A stretch of 35,890 bases of DNA, taken from the IMG/VR virus record IMGVR_UViG_2909303794_000009, one strand, 5' to 3'. The notes under the pieces are model-generated. The model was not told where the DNA came from and did not search any database. It was given only the letters and a program-made list of their open reading frames with translations. Of the stretch, positions 1 through 35,890 are shown piece after piece. The stretch comes from a virus (taxonomy: Duplodnaviria; Heunggongvirae; Uroviricota; Caudoviricetes). The first letter of the stretch is position 1, and the number at the start of each line of letters is the position of its first letter. Both the position numbers and the translations under genes were made by a program.

Positions 1-585
1 CTATTCGATAATGGGTACTGTTGGCCATTCAATATCCGGTGCAGTTGTTGTATTAACACGGTTCAGCAACACCCGATATTTTTTCCAGGCTTCCAGCAAT
101 GAGGTTTCTTCCTCCGTTGCGATCTCCAGATCTACAGCATCCTGAAGTGGCGCTATATGCTCACTGGCTACCTGCATCAGGCTGTTTTTTGTTTCTTCCG
201 CCTCCCGGATCCGGAACAGTTTTTCTGCTTCCGTATCCTTCACCCAGGCTGTGCCGTTCCACTTCTGATATTCCCCTTCCGGCGATAACCAGGTGACATT
301 TTCCGGTAACGAGCCAAGTTCAGAAATAAATAACGCGTCGCCGGAAGCCACGTCATAGACGGTTTTTCCCCGATGATCTTCAACGAGATGCCACGATGCC
401 TCATCACTGTTGAAAACAGCCACAAAGCCAGCCGGAATATCTGGCGGTGCAATATCGGTACTGTTTGCTGGCAGACCTGTATGAGGCGGAATATATGCGT
501 CACCTTCACCAATAAATTCATTAGTTCCGGCCAGCAGATTATAAATTTTTATGGTCCGTGCTTGTTCACTCATTCTGAATGCCAT
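1..585 (-). CDS. tfa: Tail fiber assembly protein (lambda Tfa-like, 194 aa)
   Basis: ORF-track protein [24 protein letters not shown]... matches lambda Tfa as I recall it in length and sequence; start overlaps the stf stop by 1 nt (ATGA). Confidence 0.9.
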
Positions 586-3500
586 TATGCAAGCCTCACA
601 ATATAGTTAAATGCGATATTTTTGACGGTGTTTTCCGCGTTACCAGCAGCGTTAACGGTGATGGTGTGTCCATGTGAGCCAATCGCAACCGAGTGCGTAT
701 GAGCACCAATACCCACAGTATGTGCGTGTGCACCTGCGCTTGCAGCAGTACCCGATACAGAGTGCGTATGAGCGCCTGCAGAAGAAGTGTTAACACTGTA
801 TTTAGAATAATCAGATGCTCCACTTCCCGGAGCACCACTGGAACCACCTGAAACAAATGTCATCGAATGGGTATGTGCACCGGCTGAAGCAGCCGTACCG
901 CTAACACTATGGGTATGCGCCCCGGTGTTATTCGTGGATTTAGTGCCGTAATCAAACGACGATGTGGTTTTCGTACCCAAATCCGTACTGGATGCGCTGG
1001 CGCTGTGGGTGTGCGATTTAATGCCGTCCTGTTCCTGAGACAATATGGCTCGACCACTGGCGGGCTTGCCCTTAATCATCCAGCCACGCATATCAGGGAT
1101 CACGCCTGACGGATAAGCAGCTGCAAGTTTCGGGTAAGCAGATTTGTCAAAAGTCTGCCCCTGCATCAGGGCATAACCAGACGGAACGGTATCTGATGGC
1201 CACGGGATTGGTGCGCCGACTGGGTAGCTTTCTGGTGGAAGATTTTTCGAGGTATAAACTTCTGCCCAGTCTTCCTCAAAACCATAACCGTCTCTTGAAG
1301 AACGGTAGAACAGACCACCATTTCTGTAATGCGCCTTCATCTGCAAGGTCCGGCAACTTCCGACTCCGGTATAGAAGTTAACCAGAATATAGCTGTCGCC
1401 AGAGCGAGTGACATTGTAAGCGCCTGATTCGGCATTCCAGGGAACGCCCCCATCCGCATCGGCATACGTATCCGTTGCTCTTCTGGCAAAAGCAGCAACA
1501 TGCGCAGCGGTTAAAGTGATATCAGTAGAACCATCAAACGAAACACCAGATATTTTTATTGCTGTCTGAAGTTTCGTAGCTGTATCAGAATTTCCCTTAA
1601 TCCCCTTAGGAGAATTAAGTGGTGTATTGATCGTCACTTCACCTGTTGCGTTATTTACTGCAAATGGTCGAAGACCGTTCCAGCCACCGTACTGGTCGCC
1701 TTTATCAGTCATGAGCAAGTAAGTATTTGCTCCATCATTTCGCCATATGACACCGTAATCACCTGCAATCATCCTTAACGCGTTCTGACTACGGACAATA
1801 ACTTCATCATTAGCGTAAATCTTATTCCCGCTAATGTCTGACTTACTCAAAACAGGATACGAACTATAAAATCCATTACCTTGTTTAAAATCTAAAATTA
1901 AATTTACCGCAACTGATTCAGAATAAGGATCAGTTGCGCCAAATTTATAAGTCGTTTCAGCAACAATATAATCAGAAGCAGGTGCAGTAACGGAGAGACC
2001 TTCTTCTAAAAAGACCTCTACGGGAAATGCCCCACCTTCTATATAGAATACGCTGTCTACGGTATCGCCTTTATTACTCATCAGAATGGAATGAATAGCG
2101 CGTTCCGATGATGAATAAGCCCAGAACATACCACAGGCATAGCTACCCCGGTCCGTCCAGCCGCCTGCGCAAACAAAACCATTAAACTCACAATTATTCA
2201 TTCTGTGATTAGCTAAGCGACTTGGCGTTGAAATGACAACGCGGGATGCCCGATGGCTGTCATTCCTTTTTATCACTAACGGATAATATTTACCTTCCTG
2301 GACACCCGCCGGGGCATTTACCACAACGTATCGCATCCCCTTTTTCTGATCCACTTCACCTTTGCTGTAAACATTAATGTTACTCAGGAAGCGGTCCTTG
2401 TCGGGAATATCAGCACCGTTCTGGTCTTTCTGCAGACGTTTCTCTGCATTGTCATAGGCTGCTTTTACTGCCTTTGGCGTTGCCGCCAGTGACTCGGAAG
2501 TGCTGTTAGTCGCACTACTGAGCTGTACTATCCCCTTTTTCGTCGTGCTCGCATCCTCAAGCGCCACGGCGGATGCAATATCCTCTGCCCGTTTTGCCGC
2601 TGTCTCAGCGCGCGTTGCTGCAGATTCCGCCGTACTTTTGCTCTGTGCTGCCGCCGTCGCACTACCAGCAGCCTCTGTCGCCTTCGTGGATGCCGTCGTG
2701 GCGCTGCCCTTCGCTGCTGACGCCTGTCTGGTCGCCTCATCTTTTGAAGCAGACGCCGATGATGCCGATGACGCCGCCGAACTGGCGGACGATGCGGCAG
2801 CCGTTTTTGAGGATTCTGCACGGGTTTCCGACGCTTTCGCGTTCGTTTCGGATGTCTTCGCTGCGGAAGCTGACCTCGCTGCTGCGCTGGCCTGTTCAGT
2901 GGCTTCGCCAGCCTTCGTTGTGGCTGTTGAAGCGGATGATGCGGCGCTTTCTGCCGACTTTCCGGCGGCGGTGGCACTGGCTGAGGCCTGCCCGGCACTT
3001 GTTGACGCGGCACTGGCAGACGACGCAGCCGCTGTTTTTGAGACTGCCGCAGCTGAGGCGCTCTGTCCCGCTGCCGTCTCAGAAGACCTGGCGTTCGTCT
3101 CGGACGTTTTTGCCGCCTTCGCGGAATTTGCTGCCGCCGTTGCCGAGGAAGCTGCGCTACTGGCGCTCGAGGATGCGTTCGTTTCTGATGATTTTGCCGC
3201 CTCTTTTGAAGCCGCCGCATCCCGGGCTGAGGTGGCAGCTTCTGACGCTTTCGTGGTCGCGGTGGATGCAGAAGTGGCGGCTGATTGTTCTGACGCTGCG
3301 GCATTCGTTTCTGACGTTTTCGCGGCACTGGCACTGGTAGCTGCCGCGCTTTTTGAGGACTCTGCAGCGGCAGCACTTTTTTCCGCTTCAGTGGCCTTTG
3401 TTGATGCCGTTCCTGCGCTGGAAGACGCTGACTGAGCCGACGAAGCGGCCTGTCCGGCTGACGTGCTGGCTGCGCGTGCTGAGCCTGCAGCATCAGTCGC

Positions 3501-3938
3501 ATGGGTTGCCGCCTCACGGGCAGATGTGCCGGCATCGCCGGCTGACTTCTTCGCGGCTGCCGTGTTCTGTGCCACCGCGGACGCGTTACGCGCCACCTCT
3601 TCCACCATCAGTTCAAAACGGCGCAGTGCCTCCGGACGGGCATCATCCTCCGTCATGGCACCGAGAAAATCATTCAGCGTACCGGGTCGGGAATCTTCAT
3701 ACACGGTGATGGTCCCAGCATGTGACGGCGGGAATCCTTCCACCAACAGAATAACGCTGTACTGACCGTACTCAACGTCCATGCTGTAACGCCCGGCTTC
3801 ATCCGGATTTTCTGAGGCCAGCGTGTTCACCACCACCGTGGTGCTGTTACGTTTTGCTTTCAGCTGGATTGTGCAGTTCTGTACCGGTTTTCCTGTGCCG
3901 TCTTTCAGTACACCTGAAATCTTTACTGCCATATTCAC
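585..3938 (-). CDS. stf: Side tail fiber protein, long variant (1117 aa) with lambda-like N and C termini and a distinct central domain
   Basis: N-terminus [29 protein letters not shown]... and C-terminus ...[40 protein letters not shown] are lambda Stf-like; middle ~450 aa differ; sits between lom and tfa. Confidence 0.85.
2550..3610 (-). repeat. Low-complexity Ala/Ser/Thr-rich repeat region encoded within stf
   Basis: Protein residues ~110-460 are reiterated A/S/T/E/K motifs (e.g. KTSETNA..., SASSAASSA...); the GC-rich repetitive DNA creates long stop-free alternative frames on both strands. Confidence 0.6.
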
Positions 3939-3939
3939 C

Positions 3940-3972
3940 CCACAAAAAAGCCCGCCTGAACCGGCGGGCTGT
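3940..3972 (-). terminator. Putative intrinsic terminator between lom and stf
   Basis: Minus strand reads AGCCCGCC-GGTTCA-GGCGGGCT followed by TTTTTTGT; GC stem plus U tract immediately 3' of the lom stop. Confidence 0.5.
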
Positions 3973-3996
3973 CATAACACTGTGTTACCTGGCTAA

Positions 3997-4596
3997 TCAG
4001 AATTTATAACCGACACCCACGATGAAACCGTCAGTGCGCCAGTCACCACTGCCGGAGCCTTCATAAGCAATATCAATGGCCACGGATTCGGTCGGGTTAA
4101 ACTGCACGCCAGCTCCCCACGCCAGAGACGTGTTGCTGTGGCGACCGTCATCACTTCCGGTCAGCACGTCGTGCGTTTTCCCCTTGTTGTCAATTACGCG
4201 GAGATAATCCCCGGAGAAAGTCGACACACGGCTGTAAGCCACACCCGCCATCGCATACGCGCTGAACCATTCATTCACGCGCACAGACGGCCCCGCCATT
4301 ACGCTGAACCAGCGGTTACGCACGGAATCTTCATGCCAGCGGGTATCGCTGTAACGGGTAAGCTGGCGATTCTTGTCTCCTGCATAGCTGAATGACGTCA
4401 CCATTCCCAGCGTGTCCGTAAACTCATAACGGTATTTCACGTTAATCCCGTTCAGATCATCGCTGCCGGAAACGTTCGTCGAGGCATGAAGATAGCCCGC
4501 GCTCAGCGTGGACTGATGTTCAGACGCCCATGCAGGCGCACCGGATACGGCCAGACAGATGGCTGCGGACAAAATGGCGGCATAAAGTTTACGCAT
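3997..4596 (-). CDS. lom: Outer membrane protein Lom (Ail/OmpX-family beta-barrel, 199 aa)
   Basis: Signal peptide [24 protein letters not shown], ends in aromatic ...GVGYKF typical of OM beta-barrels; lambda Lom-like sequence and position between J and stf. Confidence 0.9.
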
Positions 4597-4614
4597 AATT
4601 ACCTCTCGCTTTTC

Positions 4615-4646
4615 TGCAATAAAAAAGGCGTCATTTCTGACGCCCG
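4615..4646 (-). terminator. Putative intrinsic terminator downstream of J
   Basis: Minus strand GGGCGTCA-GAAA-TGACGCC followed by TTTTTTATTG, then the lom RBS (GAGAGG) and ATG. Confidence 0.5.
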
Positions 4647-4662
4647 TTCTGGGTTATAAAAT

Positions 4663-7600
4663 TCAGCTGATACTGATACCTGCTGTGGATTTTTTCATCA
4701 CCACAACCAGCAGATCGCTGATACTGGTTGTTGGTGTCCAGTTATTCGCTCCTGATGAAGATACGGTGAATGTCAGTGTCAGCGTCCCCTGTCCGGCAGG
4801 CATATCTATAACGGAGGAAAATACGCCCTGAGCATCCGTCGTGGACTGATTAAAAATCTCCTGACCATTGCGGGTCACTCTTAACCGGCAGGTTGAATAC
4901 CAGTATGACTGTTGGTTATTACTGTTGAAATTCTCATGCTTACCACCGCGGAATAACACTGGCGGTATCATGACCTGCCGGTCAAATTTCTGATCATCAC
5001 TGATTCTTACCGTGATGGTGCCACTGGCATAAGTGCTCGTGCGGGGGAAAGACTTGCTGACCGTTTTGACAATATCGCCTTCAATCTGATTGGCTGACAG
5101 TTTCCCCTTAATCTGACAGTTCTCATTAATCGTGACGTTGTTGAGCGTCCCGGAGTTCGCATTCACACTGCCACTGATATCCGCATTTTTAGCGGTCAGC
5201 TTTCCGTCCGGTGTCAGGGAAAAGGCCGGAGGATTGCCGCCGCTGGTAATGGTGGGGGCCGTCAGGCGCTTCAGGAACACTTCATTCATGAATATCTGAT
5301 CACCCTGACCAACAAACATCGGTTTTGTGTTGCCATTCGCAGGATTAATCATCGCAATCCTGTCTGCCGCCAGCAGCACCTGACTCTGCATTCCTGCTGG
5401 CGTATTCTCAATACCGGCACCGATACCCGCAATATAAAGGCGTCCGTCCTTCATCTGTTGCAGCTTCACAGCCCACATGCTGTTCAGATTATTATTTGTA
5501 TCAACCTGAACCTTCTGTATCTGCTGGATCGCTGCACTCTGGTCTTCCAGTTTCTTATTGACGGTCTGTGTGATTTCATTGCTGACATCCGTAATGGACG
5601 TCCTGATTTCAGCCAGGTCAGGCGCAAGCTGACCGTTATCAATCTGCGTCCACAGCTCCTGAGCCAGATGGGTTTTCCCTATCTCGCCTTTGAAAAAATC
5701 CAGATAGCCTGATGCATCATCACTCGGCTGACCGACAGCCTCCACGAATGCCGATTTGCCAACGGTGTTCACACTGCGAACGTAAAAATAATAATCATGG
5801 CCCGGTTTGATATTGATACTGGCGGCTATCCAGTACAGTGCCGTACCAAGATAACGCGCGCTGGTTTCAACCTGCCTGATATCCGCAATCCGTTTTTCCG
5901 AGAACCAGAACTCAAACTGTACCGTCGGGTCATAAACCGCAAGATGCGGCGTGGCGGTTATCTGAAAATAGCCCGGCGTCAGCTCAATCCGCGACGGCGC
6001 TGCCGGTGCGGCAATCCGGAACGATACCGACGCCGGATCGCCCTGCTGCCCCCACGCATTTACTGCCCGGACTGTCAGCCTGTAGTTCCCCAGAGCCAGT
6101 TGTGTGAAGCGGTAAGTGGTTTCCGTCGTCCGGGCCGTGCTGACCAGCCGCTCACGGCCGTCATCCGCTGCCACGGTCAGGCGAAGCAGGAAGCTCACGC
6201 CCTTCACCACCTTCGGCGTGTCCCAGCGGGCCAGCACCTGGTATTCCCCGCTGTCTGCGGTGACTTCTGCGGTCAGGTGCTGCACCGCTGGCGGCGTGAC
6301 ACCATTTACCGTGCCGCTCTGGTCGCCGTCAAAGTGCGCCCCGTTATCCACGATGGCCTCTTTTTCCGGTACATGCTGCACGGCGGTGATGGCATACGTG
6401 CCGTCGTCGTTCTCACGGATACTCACGCAGCGGAACAGGCGCTGGCGCAACGTCGGCAGCTTCAGCCCCCATACGCTGTATTCAGCAACGCCGTCAGGAA
6501 CACGGCTCACTTTCACCTTCACGCCGTCGGTGACGGACTGAACCTCCACGCTGACCGGACTCCCCTGCCCGTCAACCAGGCTTATCAGCGTGGTGCCGGA
6601 AGATGGCAGCGTGATTTCACGGTCGAGCGTCAGCGTCCGGGTCTGGCTGTTTACCGCCAGCACGCGCCCGCCGGTGCGGATACCGGCATAGTCATCATCG
6701 CAGATTTCAATGACATCGCCCGGTACATGGCGAAGCCCTTCGGCACCCACGCTGAAGTCCACGGTCTGCGTTTCCAGCAGTTCTGTTTTAATCAGCCACA
6801 GCCCGGCGCGGTGTGCCTGCCCCCGGCTGGTACAGCCAAAAGCATCCATCTTCGTGACGTTACGACCGTAACGGGCAATGGCCTGCGTGTCCTCCACAAG
6901 CTCTGTCGCCGTCTCCCAGCCGTTATTCGGGTCAATCCAGTTCACCTCAACGGCATTATGGCGGTCCTTCAGGGCGCTGAAGCTGTAGCGGAACGGCGCA
7001 CCATCATCCGGCATCACCACATTACTGCGGTTATAGGTCCACACCTTATCCGACGGTCGGTCCTGCACGAACGTCAGCGTCTGCCCGTTCCATACCGGCA
7101 TACAGCGCATCGCAGAGCAGAAATCACTGAGCACATCCCACGCCTTGCGCTGTGTGGTCAGGTACGCATTACAGGTGATGCGCGGCTCCGTGCCGCCAAA
7201 ACCGTCCGGCACCGACTGATCGCAATGCTGGCCGATGACATACAGCGCCCATTTGTCCACATCCGCCGCACCAAGACGTTTCCCCATGCCGTAGCGCGGA
7301 TGGGTCAGCATATCCCACAGACACCAGGCCATGTTGTTGCTGTATGCTGGCTTAAACGTTCCGTCCCAGATACCGCTGTATTGCCGCGTCTGCGGGTTAT
7401 AGTTCGACGGCACCTGCAGAATGCGCCCACGCAGATGATAATTACGACTCACCTGCTGACTGCCGAACTGCTCCGAGTCCACCTGTACGCCGACCAGTGC
7501 CGTGTTCGGGTAGCACTGTTTCACATCGATGATTTCGGTATATGACGACCAGAGCGTTTTGTTCTGCAGCTGGTCTGTGGTGCTGTCCGGCGTCATCCTG

Positions 7601-8145
7601 CGCATCCGGATATTAAACGGGCGCGGCGGCAGGTTATCCACCACCACCGAGGCCAGATACTGTGAGGTGGTTTTTCCCTTAATGGTGATGTCTTTTTCCG
7701 TCACCCAGCCACCGTTACGCTGTATCTGAACCAGCAGGCGGACTTCCGACGGATTCCGGTCCCCCTTTGAGGTGGTTTCCACCAGTGCCTGCACACCGAA
7801 AGTAAAGCGCAGACGATCGATGTTTGCCGACGTGATGGTGCGGGTGATCGGCGTGTCGTATTTCACTTCCGTACCCAGCACCGTCTCAGAGCCGGAGGAT
7901 TCAAATCCCTCCGGCGGTGTCTGCTCCTGCTCACCGGCCCGGAACACCACCGTGACGCCGGAGATGTTGGTATTACCTTCACTGTCCAGCACCGGCGTAC
8001 TGTTCAGCAGCACGCTTTTTAATCCATCCACCGGACCTTCAATCGGCCCTTCGCTGATGGCATCAATCACACTCAGCAACTGCGTGGATTTGAGGTTGTC
8101 CTTCGCTTCGCGCGGGGTATGCCCCTTACTGCTGCCTTTACCCAT
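4663..8145 (-). CDS. J: Tail tip host-specificity protein J (central tail fiber), 1160 aa
   Basis: N-terminus [34 protein letters not shown]... is lambda J-like; the C-terminal ~150 aa diverge from lambda J. Confidence 0.9.
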
Positions 8146-8205
8146 TCCTCACGCTCCATAAACGACAAAACCGCCCGCAGGCGGTTTCACATAAAACATT
8201 TTGCA

Positions 8206-8877
8206 TCAGCGACCAATCACCACAACCTGACCACCATCCCCTTCGTCTGCCGTGCTGATCTCCTGAGAAACCACGCGTGACCCCACGCGCATTTCCCCGT
8301 ACAGAACAGGCAGAACATTGCCCTGGGCAACCATGTTATCCAGTGAGGAGAAATAGGTGTTCTGCTTACCGTTATCCGTTGTCTGTGTACGGGGAGTTCT
8401 GGCTTTCGGTGCCAGCATCTGCGCCACACCACCGAGCACCATACTGGCACCGAGAGAAAACAGGATGCCGGTCATACTACCGGCCCCAATGGCTGCCCCC
8501 CATGCTGCAAGGGTGGCTCCGGCGGTAAAGAATGATCCGGCAATGGCGGCAGCCCCCAGGACAATCTGGAATACGCCACCTGACTTGGCCCCGGCGACTC
8601 TGGGAACAATATGAATCACAGCGCCATCAGGCAGAGTCTCATGTAACTGCGCCGTTAACCCGGACGTGCTGACGTCCCGCCCGGCAATCCGTACCTGATA
8701 CCAGCCGTCGCTCAGTTTCTGACGAAACGCCGGGAGCTGTGTGGCCAGTGCCCGGATGGCTTCAGCCCCCGTTTTCACACGAAGGTCGATGCGGCGACCA
8801 AATCGTTGTAAATCCCCGTAAAGGCAGATGCGCGCCATGCCCGGTGACGCCAGAGGGAGTGTGTGCGTCGCTGCCAT
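8206..8877 (-). CDS. I: Tail tip assembly protein I (223 aa)
   Basis: Length and sequence lambda I-like (ubiquitin-like N-terminal region, hydrophobic Gly/Ala-rich segment); overlaps the 3' end of K as in lambda. Confidence 0.85.
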   Translation of the reverse strand: MAATHTLPLASPGMARICLYGDLQRFGRRIDLRVKTGAEAIRALATQLPAFRQKLSDGWYQVRIAGRDVSTSGLTAQLHETLPDGAVIHIVPRVAGAKSGGVFQIVLGAAAIAGSFFTAGATLAAWGAAIGAGSMTGILFSLGASMVLGGVAQMLAPKARTPRTQTTDNGKQNTYFSSLDNMVAQGNVLPVLYGEMRVGSRVVSQEISTADEGDGGQVVVIGR

Positions 8878-9518
8878 TTGTCTGTATACCTCTCTCGTTT
8901 GCTCAGTTGTTCAGGAATATGGTGCAGCAGCTCGCCGTCGCCGCAGTAAATGGCGGCGTGATTCGGCACTGATGAACCAAAACAGCACAGCAGCACATCG
9001 CCCGGCTGTGCCGCTGACAACGGCACCTGATACAGCCCCGTCGCCTCCAGATTATCCAGATAGAGATTCTGGCCGTTACGCCACCAGTCATCCTCACGAT
9101 GAAAGTCCGGCATCTCAATCCCCGCCAGATGATAAGCATCCCGGAACAGTGTGTAACAGTCCGTCACCCCGTGCTCAAAGCGCCGCCCGGTGAGATGCGG
9201 CACACAGCGGAACTTATGAATCGTCCCCCGGCAGACCAGCCACCACGGCAAATCACTCTGCACCTGCAGCCGCCGGTCGGCCTCACTCAGCCAGGGCAGA
9301 CCACCGGGGTGGCTGTGGACCAGCGCCACAATCTCACCCTGCATCTCTGCCTGCAGCCAGTCTTCCGGCGACATACGGAAATACGCCTCCGGCTCACCGG
9401 AGATATTCACGCAGGGAAAATATCTTTCCCCCTCCGGCGTGCTTACCACGAAGCCGCACGACTCCGCTGGCGCACATCGCCGGGCGTGCGCCAGAATCGC
9501 TGATTCTGTCTGTGTCAT
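8775..9518 (-). CDS. K: Tail tip assembly protein K (NlpC/P60-like with JAB/MPN-like region); longest ORF 247 aa, conventional 199-aa start at ~9374
   Basis: Contains HSHP...SEAD (JAMM-like) and a C-terminal Cys/His peptidase-like region; lambda K-like. The ORF extends 48 codons upstream of the classical MSPEDW start and begins 5 nt after the L stop. Confidence 0.8.
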   Translation of the reverse strand: MTQTESAILAHARRCAPAESCGFVVSTPEGERYFPCVNISGEPEAYFRMSPEDWLQAEMQGEIVALVHSHPGGLPWLSEADRRLQVQSDLPWWLVCRGTIHKFRCVPHLTGRRFEHGVTDCYTLFRDAYHLAGIEMPDFHREDDWWRNGQNLYLDNLEATGLYQVPLSAAQPGDVLLCCFGSSVPNHAAIYCGDGELLHHIPEQLSKRERYTDKWQRRTHSLWRHRAWRASAFTGIYNDLVAASTFV

Positions 9519-9523
9519 GGGAT

Positions 9524-10222
9524 TTACTGCGAAAGTTTGTTAATGGAAAGGAAGCCGCCAAAGTTGCCGACGTTATTGCGGAACTTACAACCGCTCAGGC
9601 ATTTGCTGCATTTATCCTTCGTGATATCGGACGTTGGCTGGTCATATTCATCCGCGACAGCCGGACCGCTATAACCGCACTCGTCACCGCGATAGGTCCA
9701 GGTGCAGGTGTTGGCCAGCATGATACGTCCCGGAAAAACAGCGCCATCCGTTTCCGTCGGCGTGGACAGTACAAAGGAGGCACTCACCGCGCTCAGTTCG
9801 CTGCACTGCTCAATGCGCCAGCGGCTGATCACCTCCTGCTCCGGATCGGCGTAACTGTTTCCGTTGACGAAGTTCACCGCATCCAGAAAACGGGCGTAAA
9901 CCTTACGCCGGACCACCGTTCCGCCGACCAGACTCTGCATATCTTCCGCCATCCCGGTGACCATACCGTACAGGTTAGAAACCGTCAGCGTGGGGCGCGT
10001 ACTGGTGCCTTTGCCATTCAGTTCAAAACCGCTCCCCTGAATGGGATACGGCTGATACTGTCGCCCCTGCCAGGTGACCGGCTCACCTTTTTCGTTCTGC
10101 TCATTACAGAAAAAATAACGTTCTCCACCGACCTCTGTCAGGTCGATTTCCCAGAGCACCACGCTGGCCGACTGCTCCGCACGGGTGCATTCATTCAGTG
10201 TTTCCTGCCGGATATTCTGCAT
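9524..10222 (-). CDS. L: Tail tip assembly protein L (232 aa)
   Basis: Lambda L-like protein with C-terminal Cys cluster (CSKCLSGCKF); gene order M-L-K. Confidence 0.9.
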   Translation of the reverse strand: MQNIRQETLNECTRAEQSASVVLWEIDLTEVGGERYFFCNEQNEKGEPVTWQGRQYQPYPIQGSGFELNGKGTSTRPTLTVSNLYGMVTGMAEDMQSLVGGTVVRRKVYARFLDAVNFVNGNSYADPEQEVISRWRIEQCSELSAVSASFVLSTPTETDGAVFPGRIMLANTCTWTYRGDECGYSGPAVADEYDQPTSDITKDKCSKCLSGCKFRNNVGNFGGFLSINKLSQ

Positions 10223-10551
10223 CAGTTCACCACCTGTTCAAACTCTGCGCTGAACTCAACACGCAACATACTGACCCGCGACGACCATTTTGCGCAGGTC
10301 ACCTTTATCTGCCGCCACTCATAAGGCGGCGTCCACAGAAAGGATTTCCAGCCCCCGTGCTCTTCCAGAAACGACTCCAGTACCGTGGCCTCCTCACGGG
10401 GGACAGAAAGCGTCACGCTGTACGTTTTCAGGTTGGCATTCAGCCCGGCAGGCGCTCGCTGAGAATAGCCATCACCAAAGCGCACCTTTCTTACAGAAGG
10501 GACCGAAGCCACATCCATACCGGGTTTCACTTTCCAGCGGAAGGTCTTCAT
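10222..10551 (-). CDS. M: Tail tip protein M (109 aa)
   Basis: Lambda M-like length and sequence; 4-nt overlap with H and 1-nt overlap with L. Confidence 0.9.
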   Translation of the reverse strand: MKTFRWKVKPGMDVASVPSVRKVRFGDGYSQRAPAGLNANLKTYSVTLSVPREEATVLESFLEEHGGWKSFLWTPPYEWRQIKVTCAKWSSRVSMLRVEFSAEFEQVVN

Positions 10552-13109
10552 CGTCCACCTCCGGAGAACAGGCCACCATCACGCATCTGTGTCTGAATTT
10601 CATCACGGGCACCCTTGCGGGCCATGTCATACACCGCCTTCAGAGCAGCCGGACCTATCTGCCCGTTCGTGCCGTCGTTGTTAATCACCACATGGTTATT
10701 CTGCTCAAACGTCCCGGACGCCTGCGACCGGCTGTCTGCCATGCTGCCCGGTGTACCGACATAACCGCCGGTGGCATAGCCGCGCATCAGCCGGTAAAGA
10801 TTCCCCACGCCAATCCGGCTGGTTGCCTCCTTCGTGAAGACAAACTCACCACGGTGAACAATCCCCGCTGGCTCATATTTGCCGCCGGTTCCCGTAAATC
10901 CTCCGGTTGCAAAATGGAATTTCGCCGCAGCGGCCTGAATGGCTGTACCGCCTGACGCGGATGCTCCACCACTGGCAGCACCGCCAATGGCGCTGCCGAT
11001 ACTCCCGACAATCCCCACCATTGCCTGCTTAAGCAGAATTTCTGTCATCATGGACAGCACGGAACGGGTGAAGCTGCGCCAGTTCTGCTCACTGCCGGTC
11101 AGCATCGCTGCCATATTCTGTGCAATACCATCAAAGGTCTGCGTGGCTGCACTTTTTACCTGCGACATACTGTCCGTGGCGCTCTCTTCCCACTCACTCC
11201 AGCCGGACTTCAGGCCTGCCATCCAGCTCCCGCGAAGCTGGTCTTCAGCCGCCCAGGTCTTTTTCTGCTCTGACATGACGTTATTCAGCGCCAGCGGATT
11301 ATCGCCATACTGTTCCTTCAGGCGCTGTTCCGTGGCTTCCCGTTCTGCCTGCCGGTCAGTCAGCCCCCGGCTTTTCGCATCAATGGCGGCCCGTTTTGCC
11401 CGTTGCTGCTGTGCGAATTTATCCGCCTGCTGCGCCAGCGCGTTCAGGCGCTCCTGATACGTAACCTTGTCGCCAAGTGCAGCCAGCTGGCGTTTGTACT
11501 CCAGCGTCTCATCTTTATGCGCCAGCAGGGATTTCTCCTGTGCGGACAGCTGGCGACGTTGTGCCGCCTCCTCCAGTACCGCGAACTGACTTTCTGCCTT
11601 CCACAAATCCCGGCGCTGCTGGCTGATTTTCTCATTCGCTCCGGCATGCTTCTCCAGCGTCCGGAGTTCTGCCTGAAGCGTCAGCAGGGCAGCATGAGCA
11701 CTGTCTTCCTGACGATCGCCCGCAGACACCTTCACGCCGGACTGTTTCGGCTTTTTCAGCGTCGCTTCATAATCCTTTTTCGCCGCCGCCATCAGCGTGT
11801 TGTAATCCGCCTGCAGGATTTTCCCGTCTTTCAGTGCCTTGTTCAGTTCTTCCTGACGGGCGGTATATTTCTCCAGCGGCGTCTGCAGCCGTTCGTAAGC
11901 CTTCTGCGCCTCTTCGGTATATTTCAGCCGTGACGCTTCGGTATCGCTCTGCTGCTGCGCATTTTTGTCCTGTTGAGTCTGCTGCTCAGCCTTCTTTCGG
12001 GCGGCTTCAAGCGCAAGACGGGTCTTTTCACGATCATCCCAGTAACGCGCCCGCGCTTCATCGTTAACAAAATAGTCATCCTTGCGCAGATTCCAGATGT
12101 CGTCTGCTTTCTTAAACGCAGCCTCTGCCTTAATCAGCATCTCCTGCGCGGTATCAGGACGACCAATATCCAGCACCGCATCCCACATGGATTTGAATGC
12201 CCGCGCTGTCCTGTCTGCCCAGGTCTCCAGCGTGCCCATGTTCTCTTTCAGGCGGCGGGTCTGGTCATCAAACCCTTTCGTTGCGGCTTCGTTCGCCGCC
12301 TGCAATGCCCCGGCTTCATCGCCGGAACGCTGCAACTGAGCAACATACGCAATCTGCTCCGCCGTCACGTTATGGAACTGGCGCGCCATCGCCGTCAGCC
12401 CCGACGTCGGGTCAGTGGTCAGCTTCCCGAAGGCTTCAGCGACCTTGTCCACCTCCACACCGGATGCAGAAGAGAAACGCGCCACACTCTGGCTGATGGA
12501 CGCAATCTGAGCCTCACCGCTTACCCCCGCCTTAACCAGTGCACTGAGTGACTCGCTGGTCTGGTTAAACGTCAGCCCTGCCGCCTGCCCGGCTCTGGAC
12601 AGGACCAGCATACGATCTGCCGTCAGACCCGACTGATTACCGGAAAGGACCAGCGTTTTGTTGAAATCGGACAGGGTTGAGTTACCCTGATACCAGGCAT
12701 ACGCCAGCGCACCGGTCGCCACCGCCAGCGAGGTGGCCCCGACCATCGGCAGGGTGATCGCACCGGCAAGCCCCCGGAACATGGGGATCATCCCGCCGAA
12801 GGAGTCCTTAACCTGACCACCCTGTTGCAGCAGGATCAGCCACGGGCTTTGCCCGCCTGCAAGCTGCGTGGCCACGTCGGTGAACTGTGCAGGCAGCATA
12901 CGCATGGCGGCTTTATACTGCCCGACGGAAATCCCCGCTTTCTGTGCAGCCAGCGCCTGTCGGCTCAGCGACTGTTCAACGACTGCCGCTGTTTTTTTCG
13001 CATCAGTTTCCGTACCGGAAAAATGACGCCTGACTCTGGCCATCTGCTCGTCAAATCTGGCCGCATCCAGACTTAAATCAACGACCAGATCGCCTACCGG
13101 TTCAGCCAT
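10548..13109 (-). CDS. H: Tail tape measure protein H (853 aa)
   Basis: 853 aa, same as lambda H; coiled-coil-rich middle (QQ/KK/EE repeats), Gly-rich C-terminal part; follows G/T. Confidence 0.9.
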   Translation of the reverse strand: MAEPVGDLVVDLSLDAARFDEQMARVRRHFSGTETDAKKTAAVVEQSLSRQALAAQKAGISVGQYKAAMRMLPAQFTDVATQLAGGQSPWLILLQQGGQVKDSFGGMIPMFRGLAGAITLPMVGATSLAVATGALAYAWYQGNSTLSDFNKTLVLSGNQSGLTADRMLVLSRAGQAAGLTFNQTSESLSALVKAGVSGEAQIASISQSVARFSSASGVEVDKVAEAFGKLTTDPTSGLTAMARQFHNVTAEQIAYVAQLQRSGDEAGALQAANEAATKGFDDQTRRLKENMGTLETWADRTARAFKSMWDAVLDIGRPDTAQEMLIKAEAAFKKADDIWNLRKDDYFVNDEARARYWDDREKTRLALEAARKKAEQQTQQDKNAQQQSDTEASRLKYTEEAQKAYERLQTPLEKYTARQEELNKALKDGKILQADYNTLMAAAKKDYEATLKKPKQSGVKVSAGDRQEDSAHAALLTLQAELRTLEKHAGANEKISQQRRDLWKAESQFAVLEEAAQRRQLSAQEKSLLAHKDETLEYKRQLAALGDKVTYQERLNALAQQADKFAQQQRAKRAAIDAKSRGLTDRQAEREATEQRLKEQYGDNPLALNNVMSEQKKTWAAEDQLRGSWMAGLKSGWSEWEESATDSMSQVKSAATQTFDGIAQNMAAMLTGSEQNWRSFTRSVLSMMTEILLKQAMVGIVGSIGSAIGGAASGGASASGGTAIQAAAAKFHFATGGFTGTGGKYEPAGIVHRGEFVFTKEATSRIGVGNLYRLMRGYATGGYVGTPGSMADSRSQASGTFEQNNHVVINNDGTNGQIGPAALKAVYDMARKGARDEIQTQMRDGGLFSGGGR

Positions 13110-13536
13110 ACCGGACTCCTCCTGCGATCCCTTCTGATACTGTCATCAGCATTACGTCATCCTCCGTCATGTCCGCCACATCCGGGGAAGCGGGGATAAC
13201 TTCATTCCCGTCCGGGCCAAAGCGGACACCTCCGGCAAGCCCTGCCGCTTTCTGCATCAGCACATCATCTTCAGGCTCTTCGTCAGCCTCGCGCCGGTTA
13301 AGCAGACTGAAATCCAGCGGATGCATATCCGGATCGCTGAAAAACAGGCTGAGCACGGTGTACGTCAGCCCGGAAAAGTGCATATCCAGCAGAACATCAT
13401 GAAAATAATGGGTACTGTAAAAGCGGTGCCAGTCGGCATACTCCGTGGATGACATCCCGGCAAGCATGGCACGCCAGTCGGGTCGCCCCATCTCACGCGC
13501 CAGTTTCAGGGCAAAACTCAGCTCACCGTCGAACAC
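13102..13536 (-). CDS. T: Tail assembly chaperone T frame (made as a G-T fusion by -1 frameshift)
   Basis: 144-codon frame MFDGELSFALKLAREMGRPDW... overlapping the 3' end of G by 19 nt; lambda T-like. Confidence 0.8.
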   Translation of the reverse strand: MFDGELSFALKLAREMGRPDWRAMLAGMSSTEYADWHRFYSTHYFHDVLLDMHFSGLTYTVLSLFFSDPDMHPLDFSLLNRREADEEPEDDVLMQKAAGLAGGVRFGPDGNEVIPASPDVADMTEDDVMLMTVSEGIAGGVRYG

Positions 13537-13940
13537 TTTCCCGCAAAAACAGGCTCTGCAGGCCCGGCGTCCTCTGTCTGTTCAGGGGCATTATTCACCA
13601 CAAACTCATACATACCGGACAGCCGGTACACCACGTTTTCAGCATGAGAAATTGCCTCCGTGGGCCAGGTGGTAAGCACTTCCTGCTCAATTTGTTTAAC
13701 GGCTTCATTCATGGACGGCATCTGCGTCTTCTGCGGATGGTTATGCCACAGGGACATCGCCACCACAAAAGCGCCGGTTCTGATGGCGTCTTCCACAGTA
13801 AACTTCCGATTGCTGTCTGACTCCGCCTGTTCTGCCTGCCGTTTCATCAGGGCGAGATGCTCAATACGCTGCAGGGCTGACAGTTCAGAAAGCGTGACGG
13901 TCACACCGTTATGTTCAAATGATTCGGTTTTCAGGAACAT
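13518..13940 (-). CDS. G: Tail assembly chaperone G (140 aa)
   Basis: MFLKTESFEHNGVTVTLSELSALQRIEHLALMKRQAEQ... lambda G-like; ends just past the slippery site. Confidence 0.85.
   Translation of the reverse strand: MFLKTESFEHNGVTVTLSELSALQRIEHLALMKRQAEQAESDSNRKFTVEDAIRTGAFVVAMSLWHNHPQKTQMPSMNEAVKQIEQEVLTTWPTEAISHAENVVYRLSGMYEFVVNNAPEQTEDAGPAEPVFAGKCSTVS
13536..13542 (-). promoter_or_regulatory. Programmed -1 ribosomal frameshift slippery heptamer GGGAAAG (G to G-T)
   Basis: Minus-strand GGGAAAG lies a few codons before the G stop, exactly where the T frame opens; conserved lambdoid G-T frameshift arrangement. Confidence 0.6.
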
Positions 13941-13955
13941 CTCTGACTCTCCGGA

Positions 13956-14696
13956 TTAACTGGCGGTGACGGTGATTTCTGCAACCGCAGCAAACTCACC
14001 ATTACCGGATACGACCGGAATGTTGACCTTACCTGCAGCAACGCCATTCACGGTGATGGTCATACCACTGACCGACACGGTGGCTTTTGTTTTATCCGCT
14101 GACACCGCACGGAAGCTCTTGTCGGTTGCGCCTTCCGGCTGGAAGGCCACGGTCAGCGTGGTGCTCTTCCCTTTCACTACGGAAGCGCTGGCTGGCGTCA
14201 CGGTCATGCCGGTTGCCGCTGTTACCGTGCTGCGATCTTCTGCCATCGACGGACGTCCCACATTGGTGACTTTCACCGTGCGGGTGATCACTTCCTTCGC
14301 CGTCACCGCCTTACCGATACTGCTGACCCAGCCACGGAACACATCGACCGTGCCGTTCGGGAAGCGGATTTTATAGGCACGGGTATCGCCTTCATTAAAC
14401 CACGCCAGCAGCGCCTGCTGCCCCTGCTCTCCGGGCATCCACGCCAGCGTGAAGCTGGTATCTCCGGCAGATTTCTGCCCCTGCCCGGTCGCGGTCCAGT
14501 CTGCATCTTCATCATCGAGATAGCTGTCGTCATAGGACTCAGCGGTCAGTTCGCCGGGCGTCAGGTCTTTAACTTTAGCCAGACGCGACCAGTCAACGTC
14601 TGAAAGCGGGTTCGCATAAGGGTCACCGTTCCCCTTATAAACCCACAGGGTGGTCCCGGCCCCTTTCACCGGCATTACTGGATTTGGTACAGGCAT
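13956..14696 (-). CDS. V: Major tail tube protein V with C-terminal Ig-like domain (246 aa from MPVPNP start)
   Basis: Lambda V-like; the ORF-track frame extends 10 codons further 5' (to 14726) but the conserved start [12 protein letters not shown] leaves a 7-nt gap after U. Confidence 0.9.
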
Positions 14697-14703
14697 ATCG
14701 TCC

Positions 14704-15099
14704 TCACATTTCATAGGTAATGACATAAGTCAGATCGGCTGAACTCCACAGGCCCGCATCATCGTCGCGCCGGTAGTCATAGCCGCTGGCCACCATACTG
14801 GTGATCAAATCTGACAGTGCCGGGATATCACTCATCACCGGATAAATCCGGGACTCCATCCACTCATCCAGCTCTGAATCCGGCACCTGAGCAGGCAGGA
14901 AAACTTCGATATGCAGCTCCGCCTGCCAGGTATCGCTGTCCAGCTCTTCGCCCGTGTATTCAGCGCCGGTGAGATAAACGGCAATTGCCGGAAAATCCGC
15001 CTCATCAAAAACAGCGGGGCGACCATCAAAAAGCGTCGCCCCGGTGTCATGCTTCTCCAGTGCATCCAGTACGGCTGCACGGAGTTCAGTATGTTTCAT
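14704..15099 (-). CDS. U: Tail terminator protein U (131 aa)
   Basis: Lambda U-like length and sequence, position Z-U-V. Confidence 0.9.
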
Positions 15100-15674
15100 C
15101 GCTTTATTACCATTCTCAGTTGATGCTGCAGCGCATAGCCCAGCTCTTTCGGAAGACGTTCACGCCGTATCCGTTCAATATTCTGTTTAAACGCCGTGGT
15201 AAGCGGCACCGCCATCGGGATTTTCACCACATCAATGGGGTAACGGTTTTTCCCGGCCACACGCTGCATGACATGCCACCGGCCATTTTTCAGTTGCTGA
15301 ATAAACGCGCCGGGAATACGACGGTTTCCCACCACAAGCACGCTGCCGCCACCTTTCAGGGATGAACGCTGCCCCTTTTTACGACGTCTGCGGCGGGAAA
15401 GGACAACCCGCGCGTTACCCAGCTTGATTACGGGCAAATCCCCCCGGTTAACCCTGATTCTGGCCTGCGGATTTTTGACCGTGGCCCTTTTCAGCCTGGC
15501 CCTTTCCTTTACCAGTTTCCGGCGTACCTTTGTCTCACGGGCAACCTGTGACGCAGACTGCGATATCGCGGATGACGCAACGCGGTTAATGGCCATTGCG
15601 GCGGCACCAGGCACCGCCGTTTTGCTGATACGGCTGAGGTTTTCAACGGCCTGCTCAAGACCTTTTATGGCCAT
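15096..15674 (-). CDS. Z: Tail completion protein Z (192 aa)
   Basis: Lambda Z-like length; basic Arg/Lys-rich middle; 4-nt overlap with U. Confidence 0.85.
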   Translation of the reverse strand: MAIKGLEQAVENLSRISKTAVPGAAAMAINRVASSAISQSASQVARETKVRRKLVKERARLKRATVKNPQARIRVNRGDLPVIKLGNARVVLSRRRRRKKGQRSSLKGGGSVLVVGNRRIPGAFIQQLKNGRWHVMQRVAGKNRYPIDVVKIPMAVPLTTAFKQNIERIRRERLPKELGYALQHQLRMVIKR

Positions 15675-15685
15675 ACATCCCCCTT

Positions 15686-16039
15686 TCAGCGGCGACGGTT
15701 AACGGCAGGCGGCACGCCCCGCCCAAGCCAGAGATGACAGCTTCCGCCATCATCCGGCGAAATCCGGTCCACCCAGAAGTTTTCCTCGCCGATGGTCAGT
15801 GTGTCTCCACGCCGCAGCTGCCGCACATCATCAGTCCGGACAAACAGGGACGGGCTGGAGCCTTCAACGCGCACCCCCTGTCCGGCATAGCTGATATTTT
15901 CAGGGTCATCAAAAACACCACGTATCACAGCACCGGACAGCTCACCGGATGTCATGGTGGCTGACGTTCCCATGTACCCGCGTATCGTTTCATCGGCGCG
16001 GGCAATGGCAGCATCGAACAGGTTATCGGAATCAGCCAC
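15686..16039 (-). CDS. FII: Head-tail connector protein FII (117 aa)
   Basis: Lambda FII-like length and position between FI and Z. Confidence 0.85.
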   Translation of the reverse strand: MADSDNLFDAAIARADETIRGYMGTSATMTSGELSGAVIRGVFDDPENISYAGQGVRVEGSSPSLFVRTDDVRQLRRGDTLTIGEENFWVDRISPDDGGSCHLWLGRGVPPAVNRRR

Positions 16040-16050
16040 AGCGCCTCCCG

Positions 16051-16446
16051 TTATTGCATTCTGGCCAGGCCATGTTCTGTCATTTCGGCTGCCACACCGG
16101 CAGAGACACGAAACGCCGTTCCCGGCAGCACAAATGCCACAGGTTCATCCCGCGTGGCGTGAAGTGCATCGGTATGCAGCGTCACCAGTGCCACAACCGT
16201 GACCAGAGCAGCCGTATCAGTCACGGTATCCGTCTGTGCTGATACCACCTCATTTTCATGTCCGGTCAGCGCATTTTCCGGGCTGACAGACGAGTCCTGA
16301 CCGGCAGCGTCATCCGTGTCATCAAGCTCCTCTTCCAGCTCTGCCACACGGAGCGCCAGTTCTTCTTTCGTCCCCGTCAGGCTGACATCACGGTTCAGTT
16401 GCTCACCCAGCGACCGGAGACGGGCAATCAGTTCATCTTTCGTCAT
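16051..16446 (-). CDS. FI: DNA packaging protein FI (132 aa from MTKDELIARL start)
   Basis: Lambda FI-like sequence; GGAGGAG RBS 6 nt upstream of the ATG at 16446; the ORF track extends 13 codons further to 16485. Confidence 0.8.
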   Translation of the reverse strand: MTKDELIARLRSLGEQLNRDVSLTGTKEELALRVAELEEELDDTDDAAGQDSSVSPENALTGHENEVVSAQTDTVTDTAALVTVVALVTLHTDALHATRDEPVAFVLPGTAFRVSAGVAAEMTEHGLARMQ

Positions 16447-16487
16447 GGACTCCTCCACAGAGAGAAAATGGCCCCTAAGGGCCATGA

Positions 16488-17513
16488 TTACGCCAGTTGA
16501 ACGGACACGAACTCATCAGGATCAGCCAGCAGCATCAGCGGTGCTGACTGAATCATGGTGAACTCTCGCGCCGGATCGCCGGATGTCTTCCAGTTTTTCG
16601 GATAACGGGGAGACGCATTAATGCCCTCACTCAATGCATCCGCATCCTGAATACAGCCATAGGTGCGCAGACCGCGTGCATGAGTGTTCCCCAATACCAT
16701 CGTGTTGTCCGGCAGGAAGTTCTTTTTGACGCCGTTTTCCACGTACTGTCCGGAATACACGACGATGGCCACATCGCCATACATTCCCTTATAAGACACC
16801 GCTTTGCCCAGGTCTTTTACCGCTGTCTCCAGTTCGGAATGAGAGCCGCGACGGGTATCCAGCTTCTCCCTGACGGCTTTGAAGGAACGGAACAGCGCCC
16901 AGCCTTTCGGATCAAACACGATGATATTCACCACGCCGCTGGCGTTCAGCGCGTAGGCTTCGATATCGTCGGTCGGGTCATACGTGGACTTGTCACGCTT
17001 GCTCCACTCCGTGCCGCCGGACTGCGTGATGTTGTTCGCCGCACTGCGGCCCATATCCACCTCAACCGGATCGAAGGCTTCACCGGTCATGGTGTATTTG
17101 CCCTTGAGCACGGCAGAAACTGCCTGCATCTCTTCGACCTGAGCAATGGCCAGCTCCTCATCACGCATGTTCTGCAGGATGATGCGACGGCGGCGGTAAG
17201 CCGGGTCCGCCAGATTCTGCGGATCTTCATCCGGCAGGCGACGCAGGGTCATCTGCGGATTCACTTCATGCTTGGGTTTGACATATCCCGGCGTAAATTC
17301 AGAGGTGGAGCCGCCACGGGAACGGATAACCTCACCGGAAACAATCGGCGAAACGTACAGCGCCATGTTTACCAGTCCCGGAATTTGTGAGAGATAGACT
17401 TTCTCCGTAGTGAAGGGATAGCTCTCACGGAAAAAGAGACGCAGAAACAGCGGATCAAACTTAAATTTCTGCTCATTTGCCGCCAGCAGCTGGGCGGTTG
17501 TGTACATCGACAT
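16488..17513 (-). CDS. E: Major capsid protein E (341 aa from MSMYTTAQLL start)
   Basis: Near-identical to lambda gpE as recalled; the ORF-track frame begins 9 codons earlier at an alternative start codon. Confidence 0.9.
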   Translation of the reverse strand: MSMYTTAQLLAANEQKFKFDPLFLRLFFRESYPFTTEKVYLSQIPGLVNMALYVSPIVSGEVIRSRGGSTSEFTPGYVKPKHEVNPQMTLRRLPDEDPQNLADPAYRRRRIILQNMRDEELAIAQVEEMQAVSAVLKGKYTMTGEAFDPVEVDMGRSAANNITQSGGTEWSKRDKSTYDPTDDIEAYALNASGVVNIIVFDPKGWALFRSFKAVREKLDTRRGSHSELETAVKDLGKAVSYKGMYGDVAIVVYSGQYVENGVKKNFLPDNTMVLGNTHARGLRTYGCIQDADALSEGINASPRYPKNWKTSGDPAREFTMIQSAPLMLLADPDEFVSVQLA

Positions 17514-17568
17514 AAAAAAATCCCGTAAAAAAAGCCGCACAGGCGGCCTTTAGTGATGAAGGGTAAAG

Positions 17569-17901
17569 TTAAACGATGCTGATTGCCGTTCCGGCAAACG
17601 CGGTCCGTTTTTTCGTCTCGCCGCTGGCAGCCTCCGGCCAGAGCACATCCTCATAACGGAACGTGCCGGACTTGTAGAACGTCAGCGTGGTGCTGGTCTG
17701 GTCAGCATCAACCGCCAGAATGCCAACGGCAGCACCGTCGGTGGTGCCATCCCACGCAACCAGCTTACGGGTGGAGGTATCCAGCATCAGCGGGGTCATT
17801 GCAGGCGCTTTCGCACTCAATCCGCCGGGCGCGGTTGCCGTATGTGCCGGGTCACTGTTGCCCAGCGGCTGGTAATGGGTAAAGGTTTCTTTGCTCGTCA
17901 T
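17569..17901 (-). CDS. D: Capsid decoration protein D (110 aa from MTSKETF start)
   Basis: Lambda gpD-like sequence (…[22 protein letters not shown]…). Confidence 0.85.
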
Positions 17902-17910
17902 AAACATCCC

Positions 17911-18516
17911 TTACACTGGTGTGTTCAGCAAATCGTTAACGGCATCAGATGCCGGGTTACCTGCAGCCAGCGGTGCCGGTGCCCCCTGCATCAGACGATC
18001 CAGCGCAGTGTCACTGCGCGCCTGTGCACTCTGTGGTGCTGCGGCCAGAATGCGGCGGGCCGTTTCCACGGTCATACCGGGGGTTTCTGCCAGCACGCGT
18101 GCCTGTTCTTCGCGTCCGTGAGCCTCCTCACAGTTGAGGATCCCCATAATGCGGCTGTTTTCTGCCGCAACCGCTGCGGTGATCTGCGCGTTCACGTCCG
18201 GCTGCGCCGCGCTGGCGTTCTCGCCCTCCGTCGCTGGCACCACGTCAGTAACGTCAGCCTGCGAAGCAGTGGCTGAAACAGTTGTTGATTGAGTCTCTTT
18301 GGTCATTCGCCCTCCTGAGAGACGGGATTTACGTGCATCCAGTGCATCACGCATGACGGTGATCGCATCGGTGCTGTTAACAAGTTCATCAGCCAGTCCG
18401 GCATCAATGGCCTCCTGACCGCTGTACACTGCAGCCTCGGTATCCAGCACAGCCTGCACGGACAGGCCGGTATATGCCGACACCTTCTGCGCAAACATCT
18501 GGCGGGTTGCGTCCAT
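17911..18516 (-). CDS. Nu3: Scaffolding protein Nu3 (in-frame C-terminal 201 codons of C)
   Basis: Internal start MDATRQMFAQKV... gives 201 aa ending at the C stop; nested in-frame arrangement known from lambda. Confidence 0.6.
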   Translation of the reverse strand: MDATRQMFAQKVSAYTGLSVQAVLDTEAAVYSGQEAIDAGLADELVNSTDAITVMRDALDARKSRLSGGRMTKETQSTTVSATASQADVTDVVPATEGENASAAQPDVNAQITAAVAAENSRIMGILNCEEAHGREEQARVLAETPGMTVETARRILAAAPQSAQARSDTALDRLMQGAPAPLAAGNPASDAVNDLLNTPV

Positions 18517-19210
18517 CCGGGACTGCAGTGTCTCCCGGACGTCATCCGGAAGATGGCTGTAGGGGTTGCCATCCACCTTATGGCTGCCGCTGTAAATCAG
18601 CGTGATTTCCACACCCTGTTTCTCCAGCGCAGCACCGTAATTACTGTGAGCCATCATGACGCCGATGGAGCCTGTCCGGGCGGTCTGCGTGACCAGACGC
18701 CGGGAGGCGGCACTGGCAAGCAACTGACCTGCACTGCAGTTCATGTCGTTGGCCAGCGCCCATACCGGTTTTATGTCACGCACACGGGCGATGATGTCAG
18801 CGCAGTCAAATGCCCCCGCCACCATCCCGCCGGGCGTGTCCATATCGAGCAGAATGCCGTCCACCATCGGATCGCTGGCAGCCTGTTGCAGACGGGCGAT
18901 AATGCCGTTGTAACCGGTCATCCCCGAGTACGGCTGCAGCGCCCGCGTCCGGCTGACCAGCGTGCCGGACACCGGCAGCACGGCGATGCCGTTCATGACC
19001 TGATAACTGCGGGCCTGTCGTGGTCCGTCATCATCACCGGATAATGCCAGCGTCGCGAGTGCCTCCTGGGCAGTCAGGCTGTCGCCGGACACCGCATCCG
19101 TCAGGCGGCTGATCCCAAGCTGGCCTGCAAGCGCACAAAAGAAAACCCGCGCATAGGCGGGTTCAAGCATCAGCGGCTCATTAAAGGCCATGCTGGCAAT
19201 ATGCGGGAGA

Positions 19211-19230
<20 letters not shown>
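17911..19230 (-). CDS. C: Capsid assembly protease/scaffold C (439 aa, alternative start codon)
   Basis: Lambda C-like from (V/M)TAELRNLPHIASMAF...; 20-nt overlap with the 3' end of B as in lambda; the ORF track extends 45 codons upstream in the same frame. Confidence 0.85.
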
Positions 19231-22911
<3,681 letters not shown>

Positions 22912-22937
<26 letters not shown>

Positions 22938-23457
22938 TCAGCAACCCCGGTATCAGTTCATCCAGCGCGGCTGCTTTGTTCATGGCTTTGATGATATCCC
23001 GTTTCAGGAAATCAACATGTCGGTTTTCCAGTTCCGGAAAACGCCGCTGCACCGACAGGGGGATCCCGTCGAGAATACTGGCAATTTCACCTGCGATCCG
23101 CGACAGCACGAAAGTACAGAATGCGGTTTCCACCACTTCAGCGGAGTCTCTGGCATTTTTCAGCTCCTGTGCGTCGGCCTGCGCACGCGTAAGTCGATGG
23201 CGTTCGTACTCAATAGTCCCTGGCTGGAGATCTGTCTCGCTGGCCTGCCGCAGTTCTTCAACTTCCCGGCGCAGCTTTTCGTTCTCAATTTCAGCATCCC
23301 TTTCGGCATACCATCTTATAACGGCGGCAGAGTCATAAAGCACCTCATTACCCTTGCCACCGCCTCGCAGAACGGGCATTCCCTGTTCCTGCCAGTTCTG
23401 AATGGTACGGATACTCGCACCGAAAATGTCAGCCAGCTGCTTTTTGTTGACTTCCAT
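22912..23457 (-). CDS. Nu1: Terminase small subunit Nu1 (181 aa)
   Basis: MEVNKKQLADIFGASIRTIQNWQEQGMPV... wHTH N-terminus; lambda Nu1-like; first gene after cos. Confidence 0.9.
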
Positions 23458-23634
23458 TGTTCATTCCACGGCCAAAAACAGAGAAAGGAAACGACAGAGG
23501 CCCAAAAGCTCGTTTTCAGCACCTGTCGTTTCCTTTCTTTTCAGAGGGTATTTTAAATAAAAACATCAAGTTACGACGAAGAAGAACGGAAACGCCTTAA
23601 ACCGGAAAATTTTCATAAATAGCGAAAACCCGCG
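23458..23634. other. cosB region (terminase small-subunit and IHF binding region between cosN and Nu1)
   Basis: Minus-strand sequence from cosN to the Nu1 ATG matches the lambda left-end sequence as recalled (…CGCGGGTTTTCGCTATTTATGAAAATTTTCCGGTTTAAGGCGTTTCCGTTCTTCTTCGTC…). Confidence 0.6.
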
Positions 23635-23646
23635 AGGTCGCCGCCC
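23635..23646. other. cosN: 12-nt cohesive-end sequence GGGCGGCGACCT (minus-strand orientation)
   Basis: Plus strand AGGTCGCCGCCC at ~23635-23646, flanked by …CGACAGGTTACG (lambda right-end sequence) on the other side. Confidence 0.8.
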
Positions 23647-23845
23647 CGTAACCTGTCGGATCGCCGGAAAGGACCCGCAAAATGATAATAATTATCATCT
23701 GCATGTCACAACGTGCATCTACGCCATCAAACCACGTCAAATAATCAATTATGACGCAGGTATCATATTAATTGATCTGCATCAACTTAACGTAAAAACA
23801 ACTTCAGACAATACAAATCAGCGACACTGAATACGGGACAACCTC

Positions 23846-24079
23846 ATGTCAACGAAGAACAGAACCCGCAGAACAACAACCCGCAACATCCGCTTTCCTA
23901 ACCAAATGATTGAACAAATTAACATCGCTCTTGATCAAAAAGGGTCCGGGAATTTCTCAGCCTGGGTCATTGAAGCCTGCCGCCGGAGACTGTGCTCAGA
24001 AAAAAGAGTTTCTCCTGAAGCAAACAAAGAAAAGAGTGACATTACTGAATTGCTCAGAAAACAGATCAGACCAGATTGA
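23846..24079 (+). CDS. Small basic protein with ribbon-helix-helix-like N-terminal region (lambda right-end small ORF-like), 77 aa
   Basis: MSTKNRTRRTTTRNIRFPNQMIEQINIALDQKGSGNFSAWVIEACRRRL... has a strand-helix-helix pattern like Arc/CopG; AT-rich; opposite strand to the late genes. Confidence 0.55.
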   Translation: MSTKNRTRRTTTRNIRFPNQMIEQINIALDQKGSGNFSAWVIEACRRRLCSEKRVSPEANKEKSDITELLRKQIRPD

Positions 24080-24120
24080 AGCAATTTAGATAATCGTGCA
24101 GACTACGCCCCTCATATCAC

Positions 24121-24546
24121 ATGGAAGGTACTACAATGGCTCAGGTTGCCATTTTTAAACAAATATTCGATAAAGTGCGAAATAATTTAAACTATCACTG
24201 GTTTTATTCTGAACTAAAACGTCACAATGTCTCACATTACATTTACTATTTAGCCACAGAGAATATTCATCTTGTTCTTGAAAACGATAATACGGTTTTA
24301 ATAAAAGGACAGGGTAAGGTTGTAAATGTAAGATTTTCAAAAAATAAATGCCTTATAGAAGCCACCTTAAAAGGATTCAAATCAGGAGAGTTATCATTTT
24401 ACGAATACAGGAAAAATCTTGCTACAGCAGGGGTTTTCAGATGGATTACAAATATCCACGAAAACAAAAGGTATTACTATACCTTTGATAATTCATTACT
24501 CTTTACTGAGAACATTCAGAACACTACACAAATATTTCCGCACTAA
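24121..24546 (+). CDS. DUF1398-like putative envelope protein (lambda right-end ORF / YbcV-like), 141 aa
   Basis: …[38 protein letters not shown]-terminus resembles the uncharacterised lambda ORF adjacent to cos; low GC; same strand as the preceding small ORF. Confidence 0.55.
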
Positions 24547-24832
24547 ATCATAACGTCCGGTTTCTTCCGTGCCAGAACCGGACTCGCTGGCATGATGAAA
24601 TATGTGTACCCGGTAACCCCGGTGTGCATCGTTTTTGATTATTCCCACACACTCGCGCAGAAGGAGTTCCCCGTCGGGCTACGGTCTCTGTTAATACGGG
24701 AATACGGCGACGATACAGCGCATGATGTGTCAGGCTTGAATACCTTTATCCTTTAAAAGGGATATCAGTTAAGTTATCCCGTGTAGGGTATAAGCCATTA
24801 TCAAGCCCACCCGTAGATAGGCTTTGTAATGG

Positions 24833-25090
24833 CTACTTCGCTTTTGCTTCCGCTCGCTTACGCCGGCGCTCTTCTTTCCTCTCGGCTTTTGCCATGTCCA
24901 TGAATGCCTGCATGATCGAGTTCCGCATCATGTAGCTAACAAAGTGATGATTGACACAGCCGTTGAGGCGCAGCTGCTCGCCAAACTCATCCACCGAGGC
25001 CAATGCTTCCATCATGCCCTTCTCACCTTTCATGAACTCTGAGAAGTCACGCCCCGCTCTGGAGGCGCATTCAATGACACGATCACTCAT
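24833..25090 (-). CDS. Hypothetical protein (85 aa), translationally coupled to the upstream KilA-N frame
   Basis: ATG overlaps the TGA of the preceding frame (ATGA); Lys/Arg/Glu-rich C-terminus; no family recognised. Confidence 0.4.
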   Translation of the reverse strand: MSDRVIECASRAGRDFSEFMKGEKGMMEALASVDEFGEQLRLNGCVNHHFVSYMMRNSIMQAFMDMAKAERKEERRRKRAEAKAK

Positions 25091-25583
25091 CCCGGAAGCC
25101 CGGGGATCGTAATCTGCAGCTGGTTAGCCAGGGAGTTAATCTCAGCGACCAACACTGGCTTCGTATAGCGCCATGCCGCCAGCCCTTGTCCGCAGAAGCT
25201 CGCCATATCTTTTTTCTGATCAAACTCATGACACTTCATATTGAGCTGTGCACTTAAGCTGTTGCGATGCTGAAGTTCTCCGGTGAAGTAGTCATCCAGG
25301 ACTTTATAGGCTGCATATTTAAATCCGGGGTTTAGCCATGCTGCATAATCATAAGCAACAAACTTCCCGCCATATGTTCCACCGTGTACACCGCGCTCAG
25401 TAAAAACACAGATTCGTGGTTTTTCTCCAGCTCGGCTAAGAACTCTTTGGTCTGCTTGTTTCGCAGGTAGTGGTACGGAGATTCAGATTCACTTTTACCA
25501 CTGGCTTTCCACATATCAGTGAGGCAGATCATGCCATCTTCACCGATACGAATTGGTTGATTGAAGAGGGTTAATGATTTCAT
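25087..25583 (-). pseudogene. KilA-N domain protein gene split by a frameshift
   Basis: Frame A (25332..25583) MKSLTLFNQPIRIGEDGMICLTDMWKASGK... continues in a second frame as …ERGVHGGTYGGKFVAYDYAAWLNPGFKYAAYKVLDDYF… (KilA-N signature); frames switch at an A5/T5 run near 25412-25416. Confidence 0.55.
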
Positions 25584-25699
25584 AGCGTGTACCTACTCTT
25601 TGAAATGAACCTTTGCCGCACAGGAAACCAGCCCACCGAGGCTCGCCAGCACTAACTGGTATCTTCAAAGGCCCATTCCAAAGGGGCAGGTTCGGTGTA

Positions 25700-25772
25700 A
25701 AAAAAACATGCGTTGCGGTACGCATTTATTGCAAAAAAGCCCCGCATCACGAGGCTCATTAAATGGACTTTG
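25700..25772 (-). terminator. Two tandem putative intrinsic terminators downstream of Rz
   Basis: Minus strand: GCCTCG-TGATG-CGGGGC followed by TTTTTTG, then ATGCGT-ACCGCA-ACGCAT followed by GTTTTTTTT. Confidence 0.45.
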
Positions 25773-25787
25773 TGATTTGCAAAAAAA

Positions 25788-26225
25788 TTATTTCAGGCAT
25801 TGCGTCCTGATGTACTCCTGCAGGTAGTTAACCTGCGCGGTTATCCTGTCGATTCCACTTCGGAGACGGTAATAATTGAGTTCAGCATCTGCTGTAAGTC
25901 TTGGGCTTTCTCCATCGCCCATGCTGCTGGCTCCGGTCTTTGACTTTGCACATGAGGCGGCGACTTGCAGCCGCTTACGCCCAGCAGAAACATCATCACG
26001 GAGACTTTCGATAGTCGCGTTAGCATCAGCAAGCTCCTTTGTATATCTGGCGTCGAGTTCTGCTACGTCACGTTGACGCTTCTGCATGTCAGCGATGATG
26101 GATGTGGCTTTGTCGCGCTGGGCTTTGTAGGCGATGGCGTTATCACGGTAATGATTAACAGCCCATAACAGGCAGACGATGATGCAGATAACCAGAGCGG
26201 AGATAATCGCGGTGACTCTGCTCAT
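25788..26225 (-). CDS. Rz: Spanin inner-membrane subunit Rz (145 aa)
   Basis: [30 protein letters not shown]... N-terminal TM helix plus coiled coil; lambda Rz-like; 4-nt overlap with R. Confidence 0.85.
25841..26032 (-). CDS. Rz1: Spanin outer-membrane lipoprotein Rz1, embedded in the +1 frame of Rz
   Basis: 63-aa nested ORF with signal/lipobox …[10 protein letters not shown] followed by a Pro-containing segment; same embedded architecture as lambda Rz/Rz1. Confidence 0.7.
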
Positions 26226-26698
26226 GCCTCAATCTCTCTGACCGTTCCGCCTGCTTCTTTGAATTTTGAAATCAGACTGTCAGCCTTATGCTCGAACTGA
26301 CCATAACCAGCGCCCGGCAATGAAGCCCAGATATTGCTGCAACGGTCGATTGCCTGACGAATATCACCGCGGTCAATCATCGGTAAAGCGCCACGCTCTT
26401 TAATCTGTTGCAATGCCACAGCGTCCTGGCTTTTCGGAGAGAAGTCTTTCAGGCCAAGCTGCTTACGATAGGCATCCCACCAACGGGAAAGAAGCTGGTA
26501 ACGTCCGGCTGCTGTTGATTTGAGTTTTGGGTTTAGCGTGACAAGTTTGCGAGGGTGATCGGAGTAATCAGTAAACAGTTCACCACCGACAATAACATCA
26601 TAACCGTGGTTACGTGTCGGTTGTCGCCCGTTATCCGTTCCTTCTGACCATGCAACCATATCCAGGAAAGCTTTACGCTGGGAATTTAGTACCTGCAT
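26222..26698 (-). CDS. R: Endolysin R (lytic transglycosylase, 158 aa)
   Basis: …[73 protein letters not shown]… is near-identical to lambda R as recalled. Confidence 0.9.
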
Positions 26699-26701
26699 AA
26701 A

Positions 26702-27037
26702 TTACTCCTTCGAGCTACCAAACTTGTTACCGATTACTCTCATTGCAGCCCCACGAATAGCATCGACACCGATCAGCCCCACCCCACCACCAATGGCAAC
26801 AGAAAGCGATTTAGGCCATCCGACATACTCAAGCGCGGATGCAAAGGTCAACGTCAGAGCGCCACATAGCAAAATCTCGAGCGTTTTTCGCTTCCAGCCA
26901 CCACCACCGCCAAAATAGGCGATGCGCAAACCAGCCATAACAATCGACATAATCACTGCGCCCAGCGGCGTATCTCCACGCCACCAGCTCTGAAACAACT
27001 CCAGCCAGTCCGGCCAGGTATTTGGGTTATGAGGCAT
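26702..27037 (-). CDS. S: Holin (lambda S family but divergent), ~111 aa from the MPHNPNTW start
   Basis: Three hydrophobic segments (GAVIMSIVMAGLRIAYF, LEILLCGALTLTFASAL, VAIGGGVGLIGVDAI) and a charged C-terminus; loosely alignable to lambda S; GAGGTGA RBS upstream of the ATG at 27037. The ORF track extends to 27133, overlapping the methyltransferase 3' end. Confidence 0.7.
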   Translation of the reverse strand: MPHNPNTWPDWLELFQSWWRGDTPLGAVIMSIVMAGLRIAYFGGGGGWKRKTLEILLCGALTLTFASALEYVGWPKSLSVAIGGGVGLIGVDAIRGAAMRVIGNKFGSSKE

Positions 27038-27113
27038 TTCGTCATCTCTCACCTCGCGATATTTGCGGGTGCTGTGTTGGAAATAAAAAGGCCACGCAAC
27101 GTGGCCACCAGAA

Positions 27114-28166
27114 TTATTTCCCCACCAGTTCACTTACCTCTTTCACCGTCTGATTAAACCGCTCTGACTCAAGTTCAACACCTAACGCCCGACGCCCCAG
27201 CGCCATTGCCGCTTTTATTGTGGAACCGGATCCCATAAAGAAATCAGCAACCAGATCGCCTTGTCGACTACTGGCACTGATTATTTGCCGGAGCATATCC
27301 GCAGGCTTCTCACACGGATGTTTACCCGGGTAGAACTGAACGGGTTTATGCGTCCAGACATCGGTATAAGGCACGGAAACTGATACGGAGAAATAGCGCC
27401 GGAGAGTTTTAAACTCATCCAGCAATTCAGAATATTTGCGATTCAGTGAATCATAAGATGCCACCAGCTGGTGGTGTGGTTGTTCCAGTTGTTGTTCCTG
27501 AAATTTCTCTGCCGCTATACGGGAAAACAGTGCCTGCAACTTCCGGTAGTCAGCCTCATTCGGCAACTGCCACTGACTGGCACCAAACCAGTGGGAAACC
27601 ATATTTTTCTTACCAGTGGCTTCGGCAATCTGTTTTGCCGTTATACCCAGTTCGGCACGAGCATCCCTGAAATACGAAATCAGCGGTGCCATTATGTGCT
27701 GTTTGAGTTGACTTTCTTTTGCCGCATAGCCGTCACTTTTGCCGCGATATGGTCCCTGGTAATGTTCAGCAAACAGAACGCGTTCTGTTGCGGGAAAATA
27801 TGCGCGCAGACTTTCTTTATTACACCCGTTCCATCGTCCGGACGGCTTCGCCCAGATAATATGGTTAAGAACGTTGAAACGTTCACGCATCATGATCTCG
27901 ATATCAGATGCGAGGCGATGTCCACAGAACAGGTAAAGGCTTCCGGCAGGTTTCAGCACCCGCCAGAACTGAGCCAGACAGTGGTCCAGCCACTTCAGGT
28001 AATCTTCGTCCCCTTTCCACTGATTGTCCCAACCGTTGGGTTTCACCTTGAAGTACGGCGGATCGGTAACAATCAGGTCAATGGAATCATCAGGCAGGGA
28101 CTGAATAAAATGCAGGCAATCAGCGTTGATTAAATCAACACTGTTTATTTTCACAGTATTTTTCAT
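27114..28166 (-). CDS. Orphan DNA methyltransferase (N6-adenine/N4-cytosine type, beta-class motif order), 350 aa
   Basis: N-terminal catalytic motif IV DPPY (…IDLIVTDPPYF…) and C-terminal SAM-binding motif I (…DFFMGSGST…); no adjacent restriction endonuclease gene. Confidence 0.85.
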   Translation of the reverse strand: MKNTVKINSVDLINADCLHFIQSLPDDSIDLIVTDPPYFKVKPNGWDNQWKGDEDYLKWLDHCLAQFWRVLKPAGSLYLFCGHRLASDIEIMMRERFNVLNHIIWAKPSGRWNGCNKESLRAYFPATERVLFAEHYQGPYRGKSDGYAAKESQLKQHIMAPLISYFRDARAELGITAKQIAEATGKKNMVSHWFGASQWQLPNEADYRKLQALFSRIAAEKFQEQQLEQPHHQLVASYDSLNRKYSELLDEFKTLRRYFSVSVSVPYTDVWTHKPVQFYPGKHPCEKPADMLRQIISASSRQGDLVADFFMGSGSTIKAAMALGRRALGVELESERFNQTVKEVSELVGK

Positions 28167-28315
28167 GGATCAGTAAGCGTAACTCTGGTAGGCTCACTCT
28201 GCTTTTGCGCTAAAGCAGTGGGCCGTGGTTCGCTTGTGACCAGTAAGCATGAGCGAATGGCTGGCAGGTGCTACCAACACCCACCAGCCGCCCATTTTCA
28301 CAAATTAAAAGCCCT

Positions 28316-28510
28316 TCATTGCTGAAGGCGTCTGTAACAGCCGAACTGGTAATCTGCCAGCCCCGCCATAACCAGCTGGGTCAGTATTAACTGACAGCGT
28401 TCGCGTGAAAGGTATGTGTTTTGTGCAATCTCCCCGACTGTTGCCGGTTTGCCGTTTAATTCATTAAAAACAACTTTCGCCGTTTCTGTCATATCTAGCT
28501 GTTTTAGCAT
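28316..28510 (-). CDS. Small winged-helix DNA-binding protein, FaeA/PapI-like (64 aa)
   Basis: MLKQLDMTETAKVVFNELNGKPATVGEIAQNTYLSRERCQLILTQLVMAGLADYQ… has the small-regulator pattern (…G…T..EIA…..S….R..L..L…G.) seen in PapI/FaeA-type proteins; sits directly upstream of the methyltransferase. Confidence 0.45.
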   Translation of the reverse strand: MLKQLDMTETAKVVFNELNGKPATVGEIAQNTYLSRERCQLILTQLVMAGLADYQFGCYRRLQQ

Positions 28511-28627
28511 GTCTTTTTACCTTCATGGTTAACATGACATACCAATAACTCTTGTCTAAAAAGCCAGCAAGATAAAAAGTCAGTATTCACGACCACCAGC
28601 GTGTTTACCGTACTGCACCAGGTTTAC

Positions 28628-28657
28628 AGGTACAAAAAAACCCGCTCGACGGCGGGT
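28628..28657 (-). terminator. Putative intrinsic terminator (minus-strand orientation) between the porin and the late genes
   Basis: Minus strand ACCCGCC-GTCGA-GCGGGT followed by TTTTTTT. Confidence 0.5.
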
Positions 28658-28699
28658 TTAAGCTGTGTGGCGAAGTAACCACTCTTAACAGCATAACCA

Positions 28700-29084
28700 A
28701 TTTTTTACGTACGTAAACCTCTAAACAATATTTGTGAGAATGATATCGAGTGTTCAAAACACCACCACAATCACATAAGGAAAAATAAACAAATAATCAT
28801 TAAATAATTTCCGACGTTATTTTCAGTGAATTTAAATTAAAGAGATGAATTATAGAACACTTATAAATAACAACCTTTAATATAATTTAGCTACCAAATT
28901 TATTTTCTTTCAGAGAATAGTCATGCACAGCATGCATTAGAAAAAGTTCAGATAAAAATAGAGATCTAGATCACAATTTAAATAAGAATCTAAAACTTAC
29001 ATCTTGAATTAATCACATTGATTAGATGAATATTTGTCGCGCAGGGCATCATTTTTTAATAAATGTTCAAAAAAAGGTCTCACG
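28700..29084 (+). promoter_or_regulatory. AT-rich upstream regulatory region of the porin gene
   Basis: ~380 bp of very low GC with repeated TTTA/ACAT-type motifs (e.g. ACTTACATCTTGAATTAATCACATTGATTAGATG) resembling porin promoter/OmpR-box regions; no -10/-35 assigned. Confidence 0.3.
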
Positions 29085-30167
29085 ATGAAAAAATTAACAG
29101 TGGCAATTTCTGCTGTAGCTGCATCAGTACTGATGGCGATGTCTGCTCAGGCAGCTGAAATTTATAATAAAGACAGTAACAAGCTGGATCTGTACGGGAA
29201 AGTTAATGCTAAGCACTACTTCTCCTCTAATGATGCAGATGATGGTGATACTACTTATGCCCGTCTTGGCTTCAAAGGTGAAACCCAAATCAACGATCAA
29301 CTGACTGGTTTCGGTCAGTGGGAATATGAATTCAAAGGCAACCGCGCTGAATCTCAAGGTTCCTCCAAAGATAAAACCCGTCTTGCCTTCGCTGGCCTGA
29401 AATTCGGTGACTACGGCTCCATCGATTATGGCCGTAACTACGGTGTAGCATACGATATTGGTGCATGGACCGACGTTCTGCCAGAATTCGGTGGCGATAC
29501 CTGGACCCAAACAGATGTATTCATGACTGGTCGCACCACAGGTGTTGCAACTTATCGTAACAACGACTTCTTTGGTCTGGTTGATGGCCTGAACTTTGCA
29601 GCTCAGTATCAGGGCAAAAATGACCGAAATGAAGTAACTGAAGCTAATGGCGATGGTTTCGGTTTCTCAACTACTTATGAGTATGAAGGATTCGGCGTGG
29701 GTGCAACCTATGCTAAATCTGATCGCACTAATAATCAGGTTATCCTCGGTAACAACGGTCTGAATGCTTCTGGTAAAAATGCTGAAGTATGGGCAGCTGG
29801 TCTGAAATATGATGCGAACAACATCTATCTGGCCACCACCTATTCTGAAACCCAGAACATGACTGTTTTTGGTAATAACCATATTGCCAACAAAGCACAA
29901 AACTTCGAAGCTGTTGCACAATATCAGTTCGACTTCGGCCTGCGTCCATCCGTTGCTTACCTGCATTCTAAAGGAAAAGACTTGGGTGTTTGGGGTGATC
30001 AGGACCTGGTTGAATATGTTGATGTAGGTGCAACCTATTACTTCAACAAAAATATGTCCACTTTTGTTGACTACAAAATCAACCTGATTGATAAGAGCGA
30101 TTTCACGAAAGCATCTGGCGTTGCTACCGATGATATCGTTGCTGTAGGTATGGTTTACCAGTTCTAA
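29085..30167 (+). CDS. nmpC: Outer membrane general porin, NmpC/Lc/OmpC-family (360 aa with signal peptide)
   Basis: [40 protein letters not shown]… signal peptide and mature N-terminus, C-terminal …VAVGMVYQF; the ORF track begins 17 codons earlier at an alternative start codon. Confidence 0.85.
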
Positions 30168-30182
30168 TTTGATTACTAAAAG

Positions 30183-30225
30183 ATATGTTGTGGGAGGCTT
30201 TGCCTCCCCAACATATAAGTGGCTC
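30183..30225 (-). terminator. Candidate tR'-like terminator downstream of Q (minus-strand orientation)
   Basis: Minus strand ATATGTTGGGGAGGC-AAA-GCCTCCCACAACATAT followed by CTTTT; located ~130-170 nt downstream of the Q stop, as expected for a short pR' leader. Confidence 0.3.
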
Positions 30226-30304
30226 CCTCAAGCCACTTCCTTTAGAAGCACAACCTTGCTTCTAACTATACAAACCTTCTGTTATATATTACCCTTTATT
30301 TTTG

Positions 30305-30332
30305 GGGGCGCTTCAACGCCCCATTTTTAATA
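30305..30332 (+). terminator. Putative intrinsic terminator of the porin gene
   Basis: Plus strand GGGGCG-CTTCAA-CGCCCC followed by ATTTTTAAT. Confidence 0.45.
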
Positions 30333-30355
30333 ACTTTTAGTAAATAATTGGCGTA

Positions 30356-30739
30356 TTAATTAGAGTTATTAACAACGATATCCATCTCTAACCGGATATC
30401 TAATGCCATTAACATCCCTTCAATTATGCCCTCAGCCTTTTGTAACCTTTTCCCGATATAACCATCAGAGCAGCAATGCTTACCTGCCAGTGACATGAAT
30501 GTCATACCGACTATATAATAATCTACTAATAAATCATGCAAATCGCTGTTGTTCTTTTTCAGACGGGCCATGCACCCGCAAATGATCATCGCGTCATCGT
30601 CACAACATTGCGGGCGAGATTTTACTTTTGAAGGAATTAATCCCTTAAAACCGGCGGCAATGGACGACCAGGTCACATCTTCATGATTATTAGCCGCCCA
30701 CGCTCCCCAACGCTCAAGAACCATCTGAATATCACGCAT
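30356..30739 (-). CDS. Q: Late-gene antiterminator Q, phage 82/QuuD-type (127 aa from [11 protein letters not shown] start)
   Basis: [33 protein letters not shown]… with Cys cluster (…[12 protein letters not shown]…); GGAG RBS 8 nt upstream; unlike lambda Q; the ORF track begins 5 codons earlier. Confidence 0.75.
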
Positions 30740-30821
30740 CAACTTACTCCACAAAAATCAGACCAAAACGCCAATTACAAGCAAAAATCAACAAAACAGT
30801 ATTAGTTGATTGTTATCTCTG

Positions 30822-30962
30822 ACTTCATACTCCTGCTCCTGTCAGGGTTTTGGCGTAACTCTTCAGTATTCGGTAATCGGTCAAAACAGAACCGGGGAAA
30901 CGATATAAGCGCAGACGCCCCCAGCGGTGGCGAAGAAGTTCTGCCATATTAAACTCAAACAT
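30822..30962 (-). CDS. ylcG: Small protein YlcG-like (46 aa), start overlapping the rusA stop
   Basis: Hand-translated: [45 protein letters not shown]; below the ORF-track size cut-off; lies between rusA and Q. Confidence 0.5.
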
Positions 30963-31324
30963 CATTCATTCCCCATTTCGGTGATGGTCAGTTCCAGCCT
31001 CCCACCTTTGGTAACAGGCATCTTCACAACGCGGTAATCAACGACCTGAGCATCATCCAGCCAGAAACCTGCTTTAGTGAGTGCGTCAAAAGCGGCTTTT
31101 TGCAGATTATCCAGGTCACGGCGACGGCGATCCGGCATGTGGCACTCAATGCGGATTTTCACAGGCATAGCCAGGCCGATATCCAGTATTGCGTTTTTAA
31201 TGATTCGGGCGACGTTATCGCGGTATGCCTGCCCCTCTGCGCTGACGTGCGTGCGCCCGCGATTATGGCGGTAATAGCGATTATTGCTCGGAGGCCAGGG
31301 TAATGTGATGCTGTAGGTATTCAC
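30962..31324 (-). CDS. rusA: Holliday-junction resolvase RusA (120 aa)
   Basis: [41 protein letters not shown]… RusA family; nin-region position upstream of Q. Confidence 0.85.
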
Positions 31325-31446
31325 GCCTTAATAACCCCCTCTTTCAGCCAGATAACCTGTGTTCTCGCCATACCTTCCAGCGCGCATTCTTTTGCATATG
31401 CAGCATCGACTTGCTTGGCATGCCCTTTACCGGCAATCTTCTGTAT
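31321..31446 (-). pseudogene. 3' remnant of a ybcO-like nin-region gene
   Basis: Only ~41 in-frame codons (…[40 protein letters not shown]) with the stop overlapping the rusA start; an in-frame TAG lies immediately upstream and no plausible start is present. Confidence 0.4.
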
Positions 31447-31530
31447 GCGCTAAACCTAGATAGAATCCACTCTGTGCACATTGAAGCCCGCTCTATGCTT
31501 CCTTTCAGGTATTGAAGGGATTGAGATGGG

Positions 31531-31872
31531 CTAAGCATTATTGGCCTCCTGCATCAGGAGAAAGACAATCATGGCGGCGCGGAGAGGTCTGGTATCAAAT
31601 ATTGGGCTTACGCCTTTTGCATCCACACACCATTCAGTTAACTGGTCTAAGATAGAAATCCTGTATTTCTCAATAATCGGCCATGAAGCGCTCGGATCAT
31701 TGCAGTAGTCAGGCAAATGATTTAATGGCTCAAAAGTTGTATCAGCATTTCCGTAATACCATTTGTTGGTGTTATTCCCTGATGTTTCCGGTTTACTTGC
31801 CCAAAGGCCTTTAAAAATTATGTCTCCTACCATTCTGTTAATTTCAAAATCACTTAACTGTGAATAATCCAT
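31531..31872 (-). CDS. Hypothetical nin-region phage protein (113 aa from MDYSQL start)
   Basis: ORF-track frame 31531..31914; GAGGAA RBS fits the second ATG ([17 protein letters not shown]…); no family recognised; ~110 bp from the IS left end. Confidence 0.45.
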
Positions 31873-32037
31873 TGTCATTTCCTCGCACGATATCTTAGCC
31901 ACCGGATATCCCACAGGTGAGCTGTGTAATTGAAGGTTTTTACGTCAGATTCTTTTGGGATTGGCTTGCGTTTATTTCTGGAGTGAACCGCCCCGGGAAT
32001 CCTGGAGACTAAACTCCCTGAGAAAGAGGTAAACAGG

Positions 32038-32364
32038 ATGACTAAAAATACACGTTTTTCCCCCGAGGTCCGTCAACGGGCAGTTCGTATGGTTCTGGAA
32101 AGTCAGGGCGAATATGACTCTCAATGGGCGGCAATTTGTTCCATTGCCCCAAAGATTGGCTGTACACCAGAGACTCTGCGTGTGTGGGTTCGTCAGCATG
32201 AGCGGGATACCGGGAGTGGTGATGGTGGACTCACCACCGCTGAACGTCAGCGTCTGAAAGAGCTGGAACGTGAAAATCGTGAACTGCGCCGCAGTAACGA
32301 TATCCTTCGCCAGGCTTCCGCTTATTTTGCGAAGGCGGAGTTCGACCGCCTCTGGAAAAAATAA
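32038..32364 (+). CDS. IS3-family transposase OrfA (HTH, 108 aa)
   Basis: [59 protein letters not shown]… recognised as IS629-group OrfA; ends in an A-rich run (A AAA AAT AA) overlapping the orfB start. Confidence 0.85.
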
Positions 32365-33251
32365 TGCCGCTGCTGGATAAGCTGCGTGAGCAGTACGGGG
32401 TCGGACCGGTATGCAGTGAACTGCATATTGCCCCGTCAACGTATTACCACTGTCAGCAACAGCGACATCATCCTGATAAACGCAGTGCCCGTGCTCAGCG
32501 CGATGACTGGCTGAAGAGAGAGATACAGCGCGTATACGATGAAAATCATCAGGTGTACGGTGTGCGTAAAGTCTGGCGCCAGTTGTTACGCGAAGGTATC
32601 AGGGTGGCCAGATGTACAGTGGCGCGCCTCATGGCGGTTATGGGACTTGCCGGTGTTCTCCGGGGTAAAAAGGTCCGTACTACCGTCAGCCGGAAAGCCG
32701 TTTCCGCAGGCGACCGCGTAAACCGTCAGTTCGTGGCAGAACGTCCTGACCAGCTGTGGGTGGCTGATTTTACTTACGTCAGCACATGGCAGGGCTTCGT
32801 CTATGTGGCGTTCATCATTGATGTGTTTGCCGGATGTATCGTGGGGTGGCGAGTCTCATCGTCTATGGAAACGACATTCGTGCTGGATGCACTGGAGCAG
32901 GCGTTGTGGGCCCGTCGGCCGTCCGGCACAGTCCATCACAGTGATAAAGGTTCTCAGTATGTATCACTGGCCTATACGGAGCGACTAAAAGAAGCAAAAC
33001 TGCTGGCATCAACAGGGAGTACAGGTGACTCGTATGACAACGCGATGGCGGAGAGCATCAATGGTCTTTACAAAGCGGAGGTAATACACCGTAAGAGCTG
33101 GAAAAACCGTGCAGAAGTGGAACTGGCCACACTCACGTGGGTGGACTGGTATAACAATCGACGATTGCTGGGAAGGCTGGGTCATATCCCTCCGGCAGAA
33201 GCAGAAAAAGCTTATTATGCTTCCATCAGAAACGATGATCTGGCAGCCTGA
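32364..33251 (+). CDS. IS3-family transposase OrfB (DDE integrase core, 295 aa)
   Basis: …LWVADFTYVSTWQGFVYVAFIIDVFAGCIVGW…HSDKGSQYVS…DNAMAESINGLYKAEVI… DDE-type catalytic core. Confidence 0.85.
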   Translation: MPLLDKLREQYGVGPVCSELHIAPSTYYHCQQQRHHPDKRSARAQRDDWLKREIQRVYDENHQVYGVRKVWRQLLREGIRVARCTVARLMAVMGLAGVLRGKKVRTTVSRKAVSAGDRVNRQFVAERPDQLWVADFTYVSTWQGFVYVAFIIDVFAGCIVGWRVSSSMETTFVLDALEQALWARRPSGTVHHSDKGSQYVSLAYTERLKEAKLLASTGSTGDSYDNAMAESINGLYKAEVIHRKSWKNRAEVELATLTWVDWYNNRRLLGRLGHIPPAEAEKAYYASIRNDDLAA

Positions 33252-33295
33252 GTTCACAGATAAAACACTCTCCAGGAAAACCGGGGCGGTTCATA

Positions 33296-33423
33296 TTCCC
33301 TCCTCCGGTTAAGGATGGAAGAGAGTATCTGTTCCACGAATCAGCGGTAAAGGTTGACTTAAATCGACCAGTAACAGGTAGCCTTTTGAAGAGGATCAGA
33401 AATGGGAAGAAGGCGAAGTCATG
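33296..33423 (+). pseudogene. xis: Excisionase xis, 5'-truncated remnant (C-terminal ~42 codons only)
   Basis: Frame immediately after the IS right end reads FPPPVKDGREYLFHESAVKVDLNRPVTGSLLKRIRNGKKAKS*, the lambda Xis C-terminus, with its stop overlapping the int start; the N-terminal ~30 codons are absent. Confidence 0.7.
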
Positions 33424-34472
33424 AGCGCCGGGATTTACCCCCTAACCTTTATATAAGAAACAATGGATATTACTGCTACAGGGACCCAAGGACGGGTAAA
33501 GAGTTTGGATTAGGCCGAGACAGGCGAATCGCAATCACTGAAGCTATACAGGCCAACATTGAGTTATTTTCAGGACACAAACACAAGCCTCTGACAGCGA
33601 GAATCAACAGTGATAATTCCGTTACGTTACATTCATGGCTTGATCGCTACGAAAAAATCCTGGCCAGCAGAGGAATCAAGCAGAAGACACTCATAAATTA
33701 CATGAGCAAAATTAAAGCAATAAGGAGGGGTCTGCCTGATGCTCCACTTGAAGACATCACCACAAAAGAAATTGCGGCAATGCTCAATGGATACATAGAC
33801 GAGGGCAAGGCGGCATCAGCCAAGTTAATCAGATCAACACTGAGCGATGCATTCCGAGAGGCTATAGCTGAAGGCCATATAACAACAAACCCGGTCGCAG
33901 CCACTCGCGCTGCAAAATCAGAGGTAAGGAGATCAAGACTTACGGCTGACGAATACCTGAAAATTTATCAAGCAGCAGAATCATCACCATGTTGGCTTAG
34001 ACTTGCAATGGAACTGGCTGTTGTTACCGGGCAGCGAGTTGGTGATTTATGCGAAATGAAGTGGTCTGATATCGTAGATGGATATCTTTATGTCGAGCAA
34101 AGCAAAACAGGCGTAAAAATTGCCATCCCAACAACATTGCATGTTGATGCTCTCGGGATATCAATGAAGGAAACACTTGATAAATGCAAAAAGATTCTTG
34201 GCGGAGAAACCATAATTGCATCTACTCGTCGTGAACCGCTTTCATCCGGCACAGTATCAAGGTATTTTATGCGCGCACGAAAAGCATCAGGTCTCTCCTT
34301 CGAAGGGGATCCGCCAACCTTTCACGAGTTGCGCAGTTTGTCTGCAAGACTCTATGAGAAGCAGATAAGCGATAAATTTGCTCAACATCTTCTCGGGCAT
34401 AAGTCGGACACCATGGCATCACAGTATCGTGATGACAGAGGCAGGGAGTGGGACAAAATTGAAATCAAATAA
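33402..34472 (+). CDS. int: Integrase (tyrosine recombinase), lambda Int (356 aa)
   Basis: MGRRRSHERRDLPPNLYIRNNGYYCYRDPRTGKEFGLGRDRRIAITEAIQANIELF… essentially identical to lambda Int as recalled; followed by the att site. Confidence 0.95.
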   Translation: MGRRRSHERRDLPPNLYIRNNGYYCYRDPRTGKEFGLGRDRRIAITEAIQANIELFSGHKHKPLTARINSDNSVTLHSWLDRYEKILASRGIKQKTLINYMSKIKAIRRGLPDAPLEDITTKEIAAMLNGYIDEGKAASAKLIRSTLSDAFREAIAEGHITTNPVAATRAAKSEVRRSRLTADEYLKIYQAAESSPCWLRLAMELAVVTGQRVGDLCEMKWSDIVDGYLYVEQSKTGVKIAIPTTLHVDALGISMKETLDKCKKILGGETIIASTRREPLSSGTVSRYFMRARKASGLSFEGDPPTFHELRSLSARLYEKQISDKFAQHLLGHKSDTMASQYRDDRGREWDKIEIK

Positions 34473-34575
34473 TGATTTTATTTTGACTGATAGTGACCTG
34501 TTCGTTGCAACAAATTGATAAGCAATGCTTTTTTATAATGCCAACTTAGTATAAAAAAGCAGGCTTCAACGGATT
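34473..34575. other. Prophage attachment site attL: P' arm plus 15-bp core GCTTTTTTATACTAA (core ~34546..34560) joined to the bacterial arm
   Basis: Plus strand …CAAATTGATAAGCAATGCTTTTTTATAATGCCAAC-TTAGTATAAAAAAGC-AGGCTTCAACGG…; the reverse complement reads bacterial arm, then core, then lambda P' arm. Confidence 0.85.
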
Positions 34576-34606
34576 CATTTTTCTATTTCATAGCCCGGAG
34601 CAACCT

Positions 34607-35890
34607 GTGAACACATTTTCAGTTTCCCGTCTGGCGCTGGCATTGGCTTTTGGCGTGACGCTGACCGCCTGTAGCTCAACCCCGCCCGATCAACGTCCTT
34701 CTGATCAAACCGCGCCTGGTACCTCTTCTCGCCCGATTCTGTCGGCAAAAGAAGCGCAGAATTTCGATGCTCAACACTATTTTGCATCCCTGACACCAGG
34801 TGCTGCAGCGTGGAATCCTTCCCCGATTACCCTGCCTGCGCAACCTGACTTTGTTGTCGGCCCGGCGGGCACTCAAGGTGTAACGCATACCACGATTCAG
34901 GCGGCGGTAGATGCGGCAATTATCAAGCGTACCAACAAGCGCCAGTATATTGCCGTGATGCCTGGTGAGTATCAGGGAACGGTATATGTCCCTGCCGCTC
35001 CGGGTGGAATTACTCTGTACGGTACAGGTGAAAAACCGATTGATGTGAAGATTGGGCTTTCCCTTGATGGTGGCATGAGCCCTGCCGACTGGCGTCACGA
35101 CGTCAACCCGCGCGGCAAATATATGCCAGGTAAACCAGCGTGGTATATGTACGATAGCTGCCAGAGCAAACGCAGCGACAGTATCGGTGTTCTCTGCTCT
35201 GCGGTCTTCTGGTCACAAAACAATGGCCTGCAACTGCAAAATCTGACCATCGAAAACACGCTGGGCGATAGCGTAGATGCAGGTAACCATCCGGCGGTGG
35301 CACTGCGTACTGATGGTGACCAGGTACAGATTAACAACGTTAACATTCTCGGTCGTCAGAACACCTTCTTTGTCACCAACAGCGGTGTGCAGAACCGTCT
35401 GGAAACGAATCGTCAGCCGCGTACGCTGGTGACCAACAGCTACATTGAAGGGGATGTGGATATCGTTTCTGGTCGCGGCGCAGTGGTGTTCGATAACACC
35501 GAATTCCGCGTGGTGAACTCACGTACTCAGCAAGAAGCGTATGTGTTTGCACCGGCTACGCTGTCCAACATTTACTACGGTTTCCTCGCCGTAAACAGCC
35601 GTTTCAATGCTTTCGGTGATGGTGTGGCGCAACTGGGCCGCTCGCTGGATGTTGATGCCAATACCAACGGTCAGGTGGTGATCCGTGATAGCGCCATCAA
35701 CGAAGGTTTTAACACGGCTAAACCGTGGGCCGATGCGGTGATCTCTAATCGTCCGTTTGCGGGTAATACCGGCAGCGTAGATGATAACGACGAAATACAG
35801 CGCAATCTGAATGACACTAACTACAACCGCATGTGGGAATACAATAACCGCGGCGTGGGTAGTAAAGTGGTTGCAGAGGCGAAGAAGTAA
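34607..35890 (+). CDS. ybhC: Host outer-membrane lipoprotein YbhC (pectinesterase-like, 427 aa)
   Basis: (V/M)NTFSVSRLALALAFGVTLTAC lipoprotein signal; right-handed beta-helix-like repeats; recognised as the chromosomal gene flanking the lambda attachment site on the gal side. Confidence 0.85.
   Translation: MNTFSVSRLALALAFGVTLTACSSTPPDQRPSDQTAPGTSSRPILSAKEAQNFDAQHYFASLTPGAAAWNPSPITLPAQPDFVVGPAGTQGVTHTTIQAAVDAAIIKRTNKRQYIAVMPGEYQGTVYVPAAPGGITLYGTGEKPIDVKIGLSLDGGMSPADWRHDVNPRGKYMPGKPAWYMYDSCQSKRSDSIGVLCSAVFWSQNNGLQLQNLTIENTLGDSVDAGNHPAVALRTDGDQVQINNVNILGRQNTFFVTNSGVQNRLETNRQPRTLVTNSYIEGDVDIVSGRGAVVFDNTEFRVVNSRTQQEAYVFAPATLSNIYYGFLAVNSRFNAFGDGVAQLGRSLDVDANTNGQVVIRDSAINEGFNTAKPWADAVISNRPFAGNTGSVDDNDEIQRNLNDTNYNRMWEYNNRGVGSKVVAEAKK

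What the first reader, a model, noticed from the sequence alone, without database searches (positions are those of the whole stretch)
585..3938. Mosaic side tail fiber: lambda-type ends with a large replaced central region
The 1117-aa Stf shares the lambda N-terminal domain, the A/S/T-rich shaft and the His-rich C-terminal tip, but carries a ~450-aa internal segment (roughly residues 480-900, including …[20 protein letters not shown]… and …[24 protein letters not shown]…) that I do not see in lambda Stf. It resembles the long StfR-type fibers of other cryptic prophages. The inserted segment may carry a carbohydrate-binding or depolymerase-like activity.
Basis: partly seen in the sequence, partly recalled or inferred. 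Interest (0 to 1): 0.45.

Follow-up and report, generated by a model that had tools for sequence, protein, structure and literature searches.

The report
Ordinary StfR-type mosaic side tail fibre
This gene encodes a long side tail fibre of a defective lambda-like prophage, built from modules shared with phages lambda, Mu/P1/P2 and T4; it is a common, already catalogued type of fibre (85% identical to E. coli K-12 Rac StfR), and nothing in it looks like a sugar-degrading enzyme.

Summary
The ORF is real: window 585-3938, minus strand. The true start is probably the ATG at 3932, giving 1115 aa. It lies in the lambda order J-lom-stf-tfa. Residues 494-905 have no detectable similarity to lambda Stf (best BLASTP E 0.39). 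They replace lambda residues 389-530, the hinge and distal coiled coil. The A/S/T shaft is also about 100 aa longer than in lambda.

The protein is colinear with K-12 Rac StfR (85% identity) and with phage Turner's fibre (95%). The non-lambda segment is a chain of recognisable fibre modules:
- a Mu S-like linker;
- a ~165-aa beta-sandwich (533-700) with no Pfam model, seen only inside other phage fibres;
- the T4 gp34 P4 prism (704-784);
- a Mu S'/PF12604 module (814-903).

A T4 gp37-type tip with seven HxH motifs follows. No depolymerase signature was found by sequence or fold. Carbohydrate binding is untested.

Two stretches behave as independently swapped cassettes with saturated synonymous divergence: 494-800 and the tip head at about 1020-1052. 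Mosaic tail fibres are textbook biology and near-identical proteins are already in the databases. Interest is low.

The parts
585..3932 (-). stf coding sequence from the likely ATG start (1115 aa; the ORF listing extends it to a GTG at 3938). The stop codon is at 585-587.
   Evidence: 85% identical to K-12 StfR and 95% to phage Turner's fibre.
3531..3932 (-). Residues 3-136: lambda-type N-terminal domain that forms the collar on the tail (StfN) plus linker.
   Evidence: PF08400, E 9.2e-72. PDB 9e7m lambda tail fibre N-domain, E 1.8e-51. Function taken from PMC12617516.
2460..3629 (-). Residues 104-493: A/S/T-rich shaft (36% Ala, 22% Ser, 12% Thr). It is homologous to lambda's proximal coiled coil and about 100 aa longer; the extra part is residues 306-406, nt 2721-3023.
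   Evidence: Lambda architecture from PMC12617516.
2427..2549 (-). Residues 464-504: Phage_fiber_2 repeat ([17 protein letters not shown]). It is the conserved left flank of the swapped region; the junction with lambda lies at residue 493/494.
   Evidence: PF03406, E 5e-22. Mu S 111-170, 67% identity. Junction alignment.
1224..2459 (-). Residues 494-905: the segment with no counterpart in lambda Stf. It replaces lambda 389-530 (hinge plus distal coiled coil).
   Evidence: GC 0.43-0.47 against 0.62 in the shaft.
1839..2342 (-). Residues 533-700 ('subA'): ~165-aa beta-sandwich domain with conserved motifs PMNNCxFNG, GGWxDRG, ERAIHSI and AFPV. It has no Pfam model and is embedded as a single copy in fibres of many phage groups.
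   Evidence: No Pfam hit at E<=10. Homologues in a P1 variant, Tequintavirus, Aeromonas Straboviridae, Warwickvirus and Vequintavirus fibres. 129 clusters at 50% identity. AF2 pLDDT 70, pTM 0.75. Fold searches.
1587..1829 (-). Residues 704-784: T4 gp34-type module, i.e. the P4 beta-prism with flanking triple beta-helix turns.
   Evidence: PF21446, E 3.6e-30. T4 gp34 1035-1115, 52% identity; Mu S 269-334, 53% identity. Domain map from PMC5537660.
1230..1499 (-). Residues 814-903: Mu S'/P2 H-type module that precedes the distal tip in those fibres.
   Evidence: PDB 8ju3 residues 322-415. PF12604 at residues 828-887, 26.4 bits against a cut-off of 22.5. Mu Sv' 164-249, 48% identity. P2, P7 and FelixO1-like hits.
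588..1229 (-). Residues 904-1117: T4 gp37-type receptor-binding tip. It comprises the collar (908-955, nt 1074-1217), a needle with seven HxH motifs, and a distal head.
   Evidence: PDB 2xgf, E 1.3e-87. 69% identity to T4 gp37 812-1026. 67% identity to lambda 529-774. HxH count.
783..872 (-). Residues about 1023-1052: hypervariable head segment of the tip. It is a different allele from StfR, Turner, lambda and T4.
   Evidence: 54% identity in the 1001-1050 bin with saturated pS 0.77-0.80, against flanks at 96-100% identity. Tip alignment.
1..585 (-). tfa, tail fibre assembly chaperone (194 aa). Its start overlaps the stf stop.
   Evidence: 92.4% DNA identity to the lambda tip-end plus tfa. Annotated as tail fiber assembly protein.
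3949..3970 (-). Terminator-like hairpin plus T-run between lom and stf, immediately before the stf ribosome-binding site.
   Evidence: This is a consensus match only.

Best explanation
This is the side tail fibre gene of a lambda-like prophage, of the long 'StfR' architecture.

Shown by homology: the protein is a linear chain of modules.
1. A lambda StfN domain. In lambda it forms the collar that anchors four trimeric fibres to the tail.
2. An extended A/S/T coiled-coil shaft.
3. A Phage_fiber_2 repeat.
4. A beta-structured fibre body taken from the Mu S / P1 S / P2 H / T4 gp34 pool. It comprises a linker, a fibre-specific beta-sandwich, a gp34 P4 prism and a Mu S'-type module.
5. A T4 gp37-type collar-needle-head tip with seven HxH motifs. 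The downstream Tfa chaperone presumably folds it.

Inferred mechanism: the fibre is a homotrimer and the distal head of the tip makes the reversible first contact with the cell surface. The non-lambda central block acts mainly as a rigid, knobbed, trimer-nucleating shaft segment. It replaces lambda's hinge and distal coiled coil and lengthens the fibre. It is not an enzyme.

Shown by divergence patterns: residues 494-800 and the head (about 1020-1052) are two cassettes exchanged independently by recombination at conserved flanks. This fibre is therefore one allele combination in a polymorphic family.
For: - Gene order J-lom-stf-tfa.
- Full-length colinearity with StfR (85%) and Turner (95%).
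- Pfam: PF08400, PF21446, PF07484, PF03335, PF03406 and PF12604.
- PDB sequence matches to the lambda StfN domain, Mu S/S', T4 gp34 and T4 gp37.
- Seven HxH motifs aligned with the seven in the T4 gp37 tip.
- tfa is 92% identical to lambda tfa at the DNA level.
- Lambda Stf architecture and collar function (PMC12617516).
- Per Granell et al. (PMC5537660), the gp34 P-domains are trimeric beta-prisms within a triple beta-helix, i.e. structural shaft elements.
- The natural junctions (lambda 388/389 and about 530) lie within about five residues of the fusion points R393 and S528 that give functional engineered lambda STF chimeras (PMC11338833).
- Cassette behaviour against StfR: pS is 0.76-0.80 in 533-800 and in 1001-1050, but 0.04-0.16 in the flanks. 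Turner shares the central allele (pS 0.05) but not the head allele.
- subA matches only fibre proteins in BFVD and always sits inside long proteins as a single copy.
Against: - No experiment exists on this protein or on StfR. The receptor is unknown, because the head allele differs from T4, lambda and StfR.
- The structural role of 494-905 is an inference from homologous domains.
- subA has no solved homologue. The monomer model of the whole segment was useless (pLDDT 40).
- The strong allelic divergence of 494-800 would also fit a host-contact function.
- The prophage lacks its early region, so this copy may never be assembled into particles.
Confidence: 0.75

Rival explanations
1. The central cassette, especially the 533-700 beta-sandwich, is a second lateral receptor-binding site, for example for O-antigen or core sugars. 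The fibre would then have dual specificity: glycan through the mid-fibre knob and a porin or LPS through the tip.
For: - 494-800 is as divergent between alleles as the tip head (50-70% identity, saturated pS), while the flanks are 94-100% identical.
- This allele is in only 155 of 5426 complete E. coli genomes, against 1532 genomes with the overall locus.
- Lambda-type side fibres have been suggested to bind sugars: the BASEL authors suggest O16 O-antigen for Ur-lambda (PMC11990801), and a branched core galactose is reported for Gifsy-1 Stf (PMC12312913).
Against: - The fold matches are at noise level. There are no Foldseek PDB hits below E 0.15.
- The most conserved residues (NNCEFNG, GGWxDRG, ERAIHSI, AFPV) are shared by fibres of phages on very different hosts. 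This suits a structural core better than a specificity site.
- Ur-lambda is suggested to bind O-antigen without having this domain.
- Saturated pS shows ancient alleles moved by recombination. It does not show positive selection.
Confidence: 0.18
2. The inserted segment is a depolymerase (tailspike-like glycanase) domain.
Against: - No Pfam enzyme family was found at E<=10 in 520-705 or at E<=0.1 in the whole protein.
- The rest of the segment is accounted for by gp34, Mu S and PF12604 fibre modules.
- The unexplained stretch is about 165 aa, far shorter than a catalytic beta-helix.
- Foldseek gives TM <= 0.3.
Confidence: 0.02
3. In this genome the gene is a passenger of a decaying prophage and has no present function in particle formation. 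Its biological role is as a reservoir of fibre modules that incoming lambdoid phages pick up by recombination.
For: - The window goes from Q (30356-30754) to int (33402-34472) in about 2.6 kb, with an IS3-family transposase between them. The immunity and replication genes that lie between int and Q in lambda are therefore absent.
- De Paepe et al. showed that lambda recombines with Rac across stf-tfa (PMC3945230).
- The conserved flanks around both cassettes provide the homology.
Against: - The 3.3-kb ORF is intact, as are J, lom, tfa and the tail and head genes in the colinear genome.
- Phages carrying the same fibre exist: Turner at 95% overall and PhiR30_1 at 99.5% in the centre.
- This reading concerns the fate of this copy. 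It does not change what the protein is.
Confidence: 0.5

Closest known systems
E. coli K-12 Rac prophage StfR (b1372, 1120 aa)
   Same: Same gene position (lom-stf-tfa), same length and full-length colinearity at 85% identity. Identity is 94-100% in every 50-residue bin of residues 1-500, 801-1000 and 1051-1117. The shaft is extended in the same way.
   Different: The central cassette 501-800 is a different allele (50-70% identity, saturated synonymous divergence). The tip head is also different (1001-1050, 54%).
Side tail fibres of lambdoid phages Turner (PP925837) and PhiR30_1 (PV340558)
   Same: Turner is 95% identical over the full length and has the same central allele. PhiR30_1 is 99.5% identical over residues 501-903.
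   Different: Turner carries the StfR-type head allele at 1001-1050. Turner also has a DNA invertase gene downstream of tfa. Whether one exists here cannot be seen, because the window ends at the tfa stop.
Ur-lambda Stf (774 aa)
   Same: N-terminal collar domain, proximal A/S/T coiled coil, the [17 protein letters not shown] repeat, a gp37-like tip and Tfa.
   Different: Lambda 389-530 (hinge plus distal coiled coil) is replaced by 412 unrelated residues. The shaft is about 100 aa longer. The tip has seven HxH motifs, not eight, and lacks lambda's three tip insertions.
T4 long tail fibre proteins gp37 (tip, PDB 2xgf) and gp34 (P4 region, PDB 4uxe/5nxf)
   Same: The tip is 69% identical to gp37 812-1026, with collar, seven HxH motifs and an identical C-terminal end. 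Residues 704-784 are 52% identical to gp34 1035-1115.
   Different: In T4 these lie on two different proteins of a four-protein fibre. Here they are fused in one chain. The head loops differ. The chaperone is a lambda-type Tfa, not gp38.
Mu S/S', P1 S and P2 H tail fibres
   Same: They carry the same modules: the Phage_fiber_2 repeat plus linker, the gp34-like prism and the S'-type pre-tip module. Residues 462-521 match Mu S 111-170, residues 710-775 match Mu S 269-334, and residues 816-901 match Mu Sv' 164-249. A P1 variant also carries subA at 66% identity.
   Different: The N-terminal attachment differs (baseplate fibres of myoviruses) and so do the distal tips. Mu S has no BLASTP match to the 533-700 domain.

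Membership tests
Lambda-type side tail fibre (Stf) | N-terminal Stf collar domain (Pfam PF08400, lambda StfN) | tested here: met
   PF08400, E 9.2e-72, residues 3-136. PDB 9e7m, E 1.8e-51.
Lambda-type side tail fibre (Stf) | Gene lies after J and lom and is followed by an overlapping tfa chaperone gene | tested here: met
   ORF map. Annotation of the colinear genome. tfa is 92% identical to lambda tfa in DNA.
Lambda-type side tail fibre (Stf) | Colinear with lambda Stf along the whole length | tested here: not met
   Residues 494-905 have no similarity to lambda Stf (best E 0.39). There is no DNA match either.
Lambda-type side tail fibre (Stf) | Forms trimers, four per virion, attached at the gpV-gpM junction | not testable with these tools
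   Inferred from the near-identical N-domain and from PMC12617516.
StfR-type long side tail fibre (Rac) | About 1120 aa, full-length colinear with StfR including the extended shaft and the beta-structured central body | tested here: met
   A single BLASTP alignment, 3-1117 against 1-1120, 85% identity, 9 gaps.
T4 gp37-type receptor-binding tip | Collar domain plus a needle with seven HxH motifs and the conserved C-terminal end ...[11 protein letters not shown] | tested here: met
   PF07484, E 8.5e-12. 2xgf, E 1.3e-87. HxH at 976, 1008, 1022, 1057, 1071, 1080 and 1089, aligned with those of T4.
T4 gp37-type receptor-binding tip | Iron coordination by the HxH motifs; OmpC/LPS binding by the head | not testable with these tools
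   The head sequence differs from T4, lambda and StfR, so the receptor cannot be transferred by homology.
T4 gp34 C-terminal P-domain region (PF21446) | Match above the Pfam gathering score, and to the solved gp34 structure | tested here: met
   105.3 bits against a cut-off of 27. 4uxe/5nxf, E about 2e-18. 52% identity to gp34 1035-1115.
Tailspike or fibre depolymerase | A catalytic domain (right-handed beta-helix or another glycanase/esterase fold) recognisable by profile or by fold | tested here: not met
Carbohydrate-binding module or lectin | Significant sequence or fold match to a known CBM or lectin family | tested here: inconclusive

The most novel reading that the evidence does not exclude
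The 533-700 domain is an uncurated, fibre-specific beta-sandwich family. It has no Pfam model, about 129 clusters at 50% identity, and sits in siphovirus and myovirus fibres. Together with the gp34-type prism it may form a laterally exposed second binding knob, so that the 494-800 cassette would set a glycan specificity independently of the tip. StfR-type fibres would then be two-site adhesins whose two sites reassort separately.
Probability: 0.15. Interest if true: 0.4.

Novelty: already known. Interest (0 to 1): 0.15.

Why it matters
It matters little as a discovery. Mosaic tail fibres that share modules among lambda, T4, Mu, P1 and P2 have been known since the late 1980s and early 1990s (Montag et al. 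1989 and Haggard-Ljungquist et al. 1992, cited in PMC3945230). This architecture is present in E. coli K-12 itself.

It has some practical value:
- The natural junctions (lambda 388/389 and about 530) lie within about five residues of the points used to engineer functional lambda STF chimeras.
- The analysis defines two independently exchangeable cassettes, 494-800 and the tip head. These could guide host-range engineering.
- It flags a ~165-aa fibre domain that still lacks a curated family and a solved structure.

Tried and rejected
1. AlphaFold2 monomer model of the whole non-lambda segment (residues 501-903, 27-sequence alignment). Mean pLDDT was 40, so it was unusable and was not searched. 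This is expected for an intertwined trimer.
2. A profile of distant subA homologues (A2) as the query for the search for homologous proteins, to deepen the alignment. It returned only short E. coli fragments of 350 aa or less. In both searches no hit was longer than roughly twice the query length. Diversity was not improved, and the phage-derived sequences could not be used for structure prediction.
4. A profile search of the PDB with alignment A1 found no solved relative for profile positions before about 252, which include subA.
5. Literature searches for StfR found no structural or receptor study of it.
6. The depolymerase idea was rejected for lack of any signature.
7. I considered whether the long antisense ORFs inside the shaft (for example 2500-3435 on the plus strand and 2528-3535 in another minus-strand frame) are genes. 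I rejected this. They lie in GC-rich, low-complexity, Ala/Ser/Thr-coding repeat DNA where all frames stay open.
Full report
**Observation**

The ORF listing finds one long ORF at window 585..3938 on the minus strand, 1117 codons from a GTG. It is flanked downstream by a 194-aa ORF at 1..585. Upstream lie a 199-aa ORF at 3997..4596 and a 1160-aa ORF at 4663..8145. A genome that is 98.7% identical over the first 8.2 kb annotates these as tail fiber assembly protein, 'prophage tail fiber N-terminal domain-containing protein', Ail/Lom family protein and gpJ.

The GTG lies inside a GGGGTG Shine-Dalgarno-like element, 5 nt before an ATG at 3932. PGAP starts at that ATG and lambda Stf begins with the same MAVKISG. 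The protein is therefore probably 1115 aa.

**Comparison with lambda**

I rebuilt Ur-lambda Stf (774 aa) from NC_001416 by joining orf-401 and orf-314 across the known frameshift.

- At the DNA level the window matches lambda from upstream of the start to residue 305 (87.6%).
- It matches again over residues 407-492 (78.5%), 908-1000 (85.7%), and from residue 1069 through tfa (92.4%).
- At the protein level identity runs up to ...AATPKAVK (residues 485-492, lambda 380-387). It resumes at ...GAPIPWPSD (residue 908 onward, lambda 533 onward).
- A direct BLASTP of residues 494-905 against lambda 389-530, and against all of lambda Stf, gives nothing better than E 0.39.

Three refinements apply. 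The block is 412 aa at 494-905. It replaces 142 lambda residues rather than being inserted. The A/S/T shaft is also about 100 aa longer than in lambda (residues 306-406). According to the Ur-lambda cryo-EM/ET study, the replaced lambda part is the hinge (394-422) plus the distal coiled coil (423-525) (PMC12617516). GC content falls from 0.62 in the shaft to 0.43 in residues 533-785, a compositional mark of foreign origin.

**Comparison with StfR and with phages**

The protein aligns in one piece with K-12 Rac StfR (85% identity, 9 gaps) and with the fibre of Escherichia phage Turner (95%). The central region is 99.5% identical in phage PhiR30_1.

The J-lom-stf-tfa stretch is found at 80% coverage or more in 1532 of 5426 complete E. 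coli genomes. Residues 501-785 of this particular allele occur at 80% coverage or more in 155 genomes. In the protein database the central region has 1296 relatives at E <= 1e-5, including 100%-identical entries named 'tail fiber protein'.

**What the non-lambda block is made of**

Pfam finds PF08400 (3-136), PF21446 Gp34_trimer (657-760), PF07484 Collar (908-955) and PF03335 (1003-1016) in the whole protein. In sub-fragments it finds PF03406 Phage_fiber_2 (464-504) and PF12604 gp37_C (828-887).

Sequence searches of the PDB give:
- the lambda Stf N-domain (9e7m);
- Mu S and the S/S' chimera (5yvq, 8ju3) for 443-524 and 814-908;
- T4 gp34 (4uxe, 5nxf, 9x3r) for 703-794;
- the T4 gp37 tip (2xgf, E 1.3e-87) for 903-1117.

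Pairwise BLASTP gives these identities:

| Window residues | Match | Identity |
|---|---|---|
| 462-521 | Mu S 111-170 | 67% |
| 704-784 | T4 gp34 1035-1115 | 52% |
| 710-775 | Mu S 269-334 | 53% |
| 816-901 | Mu Sv' 164-249 | 48% |
| 904-1117 | T4 gp37 812-1026 | 69% |

In the gp34 crystal structure, residues 1014-1047 and 1105-1128 are triple beta-helix. The stretch between them is the P4 beta-prism, a trimeric structural knob (PMC5537660).

**The one unassigned piece: residues 533-700 ('subA')**

- It has no Pfam hit even at E <= 10.
- tblastn finds it inside fibres of a P1 variant (66% identity), a T5-like Salmonella phage, Aeromonas T4-like phages, a T1-like Warwickvirus and Vequintavirus lateral fibres. 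The shared motifs are PMNNCxFNG, GGWxDRG, ERAIHSI and AFPV.
- An exhaustive phmmer search finds 129 clusters at 50% identity (108 at E <= 1e-10). Almost all have a single copy, and most lie inside proteins of 400-2700 aa.
- AlphaFold2 on this domain alone gives a beta-sandwich with mean pLDDT 70 and pTM 0.75.
- Foldseek finds no PDB match below E 0.15.
- In the viral predicted-structure library it matches only tail fibre proteins.

So there is no depolymerase signature, and no usable evidence for or against sugar binding.

**The tip**

The window has seven HxH motifs (976, 1008, 1022, 1057, 1071, 1080, 1089). They align one-to-one with the seven of the T4 gp37 tip. Lambda has eight, plus three insertions. 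The collar and needle are nearly identical to StfR and Turner. The segment at about 1023-1052 aligns with the middle of the gp37 tip sequence, which from my own knowledge of the 2xgf structure is the distal head. Here it is a distinct allele, unlike StfR/Turner, lambda or T4. The receptor therefore cannot be assigned by homology. OmpC, the receptor of lambda Stf and T4 gp37 (PMC12617516), is only a prior.

**Cassette structure**

| Comparison | Region | Identity / divergence |
|---|---|---|
| vs StfR | 1-500, 801-1000, 1051-1117 | 94-100% identity |
| vs StfR | 501-800 | 50-70% identity |
| vs StfR | 1001-1050 | 54% identity |
| vs StfR | 533-800 and 1001-1050 | pS 0.76-0.80 (saturated) |
| vs StfR | flanks | pS 0.04-0.16 |
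| vs Turner | 494-903 | pS 0.04-0.07 (same central allele) |
| vs Turner | 1001-1050 | pS 0.77 (different head allele) |

The fibre thus carries two anciently diverged cassettes that reassort independently. They are bounded by conserved sequences: the Phage_fiber_2 repeat on the left and the region from about residue 801 ([12 protein letters not shown] at 799-810) on the right. This is the recombination pattern shown experimentally for lambda and Rac stf-tfa (PMC3945230). The natural lambda junctions (388/389 and about 530) are within a few residues of R393 and S528, the fusion points that give functional engineered lambda STF chimeras (PMC11338833).

**Mechanism proposed**

Shown: the module identities, order and junctions.

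Inferred from homologues:
- The protein trimerises.
- The N-domains form the collar on the tail.
- The A/S/T region forms a coiled-coil shaft about 100 residues longer than lambda's.
- The 494-905 block forms a beta-structured shaft with knobs (subA, P4 prism, S'-type module). It replaces lambda's hinge and distal coiled coil and may nucleate trimer folding.
- Tfa folds the gp37-type tip, whose head makes the first reversible contact with the cell.

I put 0.75 on this overall. I put about 0.95 on 'StfR-type mosaic side fibre' and about 0.6 on 'the central block is structural rather than a binding site'. The main rival (0.18) is that the variable 494-800 cassette is a second, lateral glycan-binding site. 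Its allelic divergence and the reported or suggested sugar binding of lambda-type Stf proteins (PMC11990801; PMC12312913) keep this open. The depolymerase reading gets 0.02.

**Context**

Between Q (30356-30754) and int (33402-34472) there are only about 2.6 kb, including an IS3-family transposase. The immunity and replication genes that lie between int and Q in lambda are therefore missing and the prophage is defective. The stf ORF is nevertheless intact.

**Verdict**

The feature is an ordinary, already catalogued member of a textbook mosaic family, so interest is low (0.15). The only mildly new points are the independent two-cassette structure and a ~165-aa fibre domain without a curated family or solved structure.

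Noticed in passing
window 29034-30167 (+): The prophage carries a full-length general porin gene (Pfam Porin_1, E 1e-152). It lies between the Q antiterminator gene (30356-30754) and a DNA methylase gene next to the lysis genes. From my own knowledge this resembles the lc porin of phage PA-2 and nmpC of DLP12. It is curious in a phage whose side fibre has an OmpC-type tip, because replacing the host porin could protect lysogens from related phages.
   Followed up: no
window 30356-34472: Only about 2.6 kb separate Q (30356-30754, minus strand) from a lambda-type integrase (33402-34472, plus strand). An IS3-family transposase lies between them (32364-33251). The immunity, replication and recombination genes found there in lambda are absent, so the prophage is defective.
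   Followed up: partly
window 34607-35890 (+), and L004 1-20000: The gene after int has a pectinesterase domain; I take it to be ybhC. In the closest genome the other side of the prophage is ybhB and the bio operon. This places the prophage at the lambda attachment site. In that genome a diguanylate cyclase gene sits between tfa and ybhB.
   Followed up: partly
window 27114-28166 (-): A 350-aa N6/N4 DNA methyltransferase gene (PF01555, E 1e-41) lies directly upstream of the holin gene (26702-27133) in the late operon.
   Followed up: no
   Followed up: no
window 2500-3535, both strands: Several long ORFs (255-335 aa) lie in other frames and on the opposite strand inside the A/S/T shaft region. 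The lambda record annotates a similar antisense 'orf206b' in the same place. They are most likely by-products of GC-rich, repetitive Ala/Ser/Thr coding DNA, not genes.
   Followed up: partly
window 3949-3970 (-) and 4626-4645 (-): Terminator-like GC hairpins with T-runs follow lom and J. The first ends a few bases before the stf ribosome-binding site, so stf expression would need read-through or antitermination. These are consensus matches only.
   Followed up: no
window 2721-3023 (-), residues 306-406: The extra ~100 aa of shaft relative to lambda contains a fourth copy of the SETNA-type repeat unit. Lambda has three such units, and the StfR shaft is 98-100% identical to the window over this stretch. 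This suggests shaft length changes by repeat gain or loss.
   Followed up: partly

Follow-up and report, generated by a model that had tools for sequence, protein, structure and literature searches.

The J protein encoded in this window, the whole 35,890-nucleotide stretch of DNA that was analysed, is lambda-like in its N-terminal part and departs from lambda J at its C-terminus, which raises the question of what outer membrane protein it would bind. The original prediction was that a receptor other than LamB is used, on the grounds that the end of J differs from that of lambda J. The peptide quoted in its support was found exactly as written in an intact open reading frame (ORF) of 1160 amino acids (Table 1), and the translated protein matched the NCBIfam profile NF049904 (lambda_TipJ) with 2393.8 bits, the cutoff being 1950, and residues 1–1160 were aligned to a profile of 1163 positions. 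This full-length, above-cutoff match makes J a member of the Lambda TipJ/gpJ family. The Pfam domains found in J are Phage-tail_3, FNIII-A_GpJ, Ig_J, Ig_J_second, Phage_Tail_Tip (residues 872–1000) and Ig_GpJ_C (residues 1037–1160), the last of which is the C-terminal receptor-binding domain (RBD), and they follow the order of the gpJ family: a hub, two FNIII/Ig domains, a helical shaft with a beta-prism fibre, and a C-terminal Ig-like RBD. The solved structure of lambda J has chains to which residues 1–835 could be aligned. The position of the gene is also that of J, between I on one side and lom, stf and tfa on the other, in the usual order H-M-L-K-I-J-lom-stf-tfa. Upstream of J on the minus strand are I, K, L, M and H and then the head genes, and PGAP names the neighbours of J as tape measure, minor tail protein L and C40 peptidase. 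The window holds the late genes of a lambda-like Escherichia coli prophage, encoded on its minus strand.

Several other features of the prophage were observed alongside J. The lom-like protein is only 47% identical to lambda Lom and represents another swapped cassette, adjoining the RBD. Within tfa there is an Rfam IS009 match (positions 44–242, minus strand; 225 bits, gathering score 117) that lies wholly inside the gene, and the IS009 family was probably built on this conserved prophage sequence. An ORF between the lysis and porin genes (27114–28166, minus strand) gave weak, split hits with models for adenine-specific DNA methyltransferases, and the IS3-family element is located just upstream of a gene for an integrase-like tyrosine recombinase (33402–34472), probably near the prophage end. 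Complete E. coli genomes contain prophages with 98.9% identity to the tail end of the window. Since defects are common among the lambdoid prophages of E. coli, and this one carries the IS3 element at ~32.3–33.3 kb adjoining the integrase-like gene, J could be an inactive remnant whose receptor specificity has no present function. We regard this as very unlikely, as J itself is intact and so is every tail, head and lysis ORF around it, and these neighbours are 96–97% identical to their counterparts in phages that form plaques, Chlobot and mEp332 among them. For the head and tail genes the figure refers to DNA, and the plaque-forming lambdoid phages matched at this level also include 434. We infer that the J of this prophage is expressed and functional.

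To locate the divergent part of the protein, J was compared with lambda J (NC_001416) and identities were counted per 25-residue block. There were 23–25 identities per block up to residue 800 and 24–25 over residues 951–1000, and from residue 1001 to the end the count was 7–16. N1002 is the first residue to differ from lambda in this last stretch, and the 159 residues from there to the C-terminus (1002–1160) have 43% protein identity to lambda, with indels in the loops. At the same boundary the DNA identity to lambda changes from 100% to about 42–62%, and a step this sharp, as read from the alignment, is a recombination joint and not the product of chance drift. The lower fibre immediately before it (residues 961–1000) is 100% identical in DNA to both lambda and phage 2H10. 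The divergence noted at the C-terminus is therefore confirmed, though the interval first given for it (4663–5200) was somewhat too wide, as the divergent part stops at 5142 and the remainder encodes 19 conserved fibre residues (983–1001). The accompanying description of J as lambda-like for most of its length holds for residues 1–815 and 956–1001 and overlooked a second diverged block at about residues 816–955. The DNA of this block is 87–100% identical to phage 21 and 8–63% identical to lambda, and it includes a 28-amino acid insertion relative to lambda; the names alpha-helical shaft and upper beta-prism fibre that we use for it follow Ge and Wang 2024 (PMC11101478). DNA identity profiles along J have clean mosaic joints, and J as judged from these profiles is a mosaic of at least four pieces: one of lambda type (1–815), one of phage 21 type (816–955), one identical in lambda and 2H10 (956–1001) and one of 2H10/phi330 type (1002–1160).

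Table 1. Positions in the window of J, its mosaic pieces and RBD landmarks, and other genes and elements of the prophage.
Feature	Position	Strand	Basis or remark
tfa, tail fibre assembly, 194 aa	1–585	-	94% identical to lambda Tfa
stf, side tail fibre, 1117 aa	585–3938	-	Pfam phage_tail_N, Gp34_trimer, Collar, Phage_fiber
lom-like outer membrane protein gene, directly downstream of J	3997–4596	-	Ail/OmpX family match
J, central tail fibre/tip attachment protein	4663–8145	-	Intact 1160-aa ORF in the ORF list
Variable RBD of J, residues 1002–1160 and stop codon; OmpC-binding class (A8/2H10/phi330) by similarity	4663–5142	-	Sequence identity
Predicted contact hairpin 2, ANNWTP, J residues 1133–1138	4732–4749	-	phi330 AlphaFold3 model on OmpC
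Predicted contact hairpin 1, J residues 1071–1080	4906–4935	-	phi330 AlphaFold3 model on OmpC
Codons for S1037 and T1038 (N and S in A8)	5032–5037	-	Only RBD residues differing from A8; TSTY against TNSY in A8
Lower beta-prism fibre of J, residues 956–1001	5143–5280	-	Conserved with lambda
Second mosaic block of J, phage-21-type alpha-helical shaft and upper fibre, residues ~816–955	5281–5700	-	DNA and protein alignment
Lambda-type hub and FNIII/Ig domains of J, residues 1–815	5701–8145	-	~98% protein identity to lambda J
General porin gene, intact, NmpC/Lc type	29085–30167	+	
Spacer between porin gene and Q-like gene	30168–30355		
IS3-family element	32319–33251	+	Rfam ALIL frameshift pseudoknot 32319–32435; transposase orfB 32364–33251

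Lambda-type J proteins fall into classes according to their RBDs, and the C-terminus was aligned with J proteins of known receptor, as had been proposed. The RBD in the window is 99–100% identical to the class of A8, 2H10, PhiR30_1 and phi330, for which the receptor is OmpC. Identity is 81–82% to the class of phages 21, 4A7 and mEp460 (LamB being the receptor of phage 21), 77% to that of BP-4795 and 1717, 63% to that of Stx2a_WGPS2, 45% to the 434 class (OmpC per the cited literature) and 43% to the lambda class (LamB). Lambda J (PDB 8xcj, 8iyk) belongs to the same family and has the same domain order as the J studied here, yet the high identity to its residues 974–1132 that would mark a LamB-binding, lambda-class RBD, and that was named beforehand as evidence against a new receptor, is absent. 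Nor is there near-identity to the phage 21 RBD, which has the same length and differs by 30 substitutions; the RBDs of 4A7 and mEp460 are 99% identical to that of phage 21. Phage 434, with its classical h434 host range, has the same J scaffold and the same receptor as the J described here according to the cited literature, but its RBD lacks high identity to the one in the window, is 5 residues longer and has other loops, and it is a separate lineage that binds the same porin. With the A8/2H10/phi330 class, whose dependence on OmpC has been shown, the match is one of near-identity and extends to the DNA, where the RBD is 98–100% identical to 2H10 and phi330. The Stx2a_WGPS2 class is probably the donor class of a second OmpC chimera, 1A2, whose RBD scored 152 bits against Stx2a_WGPS2 and at most 79 bits against other classes, although this is a rough assignment from error-ridden supplement DNA. 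The DNA of both 1A2 and A8 in the Nature supplement had been machine-read with many indel errors, and the A8 protein was taken from the PDB alignment.

Based on these identities, the RBD of J very probably binds OmpC instead of LamB, a lambda-type RBD having been replaced by recombination. A search against chains of solved structures aligned "A8 gpJ 713" (PDB 9wca, 9wcb) to the last 295 residues of J, and 157 of the 159 RBD positions (99%) are identical to A8 gpJ. A8 was built by joining lambda gpJ to the C-terminal end of a naturally occurring gpJ variant, which makes OmpC the receptor in place of LamB (Brodel et al., Nature 2024, PMC11338833); its donor allele is one found in phages 2H10 and PhiR30_1. 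When OmpC was supplied from a plasmid to MG1655 cells deleted for ompC and lamB, A8 gpJ delivered DNA into 95.2% of cells, compared with 1.9% for wild-type lambda J (PMC11338833). Lambda carrying this J C-terminus was the host-range experiment put forward with the prediction, and it has thus in effect been published for a sequence that differs at 2 of 159 residues (PMC11338833). Up to the residue corresponding to 1001 in the window, A8 does not differ from lambda J, so the 159-residue domain alone carries the receptor switch. The RBDs of A8 and of J are equal in length and share the conserved junction with a lambda-type lower fibre; the two proteins differ in that A8 is engineered and has the short shaft of lambda, whereas J is a natural mosaic with a phage-21-type shaft that is 28 amino acids longer. 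The entry 9wcb contains three A8 gpJ713 chains and three chains of OmpC (Outer membrane porin C), and from this chain content a trimer-on-trimer complex of the near-identical A8 domain with OmpC has already been solved. We found no published account of 9wca and 9wcb, and a full-text literature search returned only the lambda–LamB paper.

A third line of evidence, independent of the A8 chain and of the 9wcb complex, comes from the Stx2a siphophage vB_EcoS_phi330 (PV189401), whose J is 100% identical to residues 983–1160, including S1037 and T1038, the two positions at which A8 differs. These two residues sit in a short loop, T1036–Y1039, that corresponds to T918–Y921 of phi330, and in the AlphaFold3 model of phi330 this loop makes no contact with OmpC (PMC12502783). 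Among 54 Keio (BW25113) knockouts of outer membrane proteins, phi330 failed only on the ompC deletion, and complementation with Plac-ompC restored its plaques (PMC12502783). Since lamB is undeleted in the Keio ompC deletion strain, LamB is not sufficient for phi330. Outside of the shared end the two phages are less alike: upstream of residue 983 their J proteins have 31–45 identities per 50-residue block, and phi330 is a Pankowvirus with stx2a, while the window has lambda-type structural genes; in both, a lom gene follows J. As for PhiR30_1 and the other PhiR phages derived from ECOR that have the same RBD, a literature search did not turn up a paper with receptor data. A 2026 receptor-prediction preprint was set aside as a source, as its subject is GpJ in Drexlerviridae and their relatives and not the C-terminal domain of lambda-type J. 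The OmpC-binding RBD is therefore already known: a natural phage has had its receptor determined, a chimera has been engineered and a complex is in the PDB. Others have shown dependence on OmpC, independence from LamB and physical association with OmpC for sequences identical or nearly so to this RBD, and all three would be expected of this prophage. A8 failed on some natural OmpC variants, with A8, 1A2 or both working on 21 of 23 (PMC11338833), so host range would depend on the OmpC allele.

The relationship to phage 21 calls for some caution, as LamB is the native receptor of this phage even though its RBD and that of lambda have only 46% identity. An RBD that is 81% identical to that of phage 21 might likewise still use LamB, and the hairpins of phi330 predicted to contact OmpC (Table 1) are unchanged in both phage 21 and the window, which would fit such a view. 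However, phi330, with an RBD 100% identical to the one studied here, cannot infect the ompC deletion strain in which lamB is undeleted, the A8 chimera is functional in cells deleted for lamB, and thirty RBD residues separate the window from phage 21, leaving continued use of LamB extremely improbable. These differences cluster at residues 1047–1060, 1087–1107 and 1119–1131, and because the contact hairpins do not differ from those of phage 21, OmpC and LamB must be told apart by residues among the 30. Phage 21 had also been considered as an OmpC user, which would have backed OmpC through the 81% identity, and this was rejected as the papers show LamB to be its native receptor. In published coevolution experiments phage 21 gained the use of OmpC in 12 of 12 replicates, and in the lineage characterised this took one mutation in J; the phage evolves to OmpC and then to OmpF. 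With a native LamB user one J mutation away from OmpC, specificity is labile in this RBD lineage. Lambda and phage 21 (46%) share LamB, phage 21 and the window (81%) differ in receptor, and 434 and the window (45%) share OmpC, so dissimilarity to lambda alone predicts nothing. The original prediction of a new receptor was borne out, and the receptor can now be named from near-identity to characterised OmpC binders, but divergence from lambda was not sufficient evidence for it, as phage 21 illustrates. The receptor of a J protein is predictable only from near-identity to a characterised RBD.

The side tail fibre has an Ala/Ser/Thr-rich low-complexity stretch at about residues 110–470 and a His-rich tip with GAHTHS repeats. 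Its tip is 67% identical to the C-terminal part of lambda Stf (orf-314), with indels in the repeats, and given this limited identity its target may differ from the OmpC bound by the Stf of Ur-lambda. That OmpC dependence stems from side fibres and not from J, as OmpC binding by the Ur-lambda fibre and the 67% identity of the Stf tip might suggest, is scarcely credible, since A8 particles remain OmpC-dependent with a lambda-P2 side fibre that is directed to LPS (PMC11338833), the partner of OmpC in 9wcb is the J fragment itself, and the stf region is annotated as fragments in the phi330 record.

With OmpC as the probable receptor of J, adsorption can be pictured on the model of lambda. J would trimerise to form the hub and central fibre, and the three Ig-like RBDs at its tip would dock on the OmpC trimer. 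Initial, reversible contact is probably mediated by Stf and Tfa, given the similarity of Tfa and of the Stf tip to those of lambda. When lambda binds LamB, the RBDs spread at their base and the beta-prism is twisted by newly formed hydrogen bonds. The helical shaft flips and is converted in part to beta-strands, the strings of FNIII domains come loose and the hub opens (PMC11101478). By analogy, the same chain of events may take place in the J of this prophage, ending in hub opening and DNA ejection; a lambda-like trigger is suggested by the lower fibre, which is identical to that of lambda, and by the fact that lambda hubs function with the A8 RBD. The longer shaft of phage 21 type should lengthen the fibre.

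The prophage also encodes a porin of its own, 91% identical both to Lc of phage PA-2 and to the first nmpC fragment of DLP12, where IS5 disrupts the gene. The spacer that follows the gene has ~97% DNA identity to the nmpC-quuD spacer of DLP12, which we take to encode IpeX, an sRNA that is reported to repress OmpC and OmpF. An Rfam scan of the window gave no IpeX match, and the K-12 record does not list an ipeX feature. It is possible, but on balance doubtful, that the OmpC-targeting J works together with the porin gene and the spacer, such that a lysogen swaps its porins and hides the receptor of its own virions. If true, the swap would prevent superinfection and the loss of progeny on cell debris, and it would extend the old precedent of phage PA-2 (Lc) and not introduce a new principle. 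The porin gene is present in 42 phage records across several RBD classes, including those of phage 21 and 434, and the records of 2H10, phi330 and the Stx phages with this RBD lack it, so the gene has no strict link to this RBD.

The RBD allele itself is widespread. A search of 5426 complete E. coli genomes found the 483-bp RBD-coding stretch at ≥99% DNA identity in 948 records and at 95–99% in 573 further records, often in several copies per genome. In addition, 44 phage records carry the RBD at ≥95% protein identity, and most of these are Stx1a- and Stx2a-converting phages. Assigning OmpC to a very common tail tip allele of E. coli prophages aids the prediction of host range and lysogenic spread, and it is relevant to the Stx1a and Stx2a phages that have the same domain.

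Follow-up and report, generated by a model that had tools for sequence, protein, structure and literature searches.

The two small genes beside the cos site of this lambdoid prophage, here termed ORF1 and ORF2, are best explained as two separately mobile accessory genes and not as one obligate two-gene system, a reading to which we assign a probability of about 0.55. The gene pair itself is already known: the window (the whole stretch of 35,890 nucleotides that was analysed) carries a new allele of a named and widespread pair, arranged in the layout of the Qin prophage. The reading is carried by family membership, purifying selection, the separate occurrence of the two genes and the boundaries of a cassette around ORF2. 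We infer, in addition, that ORF1 binds DNA and that ORF2 is transcribed independently, as we do any advantage that the host may gain.

The late operon of the window lies on the minus strand, and ORF1 and ORF2 lie on the plus strand. The features of the locus are as follows.

21012-22937, minus strand: late gene A (terminase)
22912-23457, minus strand: late gene Nu1
23635-23646, minus strand: cosN cohesive-end sequence (reverse complement of GGGCGGCGACCT), a lambda-type packaging site
23670-23676, minus strand: cosQ, AGGACCC; the homologous position is annotated as cosQ in phage 434
23682-23698, no strand: perfect 8-1-8 palindrome ATGATAATAATTATCAT in the spacer between cos and ORF1
23846-24079, plus strand: ORF1, 77 aa, YlcI/YnfO family (DUF3950), from Pfam and NCBIfam matches
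24060-24076, no strand: left edge of the DUF1398 cassette, AACAGATCAGACCAGAT, from the alignment of the window, Qin, lambda and Tritos
24136-24546, plus strand: ORF2, 136 aa (141 aa if the start is at 24121), DUF1398, YdfO/YbcV/lambdap78 family
24602-24640, plus strand: terminator-like hairpin followed by UUUUU, about 60 nt past the ORF2 stop codon
25788-26225, minus strand: late gene Rz
26222-26698, minus strand: late gene R

According to the alignment, the cos segment is the same in sequence in the window, lambda, DLP12 and Qin. It includes, at 23635-23646, the reverse complement of GGGCGGCGACCT, which we take to be the lambda cohesive end, and this places the start of ORF1 200 bp from the cos nick. 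The original prediction had set both genes opposite to the late operon, near cos and in the neighbourhood where lambda keeps bor, and it was right on each count, since both ORFs are on the plus strand, about 200 bp away from cos, and lie between cos and Rz as they do in lambda and DLP12. The markedly lower GC that it had ascribed to both genes is true of ORF2 (0.317), while ORF1 is only mildly low (0.44), the whole window having 0.528; a GC of 0.33 or less is seen in only about 1% of 426-nt windows. In the spacer, the arms of the palindrome ATGATAATAATTATCAT are kept in lambda and Qin and its central base is variable, as indicated by the alignment. This palindrome overlaps a promoter-like match on the minus strand, directed at cos and Nu1, and is absent near the Stx-phage copy of ORF1. 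Neither ybcW nor bor is present in the window; their place is taken by two genes on the late strand, one encoding 85 aa and the other a KilA-N gene.

What had escaped the original prediction is the identity of the genes, which are lambda's own and are also known as ynfO/ydfO and ylcI/ybcV. A 1.5-kb segment containing both has an identity of 100% with E. coli D217-5 and of 98.9% with phage PhiR49_1, and it matches DNA in 4887 of the 5426 complete E. coli genomes. The pair adjoins cos in lambda, DLP12, Qin and PhiR49_1. In lambda, the ylcI-like ORF (195 nt) is missing from the original record, J02459, and the DUF1398 gene is lambdap78, labelled 'putative envelope protein'. E. coli K-12 holds both layouts, with ylcI-ybcW-ybcV-borD in DLP12 and ynfO-ydfO in Qin.

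The likeness of the window to the ynfO-ydfO locus of Qin concerns the gene families, their order, orientation and spacing, and their position beside the Nu1 homologue nohA; ORF1 is indeed 96% identical to Qin ynfO. The two loci differ in frame: in Qin, a single frame runs through ynfO and the upstream MEG start of ydfO, interrupted by a TGA, whereas a 1-nt deletion in the window puts ORF1 and ORF2 out of frame. With lambda and DLP12, the window shares the location of both genes between cos and Rz on the strand opposite to late transcription, the core of a ribbon-helix-helix (RHH) protein, with codons 1-49 nearly identical to those of ORF1, and a DUF1398 protein 76-78% identical to ORF2. By contrast, the lambda homologue of ORF1 is short (64 aa) and has a different tail, and lambda has an opposing gene, lambdap79/ybcW, between the pair and bor downstream of it, both of which the window lacks. 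The gene lambdap79/ybcW has been reported to activate the Vulcan defence system, and a 2026 preprint described the escape of lambda from this defence by loss of lambdap79, probably via recombination with Qin. A lambda-Qin recombinant devoid of lambdap79 would have the layout seen in the window.

ORF1 and ORF2 differ from the surrounding operon in both base composition and orientation, as morons do. They resemble the bor and lom morons in their opposite strand or separate transcription within the late region, in their deviating base composition, in the shared neighbourhood and in being dispensable for lytic growth, as far as the lambda homologue of ORF2 is concerned. They differ from them in that bor and lom encode known outer-membrane proteins expressed in the lysogen. 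The genes listed as expressed from lambda lysogens are only cI, rexAB, lom and bor (PMC7067206).

ORF1 is a member of the YlcI/YnfO family, with 74.8 bits against Pfam DUF3950 (cut-off 25) and 35.7 bits against the NCBIfam YlcI/YnfO profile NF041551 (cut-off 30). Its residues ~14-50 make up the RHH core and residues 50-77 a variable, 'Qin-type' tail, and a mosaic breakpoint falls just after the core in the alignments. Codons 1-49 gave a dN/dS of 0.06 against the Stx-phage copy (dS 0.77) and, judged by these substitutions, ORF1 is under purifying selection. In the AlphaFold model, built from 20 homologues, the core reached a pLDDT of 73-84 and two helices (19-32 and 37-55) are separated by the turn G33-S-G-N36, followed by F-S-A-W, which is the arrangement of RHH proteins, in which a short turn with a Gly joins the helices and the second helix is capped by Ser, Thr or Asn; the NFSAW motif is nearly invariant among the 20 homologues. 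Residues 14-18 (NIRFP), at which RHH proteins pair their strands, form an extended coil in this model of a monomer, and I15, R16 and F17 vary little or not at all among the homologues.

When the ORF1 model was submitted to Foldseek, RHH proteins constituted most of the top 50 matches, including StnY/CopG, Arc, ParD2, the MazE9 N-terminal domain, CopA, NikR, AmrZ, MatP, TacA and AtaR. All had E values of at least 0.9, and the lack of an individually significant match is expected for a domain of only ~40 residues. Superposition on Arc gave an rmsd of 2.0-3.2 Å across ~40 residues, and the target-normalised TM-scores of 0.57-0.62 for Arc, StnY and CopA were in line with a similar fold. A profile search of PDB sequences also matched ORF1 to an RHH chain of the CopG family, correctly in register, with a best E of 0.6. 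The resemblance to Arc and CopG that had first been read from the letters is thus supported by the AlphaFold model and by the Foldseek ranking, and on this predicted structure we accept an RHH fold for ORF1; we infer that the protein would dimerise and bind DNA. It has in common with the Arc, Mnt and CopG repressors this predicted ~40-residue strand-helix-turn-helix core and a small, phage-borne gene, but it differs from them in showing no significant sequence similarity. An operator motif common to the lambda-type and Stx-type contexts of ORF1, and to those of distant homologues, was searched for and not found. GGT-N3-ACC was rejected as a candidate operator because such a pattern often arises by chance: the window contains 12 matches where 7 were expected.

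The assignment of ORF2 to DUF1398 was correct: it scored 147 bits against Pfam PF07166 (cut-off 22), covering 119 of the 119 profile positions, and matched the PDB entry 2HH8 (E. coli YdfO) with E = 1.4e-69 over residues 1-140. It is ~80% identical to YdfO over the residues aligned with 2HH8, and ~75-80% identical to the Qin copy. The protein had also been described as uncharacterised, a description that overlooked that the family already has a solved structure, namely 2HH8. The start at 24136 has a ribosome-binding site before it (GGAAGG-N7-ATG) and is the one used by RefSeq for the identical gene of E. coli D217-5; ORF2 therefore probably begins at 24136 rather than at 24121. The dN/dS values of 0.22-0.32 against the Qin and lambda copies indicate that ORF2, too, is under purifying selection. 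With 22 close homologues as input, AlphaFold modelled ORF2 only poorly (pLDDT 51), and the fold search matched only 2HH8, so that structure prediction, which had been suggested for both proteins and which ranked the ORF1 core with RHH folds, provided no functional lead from distant folds for ORF2. In K-12, ydfO was reported to be induced by an ionic liquid. The oxidative-stress resistance attributed to over-expression of YdfO (PMC4077768) was discarded, since it traces to a paper on YfdO, another gene.

Across all deposited phage genomes, 155 records contained a relative of ORF1 and 43 a relative of ORF2. Stx-converting phages have the ORF1 gene but no ORF2; it is antisense there as well and immediately adjoins the packaging genes. 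In Stx2a_WGPS8, for instance, it has its own canonical terminator and lies next to an HNH-TerS-TerL packaging module. Phage 434 has the ORF1 gene and then directly bor, with no ORF2. DUF1398 is found without ORF1 in phage Tritos (L126), in Salmonella and Klebsiella, and in the chromosomal gene ycgX (46% identity), located beside bluR and matched in many E. coli genomes by a distant-mode search. The genome-collection scan for DUF1398 reached Escherichia and Shigella, plus many lambda-contaminated assemblies. Distant DUF3950 genes occupy unrelated chromosomal settings, such as a cytochrome bd operon or a site between fimbrial and hsdM genes, and in lambda itself ~650 bp and an opposing gene separate the pair. 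DUF1398 was located downstream of the ORF1 gene at 87 of 88 loci in a sample of viral contigs, a co-occurrence that is overstated because the sample held only near-identical loci and that was corrected by the phage-database searches. An apparent DUF3950-DUF1398 fusion, P0133 (a cluster of 761 member sequences), was rejected as a gene-calling artefact in which an in-frame TGA of the contigs had been read as Trp; judged by its protein sequence, in which a W likewise stands in place of the stop, P0134 is a probable further case.

ORF2 moreover has edges of its own. When the window is aligned with Qin, lambda and Tritos, homologous sequence sets in ~75 nt before the DUF1398 start codon, and the conserved 5' flank begins at the palindrome GGTCAGACC; in the Qin layout, ORF1 consequently draws its last codons from this flank of the ORF2 cassette. 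The palindrome at this edge is the sequence of the PdhR site detected by gSELEX in DLP12 and Qin, and ybcV mRNA was 10-fold lower in a pdhR mutant (PMC7660256). It is intact in Qin (GGTCAGACC) but changed at one base in the window (GATCAGACC): AACAGATCAGACCAGAT is a one-base variant of the PdhR-bound AACAGGTCAGACCAGAT, in which a GGT half-site has become GAT. As this half-site is broken, the regulation described in K-12 may not transfer to the window. At the other end, the terminator-like hairpin (-13.3 kcal/mol, z = -3.5) was not called by the scan of the window; a homologous hairpin follows lambdap78 in lambda (L003 4265-4290), and none is kept in the Stx-type sequence. Between ORF1 and ORF2, the window has a gap of 41-56 bp without a terminator and, because nothing separates them, the two genes are probably co-transcribed there. 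A convincing sigma-70 promoter upstream of ORF1 was sought and not found. The rise of more than 1000-fold in ybcV and ybcW on expression of T4 MotB was set aside as evidence of H-NS silencing, since lambda S and R rise too, and it probably reflects late read-through. Lastly, lambda can do without its homologue of ORF2: the plating efficiency was 1.3-1.9 when lambdap78 was targeted by CRISPRi (PMC10695390), and lambda recombinants that had acquired ybcV::kan from DLP12 grow and lysogenise (PMC3945230).

The suggestion that ORF1 and ORF2 constitute a regulator/effector pair was thus not borne out, given that the genes occur separately, that they are ~650 bp apart in lambda, that ORF2 has a conserved 5' flank of its own and that neither a defence model in PADLOC-DB nor a toxin family in Pfam or NCBIfam was matched. 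The form of this idea that we consider merely unlikely is a true operon in which ORF1 binds its own promoter, or the palindrome before ORF2, and so controls expression of the prophage DUF1398 gene. The common orientation, the short terminator-free gap, the adjacency of the genes in all Qin-type loci examined and the palindrome exactly at their junction all speak for such an operon, and RHH proteins commonly autoregulate. However, ORF1 is found without ORF2 in more than 100 phage records and ORF2 also occurs without ORF1, the lambda arrangement interposes an opposing gene, the junction palindrome is already explained by PdhR binding and is mutated in the window, and GGT-N3-ACC arises readily by chance. 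A type II toxin-antitoxin system, with ORF1 as the RHH antitoxin and ORF2 as a DUF1398 toxin, appears very improbable. Its appeal comes from the Qin-type gene order, with a small RHH gene first, a larger gene second and a short spacing, as in ParD/ParE or CopG-type systems, from an RHH core with a variable C-terminal tail, a build also known from systems with a HicB C-terminal domain, and from a weak PHROG match to a HicB-like family (E = 0.007). Yet ORF2 matches only DUF1398 above threshold, and no toxin family in Pfam or NCBIfam; PADLOC-DB gave no family for ORF1 and only a chance-level match for ORF2 (E = 0.025). In contrast with ParD/ParE and CopG-type systems, ORF2 is thus no recognised toxin and the genes are apart in many genomes: the counts of 155 and 43 are not those of an inseparable pair, DUF1398 stands as an orphan in ycgX and in Tritos, and ORF1 is alone in most of the phages that have it. 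The lambda-type tail of ORF1 comprises only ~14 residues, with DUF1398 not adjacent, and the artefactual nature of P0133 removes the evidence from gene fusion. Moreover, YdfO was produced alone for the NMR structure 2HH8, which suggests that it is not strongly toxic.

Database names offer another explanation, to which we give hardly any credence, namely that ORF2 is a virion protein. The name 'head protein' is used in PHROG 413 and in several RefSeq phage records, and 'putative envelope protein' in older records, but an experimental basis for these names was sought and none was found; besides, ORF2 is transcribed opposite to the late operon, its homologue is dispensable for lambda plaques and lysogenisation, and chromosomal paralogues exist outside prophages. 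It is also doubtful that ORF1 acts on DNA packaging or on the interplay with phage satellites, for example near packaging genes or at satellite operators, rather than on ORF2, even though several observations point in this direction. The ORF1 gene is always directly beside a packaging module, whether lambda Nu1/A or HNH-TerS-TerL, and even beside a Nu1 that is only 37% identical (L099). Satellites encode DUF3950 proteins in the position of a repressor: in L147-L149 and L090, the DUF3950 gene takes the place of the switch repressor, divergent from an operon of primase, TerS and capsid genes, and the control region of L147 contains two perfect TGGTACGTACCA palindromes 33 bp apart, the second of which abuts the ATG of the DUF3950 gene. 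A second satellite protein is a fusion of DUF3950 with the DNA-binding domain of a terminase small subunit, a domain that shares 66% identity with the Stx-phage TerS over residues 2-54 of the latter and matches Pfam Terminase_2 with E = 1.6e-11. The L147 satellite even lies within a prophage terS, and the DUF3950 gene of that prophage is its neighbour. By analogy, this satellite context supports a repressor role for the DUF3950 family. Against an action on packaging, Stx phages have an HNH gene between the ORF1 gene and cos, no DNA motif is common to the Stx-type and lambda-type contexts, other DUF3950 genes are found in unrelated chromosomal settings, and we know of no ORF beyond cosQ reported as needed for lambda packaging. 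A more specific version, somewhat less probable still, is that phage ORF1 takes part in phage-satellite conflict or packaging control and not in the regulation of DUF1398; it stems from the fact that DUF3950 is shared with a satellite switch repressor, one form of which is fused to TerS. If true, ORF1 could occupy satellite operators or be sensed by satellites.

From a mechanistic point of view, two separately mobile accessory genes would share the slot between cos and the lysis genes, antisense to late transcription. ORF1 would be a near-constant, separately transcribed gene at the lysis/packaging junction of lambdoid phages, irrespective of the type of terminase. Arc and CopG suggest how it may act: by dimerising, inserting a two-stranded beta-ribbon (residues ~13-18, RNIRFP) into the major groove of DNA and serving as a repressor or autoregulator. 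ORF2 would be a stand-alone DUF1398 cassette inserted downstream of ORF1, with its own putative 5' control region from the PdhR-bound palindrome onward, its own ribosome-binding site and a terminator-like hairpin at its end. Presumably not needed for phage growth or lysogenisation, it would most likely be of use, in certain metabolic states, to the lysogen or the host cell.

Work on the two genes is accordingly best kept separate, and little is to be expected from a toxin-antitoxin screen. For ORF1, the most promising angle is that of a DNA-binding protein tied to the lysis/packaging junction, and for ORF2 that of a PdhR-linked, host-regulated cargo gene. The pair is among the few lambda genes still without a function and, as its segment matches DNA in most complete E. 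coli genomes, any function found for it would apply very widely.

At the junction of ORF1 (YlcI/YnfO family) and ORF2 (DUF1398, YdfO family), the window carries a variant of the site bound by the host regulator PdhR in the Qin and DLP12 prophages of E. coli K-12, and a second palindrome lies near cosQ:
23682-23709: perfect 17-bp palindrome and promoter-like match, just past cosQ
24060-24076: PdhR-type palindrome, a one-base variant of the Qin/DLP12 site

The PdhR-bound palindrome indeed reads GGTCAGACC in Qin and DLP12 and GATCAGACC in both the window and E. coli D217-5, while GGT-N3-ACC is retained in that of phage PhiR49_1. PdhR regulation as described in K-12 may not be transferable to the window allele. 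The palindrome beyond cosQ, ATGATAATAATTATCAT, which is similar to a Fur-box hexamer pair, is overlapped by a promoter-like match on the minus strand (GTGACA-16-TATCAT, 10/12), directed toward cos and Nu1.

In alleles of the Qin type, a single TGA codon is all that separates ynfO from the upstream MEG start of ydfO, which lies in the same frame (window 24076-24136; compared locus L008, 4985-5050); in the window, this frame is broken by a 1-nt deletion. The 233-aa ynfO-ydfO fusion (protein cluster P0133, 761 member sequences) was rejected as a false product of gene calling, caused by the application of a TGA=Trp code. In several databases DUF1398 is named "head protein" or "putative envelope protein" (PHROG 413; RefSeq NC_001416, NC_019711, and NC_049953), names for which no supporting evidence was found and which are opposed by the gene strand, dispensability and chromosomal paralogues. 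Increased oxidative-stress resistance upon YdfO over-expression was reported (PMC4077768, citing PMC3105296), a claim that confuses YdfO with YfdO of prophage CPS-53; ydfO is not mentioned in PMC3105296. Furthermore, lambda DNA was found in many public assemblies of unrelated organisms, including Pseudomonas, Kitasatospora, Flavobacterium, Synechocystis, and Staphylococcus (L105-L133; plasmid matches H160-H170), as contigs of ~3.5 kb or ~48.5 kb, some deposited as "plasmids." These most likely correspond to the lambda control DNA of sequencing kits. The ~3.5-kb piece spans exactly the ORF1/ORF2 region, so that the protein-database clusters of both genes are inflated and distorted.

DUF3950 genes were also found in a phage satellite (L147, CP027459.1 3713563-3725925; similarly L148, L149, and L090), whose genes include those for an integrase, a D5-type primase, a TerS of its own and a capsid protein, together with two DUF3950 genes, one of which is a fusion with a TerS-like DNA-binding domain. 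Paired TGGTACGTACCA putative operators are also present. This satellite appears to be inserted within terS of a Stx-like prophage, whose TerS is shortened to 61 aa.

The rest of the prophage includes the following features, of which those past the lysis genes fall within 27114-30754 and 32038-34472:
25087-25583, minus strand: KilA-N domain gene, disrupted
27114-28166, minus strand: DNA methylase, past the lysis genes
past the lysis genes: AT-rich gap (GC down to 0.27 near 28670)
29034-30167, plus (lysogenic) strand: porin gene
30356-30754, minus strand: Q, after the porin gene
32319-32435: ALIL frameshift pseudoknot of an IS3-family element, soon after Q
33402-34472, plus strand: lambda-type integrase, soon after Q

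The KilA-N domain gene, intact (165 aa) in D217-5 and PhiR49_1, has undergone a 1-bp deletion near 25407 in the window (GTAAAAA-CACAG, versus GTAAAAACCACAG), so that only an 83-aa N-terminal ORF and fragments of it are left. At the tail-fibre end, an Rfam IS009 RNA match was observed (225 bits, 44-242, minus strand). Most of the early region may be absent; if so, this would point to a defective prophage.

Follow-up and report, generated by a model that had tools for sequence, protein, structure and literature searches.

Among phage proteins, KilA-N and ORF11CD3 are part of a network of shuffling domains, the 'Bro network' (PMC10111431), and this context was all that we found in the literature on the two domains together, with no functional study of the pair. 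Genes equivalent to the one described here have been named KilA-N-ORF11CD3 in phage PhiR49_1, kilA in Stx phage 2851 and hkbK in HK620, where the partner gene is hkbL. The pair formed by the KilA-N gene and a short gene downstream of it, referred to here as ORF85, is widespread downstream of lambdoid lysis genes. By megablast, the segment was matched in 184 phage records, including Stx phages 1717 and 2851, JLK-2012 and HK620 as well as many Salmonella P22-like phages, and a 1101-nt query that included the flanks had a match in 2812 of 5426 complete E. coli genomes, 375 of them with at least 80% covered. At the annotated loci of E. coli TA8571 and phage PhiR49_1, one 498-nt CDS is followed by an overlapping 258-nt CDS, and the product of the former is called 'KilA-N domain-containing protein' (WP_000839225.1, TA8571) or 'KilA-N-ORF11CD3' (PhiR49_1).

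In PHROGs, the KilA-N protein belongs to phrog_129, a 'transcriptional regulator' family, and ORF85 to phrog_875, which has no assigned function. A sequence search of PDB chains with the intact 165-aa protein and with ORF85 returned nothing significant, and neither matched an NCBIfam model. PADLOC returned a weak, partial match of the KilA-N protein to PDC-S22 (32 bits, residues 60-90), which we do not take as a sign of a role in defence.

Here we describe a copy of this gene carried by a defective lambdoid prophage of E. coli in the 35,890-nucleotide stretch of DNA that was analysed (the window). Judged from comparison with its homologues, this copy is very probably a genuine and recent frameshift pseudogene that arose through ordinary prophage decay.

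Results

A single missing base in a KilA-N/ORF11CD3 gene

The broken gene occupies window 25583-25087 on the minus strand, and the features that surround it are collected in Table 1. Reading the open frames of this strand confirmed what had been noticed from the sequence alone, namely that the KilA-N signature stands in a different frame from the N-terminal 83 codons. The 5' fragment comprises 59 native codons (M1-V59) and 24 out-of-frame codons before its stop, and its truncated product ends ...ESVFLLSAVYTVEHMAGSLLLMIMQHG. The second frame, which is open from about 25482 and contains ...VFTERGVHGGTYGGKFVAYDYAAWLNPGF..., has its first start codon only at the equivalent of M116.

Alignments with TA8571 and PhiR49_1 trace the change of frame to one base. 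On the coding strand, CTGTGGTTTTT in the intact homologues has become CTGTGTTTTT (in longer context, CTGTGGTTTTTAC in TA8571 and CTGTGTTTTTAC in the window), with one G of a GG doublet missing, so that GTG GTT (V59 V60) is reduced to GTG TT and, on the plus strand, CC to C. The sequence-only reading had set the shift within an A5/T5 run at ~25412-25416, with the homopolymer as its cause. The alignments instead place the loss at the doublet, next to an A5 run and outside any homopolymer; the length of that plus-strand A5 run (25402-25406), which lies directly beside the deletion, is unchanged, and so is that of the plus-strand T5 run at 25420-25424.

Apart from this deletion, the only difference from TA8571 across 1101 nt is one intergenic SNP (25749). 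With the G put back, the product is exactly the commonest variant of 165 aa, WP_000839225.1, just as had been anticipated in the suggestion that a 1-nt indel might restore a protein of about this size. The locus therefore has the two marks of a frameshift pseudogene, orthologues that consist of one intact ORF and a copy that one indel restores. Compared codon by codon with the gene of PhiR49_1, the restored gene shows 19 synonymous differences and no non-synonymous one. The KilA-N/ORF11CD3 family is thus under purifying selection, and the window copy, having accumulated nothing beyond the deletion, broke very recently.

Table 1 Coordinates of features in the window
Feature	Position	Strand	Basis or remark
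5' fragment of the KilA-N/ORF11CD3 gene	25332-25583	-	ATG at 25583; 83 codons; stop 25334-25332
1-nt deletion site	25407-25408	-	Alignments with E. coli TA8571 and phage PhiR49_1
Out-of-frame remainder, residues 60-165 (KilA-N C-terminal half and ORF11CD3)	25087-25407	-	TGA 25089-25087
Intact 85-aa ORF (ORF85, phrog_875)	24833-25090	-	ATG overlaps the upstream TGA as ATGA, 25090-25087
Segment without lambda homology, holding the KilA-N/ORF85 cassette	24723-25965	-	blastn against lambda NC_001416
Terminator-like hairpin ATGCGTACCGCAACGCAT and T8, between Rz and the KilA-N gene	25700-25725	-	Consensus match only
Rz-like spanin gene, closing the lysis cassette that precedes the KilA-N gene	25788-26225	-	Homologous-locus annotations
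DUF1398 (YbcV/lambdap78-like) gene	24121-24546	+	Pfam, annotations
YlcI/YnfO (DUF3950) gene	23846-24079	+	Pfam, annotations
cos	about 23647		
DNA methyltransferase gene	27114-28166	-	N6_N4_Mtase
Porin ORF	29034-30167	+	Homologue annotation
ninX	31531-31914		
IS3-family element	31984-33293		Abuts ninX
orfA of the IS3-family element	32038-32364		
orfB of the IS3-family element	32364-33251		
ALIL frameshift pseudoknot in the IS3-family element	32319-32435		Rfam
Lambda-type int, full length	33402-34472		
ybhC	34607-35890		
gpG-like ORF	13518-13940		
gpT-like ORF	13102-13536		
Lambda G-T heptamer GGGAAAG, in the overlap of the gpG-like and gpT-like ORFs	13535-13541	-	
IS009 (candidate small RNA)	44-242	-	Rfam, 225 bits

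What the two frames encode

In the intact protein, Pfam places KilA-N (PF04383, gathering cut-off 23.8 bits) at residues 9-101 with 57.6 bits, covering profile positions 8-106, and ORF11CD3 (PF10549, gathering cut-off 25 bits) at residues 109-161 with 50.5 bits. The deletion cuts KilA-N after residue 59. Of the 107 positions of its profile, 7-56 are matched by the first frame of the window (39.2 bits) and 72-106 by the second, at 16 bits, which is below the cut-off; the whole domain is found in neither frame. ORF11CD3 is complete in the second frame (profile positions 1-54 of 54, 51.5 bits), a frame that is not translated from the start of the gene. By these profile matches, the locus is a KilA-N gene by descent that no longer encodes a complete domain.

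Seen in this window in isolation, the two frames have the appearance of two separate genes, and the sequence-only reading had proposed looking to homologues to see whether this is the normal arrangement. It is refuted by the annotated intact homologues, all of which have one 498-nt CDS. In addition, a single Pfam domain, KilA-N, spans the junction, and the second frame would have to be entered without a start codon over its first part. The intact allele, represented by a 38-mer across the site, has matches in at least 120 viral contigs, and in 94 of the 103 complete copies in such contigs the gene is a single 165-aa ORF. We accordingly attach next to no probability to two genes being the normal state, and continue to treat the locus as one gene that has been interrupted.

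Other sporadic knock-outs of the gene were seen in about 4 of 99 sampled copies in viral contigs, at other sites. Two (L022, L023) have a 2-nt deletion at an A6 run (codon ~124; equivalent to window 25211-25216), a lesion that is truly homopolymeric, and two (L006, L026) have a stop at codon 9.

A full-length protein might still be made from the interrupted gene if the ribosome shifted by -1 at GUG_UUU_UUA, or if RNA polymerase slipped on the T5/A5 run. A -1 shift on UUU_UUA would indeed restore the frame, altering only VF to FL and still giving 165 aa, and the full-length product would carry the junction ...NHESVFLTER... or ...NHESVFFTER... The sequence U_UUU_UUA is the slippery heptamer of HIV-1 gag-pol. 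In the window, however, the site has a G (G_UUU_UUA) where a canonical X_XXY_YYZ heptamer has its first X, and the P-site tRNA would therefore be unable to re-pair at the first position. Folding of the downstream 103 nt gave no signal of structure (MFE -25.2 kcal/mol; mean of shuffled sequences -25.17; z = -0.01), and an Rfam scan returned no match at the shift site, while the same scan detects the pseudoknot of the IS3-family element in the window. For transcriptional slippage, runs of 5 are too short to be efficient. Nor is the two-frame layout conserved, as it was found in one other genome against the predominant single ORF. Recoding of either kind is thus very unlikely, and an inactivated gene remains the preferred reading.

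The downstream 85-aa ORF

The 85-aa ORF downstream of the lesion is intact and identical to WP_001283921.1, annotated in TA8571. Its start codon overlaps the upstream stop, as had been pointed out from the sequence alone; the same ATGA overlap is annotated in the intact homologues and recurs in almost every viral-contig copy, where the downstream ORF is 85-101 aa long. ORF85 has no well-spaced Shine-Dalgarno sequence, because the upstream G-run abuts the ATG. Since upstream ribosomes on the deletion allele terminate 242 nt before the normal stop/ATG overlap, ORF85 has probably lost its translational coupling and is probably expressed at a lower level.

Modelled with AlphaFold2 from its single sequence, ORF85 is all-helical with a basic C-terminal helix (pLDDT 79), and Foldseek found no match for the model in the PDB (best E = 4.6). 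Homologues of ORF85 (loci L003-L122) range from 85 to 101 aa, and between the main length classes nothing varies but how many Ala-Lys dipeptides stand at the C-terminus, ...AEAKAK(AK)nVK. This pattern suggests expansion and contraction of a hexanucleotide repeat in the 3' end of the gene (window 24833-24860, minus strand).

The same deletion in the TUM9812 prophage

The deletion allele is rare: of the 312 complete E. coli genomes in which a 101-nt segment across the site has a match, TUM9812 alone matches it at 100%, and the other listed matches, at 99.0% over 102 nt, represent the intact allele. An exact scan for a 37-mer of the deletion allele gave 0 matches in the viral_contigs, species-representative genome_contigs and metagenome_contigs collections, a result that shows only the rarity of the allele. 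The allele is already known, in that RefSeq carries the TUM9812 copy (QVM98_RS27190, NZ_CP128926.1) with the flag 'frameshifted' from PGAP.

The TUM9812 prophage locus (NZ_CP128926.1 3527366-3558000) is closely related to that of the window, with 3 differing sites over 6263 nt and 100% identity over the 3' part of int and ybhC, from which it follows that both prophages lie at the lambda attachment site. Their later histories differ. In TUM9812, IS5 has entered the porin gene, the Nu1-to-J head and tail genes are lost, and cI, cro, O, bet and exo are kept; its int is truncated next to an IS3-family element that is 95.5% identical to the one in the window and is a different copy. In the window, a full-length lambda-type int lies next to ybhC, and nothing but the IS3-family element stands between ninX and int. 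The early, immunity and replication region from xis to P is missing, and the late region looks complete. On this comparison, TUM9812 is a separate genome of the same prophage lineage, and the two prophages exemplify divergent and opposite decay from one ancestor. In the window, an Rfam match to IS009 lies inside the tail fibre assembly gene.

These relations bear on whether the deletion is an error of sequencing or assembly, the genome really having GG and an intact gene. The site adjoins an A5/T5 run, the consensus of a long-read assembly errs most often by the loss of a single base, and the allele is absent from the three large contig collections. Against this, the identical deletion is present in an independent complete genome, with different IS insertions and deletions and with 3 SNPs in the shared 6.3 kb, and homopolymer lengths are unchanged. 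A systematic error common to both would be conceivable if the window and TUM9812 came from the same laboratory and platform, but it is made unlikely by the intact allele, which every further listed genome sharing this local sequence carries. An artefact is very unlikely, all told. That two separately decayed descendants share the deletion strongly supports a real lesion in the DNA, inherited from an ancestor common to the window and TUM9812 prophages.

Gene order and the position of lambda bor

By blastn, the cassette lies in a segment without lambda homology that is bounded by lambda-like sequence on both sides: window 26680-25966 corresponds to lambda R-Rz at 85.6% identity and window 24722-24063 to lambdap78 at 82.5%. 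The segment replaces lambda 46247-46867, which comprises the end of Rz, bor and flank. A non-homologous insert between lambda-homologous segments is the form that a module takes in the lambdoid 'moron'/mosaic concept, and the module exchange at the bor position that had been proposed from the sequence is thereby upheld. The replacement is ordinary lambdoid mosaicism, common to hundreds of sequenced phages and prophages.

The late strand carries, in order, Q, a porin gene on the opposite strand, the DNA methyltransferase gene, holin, endolysin and Rz, followed by the hairpin with T8, the KilA-N pseudogene, ORF85, the opposite-strand DUF1398 and YlcI/YnfO genes, cos and Nu1. The methyltransferase gene, itself on the late strand, thus follows Q and precedes the holin gene. 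The porin gene looks intact in the window and is broken by IS elements in several related prophages. Because a search of the sequence preceding the KilA-N gene gave no sigma-70-like promoter on that strand, the KilA-N/ORF85 pair would most simply be expressed by Q-antiterminated late read-through, and the hairpin could insulate the cassette from all but Q-modified transcription.

Discussion

Three options had been left open by the sequence-only reading for this gene, and they have fared differently: a decayed gene is supported by the deletion shared with TUM9812, and neither a sequencing error nor slippage-prone expression is, the latter being at odds with the lack of a heptamer, of structure and of conservation. 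In the sequence of events that we propose, an accessory gene of a lambdoid prophage, whose product is normally 165 aa long, has had one G deleted at codons 59/60. Ribosomes that start at the usual ATG would now make 59 native and 24 unrelated residues, with KilA-N halved and ORF11CD3 left out. The allele would have been inherited from the ancestor common to the window and TUM9812 prophages, and the window prophage would already be without its xis-to-P region beside the IS3-family insertion. Because a defective prophage that has already lost this region is beyond phage-level selection, none would act on its KilA-N gene. Alternatively, the lesion may be other than neutral decay: domestication of the prophage may have selected for the inactivation of a KilA-N protein that is potentially toxic to the host, or a low level of -1 slippage at G_UUU_UUA may preserve a trickle of full-length protein (VF to FL). 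We consider these readings very unlikely.

For annotation, one frameshifted KilA-N/ORF11CD3 pseudogene followed by an intact 85-aa gene should be entered here in place of two short hypothetical proteins. The rare shared allele is also a convenient lineage marker that links the att-lambda prophages of the window and TUM9812, and it shows one ancestral prophage decaying along two routes. Beyond annotation the meaning is slight, and a broken copy gives no special handle on the function of the KilA-N/ORF85 pair.

Set beside known systems, the locus agrees with its sister QVM98_RS27190 in the deletion allele, which is identical, in the intergenic SNP at 25749 and in its location at att-lambda/ybhC. 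The difference lies in the surrounding prophages, since that of TUM9812 has lost head and tail genes and kept those for immunity and recombination, and that of the window shows the reverse. Compared with lambda, the cassette fills the slot that runs from Rz to the DUF1398 (lambdap78/YbcV) gene; there, however, lambda has bor, a lipoprotein gene on the opposite strand, whereas the window has two late-strand genes of the Bro/KilA-N network without sequence similarity to bor. The arrangement resembles the frameshift sites of IS3-family orfAB and lambda G-T in that two overlapping frames encode one protein, but it differs from them in having neither a canonical heptamer nor a stimulatory structure and in not being conserved, and genuine -1 frameshift examples of both types are present elsewhere in the window. 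Finally, the gene of WP_000839225.1 has a product identical to that of the restored window gene, and like it follows Rz and is coupled through ATGA to the partner WP_001283921.1; the window copy differs from it by the 1-nt deletion at codons 59/60, which prevents it from making the protein.

Follow-up and report, generated by a model that had tools for sequence, protein, structure and literature searches.

A conserved structured leader RNA lies between a small winged-helix gene and an M.EcoGII-family methyltransferase gene in a late cassette of temperate phages

Introduction

M.EcoGII is a textbook non-specific methyltransferase and a widely used reagent for chromatin and RNA footprinting. In its native setting it is non-specific, is not expressed in the lysogen and is deleterious once expressed (PMC5778455), and a review puts it together with Mom as 'silent in lysogens and toxic' (PMC12707154). 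We did not find the mechanism of its control described in the published accounts that state this silence and toxicity. How such an enzyme is held off is the question raised by a locus in the window analysed here, by which we mean the whole 35,890-nucleotide stretch of IMG/VR virus record IMGVR_UViG_2909303794_000009 (Caudoviricetes), where a 64-aa open reading frame (ORF) precedes an orphan methyltransferase gene. An earlier note on this DNA had seen in the small ORF the sequence pattern of the PapI/FaeA regulators, had considered that the spacer between the two genes might be operator DNA, and had not been able to assign the methyltransferase to a described system. Our main new result is that this spacer is a covariation-supported RNA, better conserved than either of the genes that it separates.

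The cassette and its slot in the late operon

The host element of the cassette is a defective lambdoid prophage, and the cassette occupies the slot between Q and the lysis genes, where the earlier note had placed it and where phiP27 also carries stx2e. The 64-aa ORF (28316-28510) and the methyltransferase gene (27114-28166) are indeed co-oriented, both on the minus strand, and 149 nt apart. Upstream of the pair are found a terminator, a porin gene and Q, and downstream of it a terminator and the holin gene S. The Q antiterminator gene (30356..30754, minus strand), annotated quuD in RefSeq, matches PF06530 with E=1.2e-53. According to a terminator scan, the upstream intrinsic terminator lies at 28638..28659 on the minus strand (8-bp stem, then TTTTGT); a terminator is annotated at the same relative position in SfV, between Q and orf47, and the region bears a weak resemblance to isrK, a short late transcript of Gifsy-1. 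This would be the position of the tR' terminator that is read through by Q and, by analogy with the late operons of lambdoid phages, expression of the cassette is expected to depend on read-through supplied by Q. The same scan gives the terminator that closes the cassette just upstream of holin S, at 27090..27106 on the minus strand (7-bp stem with 6 GC pairs, then TTTTTATTT), and the SfV and Ayreon records annotate a terminator at this position before the holin. A promoter inside the spacer was also considered and rejected, as a sigma-70 scan of the spacer found none on the minus strand. In the loci examined, the position of the cassette is constant: Q or a late promoter precedes it, and the lysis genes follow or enclose it.

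SfV (orf47/orf48), phiP27 (L23/L24), mEp460 (gp52/gp53), the cdtI phage and Stx2 phages all carry this cassette at the same place, with no difference of substance. The small protein of the window is 94% identical to that of SfV and about 51% to those of mEp460 and cdtI, while the methyltransferase is 98% identical in SfV and mEp460 and 81% in phiP27; records of this type label the small gene as hypothetical or 'TrmB family'. A survey of co-occurrence, which the earlier note had called for, shows that the pair is kept across prophages far beyond chance: the methyltransferase lies at a fixed distance in 34 of the 36 species genomes that have the small ORF, and the small ORF is present at 77 of 80 IMG/VR methyltransferase loci. 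The cassette is found in 2454 of 5426 complete E. coli genomes (45%), often in several copies, and in some Shiga-toxin phages it is a neighbour of stx. In the window, no endonuclease gene adjoins the methyltransferase, and a three-part layout without endonuclease is common to the annotated phage records and the loci examined.

The pairing extends to N15-like phages, in which a remote homologue of the small ORF accompanies an enzyme of the M.EcoGII family. In the linear-plasmid prophages N15 (gp51/gp52) and PY54 (ORF59/gene 60), the winged-helix homologue is recovered by hhalign (85%) and by hmmsearch (1e-19 to 1e-22, N15 gp51 and PY54 ORF59 being among the training sequences of the profile), the leader described below is recognised by its covariance model (36-61 bits), and the enzyme is 55-60% identical. 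These phages differ, however, in that the late promoter and a terminator follow their small gene, which is thus in a separate transcription unit, and co-transcription is not universal.

The methyltransferase belongs to the M.EcoGII family

The gene at 27114..28166 (minus strand; phrog_67) encodes a 350-aa beta-class N6-adenine DNA methyltransferase. The beta-class assignment made at the outset holds: PF01555 covers residues 29-341 (E=9.7e-42), with DPPY at 35-38 and FMGSGST at 310-316, and the motif order is that of the M.EcoGII family, with motif IV (DPPY) N-terminal, the TRD central and motif I (FxGxG) C-terminal. Relatives of solved structure match in the catalytic core only. When compared to M.EcoGII, whose reference sequence we took from a machine-read PDF (PMC11551740, Table S1), 282 of 349 residues are identical (81%) with 90% positives, the TRD region included. 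The likeness to M.EcoGII and M.EcoGI of the E. coli O104:H4 prophages (Murray et al. 2018, PMC5778455) covers full-length identity, motif order, length (349-350 aa), carriage by a prophage and the lack of a cognate endonuclease. Contrary to what the earlier note supposed, the enzyme therefore belongs to a family that is already described. The non-specific activity is known for M.EcoGII, and it is by homology that the window allele would likewise methylate adenine with little or no sequence specificity. In recombinant form, M.EcoGII has full activity by itself (PMC5778455), and beta-class methyltransferases are thought to work as dimers (PMC7544214). We found neither an upstream winged-helix gene nor a structured leader mentioned in PMC5778455. 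The earlier note had hesitated between an epigenetic regulatory and an anti-restriction module, rather than a restriction-modification system. Anti-restriction is the accepted reading for this enzyme family (PMC5778455, PMC12707154), and that part stands; the epigenetic part, with its PapI/Lrp switch, is not supported.

A small winged-helix protein outside the FaeA/PapI family

The small gene (28316..28510, minus strand; phrog_331) is homologous to SfV orf47, phiP27 L23 and mEp460 gp52, and remotely related to N15 gp51. It has an AAGG Shine-Dalgarno sequence 9 nt upstream of its ATG. Divergence among its homologues by codon position (0.34/0.26/0.55) is of the coding type, like that of the methyltransferase (0.27/0.20/0.56), while the spacer shows no such pattern (0.23/0.23/0.23); the small ORF is thus more than a chance reading frame, and it is a real, selected gene.

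The AlphaFold2 model of the protein is a minimal winged helix (mean pLDDT 90), a small fold of the kind seen in the FaeA/PapI family. The likeness ends there: the profile check gave no match to the Pfam FaeA-like family (PF04703) at E<=1 for the window protein and all 18 family members scanned, no PapI chain appeared at E<=10 in sequence and profile searches of the PDB, and PapI is not among the closest structural matches listed. The only Pfam matches are to generic winged-helix families (TrmB, MarR_2 and DprA_WH), all below threshold; for TrmB (PF01978) the score is 17.4 bits against a cut-off of 25.6, with a best E-value of 8.6e-4 among the 18 members. No NCBIfam model matches, and many family members are nonetheless named 'TrmB family transcriptional regulator' by NCBI. 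The closest structural matches are mostly DNA-binding domains of the MarR, ArsR, IclR and TrmB-like types. In Foldseek, the protein matches best to the winged-helix N-terminal domains of SAM-dependent O-methyltransferases, which we take to be dimerisation domains, with weak E-values (none <=0.001), and the profile of the small protein also matches DsyB. T44 and Q45 of helix 3 are invariant. With an unusually hydrophobic recognition helix (CQLILTQLVMAGL) and a net charge of about +1, the protein gives no argument for strong nucleic-acid binding. It consists of one 64-aa domain in which no dimerisation element is obvious, and it has no CxxC pairs, which sets it apart from the Com zinc ribbon (PF10122). 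A deep homology search matched 63 cluster representatives out of 1.8 billion sequences, nearly all of them short proteins and those of named source coming from Enterobacterales, and found no link to a larger family.

The spacer is a conserved structured RNA

The 149-nt spacer (28167-28315, minus strand) is almost entirely occupied by a 144-nt structured leader RNA of the methyltransferase (28161..28304, minus strand), which our covariance model R1 recognises with 156 bits and E=1.5e-32, on the sense strand only. It is made of a long hairpin, P1 (28249-28295), a second hairpin, P3 (28191-28224), and a long-range helix, P2, which pairs 28231-28241 with 28168-28179, all on the minus strand; the 3' strand of P2 is formed by the 12 nt that immediately precede the methyltransferase AUG (28164-28166, minus strand), at the 3' end of the leader. 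Before it, a terminator scan finds a terminator-like hairpin, P0, that covers the stop codon of the small ORF and is followed by a U-rich tract (28313..28328, minus strand). The P0 stem shows compensatory changes among Enterobacteriaceae, with a U8 tract in some relatives, and N15, PY54 and VHML have a strong terminator at this position relative to the leader.

Conservation and covariation both identify the spacer as RNA, and not as the operator DNA first envisaged. Mean pairwise identity reaches 77% in the leader, as against 62% and 66% in the small ORF and the methyltransferase, respectively. In 48 leader sequences, 90.6% of the cells are paired, versus 24-45% in slid controls, and compensatory changes occur at 27 of 35 pairs, values that were reached by 0 of 500 shuffles; these pair counts are inflated because the covariance-model alignment is fitted to the structure, a MAFFT-only alignment giving 90.7% paired and 9 compensatory pairs. 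RNAalifold independently recovers P1, P2 and P3, the z-score of the fold is -3.2, and the G-U pairs of the leader exist on the sense strand only. In P2, AAG/CUU is replaced by GGA/UCC or GGG/CCC. High conservation between distant hosts is also seen at the junctions (RDGGGCG, AAGGCCC and GAGCCUANCA).

The position of P2 is what would connect this structure to translation. It covers nucleotides -2 to -13 before the AUG, and positions -12 to -9 have an in silico unpaired probability of at most 0.08. Minimum-free-energy folds show P1, P2 and P3 in the window and in the Providencia members, and P2 and P3 in a Dam-type member. For the window sequence, the probability of P2 is about 0.5 and that of a competing hairpin about 0.45; either of them occludes the same nucleotides. 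The Enterobacteriaceae version of the leader has no Shine-Dalgarno sequence before the methyltransferase AUG. In these predicted folds, the start of the modification gene is thus occluded by mRNA structure, as in Com/Mom-type systems.

Several other features of the spacer were considered and set aside. A tRNA or an already known RNA was rejected, with no tRNA found in the spacer by ARAGORN and no Rfam match either at gathering thresholds in the whole window or at E<=10 inside the spacer. A spacer peptide in the ATG-GGC-GGC... frame (MGGWWVLVAP...; MGDCKGVG... in the Providencia version) was rejected too: compensatory stem changes and indels alter or truncate it, and codon periodicity is lacking. 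An outer UGUGA:UCACA helix that would close P1 is unsupportable because its strands are both invariant in Enterobacterales and missing in N15. A switch between 5' RWGGGC and GCCCWY is compatible with about 119 of 155 sequences, but this comes down to one change separating two clades, and the pairing fails in 25 Com-type members. Finally, a loose search for the GTGGGCG pattern in DNA returned 120 matches, 89 of them without a methyltransferase downstream; when 83 of the 89 were tested with the covariance model, none matched at the pattern site (one locus, L157, matched elsewhere), so these are chance occurrences.

Related leaders before com and Dam-like genes

In at least 100 other viral contigs, a related leader stands before a Com zinc-ribbon gene or a Dam-like methylase gene, and a genuine Com (PF10122, E=4e-19) is encoded directly downstream of such leaders in other phages. 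In the com and Dam-like leaders, the equivalent of P2 contains an AAGG or GAGG Shine-Dalgarno sequence (CUGCAAGCC/GGCUUUGCAG versus CUGUGAGCC/GGCUCACA). The related L157 leader has nothing credible in Rfam, its only match being one of 12 bits (E=2.1) on the opposite strand to a mammalian lncRNA model. Of 120 leader loci of the Com or Dam type, 119 have no small-protein gene, and VHML-type loci have the leader without the winged-helix gene; hence the protein cannot be a strict requirement of the leader. Fremin, Bhatt and Kyrpides (2023, PMC10690425) reported candidate structured RNAs ahead of N6-adenine methyltransferase genes in phages, and one of them may be this leader; the text of PMC10690425 gives no structure, no mechanism and no link to M.EcoGII, Com or a winged-helix gene.

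The com-mom module of Mu offers a parallel. Both concern a very late, toxic and promiscuous DNA modification, with a gene for a protein of about 60 aa upstream and an mRNA structure that hides the translation start, and leaders of this same RNA family stand directly upstream of genuine com genes in other phages. The differences are that the small protein of the window is a winged helix and not a Com zinc ribbon, that the enzyme is a methyltransferase and not Mom, and that the order is small gene, RNA, enzyme, whereas Com-type loci have RNA, com, next gene. It is by analogy with Mu that the small protein might be an activator.

A two-level model and its alternatives

The reading that we favour, with a probability of roughly 60%, is that of a Q-dependent late anti-restriction cassette under post-transcriptional control in the style of Mu com/mom. 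It draws on the homology, the conserved pairing, the RNA structure and the start occlusion computed here, and on the non-specific activity, silence in lysogens and toxicity reported for M.EcoGII. The cassette would be a late-operon module of temperate phages, with terminators on both sides and three conserved parts, whose adenine methylation of the M.EcoGII type would make the DNA of the progeny phage resistant to many restriction enzymes. As the enzyme is harmful to the cell, it would be held off at two levels. We infer that the methyltransferase is transcribed only when Q-modified RNA polymerase passes the upstream terminators. The 144-nt leader would then fold so that P2 pairs the 12 nt directly before the AUG and, with no Shine-Dalgarno sequence, translation would be intrinsically low or would need an opening event; the leader probably keeps the toxic enzyme silent until shortly before lysis. 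The 64-aa protein, made from the same late transcript, would be a partner specific to this methyltransferase family, and its most likely roles are those of a trans-acting factor controlling expression of the methyltransferase, as a functional analogue of Mu Com, or of a modulator of the enzyme. We counted against this reading the leaders that occur without the winged-helix gene, the N15-like gene order, the hydrophobic recognition helix and the competing hairpin.

The alternatives differ in what they make of the small protein and of the spacer. A PapI/FaeA-type regulator acting with Lrp at methylation-sensitive sites would form, with the methyltransferase, a heritable epigenetic switch; the protein is small and a winged helix, as PapI is, and the methyltransferase ATG has an invariant GATC before it, at -6 to -3. 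This idea can be dropped as highly improbable. The protein resembles PapI/FaeA in neither sequence nor profile, structural searches do not favour PapI as a neighbour, and the genes stand in a late operon of a phage (Q, porin, terminator, ORF, methyltransferase, holin) and not in a fimbrial one; we found nothing connecting the cassette to Lrp and no features of a GATC switch. The GATC, rejected as a Dam or epigenetic site, is accounted for by helix P2, within which the partner strand changes compatibly from GGUCA to GAUCA (G-U to A-U). Moreover, M.EcoGII is silent in lysogens (PMC5778455), and methylation of any adenine, as expected by homology, is ill-suited to a site-specific switch. Still less credible is a restriction-modification system with a controller (C) protein and a missed endonuclease: a small HTH-type gene does precede the methyltransferase, but the protein is not an Xre-type C protein, and gene content already refutes the idea, with no endonuclease-like ORF between Q and holin and none in the layout of the loci examined. 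An ordinary DNA-binding transcription factor, repressing or activating a promoter of the cassette or elsewhere in the phage independently of the leader, is an alternative to be taken seriously, even if we think it unlikely. Its structural neighbours, its 'TrmB family' names, the invariant T44 and Q45 and the N15-like gene just upstream of the late promoter all fit; the Pfam matches under their curated cut-offs, the single domain without a dimerisation element and the lack of a repeated or palindromic operator in an unsystematic look argue against it, and spacer conservation is explained by RNA pairs, sense-strand G-U pairs included.

Somewhat less probable to us is that the protein acts as an accessory subunit or modulator of the methyltransferase, for instance by helping it to dimerise, by restraining it or by targeting it to phage DNA. 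Its distribution does track the M.EcoGII-type enzyme and not the leader, as its near-absence from Com- and Dam-type loci illustrates, and the O-methyltransferase and DsyB matches, the presumed dimeric state of beta-class enzymes and the hydrophobic surface of helix 3 point the same way; against this, M.EcoGII needs no partner for full activity in recombinant form, the Foldseek E-values are weak and VHML-type homologues do without such a partner. That the leader senses a ligand or factor, like a riboswitch, or is processed into a trans-acting small RNA, seems to us improbable. A closing helix that sequesters the Shine-Dalgarno sequence is typical of riboswitch expression platforms, and the leader has conserved junctions and possible alternative pairings (P2 versus an AGUGAGC:GCUUACU hairpin, and the 5' RWGGGC versus GCCCWY pairing). 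However, these pairings rest on near-invariant bases or on effectively one change between two clades, the downstream genes (Com, Dam-like, M.EcoGII-like) share no function that would suggest a ligand, and nothing points to processing of the leader.

Significance

The favoured reading, a late cassette under com/mom-style control, ties M.EcoGII-type enzymes mechanistically to the classic Mu paradigm, and an RNA structure hiding the start, together with a dedicated small protein, makes a directly testable model of their control. The presence of the same RNA family before com and Dam-like genes suggests a regulatory device shared by phage anti-restriction enzymes. More tentatively, the leader may represent a widespread and undescribed class of cis-regulatory RNA, found in temperate phages of Gammaproteobacteria and probably of other Proteobacteria, that would gate promiscuous DNA-modification genes (M.EcoGII-type, Dam-like and com/mom-type operons) through a closing helix hiding the ribosome-binding site, the 64-aa protein being a new RNA-binding, Com-like activator or an enzyme partner dedicated to the M.EcoGII branch. 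If true, this would account for how a toxic, non-specific methylase can stay silent in nearly half of E. coli genomes and be released only at the end of the lytic cycle.

The methyltransferase and its cassette

The methyltransferase belongs to a three-part cassette that lies on the minus strand of a lambdoid E. coli prophage and consists of a 64-aa small ORF (28510-28316), a 149-nt spacer (28315-28167) and the 350-aa enzyme itself (28166-27114), just as the earlier note had placed them, with coordinates and distances that are all correct. An intrinsic terminator (28659-28638, minus) stands 5' of the small ORF, and a second, strong one (27106-27090, minus) stands 3' of the methyltransferase, followed by the holin, endolysin and spanin genes on the same strand. 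The gene order from the late antiterminator Q/quuD (30356-30754, minus) to these lysis genes contains no endonuclease gene. Window 26600-29100 is 100% identical to E. coli strain 14EC007 over the 2.5-kb stretch compared, and in that strain the prophage adjoins ybhC.

The enzyme has a PF01555 match (E=9.7e-42), its DPPY and FxGxG motifs lying close to the N- and the C-terminus respectively, and it shares 282 of 349 residues (81%) with M.EcoGII (reference sequence from Table S1 of PMC11551740). Judged by its sequence, it is of a known type and not novel. M.EcoGII is a prophage-borne enzyme that modifies adenines whatever the surrounding sequence; the lysogen does not express it, and its expression slows growth. 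Its authors proposed that it serves to overcome host restriction (PMC5778455). With this degree of identity and this literature, the fallback of the earlier note, an anti-restriction module rather than a restriction-modification system, is therefore the accepted reading.

The pairing of the two genes is a real and conserved module, and it is ordinary in frequency. The same layout is found in SfV (orf47/48), phiP27 (L23/L24, with the tRNAs and stx2e after them), mEp460 and Morganella phage IME1369_02, and in all four the cassette follows Q. The survey of prophages that the earlier note had called for bears the pairing out: among one-genome-per-species contigs, the methyltransferase starts 320-355 nt past the small ORF start in 34 of the 36 loci with a small ORF (the two exceptions being a methyltransferase deletion and a spurious match), and the small ORF is upstream in 77/80 IMG/VR methyltransferase loci. 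The genera include Kluyvera, Citrobacter, Salmonella, Klebsiella, Enterobacter, Buttiauxella, Mixta, Erwinia, Providencia, Proteus and Plesiomonas, and 2454 of 5426 complete E. coli genomes match at least 80% of the cassette, with as many as 8 places in one genome. In the N15-like and PY54-like linear-plasmid prophages the small protein has a remote homologue, gp51/ORF59, encoded upstream of the late promoter and terminator (hhalign 85%; hmmsearch 1e-19 to 1e-22, with N15 gp51 and PY54 ORF59 among the training sequences of the profile). The small ORF is absent in VHML-type and phiO18P-type relatives of the methyltransferase.

Several features of the surrounding prophage were also observed. As in DLP12 and PA-2, an ompC/nmpC-like porin gene (29085-30167, plus, opposite to the cassette; Porin_1, E=1e-152) separates Q from the late terminator and puts about 1.6 kb between Q and its presumed target promoter. 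The region 28635-28760 (minus), 5' of the first terminator, could be a short pR'-tR' transcript of the 6S/StxS/IsrK kind, the sole pointers to it being a weak match to isrK (E=1.1) and, by eye, a pair of promoter-like elements, TTGAAC...CAAATA. A ninE and an excisionase gene, both truncated, flank an IS3-family element (31900-33200) that carries a programmed frameshift and has an ALIL pseudoknot in its region (32319-32435, plus). Since the prophage seems to lack its immunity and replication region, it is probably defective, and induction of the cassette may never take place in this strain. The KilA-N domain gene 3' of the lysis genes (25087-25583, minus) is frameshifted and is a pseudogene in RefSeq. 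An IS009 RNA (44-242, minus; Rfam match, 225 bits) is far from the cassette.

A structured leader RNA

The chief new result is that the spacer is a structured RNA. Its mean pairwise identity (77%) exceeds that of the methyltransferase (66%) and of the small ORF (62%); between mEp460 and the window, the spacer is 95% identical and the small protein just about 51%. Three helices are found on the minus strand: P1, a long hairpin (28295-28249; AUGGGC:GCUCAU and GGCUGGUGGGUG:CACCUGCCAGCC); P3, a second hairpin (28224-28191; GGC-C-CAC...GCUUU : AAAGC...GUG-A-GCC); and P2, a long-range helix (28241-28231 with 28179-28168; GGUCACAAGCG:CGCUUACUGAUC) that ends 2 nt before the methyltransferase AUG. RNAalifold predicted all three independently. 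When 32 sequences are aligned with MAFFT alone, the paired cells make up 90.7%, against 22-47% with slid partners, and 9 pairs are changed on both sides, values reached in 0 of 500 shuffles. P2 covaries clearly (AAG/CUU to GGA/UCC or GGG/CCC; GGUCA/UGAUC to GAUCA/UGAUC). The functional strand is the sense one, since many pairs are G-U on that strand only.

The covariance model built from this alignment finds one copy in the window, on the sense strand (156 bits), and further copies in every Enterobacterales locus, PY54 (61 bits), VHML (49 bits) and N15 (36 bits). A 48-sequence alignment, which was fitted to the model and so favours the structure, has compensatory changes in 27 of 35 pairs (120 cells versus 27 in shuffles). 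The spacer matched no family in Rfam 15 and holds no tRNA. The near-invariant 5' RWGGGC (28290-28295, minus) could also pair with GCCCWY in P3 (28216-28221, minus); among 155 leader-like sequences, those of the Enterobacterial type have AUGGGC/GCCCAC here and those of the Com type GAGGGC/GCCCUC. Such an interaction would be a rival to P1 and P3 and may be a conformational switch or chance complementarity.

The structure comes close to the translation start. No Shine-Dalgarno precedes the methyltransferase AUG in the Enterobacteriaceae version, and in Morganellaceae the AAGG is found at the base of P2. The thermodynamic ensemble computed for the window sequence leaves nucleotides -12 to -9 with an unpaired probability of at most 0.08, and P2 (probability about 0.5) and a competing hairpin (about 0.45) hide the same nucleotides.

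A wider family of leaders

A divergent match of the covariance model, locus L157 (35 bits, E about 4e-5 by rough calibration), prompted a search of IMG/VR for the pattern AGGGCG...AAGGCCC...GAGCCTA, which at least 120 contigs matched. The leader-like RNA of L157 (2685-2835 of that locus, minus) has the conserved blocks and helix order of the window leader, and its next gene is the zinc ribbon Com (PF10122, E=4e-19). Among the matches listed (L246-L365), a Com-type zinc ribbon is the next gene in 94 of the 113 loci with a detectable ORF, by a CxxC-pair test; in others it is a Dam-like (alpha-class) methyltransferase, and in L355 an M.EcoGII-type enzyme, accompanied by the winged-helix gene. The genes after com differ, with B_lectin-like proteins and unknown small proteins among their products.

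The Com and Dam-like leaders agree with the window leader in conserved blocks and helix order, and their P2-equivalent holds an AAGG or GAGG Shine-Dalgarno and covaries by inspection (CUGCAAGCC/GGCUUUGCAG versus CUGUGAGCC/GGCUCACA, with an MFE fold of the Dam-type locus L272). This subset aligned poorly with MAFFT/RNAalifold and the structure was recovered only in part; the homology of the groups therefore rests on the L157 match, the shared blocks and the shared architecture, from which we take the leader to belong to this wider family. Immediately 5' of the leader, the lambdoid type, N15, PY54, VHML and L157 all have a terminator-like hairpin followed by a U-tract, which in the lambdoid type overlaps the stop codon of the small ORF; a crude perfect-stem test finds the hairpin in 70/155 pattern-matched sequences.

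The small winged-helix protein

The small ORF is a real gene: an AAGG Shine-Dalgarno stands 9 nt before its ATG, the homologues stay within 63-67 aa, and its divergence by codon position (0.34/0.26/0.55) follows the pattern of the methyltransferase (0.27/0.20/0.56), the spacer being free of periodicity. AlphaFold2, run on an alignment of 17 sequences, models the protein as a minimal winged helix (mean pLDDT 90; H1 9-17, H2 25-32, H3 36-48, beta-hairpin wing). The family, phrog_331 (function unknown) in PHROGs and without a model in NCBIfam, is narrow: 63 cluster representatives of 1.8 billion matched, nearly all short proteins, and the sources named are Enterobacterales. In one 5774-aa protein of the representative library, 19 separate segments match (112 bits, 25% identity); this may be a protein of repeated winged-helix units.

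Variation around the gene was seen as well. A mosaic joint falls at its 3' end (28300-28330; E. coli matches H123-H125), many E. coli matches begin at query position 209, just past it, and the protein comes in two allelic types, one like that of SfV and one like that of mEp460, which are about 50% identical and precede a nearly identical leader and methyltransferase. Two copies are decayed: in Erwinia tracheiphila (L024) the small ORF has no stop codon and the methyltransferase is frameshifted, and in Enterobacteriaceae MGYG-HGUT-00110 (L022) the methyltransferase is deleted, and what is left is the leader (98 bits) and a small ORF truncated at its 5' end.

The role of this protein is the weakest step of the mechanism that we propose. 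The earlier note had seen in it a PapI/FaeA-type regulator, and this epigenetic-switch interpretation is not supported: the protein and 18 diverse family members gave no match to Pfam FaeA-like at E<=1, only sub-threshold generic wHTH matches (DprA_WH, TrmB, MarR_2, HTH_20, Rrf2), and PapI was absent from the results of PDB sequence and profile searches and from the best Foldseek matches. That the protein opens the leader RNA has, in our estimate, about one chance in four; the protein tracks the M.EcoGII-type enzyme in its distribution and the leader also occurs without it, so a strict opening of the RNA by the protein is just one option. A DNA-binding regulator is an equally tentative reading, with MarR/IclR regulators in the Foldseek results. 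A protein partner of the methyltransferase is slightly less likely again; the top Foldseek matches, to the winged-helix domains at the N-terminus of SAM-dependent O-methyltransferases (PigF, RedM, DsyB, SibL, Rv2258c), are a possible hint of such a role. The MarR/IclR regulators and the RNA-binding SelB domain come after these, and all the best Foldseek matches are weak (E>0.001).

How the cassette may work

We propose that transcription of the cassette would depend strictly on read-through of the terminators by Q-modified polymerase, that the leader would keep methyltransferase translation low or conditional, and that progeny DNA would then be heavily adenine-methylated and escape restriction. 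The enzyme homology, the conserved three-part cassette, the RNA structure and the in-silico occlusion of the start region, on which this scheme is based, are shown here; the non-specific activity, silence in the lysogen and toxicity come from the literature. The cassette logic is like that of Mu com-mom, and the cassette is not a member of that system because its small protein is a winged helix rather than a zinc ribbon of the Com type. The literature consulted on the cassette gave no description of the leader, which has no Rfam family; it may be one of the four uncharacterised candidates upstream of phage adenine methyltransferases (PMC10690425). The cassette as a whole would be a late, post-transcriptionally restrained form of promiscuous DNA modification, already known as a kind.

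Follow-up and report, generated by a model that had tools for sequence, protein, structure and literature searches.

How are the lysis genes of a prophage kept silent when its antiterminator gene Q is retained but its repressor is not? This question is raised by a 35,890-nt prophage stretch from IMG/VR (record IMGVR_UViG_2909303794_000009), referred to in full as the window. The original prediction answered it with a late promoter and terminators placed directly after Q, followed by a long antisense transcript. Our analysis suggests that the region is quite probably a module controlling the late genes of a lambda-like prophage that sits at attB-lambda and has lost its early region in an IS-associated deletion. 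The genes and remnants from Q towards the host junction are as follows.

30356..30739, minus strand: antiterminator gene Q, QuuD/933W/82 family (Pfam PF06530), 127 aa, open
30825..31914, minus strand: nin region remaining upstream of Q, with ninX (31531-31914), rusA (30962-31324) and ylcG (30825-30965)
31875..31983, minus strand: ninE 3' remnant, abutted by the left end of an IS
31984..33293, plus strand: complete IS3-family insertion sequence, 1310 bp, replacing the prophage early region
33296..33403, plus strand: xis C-terminal remnant adjoining the IS right end, followed by int and ybhC

The assignment of Q to the 82/QuuD type was readily confirmed: residues 1-118 of its 127 match PF06530 (Pfam search, E 1e-53), making it a full-length family member, and the protein is 98% identical to K-12 QuuD and 77% identical to 933W Q. 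Upstream, the nin remnant (NinX, E 1e-16; RusA, E 4e-22) keeps a ninX-rusA-ylcG order common to the window, phage ev243 and the K-12 prophage DLP12. Window positions 31983..28636 form an unbroken alignment with positions 4818..8168 of ev243 (locus L002) at 97.6% identity, and the location of the ev243 NinE gene (4750-4926 in L002) is the basis for calling window 31875..31983 a ninE remnant.

The element abutting this remnant carries 25-nt inverted repeats (31984-32008 and 33269-33293, 88% complementary), rve and HTH_21 domains, and orfA and orfB joined by a -1 frameshift signal (an ALIL pseudoknot, Rfam E 1e-31), as expected of the IS3 family. Plasmids carry 100% identical copies of it, and its ends presumably resemble those of the IS629/IS1203 group. 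It links ninE, at about codon 23, to a C-terminal xis remnant whose translation, FPPPVKDGREYLFHESAVKVDLNRPVTGSLLKRIRN, we take to match lambda Xis, and it replaces the entire xis-to-ninE interval, so that the proposed deletion of the early region is borne out. No target-site duplication is present at its flanks (gag and tat), as would be expected if the IS had taken part in a deletion or recombination and not simply inserted. Beyond the remnant, a lambda-type int is intact by its domain matches (33402-34472), with ybhC further out; tail and head genes are also still present in the prophage. Q itself is intact, but pR, N and all else that lay upstream of ninE are gone, and no repressor-like gene was found among the ORFs scanned, the canonical immunity position being deleted. 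A promoter reading out of the IS left end had been suggested as a driver of Q, a suggestion left without sequence support by a consensus scan, which found no minus-strand promoter-like site of 9/12 or better reading from the IS towards Q in 33400-31900.

To locate the late promoter, we compared the window with annotated phages carrying a Q of the same family. The relevant elements lie not beside Q but on the far side of the neighbouring porin gene.

28690..28717, minus strand: predicted late promoter pR', with -35 TTTACG (28717-28712), a 16-nt spacer and -10 TATGCT (28695-28690), assigned by homology to 933W pR'
28660..28685, minus strand: predicted late-transcript start, +1 near 28683-28685, with the extended -10-like element TGgTTACTT
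28634..28659, minus strand: predicted tR', the first intrinsic terminator after pR', with an 8-pair stem, a 6-nt loop and U7

Window positions 28718-28629 are 80% identical over 90 nt to the 933W features annotated as pR' (TTTACG-16-TATCAT), qut and terminator, and the -35, -10, initial transcribed sequence and first hairpin terminator all have homologues in 933W and Sakai Sp5. In Sakai Sp5 the primary start lies 258 nt upstream of the tR' 3' end (PMC7547250); counted back from the end of the second terminator's U run, this start falls 7 nt after the TATCAT -10. The 19-nt transcribed core AGAGTGGTTACTTCGCCAC occurs a single time in the window (28685-28667), and the core AAGAGTGGTTAC occurs once per scanned PF06530-Q locus, except for ev087 (L006), which has no match. 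Furthermore, six phages or prophages encoding PF06530 Q proteins with 45-98% identity to the window Q share the block running from the -10 to the terminator (TAAGAGTGGTTAC...). In 933W it comes straight after Q; in DLP12, mEp460, phiP27 and WGPS2 various inserts place it 1.3-1.7 kb further on. In a Stx2c phage whose Q is of the lambda type (PF03589), the promoter and initial transcribed sequence at this spot are unrelated, but the terminator and downstream genes are the same. Among the IMG/VR loci with this Q allele and sufficient downstream sequence, the core lies ~1650 nt past the Q stop in every case (79/79).

These comparisons indicate that pR'/qut most likely resides beyond the porin gene, at 28717-28660, some 1.65 kb from the Q stop and not immediately downstream of it; Q and pR' are usually adjacent but need not be, since Q works as a diffusible protein. 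The assignment rests on homology because consensus promoter scans fail to separate pR' from background, its hexamers being weak (8/12 consensus). The element TGgTTACTT, at about +3 to +11, is a predicted sigma70-dependent pause and Q-loading site, such that both a promoter and a -10-like pause element (qut) are recognizable at the sequence level. Compared by published positions with the phage 82 pR', the window agrees only in part: taking 28685 as +1, it has the fitting GCC at +15-17, U at +25 and a base other than G at +26, but its -10-like hexamer is poorer than that described for 82. A palindrome in the pR' region, TTTACGTACGTAAA (28717-28704), differs between Q subtypes, reading GCGTACGC or GGAATTCC in the promoter spacers of mEp460, phiP27 and WGPS2, and may be a candidate Q-binding element.

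The stem of the first downstream terminator (28659-28638, with its U7 run at 28640-28634) is invariant across seven phages while its loop varies, and its 933W counterpart is annotated as a terminator. This hairpin had been noted before, at ~28628-28657, as a second terminator; the hairpin and U7 are indeed there, but they come first after pR'. A Trp-leader match over tR' is attributable to chance (Rfam E 0.44, 23 bits against a cut-off of 41), and besides it the Rfam scan of 25000-34700 returned the IS frameshift pseudoknot alone.

What, then, occupies the space between Q and its promoter?

29085..30167, plus strand: intact porin gene (Lc/NmpC/OmpD type), oriented against the late genes (Porin_1, E 1e-152)
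28725..29084, plus strand: AT-rich porin control region, 23-27% G+C in a composition profile
30176..30322, no strand assigned: four hairpins separating the convergent Q and porin genes, interpreted as a two-way terminator or insulator

The 199-nt stretch that follows Q is highly structured (-71.9 kcal/mol, z -7.45, with 0/200 shuffles as good), comprising hairpins at 30322-30305, 30265-30242, 30238-30217 and 30216-30183 that individually fold at -10 to -23 kcal/mol. The last of these has 15 pairs and one bulge (-22.7 kcal/mol) but a minus-strand tail of only CUUUUAG, whereas on the plus strand the hairpin at 30305-30322 is followed by the T-rich tail ATTTTTAATA, forming the best terminator of the Q-proximal region and one that points in the porin direction. 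Conservation of the four-hairpin region reaches 95% across PA-2, DLP12 and four plaque-forming phages, and the region is best read as a block of terminators that closes the porin unit where this converges with Q.

The porin gene is homologous to PA-2 lc and DLP12 nmpC, and in K-12 an active promoter has been found in the 199 bp upstream of nmpC (PMC11677980). No porin is present at the same position, between Q and the late genes, in 933W or ev087. The unit therefore shows the features of a moron, namely absence from relatives, a promoter region and terminator of its own, and a different composition. The porin gene, its AT-rich promoter region and the four hairpins would together constitute an independent, oppositely oriented moron inserted between Q and pR', in which the hairpins would block porin transcripts from entering Q, and Q-direction transcripts from entering the porin gene.

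The original prediction had instead placed pR'/qut within 30170-30355 and tR' at 30216-30183, with Q-modified polymerase running antisense through the porin gene to meet 28659-28634 as a second barrier. This region does lie directly after Q, as pR' does in lambda, 933W and ev087; it is hairpin-rich and well conserved, including the hairpin proposed at ~30183-30225, and its best consensus match, GTAATA-16-TATAGT, scores the same as pR', although many chance sites do so as well. However, neither the consensus scan nor the homology comparison found specific evidence for pR'/qut in 30170-30355: homology to the pR'/qut of other PF06530-Q phages is found at 28717-28634 and not here, and the region is altogether absent from 933W-type phages and mEp460. 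The short tail of the proposed tR' and the porin-facing direction of the best terminator further argue against this arrangement, and inserting an extra terminator into the K-12 quuD-nmpC spacer made no measurable difference (PMC11677980), which points to little transcription through that spacer. We consider this arrangement highly improbable, the antisense passage through the porin gene being unneeded when the pR' homologue sits beyond it, and reporter or RACE work aimed at 30170-30355 would probably miss the late promoter. The ev087 promoter (TTGCTG-17-TAATGT, an AAA start and TGtTAGAAT) does follow its Q directly, and that Q is 88% identical to the window Q over 120 residues; kinship between this type of promoter and the Q-proximal region was considered and rejected, a single 9-mer in common being within chance.

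The same region might alternatively hold a Q-independent promoter producing a short structured RNA that spans hairpins 2-4 in ~80 nt and runs antisense to the 3' untranslated region of the porin gene, with pR' still at 28.7 kb. Conservation of TATAGT/TATATAGT, the three hairpins downstream with a short U run at the end, and the higher conservation of the region (95%) than of the neighbouring porin gene (~87-90%) are consistent with such an RNA; its -35 element is poor, it has no Rfam match (scan of 25000-34700), and terminator function or recent common descent explain the conservation equally well. We judge such an RNA very unlikely, and retain the reading of the hairpins as the terminator block of the porin unit.

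Downstream of pR' and tR', the late operon continues with two genes and a second terminator-like hairpin before the lysis cassette.

28316..28510, minus strand: first late ORF, 64 aa, weakly winged-helix-like (TrmB, E 0.004, below the Pfam cut-off)
27114..28166, minus strand: DNA methyltransferase gene (N6_N4_Mtase, Pfam E 1e-41)
27085..27106, minus strand: second terminator-like hairpin, GGCCACGTTGCGTGGCC then TTTTTATTT, between the methyltransferase stop (27114) and the holin ATG (27037)
25788..27037, minus strand: lysis cassette with holin (26702-27037), endolysin (26222-26698), Rz (25788-26225) and embedded Rz1 (25841-26032), all open

The lysis cassette had been described as intact, and the reading frames of all these genes, Rz1 included, are open. 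Pfam matches were obtained in the cassette for Phage_holin_3_1 (6e-27), Phage_lysis (2e-35) and Rz1 (1e-19); the endolysin has no Pfam match, and equals in length an NH-21 gene annotated in RefSeq as glycoside hydrolase family 24, at a locus that aligns to the window at 98.5%. The cassette is 92.8% identical in DNA to that of mEp460. The first late ORF occupies a position common to mEp460, phiP27, WGPS2 and a Stx2c phage, and the methyltransferase module is conserved in the first three of these.

Two intrinsic-terminator-like hairpins thus stand between pR' and the lysis genes (28659-28634 and 27106-27085). The second, which had previously been overlooked, heads the terminator scan listing (27106-27090 plus U5), has six G-C pairs, the most of any minus-strand site, and recurs unchanged in plaque-forming mEp460 and in the NH-21 prophage. 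The homologous first hairpin of Sakai lies within a 258-nt RNA, which is also made from a plasmid with only the native PR' and StxS region (PMC7547250); a tR'-type terminator may therefore leak without Q. If tR' were leaky by design, a constitutive pR' would steadily express the winged-helix-like ORF and the methyltransferase, leaving 27106-27085 as the real gate to the holin gene. We regard this possibility as doubtful though conceivable; if true, the late operon would have two tiers, with part of its "late" region behaving as cargo expressed in the lysogen. The Sakai/933W RNA ends at a second terminator and its 3' part is the small RNA StxS; a StxS homologue (the 74-nt 3' part with the second terminator) is absent here, the 933W homology ending at 28629 and 933W positions 3011-3228 (L005) being unmatched.

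Combined, these elements chart a model for the silence of the lysis genes. Transcription would begin at pR', as in Sakai, where pR' is constitutively active and its transcript is terminated during lysogeny (PMC7547250). The transcript would start with TGgTTACTT, which would hold sigma70-RNA polymerase in a promoter-proximal pause and let Q load. Without Q, it would stop ~50 nt on, at tR' (28659-28634), while any transcript reading through would pass the winged-helix-like ORF and the methyltransferase gene and meet the second terminator just before the holin gene. Q is probably present at a very low level and the lysis genes are therefore probably off, their silence following from termination of pR' transcripts and from a Q without its natural promoter. 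The same switch logic operates in lambda and phage 82, where a constitutive pR' is combined with a sigma70-dependent promoter-proximal pause for Q loading and a terminator read through under Q (PMC4914094, PMC5001585). Lambda Q (PF03589) belongs to another family than the window Q (PF06530). The terminated late RNA of lambda is ~194 nt long, and its window counterpart would be ~50 nt.

Basal expression of the cassette might also come mainly from host-controlled promoters upstream of pR' rather than from Q, modelled on an RpoE-dependent start that in DLP12 is reported to precede the pR' core by about 350 nt. RpoE and Hha have been cited as regulators of the DLP12 lysis operon, with a fragment from -121 to +650 around the start cloned (PMC7918800), and mapping by the forward primer puts the DLP12 start near position 5375 of its locus (L009), equivalent to about window 29036. 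Transcripts from such a promoter must still pass tR' and the post-methyltransferase terminator, and the K-12 TCACT at the -10, as we infer its position, reads CCCTG in the window. This alternative is unlikely as the main source of expression; it is compatible with the termination model, in which pR' transcripts would stop before the lysis genes for want of Q.

In essence, the locus is a well-known late-gene switch, the DLP12/PA-2 module, carried by a defective lambda-like prophage. In DLP12 (qsr') of K-12, arranged quuD - nmpC - essD/rrrD/rzpD, the same four-hairpin spacer, an opposite-strand porin and the pR' block past the porin are found, and repressor and early region are likewise missing. 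A repressor-less lysis load had been flagged as potentially lethal and worth scrutiny; the lack of a repressor stands, but is not unusual. Likewise, the idea that terminators keep the genes silent follows textbook logic, with Q cut off from pR and N and terminators before the lysis genes, and it was the architecture that had been mis-mapped. DLP12 differs in that IS5 interrupts nmpC, the terminator ends in U5CC instead of U7, and pR' leads directly to a different holin gene (essD) without the winged-helix-like ORF or methyltransferase. It also lies elsewhere, at NC_000913.3 564755-586056 and not beside ybhC, its integration site being argU. The DLP12 rusA gene, a little upstream of Q, stays silent until IS2 or IS10 inserts ahead of it (PMC1636454), and the lysis operon is reported to be controlled by the prophage's Q-type antiterminator, along with RpoE and Hha (PMC7918800). 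Silent lysis cassettes under such an antiterminator are thus already documented, and no new question is opened by the present one.

A similar order, from Q through hairpins, porin and pR' core to the lysis genes, is found in the PA-2 lc region (GenBank J02580), ev243, ev099, 2G7b and 434B; in the plaque-forming ev243, ev099 and 2G7b, tR' is followed by S, R and Rz. Its occurrence in viable phages indicates that the architecture is functional and needs no special explanation. These PA-2-type plaque-forming relatives keep cI, cro, N, O and P, unlike the window prophage with its lost early region. In mEp460, phiP27 and Stx2a_WGPS2, whose Q proteins are only 45-48% identical to the window Q, the same module of pR'-tR', small ORF and methyltransferase is found (92.8% identity in mEp460), and in mEp460 it continues as in the window through an identical pre-holin terminator to the holin gene. 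In these three, Q and pR' lie 1.3-1.6 kb apart around unrelated inserts, none of them porins, whereas the 933W pR' overlaps the end of Q without an insert. Q and its promoter have therefore been split repeatedly by different inserted genes, at least four unrelated inserts being seen.

The module from Q to tR' is present at 80% coverage or more in 2348/5426 complete E. coli genomes. Searches for the late promoter of this module, widespread among E. coli prophages, should be directed past the porin gene and not beside Q, and the separation of Q from pR' should be useful in annotating late promoters, including those driving Shiga toxin genes. In the 1986 PA-2 record, a CRP site is marked over what is here read as the transcribed core of pR'.

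By homology, the late promoter pR' of this prophage lies at 28717-28690, and not beside Q (30170-30355), where the original prediction had put it together with qut. In the 933W record, features annotated as pR', qut and terminator follow Q without a gap, and side-by-side reading showed this stretch to be homologous to the window sequence ending at 28634 in the hairpin previously taken for a second terminator, which we read as tR'. The promoter block is TTTACG-16-TATGCT in the window (gttaAGAGTGGTTACTTCGCCACACAGCTTAAACCCGCCgtcgaGCGGGTTTTTTTG) and TTTACG-16-TATCAT in 933W (gataAGAGTGGTTACATTGCCACGCAGTCGAACCCGCCgatgcGCGGGTTTTTTTG), with 80% identity over 90 nt in a local BLAST comparison, and ~300 records of Stx phages have a match in this interval, in several cases with an annotated promoter and terminator. 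For the Sakai Stx2 prophage Sp5, dRNA-seq and Term-seq put 258 nt between the start at pR' and the 3' end of tR' (PMC7547250); the same distance, measured upstream from the second terminator's U-run in Sp5, leads to an A, 7 nt after TATCAT. The late transcript of the window is accordingly placed, by homology, as starting at 28683-28685, within a 19-nt transcribed core (28685-28667) that occurs once in the window.

Features of the window
left 23 kb, minus strand: head and tail genes, including Nu1
25725-25708: further hairpin with a U8 run, after Rz
27106-27085, minus strand: second terminator-like hairpin, GGCCACGTTGCGTGGCC plus UUUUUAUUU
28659-28634: terminator read as tR'
29085-30167, plus strand: porin gene, convergent with Q
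30356-30739, minus strand: Q
31984-33293: complete IS3-family element, 1310 bp, between int and the nin region
33402-34472: lambda-type integrase gene (int), Phage_integrase and Arm-DNA-bind_1 domains
right end: ybhC

The 1986 GenBank record of phage PA-2 (L004, J02580) marks a CRP-binding site at 1730-1750, which falls exactly on the pR' initial transcribed core as read here (AAGAGTGGTTAC at 1727-1738).

We aligned the pR' block across seven loci (the window, DLP12, 933W, mEp460, phiP27, WGPS2 and an Stx2c phage), and found that the segment running from the -10 element to the end of the initial transcribed sequence is conserved in 6/7, all of which encode PF06530 Q proteins 45-98% identical to the window Q. 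The exception, the Stx2c phage, has a lambda-type Q (PF03589) and, in the same place, an unrelated promoter and initial transcribed sequence, while sharing the terminator and the downstream ORF-methyltransferase genes. Such tracking of the Q family is the pattern that would be expected if the site is a Q-specific late promoter. pR' follows Q at zero distance in 933W and at 1.3-1.7 kb in the window, DLP12, mEp460, WGPS2 and phiP27, the intervening DNA being a porin gene (DLP12, window), reverse-strand ORFs (mEp460, WGPS2) or a T5orf172-domain ORF (phiP27). Every one of the 79 IMG/VR loci that carry this Q allele and extend far enough downstream has the core ~1650 nt after the Q stop. While the transcribed core is constant, the promoter-spacer palindrome, which overlaps the -35 element, differs by Q subtype, suggesting that it is a candidate Q-binding element.

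Promoter-spacer palindromes by locus
window, 28704-28717: TTTACGTACGTAAA
933W (L005), 2923-2936: TTTACGATCGTAAA
mEp460 and WGPS2 (L007, L096): GCGTACGC
phiP27 (L095): GGAATTCC

The leader next to Q is indeed rich in hairpins: its 199 nt fold at -71.9 kcal/mol, compared with -41.6 ± 4.1 for shuffles (z -7.45), and form four hairpins, each stable alone. On the plus strand, the hairpin at 30305-30322, with ATTTTTAATA after it, is predicted to terminate the porin mRNA well; for transcripts leaving Q on the minus strand, the long hairpin at 30216-30183, with CUUUUAG after it, would be a modest terminator. PA-2, DLP12 and four plaque-forming phages share this region at 95% identity, and 933W-type phages and mEp460 lack it; together with the porin and its control region of 23-27% G+C, it apparently makes up a moron that was inserted between Q and pR'. 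A separate promoter here, GTAATA-16-TATAGT, is possible, but all that speaks for it is a consensus match of a kind typical of chance. In K-12, nmpC has an active promoter, and no effect could be measured when a further terminator was placed in the nmpC-quuD interval (PMC11677980). The DLP12 start that is cited as RpoE-dependent maps by primer arithmetic to ~29036 in the window (L009 ~5375); its likely -10, in our own reading, is TCACT in K-12 and CCCTG in the window, and this promoter may not be conserved here.

All sequence features of the original prediction are present, close to where it had put them, including the terminator at 28659-28634, with an 8-bp stem and U7. Downstream of tR' come a 64-aa winged-helix-like ORF, which is open (TrmB E 0.004, below the Pfam cut-off), and then the methyltransferase; the methyltransferase, holin, Rz and Rz1 belong to the expected families and are all open. 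The intact endolysin gave no Pfam match, and has the length of the NH-21 gene annotated by RefSeq as glycoside hydrolase family 24, the NH-21 locus being 98.5% identical to the window across the endolysin region. The strong terminator-like hairpin at 27106-27085 (7 pairs, including 6 G-C, followed by UUUUUAUUU) sits 8 nt beyond the stop codon of the methyltransferase and 48 nt short of the ATG of the holin, and is identical in plaque-forming mEp460 and the NH-21 prophage. Among the IMG/VR loci (L014-L093, ~1700 nt after Q), DLP12-type copies have a U5CC tail in tR' instead of U7, 39/79 have GCTGG instead of GCGGG in its 3' arm, creating a stem mismatch, and the window's strong, 933W-like form occurs in only 1/79. 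Downstream of Rz (25087-25583, minus strand), an antirepressor-like gene seems to have been split in two, leaving an 83-aa KilA-N N-terminal fragment and a distinct ORF of 50 aa with an ORF11CD3 domain.

With ybhC and a lambda-type int at its right end and head and tail genes at its left, the window is a lambda-like prophage at the lambda attachment site. The IS3-family element has 25-nt inverted repeats and an ALIL frameshift pseudoknot, and plasmids carry 100% identical copies. On its right it is flanked by coding sequence for the C-terminal part of Xis, and on its left by ninE from ~codon 23, since window 31983..28636 aligns unbroken to phage ev243 (97.6%). The flanks (gag / tat) show no target-site duplication, and therefore the N-terminal part of xis through the ninE start was lost in an IS-associated deletion; between these points ev243 carries rexA, cI, cro, O, P, ren and ninB. 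No repressor-like gene was found among the small ORFs scanned with Pfam. Only the xis remnant separates the right end of the IS from the intact int, which begins 108 bp downstream (33269-33402).

Q itself is intact, a complete protein of the PF06530 family (E 1e-53). Since both pR and N have been lost, we infer that it would be made at a very low level. A promoter reading out of the left end of the IS had been proposed as a source, but no promoter-like site of 9/12 or better reads from the IS towards Q; in DLP12, the rusA gene immediately before Q stays silent except where IS2 or IS10 has inserted upstream (PMC1636454). In relatives, pR' is described as constitutive, with transcripts that end during lysogeny (PMC7547250), and the Q of phage 82, which loads during a sigma70-dependent pause, suppresses terminators (PMC4914094, PMC5001585). 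In DLP12, the lysis operon reportedly responds to its Q-type antiterminator, RpoE and Hha (PMC7918800). The window's tR' may be leaky, because the Sakai 258-nt RNA spans its homologue and is also made from a plasmid with only the native PR' and StxS region (PMC7547250), in which case the terminator before the holin (27106-27085) would matter more. The proposal that terminators keep the lysis genes silent without a repressor is partly confirmed in its observations and holds in spirit, but not in its map.

Inside Q, a near-consensus sigma70 promoter-like site on the plus strand (30490-30519; GTGACA-18-TATAAT, 11/12), antisense to the gene, recalls lambda paQ; it has CATAAT in K-12 and ev243 and is unconserved in the Q genes of 933W, ev087 and mEp460. 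The PF06530 Q proteins of mEp460 (L007 1621-1962) and WGPS2 (L096 521-862) weakly match Sigma70_ECF, the model for ECF sigma factors (E 1e-4 and 8e-4, residues ~45-102), a hint of a helix-turn-helix resembling that of sigma region 4.

The module combines the arrangement of DLP12 (qsr') and PA-2 lc with the late-operon head found in mEp460, phiP27 and some Stx phages, and nothing in the region lies outside known lambdoid biology; a Q-to-tR' query matched 2348/5426 complete E. coli genomes and 35 phage records at at least 80% coverage. The late region is mosaic, resembling DLP12/ev243 as far as the pR'-tR' block and mEp460 from there on. The two alignments overlap at 28690-28636, such that the joint between nin-Q-porin and ORF-methyltransferase-lysis DNA falls inside the conserved block, which suggests that the block may serve as a recombination point between modules. 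In 933W, just after the second terminator, a 71-bp stretch (L005 3229-3299) is 77% identical to window 27215-27145, the 3' end of the methyltransferase gene, and looks like a remnant of the same module.

Follow-up and report, generated by a model that had tools for sequence, protein, structure and literature searches.

A complete porin gene lying on the opposite strand to every phage gene around it raises the question of which transcription unit it belongs to, and whether phage late transcription ever runs across it. The window analyzed here, a stretch of 35,890 nt catalogued in IMG/VR as IMGVR_UViG_2909303794_000009 (Caudoviricetes), is a lambda-like prophage in reversed orientation, extending from tail-fibre genes to int (33402-34472) next to ybhC (34607-35890), in the region of the lambda attachment site. 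The porin gene is on the plus strand, and each of the phage genes that surround it is on the minus strand. A first-pass annotation of this DNA described an NmpC/Lc-type porin embedded antisense in the phage late leader, and proposed that late transcription opposes the porin mRNA and thereby switches the element between lysogenic and lytic expression. That annotation named the porin correctly and put it in the wrong transcription unit.

An intact phage porin with a structured 3' UTR

The porin gene, of the NmpC/Lc type, occupies 29085-30167 on the plus strand and encodes 360 amino acids from an ATG at 29085 to a TAA at 30165-30167. The Pfam Porin_1 profile (PF00267) aligns with the translation over its full length (positions 1-337 of 337, E 9.8e-153), bearing out, well beyond chance, the description of a complete general porin gene, here a 360-codon ORF, that separates Q from the lysis genes and is read in the opposite direction. 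The solved porins OmpK37, OmpC, PhoE and OmpF in the PDB also match over the full length (E 1e-135 to 1e-116) and belong to the same fold family as the window porin, whose locus is separate and phage-borne. Mature residue 1 of these porins aligns with residue 24 of the query, implying a 23-residue signal peptide (residues 1-23, 29085-29153, plus strand). Beside this signal peptide, recognized by alignment, the translation has the loop-3 motif LPEFGGD, which includes the PEFGG signature of general porins, and ends in YQF with its C-terminal aromatic residue.

The identity of the gene follows from its closest relatives. The protein is 91.9% identical to NmpC of E. coli K-12, compared after removal of a 1,199-bp IS5 including its target duplication, and 99.4% identical to the porin of phage ev243, with coding sequences 99.7% identical. 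An identical protein is already present at NCBI as a multispecies "porin OmpC", and its cluster at 90% identity has 2,741 members, one of which carries "outer membrane porin protein LC" as its source name. The RefSeq names "porin OmpC/OmpD" are family-level labels and do not denote the chromosomal ompC gene; the window porin is an intact copy of the NmpC/Lc lysogenic-conversion porin of lambdoid phages. Its classification as a phage porin moron of this type holds up, on the similarity to K-12 NmpC, its own base composition and terminator, an intact reading frame and purifying selection. The NmpC/Lc porin has been known since Schnaitman's studies of PA-2. Descriptions of such phage porins and of their ipeX tail date from the 1970s to the 2000s, and the presence of such a gene is therefore a finding already known. 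PA-2, the source of the Lc porin (protein 2), is an inducible phage, whereas the window element is a deleted remnant.

Behind the stop codon lies a structured 3' UTR of 163 nt (30168-30330, plus strand) that comprises three hairpins and a predicted intrinsic terminator, GGGGCGCTTCAACGCCCC followed by ATTTTT as the U-run (30305-30322, plus strand). The RNA ipeX reportedly follows the stop codon of nmpC and precedes the terminator of that gene, and ipeX sequence is found at exactly this place in the window, where the 3' UTR is 95.7% identical to that of the K-12 prophage DLP12. Its computed folding energy of -57.4 kcal/mol compares with -29.7 ± 3.4 for shuffled sequences (z -8.05), and the changes among alleles, which are highly similar, fall mostly in loops and bulges. 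Single-nucleotide indels among the alleles argue that the 53-codon ORF at 30169-30330 is not a gene. No Rfam family was found to cover the 3' UTR. In the literature ipeX is listed as a 167-nt RNA of DLP12 that is reported to lower OmpC and OmpF, and reviews have it transcribed from the porin promoter; the part of the cassette that the literature names as lowering host porins was thus overlooked in the first-pass annotation. A 10-bp inverted repeat, TTACTAAAAG at 30173-30182 and CTTTTAGTAA at 30334-30343, brackets the ipeX region in the window allele and a few others, and is broken in most alleles.

The porin cassette and the late promoter

The limits of the inserted DNA emerge from comparison with 933W, an Stx2 phage. 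By blastn, the body of Q (30741 to 30407 in the window) aligns with 933W positions 20242-20576 (75%), and a second block (28718 to 28605) aligns with 20665-20778 (76.5% over 114 nt). The two blocks are collinear and are separated by 1,688 nt in the window as against 88 nt in 933W. The intervening DNA, about 1.7 kb at 28719-30406, is very probably a reverse-oriented cassette inserted between Q and the late promoter pR', which are adjacent in 933W. It consists of an AT-rich region that would serve a regulatory role, the gene for a putative general-diffusion porin, the ipeX 3' UTR and an intrinsic terminator predicted to be the cassette's own. The GC content of the cassette is 0.27-0.47 compared with approximately 0.50 in the flanks, and falls to 0.27-0.33 across 28600-29200; the AT-rich upstream region and plus-strand terminator ascribed to the gene at first sight are thus both present. 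The originally proposed range, 28700-30335, fits the cassette closely, except that on the left it ends within the late promoter.

This promoter, placed by homology to the annotated feature of 933W, occupies 28690-28717 on the minus strand and consists of TTTACG (-35, 28717-28712), a 16-nt spacer and TATGCT (-10, 28695-28690). Its 933W counterpart, labelled "putative" in the 933W record, reads TTTACG, 16 nt and TATCAT. The late start site is estimated to lie near 28683 on the minus strand. Alignment also places the initial transcribed region at 28667-28687 (minus strand), where a core, TAAGAGTGGTTAC (28687-28675), precedes the counterpart of the 933W qut, which is annotated as an 8-nt site. Next comes a first late terminator, tR'-like, at 28632-28659 (minus strand), where AAACCCGCCGTCGAGCGGGTTT precedes a T-run and the sequence aligns with 933W 20726-20748. 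A search with the minus strand of 28600-28800 matched the 933W region annotated with pR', qut and the terminator. The core is invariant in the window, 933W, K-12 and mEp460, and occurs as a single exact copy in the window; a literature text search for its sequence returned nothing relevant. A paper on svsR was set aside as unrelated to the porin and late-promoter locus, and an Rfam Trp_leader match on the late terminator was sub-threshold and was taken as chance.

The same arrangement recurs among relatives. In all 80 of the closest IMG/VR porin loci, the core motif is present in one copy, on the minus strand, upstream of the porin, and in 78 of the 80 closest IMG/VR Q loci it lies 1,672-1,691 nt past the Q stop codon with the porin in between. 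The genomes of ev243, PhiR70_1, PhiR34_1 and D2 share the Q-porin-pR' layout, with the holin gene beginning shortly past the terminator. Across 11 alleles, no non-coding piece is better conserved than the pR'-tR' block, whose mean pairwise difference is 0.010 compared with 0.082 in the adjacent AT-rich DNA.

The pR'/qut/tR' homologue (28718-28605, minus strand) is therefore upstream of the porin and divergent from it. As the block lies on the far side of the porin from Q, the late transcript begins some 400 nt upstream of the ATG of the porin gene and heads away from it. Two earlier claims fall with this placement: the porin is not embedded in the late leader, since the sole 933W-type pR'/qut/terminator block is beyond its 5' end, and late transcription, fired away from the gene, is not antisense to the porin mRNA. 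That the porin sits inside the Q-dependent late leader, with antisense late transcription as a lysogenic/lytic switch, was a natural supposition, because the gene does separate Q physically from the lysis genes and has the opposite orientation, and because pR' comes immediately after Q in lambda and 933W and would be expected there. A second core copy, however, is absent from the window, a consensus scan detected no promoter-like site on the minus strand between Q and the porin stop codon (30168-30355), and the closest viral loci and phage genome records have the contrary layout; the supposition is now extremely improbable. The same consensus scan did not report pR' itself, which matches the consensus at 8 of 12 positions and falls below the scan threshold.

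Experiments on related phages support this placement and bear on its details. In the Stx phages of strain Sakai, PR' drives transcription of the RNA StxS, whose mapped 3' end is 258 nt further downstream (PMC7547250). By our arithmetic, this end fits the second annotated terminator of 933W and not the one aligned here, from which it follows that the hairpin at 28659-28638 may be leaky. In DLP12, a promoter reporter for the lysis cassette spans the nmpC-essD intergenic region (PMC7918800). Its forward primer is located in the nmpC signal-peptide codons, and according to the reporter's numbering (-121 to +650), the +1 would be near window positions 29036-29039 on the minus strand, some 350 nt upstream of the 933W-type promoter and about 48 nt ahead of the porin start codon. 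The intergenic region may accordingly contain more than one leftward promoter; such a start, if real, overlaps the promoter or 5' UTR region of the porin and is still outside its coding sequence. The sequence TGAACAT...CCTGC at approximately 29036-29070 (minus strand) loosely resembles a sigma-E promoter.

The porin's own promoter and 5' UTR must be contained in the AT-rich region at 28719-29084 (plus strand), delimited by its GC content and the 11-allele alignment. In this alignment the proximal 150 nt of the upstream region are conserved and the distal part is variable; the distal portion of the window allele (28719-28950) differs by approximately 18% from all ten other sampled alleles. The consensus promoter scan called no promoter near the porin gene. 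Protein 2 is subject to catabolite repression. A CRP-like site at 28957-28978 was considered as its cause and is no more than a lead, given that the frequency of such matches in the window is that of chance (14 observed, 15.8 expected). A partial match to the upstream region elsewhere (H14) proved to be a DLP12-like remnant only. In strain 13E0725, a DLP12-like element that has decayed retains, beside ybcM, ybcL and emrE, a remnant of 386 nt (L007, 4001-4386) with the porin upstream region and first codons but without the gene.

Downstream of pR', the late operon spans 25788-28510 on the minus strand, as judged from the ORF list, profiles and relatives. It comprises, all on this strand, a 64-aa ORF (28316-28510), an N6/N4 DNA methylase of 350 aa (27114-28166), the holin (26702-27037; 26702-27133 as listed), the endolysin (26222-26698) and Rz (25788-26225). 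The true late leader thus has two cargo genes, the 64-aa ORF and the methylase, between the late terminator and the holin, and this pair is common to mEp460_4F5 and TUM9812. The 64-aa ORF is closely followed by a second terminator-like hairpin (28328-28313). A tRNA scan detected no tRNA genes in the window, unlike the late leader of 933W.

Convergence of the porin and Q transcripts

The antiterminator gene Q is of the QuuD type (PF06530, E 1.2e-53) and occupies 30356-30739 on the minus strand when read from the RefSeq start, giving 127 aa; the ORF list has it begin at a TTG at 30754 (30356-30754). It is annotated quuD in relatives, and its product is 78% identical to Q of 933W. Structures of Q21 were set aside as only distant relatives (35 bits). 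RusA (30962-31324) and a NinX-like gene (31531-31914) are encoded nearby, also on the minus strand. Q and the porin gene are convergent, with 188 nt between their stop codons. Of the convergent arrangement described initially, the geometry survives with a change of partner: the porin faces the early-right transcript carrying Q, and it diverges from the late transcript.

Hairpin 1 of ipeX, when read on the minus strand (30216-30183), forms a bulged 15-bp stem followed by CUUUU, and the run is CTTTTT in most alleles. Its sequence, fold and allele conservation make the element at 30177-30216 (minus strand) look like a candidate terminator for the Q transcript, placed 10 nt short of the porin stop codon. 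With the predicted terminators of the two transcripts facing each other, the porin and Q mRNAs would overlap by about 150 nt across ipeX.

These features, together with homology to the NmpC, Lc and ipeX work, suggest how the cassette might operate. In a lysogen it would be transcribed from its own promoter, and the mRNA would be translated into a trimeric outer-membrane porin. The 3' UTR, as part of the porin transcript, would lower OmpC and OmpF post-transcriptionally. Replacement of host porins by the phage porin would present an altered surface to other phages and colicins and alter permeability. The porin and late promoters would be divergent and some 300-400 bp apart, such that the late transcript would never cross the porin; only transcription through Q would converge on it, and the minus-strand hairpin at 30216-30177 is placed where it could stop that transcription.

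A regulatory link could nevertheless be imagined in relatives with an intact early region. There, transcription from PR through Q, antiterminated by an N-type factor, might run antisense across ipeX and the porin during lytic growth, and either shut off the cassette or let the porin/ipeX RNA act on the 3' end of the Q mRNA. The convergence of the two genes across 188 nt, the facing predicted terminators with their mRNA overlap, and the retention by the closest relatives of a lambda-type early region with cI, cro, cII, cIII and O/P homologues are all compatible with this model. It is, however, an unlikely one: it is inferred in its entirety, the minus-strand hairpin looks built to stop the Q transcript before it reaches the porin, and the early region is gone from the window, where the model cannot apply. 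It is still more doubtful that in intact relatives pairing of the porin/ipeX RNA, which would be abundant in the lysogen, with the 3' end of the Q mRNA, or the reverse, sets the threshold for Q and hence for lysis, by analogy with the lambda OOP and paQ antisense RNAs. If true, such pairing would in addition lift the repression of host porins as soon as Q is transcribed.

Spread, selection and the state of this prophage

Of 5,426 complete E. coli genomes, 2,462 carry the module at 28636-30360 at a coverage of at least 80%, as do 36 deposited phage records, the closest being ev243 (95.9%); quuD is annotated under the module match among the matches listed. The window copy conforms to this pattern, residing in a lambdoid prophage, adjoining a QuuD-type Q, on the opposite strand and before the lysis genes. 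A porin-less phage with a near-identical Q was not encountered among the closest IMG/VR Q loci, all 80 of which carry the porin, and 933W, at 78% Q identity, is the nearest porin-less comparator.

All 11 of the porin alleles compared are intact. Amino acid substitutions among them occur only in five patches within the C-terminal half, and residues 1-180 hardly vary. Comparison with the K-12 allele gives a dS of 0.52 and a dN/dS of 0.09, the latter falling to 0.00-0.03 outside the five patches; as judged from these sequence comparisons, dN/dS indicates long-term selection for a working protein. The coding sequence has diverged (dS ~0.5) far beyond Q (1-4%) or the late-promoter block (~1%), and the five variable patches look like swapped segments. 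This high divergence, with amino acid changes restricted to patches, fits pressure from outside, as could be exerted by phages, colicins or immunity. Two independent insertions of IS5 interrupt the porin gene, one towards the N-terminus in TUM9812 (L002, 6566-8847) and the other towards the C-terminus in K-12 (L001, 3952-6200), and loss of the gene is evidently tolerated.

The prophage itself, which occupies the lambda attachment region, is a remnant that cannot be induced. An IS3-family element (about 31950-33300; ORFs 32038-32364 and 32364-33251, with an ALIL frameshift pseudoknot at 32319-32435) is all that lies between the NinX-like gene and int. The immunity region, N, the replication genes and most nin genes, which are retained in the closest relative TUM9812, are absent from the window. 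With the early region lost to this element, no lysogenic/lytic switch can operate here, and the switch by late antisense transcription that had been envisaged would be inoperable in this copy in any case.

The question then arises as to whether the porin is a quiescent passenger of a dead prophage, intact merely through recent descent, silent (e.g. through binding of H-NS to its AT-rich DNA) and contributing nothing to this host. The defective state of the prophage would accord with such silence, as would the report that nmpC is not expressed in K-12 owing to an insertion element, the IS5 in the porin gene of the 100%-identical relative TUM9812, and the divergence of the window's upstream region from every other sampled allele. 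Against this stand the strong purifying selection across deeply diverged alleles, the integrity of all 11 of them with changes held to five patches, and the conservation of the proximal promoter region and 3' UTR; on balance silence of this kind is improbable, and expression of the cassette from its own promoter is the reading we favor.

The closest known counterpart is DLP12 (qsr') of E. coli K-12, in which NmpC occupies the same slot in the same orientation, with quuD, an opposite-strand porin, the late promoter and the lysis genes in the same order. Q is 99% and the pR'-tR' block 95.4% identical between the two elements, and the distal upstream region is approximately 18% diverged. K-12 NmpC is five residues longer, differs from the window porin in its loop patches and is broken by IS5 near its 3' end, whereas the window copy is intact. 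In K-12, essD directly follows the late promoter region, whereas in the window the 64-aa ORF and the DNA methylase precede the holin. The Stx2 phage 933W, with its StxS RNA, is more distant: Q, the promoter, the initial transcribed region and the first terminator are homologous, but its pR' overlaps the end of Q, and its cargo, the tRNAs and stx2, is downstream of pR' in the late transcript. The window cargo instead occupies the interval from Q to pR', upstream of this promoter, and faces in the opposite direction. The module is very common in E. coli prophages, and its cargo, set after Q and ahead of the late promoter, is outside the late transcript, a correction with the consequence that models tying porin expression to late transcription, as for Shiga toxin, do not apply.

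Elsewhere in the window, positions 44-242 (minus strand) give a full-length match to the Rfam entry IS009 (225 bits) within an ORF at 1-585 of a tail-fibre assembly family. Finally, a different phage, mEp460_4F5, shares the late-promoter core and encodes a Q belonging to this family (45% identity); its slot between Q and the late promoter holds an unrelated 308-aa gene without a Pfam match (L004, 1510-2436), also on the opposite strand. The Q-late promoter slot may be a general site for reverse-oriented cargo.

Follow-up and report, generated by a model that had tools for sequence, protein, structure and literature searches.

The lambda-like prophage at the att-lambda site of E. coli 14EC007 most likely lost its early region through a deletion adjacent to an insertion sequence (IS) of the IS629 group in a once-complete prophage, a reading to which we assign a probability of roughly 60%. 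The DNA analysed here, referred to as the window, is a stretch of 35,890 nucleotides from this strain, whose accession is CP024131; the prophage lies between ybhB/bioA and ybhC, and its neighbouring genes match the expectation for the att-lambda site. Where the IS now sits, about 12.4 kb have probably been deleted, from about codon 22 of ninE to codon 30 of xis. In all likelihood the deletion took out ren, P, O, cII, cro, cI, N, kil, gam, bet and exo with the operators and promoters, the rest of the nin region that lies upstream of ninE, small accessory genes and the start of xis. The prophage now measures 36.6 kb, compared with about 47.7 kb before the deletion; its present size equals the lower packaging limit of lambda or falls slightly short of it.

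The insertion sequence and its junctions

A complete IS629-group insertion sequence of the IS3 family, 1,310 bp in length, occupies positions 31984..33293 on the plus strand. It starts with TGAACCGCCCCGG and finishes with CCGGGGCGGTTCA, the ends being TGAACC...GGTTCA. Comparison of the left end with the reverse complement of the right end delimits terminal inverted repeats of 25 bp, IRL (TGAACCGCCCCGGGAATCCTGGAGA; 31984..32008, plus strand) and IRR (ending ...CCGGGGCGGTTCA; 33269..33293, plus strand), which match at 22/25 positions and are perfect over the terminal 13 nt. The element contains orfA (32038..32364, plus strand; 108 aa), which encodes a helix-turn-helix domain (Pfam HTH_Tnp_1, E = 1.4e-12), and orfB (32364..33251, plus strand; 295 aa), which encodes the DDE/rve catalytic domain (Pfam HTH_21, E = 5e-18; rve, E = 1e-25). 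In the list of open reading frames the orfB frame is -1 relative to orfA, and the RefSeq annotation describes a programmed-frameshift transposase. An ALIL pseudoknot, which stimulates frameshifting in elements of the IS3411/IS629 type, was identified at 32319..32435 (plus strand) by a full-length match (1-117) to Rfam RF01497, with 120.9 bits compared with a gathering score of 50. With orfA/orfB, the inverted repeats and the ALIL pseudoknot all intact, the IS looks functional from its sequence.

These features agree with the identification of an IS629-like element in the original prediction: the length falls within 1.2-1.5 kb, the ends are TG...CA, orfA and orfB are in 0/-1 phases, and the HTH and DDE core is present. 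The right end of the IS had been placed at 33423, which has to be corrected, as the IS ends at 33293 and positions 33422-33424 are the stop codon of the xis remnant. The IS is 100.000% identical (1310/1310) to the copy in strain 14EC001 and 99.77% identical to one copy in O157:H7 Z1830. Lower values were obtained with a partial copy in O157:H7 Z1830 and with the O111 11128 copy (95.4% each; IS1203 family by annotation), and with the copies in TUM9812 and J6 (95.5%; annotated only as IS3 family). The isoform criterion of ISfinder is at least about 95% nucleotide identity to IS629. The naming as IS629-like or IS629 group is thus safe; an identity of 95.4-95.5% is borderline for an isoform, and the exact name is less secure.

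At the left junction the IS adjoins a ninE remnant (31875..31983, minus strand; RefSeq "NinE family protein, missing N-terminus") that retains the C-terminal 35 codons and the stop codon, the N-terminal 22 codons or so having been lost at the junction. The alignment with the ninE genes of phages ev099 and mEp332 breaks exactly after ...CTGGAG, and the contiguous blastn match to ev099 stops at 31983. The hexamer CTGGAG recurs inside both inverted repeats of the IS, which we judged to be a chance 6-mer occurrence. Away from the left end of the IS, the ninE remnant is followed by NinX (31531..31872, minus strand; Pfam Phage_P22_NinX, E = 7e-17), a ninF-like ORF of 64 aa (31344..31538, minus strand), rusA (30962..31324, minus strand; RefSeq annotation), ylcG and the late-gene antiterminator Q of the QuuD type (30356..30739, minus strand; Pfam Phage_antitermQ, E = 1e-53; RefSeq quuD). 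The ninF-like ORF gave no Pfam match and lies at the same position as ev099 gp59 and an unnamed ORF of mEp332. The whole of window 28636-31983 aligns contiguously to ev099 with 97.1% identity. Of the nin-region genes that had been proposed to the left of the IS, rusA, ylcG and Q were confirmed and the "hypothetical" gene is NinX, but the ninE remnant adjoining the IS had been overlooked. The ninF-like ORF overlaps the fragment listed there as "ybcO remnant" (31321-31410, annotated DUF1364/ybcO remnant); the same arrangement is observed in the functional phages ev099 and mEp332, so it does not indicate decay here.

At the right junction a xis remnant (33294..33424, plus strand) comprises codons 31-72 and two bases of codon 30, and matches positions 32-77 of 77 of Pfam Exc. 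It is 100% identical to residues 30-72 of ev099 Xis (tblastn), with the breakpoint of the alignment lying between ...GTGCAGGA and TATTCC. The remnant has no start codon, its N-terminal DNA-binding part is gone, and the list of open reading frames holds no ORF of at least 40 aa in its frame. It is followed by an intact lambda-type integrase gene, int (33402..34472, plus strand; 356 aa), whose product shows 100% amino acid identity to ev099 Int; the flank containing it (33294-34561) is identical at the DNA level to mEp332 (100%) and 98.5% identical to lambda. The attL core GCTTTTTTATACTAA is an exact match at 34546..34560 (minus strand; 0 expected by chance), and in the comparison with functional phages the phage homology stops at 34560. 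The earlier description of about 42 codons of xis followed by an intact int and attL is therefore supported by the Pfam Exc match, the identity to ev099 and the perfect att core.

Extent of the missing early region

Alignment of the IS flanks to lambdoid phages placed the endpoints of the deletion in ninE and xis. On the left (31325-31983) the identity amounts to 99.8% with ev099, 99.1% with mEp332 and 100% with both Chlobot and ev243; on the right (33294-34560) it amounts to 99.8% with ev099 and 100% with mEp332. The distance between the two breakpoints in the functional phages is 12,396 bp in ev099, about 12.3 kb in mEp332 and about 12.7 kb in Chlobot, and in all three the interval is filled with canonical early genes; that of ev099 holds exo, bet, gam, kil, N, cI, cro, cII, O, P, ren, ninB and a methyltransferase gene. 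When the 26 ev099 proteins encoded from int to ninE were compared by tblastn with the whole window, the only real matches were to ninE', xis' and int, and neither a homologue nor an annotation was found in the window for cI, cro, cII, N, O, P, ren, ninB, exo, bet, gam or kil. A borderline match to a DksA-like protein (E = 0.001) lies inside the J tail gene and looks like a chance match. The claim that everything between xis and the nin region is missing was thus sustained by both tblastn and annotation, and no homologue of an early gene is present between the IS and int.

The att-lambda prophage of strain TUM9812 (NZ_CP128926.1) is a sibling of that of 14EC007, with 99.95% identity over 8.66 kb from Nu1 to NinX and 100% over int-ybhC, and it shares the KilA-N frameshift and the insertion site. 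Unlike the 14EC007 prophage, it keeps the immunity, replication and recombination genes (P'-O-cII-cro-cI...exo); missing from it are NinX'-P', the head-tail operon in full and DUF1382'-xis-int', and its DUF1382'-int' joint is bridged by an IS629 variant different from that of 14EC007. Because this sibling still carries the early region, the region was present in the recent common ancestor. Both breakpoint regions are lost in TUM9812, which makes it uninformative on intermediates. An early region that was inverted or moved rather than deleted was considered and rejected. Both truncated genes, ninE and xis, lost the part that faces the deleted interval, and they face the joint in an arrangement colinear with the phage map; additionally, the sole copy of an early region in 14EC007 belongs to the torS prophage and is more diverged (98.4-99.0%, compared with 99.95% for the sibling backbone). 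The repressor of this torS prophage in 14EC007, where cI was lost at att-lambda, is identical to that of the TUM9812 sibling, and the torS site is empty in TUM9812, which kept cI at att-lambda.

The att cores are perfect at both ends of the prophage (window 34546-34560 and record 3407855-3407869), the attR core being located 2.06 kb to the left of the window start. The P and P' arms are conserved, and the P' arm is identical to that of ev099 attP. The cosN cohesive-end sequence GGGCGGCGACCT was found as an exact match at 23635..23646 (minus strand), upstream of the small terminase gene. All late coding sequences are annotated as intact, and the genes for head, tail and lysis follow one another as in lambda; 97% of window 1-24900 aligns to phage PhiR30_1 at about 97% identity, with 90-95% for other isolated lambda-like phages. 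Still present are int, attL, attR, cos and Q, all intact, together with a lysis cassette and a head-tail operon in colinear order, in agreement with the apparently intact late operon and integrase of the original prediction. The cargo on the attR side (a diguanylate cyclase gene and tfa) was found in 627 genomes and is a poor marker of close relatives.

Origin of the joint

The trinucleotides bordering the IS are GAG at its left end and TAT at its right end, with no direct repeat; the difference between the flanks had been noticed earlier, and a target-site duplication is indeed absent. Neither of the two findings named earlier as refuting the prediction, early genes between the IS and int or a target-site duplication, was thus obtained. 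Simple insertions of the IS629 group generate a target-site duplication of 3 bp (sometimes 4 bp). Such a 3-bp duplication was observed in all three simple insertions of the same IS group that we analysed: CCC at the IS in int of Z1830, which is 99.8% identical to the present one, TAT at the copy in cIII of the torS prophage of 14EC007, and GAC at the copy in the lysozyme gene of O111 11128. The last of these lies next to int, and the corresponding IS-int matches in O111, considered as a parallel deletion, are really a simple insertion. The lack of a target duplication at the 14EC007 IS accordingly points to a deletion joint and is not evidence against membership in the IS3 family.

Among 5,426 complete E. 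coli genomes, both junctions were found as contiguous matches in only one, the source 14EC007 itself; the other high-coverage matches were in two pieces, with the IS located hundreds of bases from the flank. The same 5,426 genomes contained neither an IS-free ninE'-xis' joint nor an intermediate with a single IS and its duplication at either breakpoint.

In the explanation that we favour, either ninE or xis would first have received one IS629-group copy at its breakpoint. All DNA between the other end of the IS and the second breakpoint would then have been removed in an aberrant, one-ended event dependent on transposase, in which case the IS would have been retained and the original 3-bp duplication destroyed. 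IS629-adjacent deletions are reported for E. coli O157 (Ooka, 2009; Kusumoto, 2011). Deletions by IS629 are enhanced by the IEE protein (PMC9943667). According to the overview by Chandler (10.1101/2023.06.07.543989), copy-out-paste-in transposition alone does not predict donor deletions, and an extra processing step is needed.

The earlier preference for an adjacent deletion over a simple insertion is upheld by the missing target duplication, but recombination between two IS copies gives an identical product, and the sequence cannot separate these two origins, which leave the same scar. Two IS629-group copies that had inserted independently, with the same orientation, into ninE (duplication GAG) and xis (duplication TAT) could have recombined in a RecA-dependent manner and looped out 12.4 kb together with one IS, which we regard as possible although distinctly less probable than an adjacent deletion. 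It predicts what is observed, namely one complete IS, GAG and TAT flanks and colinear flanking DNA. About 15-17 places in the 14EC007 genome match the IS629 group; the copy in cIII of the torS prophage makes double hits in one prophage plausible, and IS629 insertions are reportedly biased towards prophages (Ooka, 2009). However, none of the 5,426 genomes has one of the two sites, or the pair of them, occupied by an IS, and the IS is no detectable chimera, given its 1310/1310 identity to the 14EC001 copy, a comparison that is uninformative if the parent copies were identical.

Two-copy recombination is further burdened by four att-lambda prophages that carry a single IS at a joint, since each of them would need two insertions in the same orientation. 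Besides the 14EC007 prophage, these are the gam'-IS-ninB joint of 14EC001, the ybcN upstream-IS-xis' joint of J6 and the DUF1382'-IS-int' joint of TUM9812, all bridged by the same IS group without a duplication. Among these at least four independent prophages the IS belongs to two variants and occurs in both orientations, the endpoints differ, and each deletion removes either the immunity/replication block or the xis/int block. It is conceivable, but in our view rather improbable, that such IS629-group-bridged losses of control modules represent a recurrent, directional disarmament of prophages and not random decay; if the IS, perhaps together with IEE, does favour such deletions, they would constitute a host-beneficial mechanism of immobilisation and would change the immunity landscape.

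We consider it very unlikely that the early region was lost in an earlier, IS-independent deletion and that the IS landed later on the ninE'-xis' joint without the normal duplication. Early-region deletions without an IS are common at att-lambda, as in O157:H7 Z1830 (bet'/ninE), and in PE164, F2_81 and E105 the methyltransferase gene/ninE lies within about 580 bp of xis. Nevertheless, this order of events demands a precise landing of the IS on the joint, the IS-free joint occurs in none of the 5,426 complete genomes, and the 3-bp duplication is missing although all three simple insertions of the group show one. The least credible alternative is an assembly artefact in which two identical IS copies around an intact early region were collapsed, as identical 1.3-kb repeats are classic collapse points; against it stand an assembly from PacBio RS II (10-kb library, HGAP3) and Illumina data (PMC6206212) that consists only of the chromosome and two plasmids (35 kb and 190 kb) with no orphan contig of about 13 kb, a search with the sibling early region that finds in 14EC007 only the diverged (98.4%) torS-prophage copy, and the analogous IS-bridged deletions in independent assemblies of three other strains.

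Consequences and comparison with known systems

By its gene content the prophage lacks a repressor and operators, N, an origin and O/P, as well as a functional xis. The int gene has probably also been deprived of its native promoters pL and pI, both of which the lambda map places beyond the breakpoint, and Q is now cut off from the pR/N-dependent transcription unit upstream of it. When 30200-34700 was scanned for promoters and terminators, the sites were no more numerous than in shuffled sequences, and at the ends of the IS there was no outward-facing promoter likely to drive Q or int; transcription running on from the IS into int is thus at most a conjecture. With the repressor, N, O/P and xis missing, the prophage is expected from its gene content to be incapable of SOS induction, replication or self-excision. 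The prediction of a defective prophage is thus consistent with its gene content, which includes neither repressor nor replication genes. The predicted lack of an excisionase applies in cis, where xis is truncated, but not to the genome as a whole, since an intact Xis is encoded by the torS prophage, and over its final 43 residues it does not differ from the sequence specified at the xis junction of the window. This Xis could act in trans on the att-lambda element, and the remaining parts of the latter would be usable only with such help in trans (torS Xis or a helper phage) or as material for recombination.

The 36.6-kb prophage should consequently be scored as defective despite its intact-looking structural genes and integrase, and prediction tools based on late genes and int would overcall it. 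Lambdoid phages that reside in the same cell or enter it could still recombine with its intact late genes, cos and att sites, or mobilise them. Being private to one genome, with a 99.95% identical sibling that decayed differently, it offers a clean, datable case of fast prophage decay.

The IS shares with O157 IS629, a copy-out-paste-in element of the IS1203/IS3411 group, its length of 1,310 bp, the TG...CA ends, the -1 frameshift between orfA and orfB and the ALIL pseudoknot; moreover, the near-identical Z1830 copy and two members with about 95% identity give a 3-bp duplication. As in the IS629-adjacent deletions of O157, the IS has stayed in place where several kb of a lambdoid prophage were deleted. 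It differs from the O157/O111-type IS629 in being only about 95.4-95.5% identical; the host is an eae-positive ST301 strain of serotype O180:H2, whereas the described IS629-adjacent deletions are from O157.

With the phages ev099 (NC_049953), mEp332 (PV340541) and Chlobot (PP925838) the prophage shares the int-xis-attP module (98.7-100% identity) and the ninE-NinX-ninF-like-rusA-ylcG-Q-porin module (97-100% identity), and with Chlobot and mEp332 also a largely colinear late operon. It differs from all three in the absence of their own early regions of 12.3-12.7 kb, and from ev099 additionally in a mosaic lysis and methyltransferase segment.

Inactivation or immobilisation of prophages by IS629-type elements was proposed for O157 over a decade ago, and the present case is an ordinary, well-documented type of event that confirms, and does not extend, the known IS-linked decay of prophages. 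The cryptic prophages DLP12 of K-12 and Sp3/CP-933K at att-lambda of O157:H7 likewise kept int and the nin-Q-lysis genes and lost immunity and replication functions in the course of IS-linked decay, but they are older and more eroded than the 14EC007 prophage. An Sp3-like structure can be observed at Z1830, which differs in that its early-region joint (bet'/ninE) contains no IS. The late operon of the 14EC007 prophage is still complete, and its deletion is observed in one sequenced genome only.

The prophage and its insertion sequence

The window is identical to the chromosome of E. coli 14EC007 (NZ_CP024131.1; record position = window position + 3,409,914), a clinical isolate from China (ST301 O180:H2, mcr-1-positive, eae-positive) whose PacBio RS II and Illumina assembly consists of one chromosome and two plasmids (PMC6206212). 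It covers the greater part of a lambda-like prophage integrated at att-lambda, the classical site, with ybhC starting at 34607, to the right of the prophage, and with ybhB and bioA just outside the window on the left side. A perfect 15-bp att core, GCTTTTTTATACTAA, is located at 34546-34560 and a second copy lies 2.06 kb to the left of the window start; based on the positions of the two cores, the prophage is 36.6 kb long, IS included. Relative to attP of phage ev099, both arms (P and P') are conserved. A cargo gene for a sensor diguanylate cyclase was observed between attR and the tail-fibre assembly gene, about 70 bp to the left of the window start (record 3408510-3409841; 12511-13842 in the comparison locus L002). 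The prophage belongs to a lambda-like att-lambda family that is very common, since its attR-side cargo module was detected in 627 of 5,426 complete E. coli genomes (coverage of at least 80%).

The IS (31984-33293; 1,310 bp) starts with TGAACCGCCCCGG and ends with CCGGGGCGGTTCA, and is bounded by 25-bp inverted repeats that agree at 22 of 25 positions. It carries orfA (32038-32364; Pfam HTH_Tnp_1), orfB in the -1 frame (32364-33251; Pfam HTH_21 and rve) and a full-length ALIL frameshift-stimulating pseudoknot of the IS3411/IS629 type (120.9 bits, threshold 50), and every structural feature of the IS3 family that was tested was found. It is identical to the copy of strain 14EC001 (1310/1310), 99.77% identical to one copy of O157:H7 Z1830, and 94.7-95.5% identical to the J6, TUM9812, O111 11128, partial Z1830 and second 14EC007 copies; two of these (O111 11128 and partial Z1830) are annotated in RefSeq as IS1203 family. 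Given these identities, the description "IS629-like" is fair. The original prediction had placed the end of the element at 33423, which is in fact the end of the xis remnant. The hexamer CTGGAG that adjoins the left end of the IS (31978-31983) also occurs at IS positions 19-24 of both inverted repeats (..TCCTGGAGA..), probably by chance.

Directly to the left of the IS, the last 35 codons and the stop codon of ninE (31875-31983, minus strand) are retained, annotated in RefSeq as an N-terminally truncated NinE family protein; this remnant had been overlooked in the first list of left-side genes. Further leftward are NinX (identified by Pfam Phage_P22_NinX), a 64-aa ninF-like ORF, rusA, ylcG, Q (QuuD type), a porin gene, a methyltransferase gene and the lysis cassette. 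What had been listed as a "ybcO remnant", annotated as a DUF1364 fragment (31321-31410), is a normal mosaic feature: the sequence containing it aligns contiguously to ev099 (97.1% over 3.35 kb) and the gene order around it is the same in mEp332, so that it is not damage specific to this prophage, both phages being functional. The OmpC/NmpC-like porin gene (29085-30167, plus strand) separates Q from the lysis cassette, is encoded on the strand opposite to those, and is also present in ev099 and mEp332. In the related prophage of strain TUM9812 it is broken by IS5, which recalls nmpC::IS5 of the K-12 prophage DLP12. The 350-aa DNA methyltransferase gene (27114-28166, minus strand) lies between the porin and holin genes, and this segment and the lysis genes are mosaic relative to ev099.

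On the right, the IS is directly followed by two bases and 42 codons of xis (residues 30/31-72; positions 32-77 of 77 of Pfam Exc), 100% identical to ev099 Xis over the retained stretch and with no in-frame start codon upstream. The following int gene is intact (356 aa, 100% identical to ev099 Int), and the whole right flank (33294-34561) shows 100% DNA identity to mEp332.

Extent of the deletion

Both IS flanks are present in several functional phages at 98.7-100% identity: the breakpoints are 12,396 bp apart in ev099 (left flank 99.8%, right flank 99.8%), about 12.3 kb apart in mEp332 (99.1% and 100%) and about 12.7 kb apart in Chlobot (100% and 98.7%). By alignment, the ninE breakpoint is ...TTTATTTCTGGAG/CGTTTCG and the xis breakpoint is ...GTGCAGGA/TATTCCC, the latter corresponding to lambda coordinate 28990/28991. 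The matching ev099 interval (record 28216-40611) contains, from the xis side, xis codons 1-29, several small accessory genes, exo, bet, gam and kil; then N, an NYN-domain gene, a LexA-family repressor gene, cro, cII, O, P and ren; and, on the ninE side, ninB, a DNA methyltransferase gene and the first ~22 codons of ninE. When all 26 proteins of this interval were compared by tblastn to the whole window, the only real matches were ninE', xis' (residues 30-72) and int, with no other early-region homologue, as had been predicted. One marginal DksA-like match inside the J tail gene (E = 0.001) looks fortuitous. With 12.4 kb restored and the IS removed, the ancestral prophage is estimated at about 47.7 kb, which is lambda-sized.

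A sibling prophage occupies the same site in strain TUM9812 from Japan (NZ_CP128926.1, 3522815-3551722, corresponding to window 22951-31608 and 33822-35890), with a backbone 99.95-100% identical: 4 mismatches in 8.66 kb from Nu1 through lysis and Q to NinX, and none in 2.07 kb from int to ybhC. Between those modules it retains P'-O-cII-cro-cI-sieB-ral-cIII-kil-gam-bet-exo. It has lesions of its own: a deletion joins NinX' to P', the head-tail operon is missing entirely (Nu1/J'), IS5 lies in the porin gene, and a further deletion, which took xis, joins DUF1382' to int', this last joint being bridged without duplication by another IS629 variant (95.5% identical). Since neither of the two prophages could have given rise to the other, their recent common ancestor must have been more complete, with the missing block still in place. 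The KilA-N domain gene (25087-25583, minus strand) is annotated as frameshifted in the window and is also frameshifted in TUM9812; because the lesion is common to both, it predates the IS-associated deletion. TUM9812, the sole close sibling, has lost both breakpoint regions.

Predicted function and the second prophage of 14EC007

The prophage has lost its repressor and operators, pL, pR, N, cII, cIII, the origin with O and P, Red/Gam and kil, and also the first 29-30 codons of xis, i.e. much of the Xis DNA-binding fold; the pI promoter lies beyond the breakpoint on the lambda map and is presumably lost as well. It does not qualify as a complete, inducible prophage. The expected defect is thus observed in the gene content (repressor, N, O/P and functional xis gone), from which we infer that the prophage would not be inducible via RecA-mediated repressor cleavage and would neither replicate nor excise on its own. 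The late operon and integrase appear intact, as proposed: the late region is colinear with isolated lambda-like phages, PhiR30_1 covering 97% of window 1-24900 at about 97% identity and several others 90-95%, and cosN is intact. Q has no upstream phage promoter, and a promoter scan detected no convincing outward promoter at the IS end. Since int is co-oriented with the transposase gene, with no predicted terminator between them, weak read-through expression of int from the IS is possible.

Outside the window, a second lambdoid prophage (NZ_CP024131.1, 3052289-3092441) is inserted at torS-torT, the integration site of HK022 (PMC9928086). Its ninB contains IS100, its cIII contains an IS629-like copy, and its Int is 75% identical to that of the window. 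Its Xis is intact (72 aa), the last 43 residues being identical to residues 30-72 encoded at the window xis junction. The Xis proteins of lambda and HK022 are functionally interchangeable; if this holds here, the torS prophage could supply Xis in trans, provided that the att-lambda int is expressed. The proposed absence of an excisionase is therefore correct in cis but not genome-wide. As for a trans-acting repressor of matching immunity, cI, Cro, CII and SieB of the torS prophage are identical to those of the TUM9812 sibling by RefSeq protein accession, with 99.0% DNA identity across 4.1 kb, so the genome probably encodes such a repressor. It is irrelevant to the deleted prophage, because no operators are left. 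TUM9812 keeps cI at att-lambda and has an empty torT-torS site (NZ_CP128926.1, 3150000-3199999), and 14EC007 shows the reverse, which suggests, from two genomes only, that immunity was lost before lysogenisation by a homoimmune phage.

Origin of the joint

In the retrieved sequences, every IS of the group that splits a gene into adjoining halves (n = 3) carries a 3-bp duplication: CCC in int of O157:H7 Z1830, TAT in cIII of the 14EC007 torS prophage and GAC in a lysozyme gene of O111 11128. None of the copies at deletion joints (n = 4) has such a duplication; the flanks are GAG/TAT in the window, as noted in the original prediction, TTA/AAG in TUM9812, AGG/ATT in 14EC001 (NZ_CP024127.1; 18811-20120 in locus L004) and AGG/GTC in J6 (NZ_CP195973.1; 12002-13311 in locus L003). 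In the last two, which are again independent att-lambda prophages, a single IS629-group copy stands in place of the immunity/replication block, with the order gam'-IS-ninB in 14EC001 (IS in the opposite orientation to that of the window) and ybcN-upstream-IS-xis' in J6 (xis breakpoint 25 nt upstream of that of the window). Early-region deletions free of an IS also occur at att-lambda, with a bet'/ninE joint in O157:H7 Z1830 (3318-3348 in locus L007) and with methyltransferase/ninE within about 580 bp of xis in PE164, F2_81 and E105.

Neither an IS-free ninE'-xis' joint nor an IS at either breakpoint alone was found in any of the 5,426 genomes. Together with the mismatched flanks, this ties the IS to the deletion. 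Deletion adjacent to a resident IS has been documented for IS629; one inserted copy, followed by a transposase-dependent deletion, would produce the observed joint. We favour this route, with a probability of roughly 0.6. Homologous recombination between two same-orientation copies would give exactly the same product, indistinguishable in sequence, but it presupposes two insertions into one prophage rather than a single one, and four independent att-lambda prophages carry the same single-IS scar; we regard it as the less likely course. Insertion into an older deletion is unlikely, given that the 3-bp duplication of simple insertions is absent here and that none of the 5,426 genomes carries the IS-free joint. 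Assembly collapse is also unlikely, given the long reads, the lack of an orphan contig and the fact that 14EC007 has no other early region than that of the torS prophage, which is more diverged.

The finding is real, and its original interpretation was essentially right. The joint is private to one genome and appears to be undescribed, the only paper found on the strain being concerned with antimicrobial resistance. Events of this kind are well known: that lambdoid prophages erode through IS elements is textbook knowledge, with the IS629 deletions of O157 and DLP12 in K-12 as examples.
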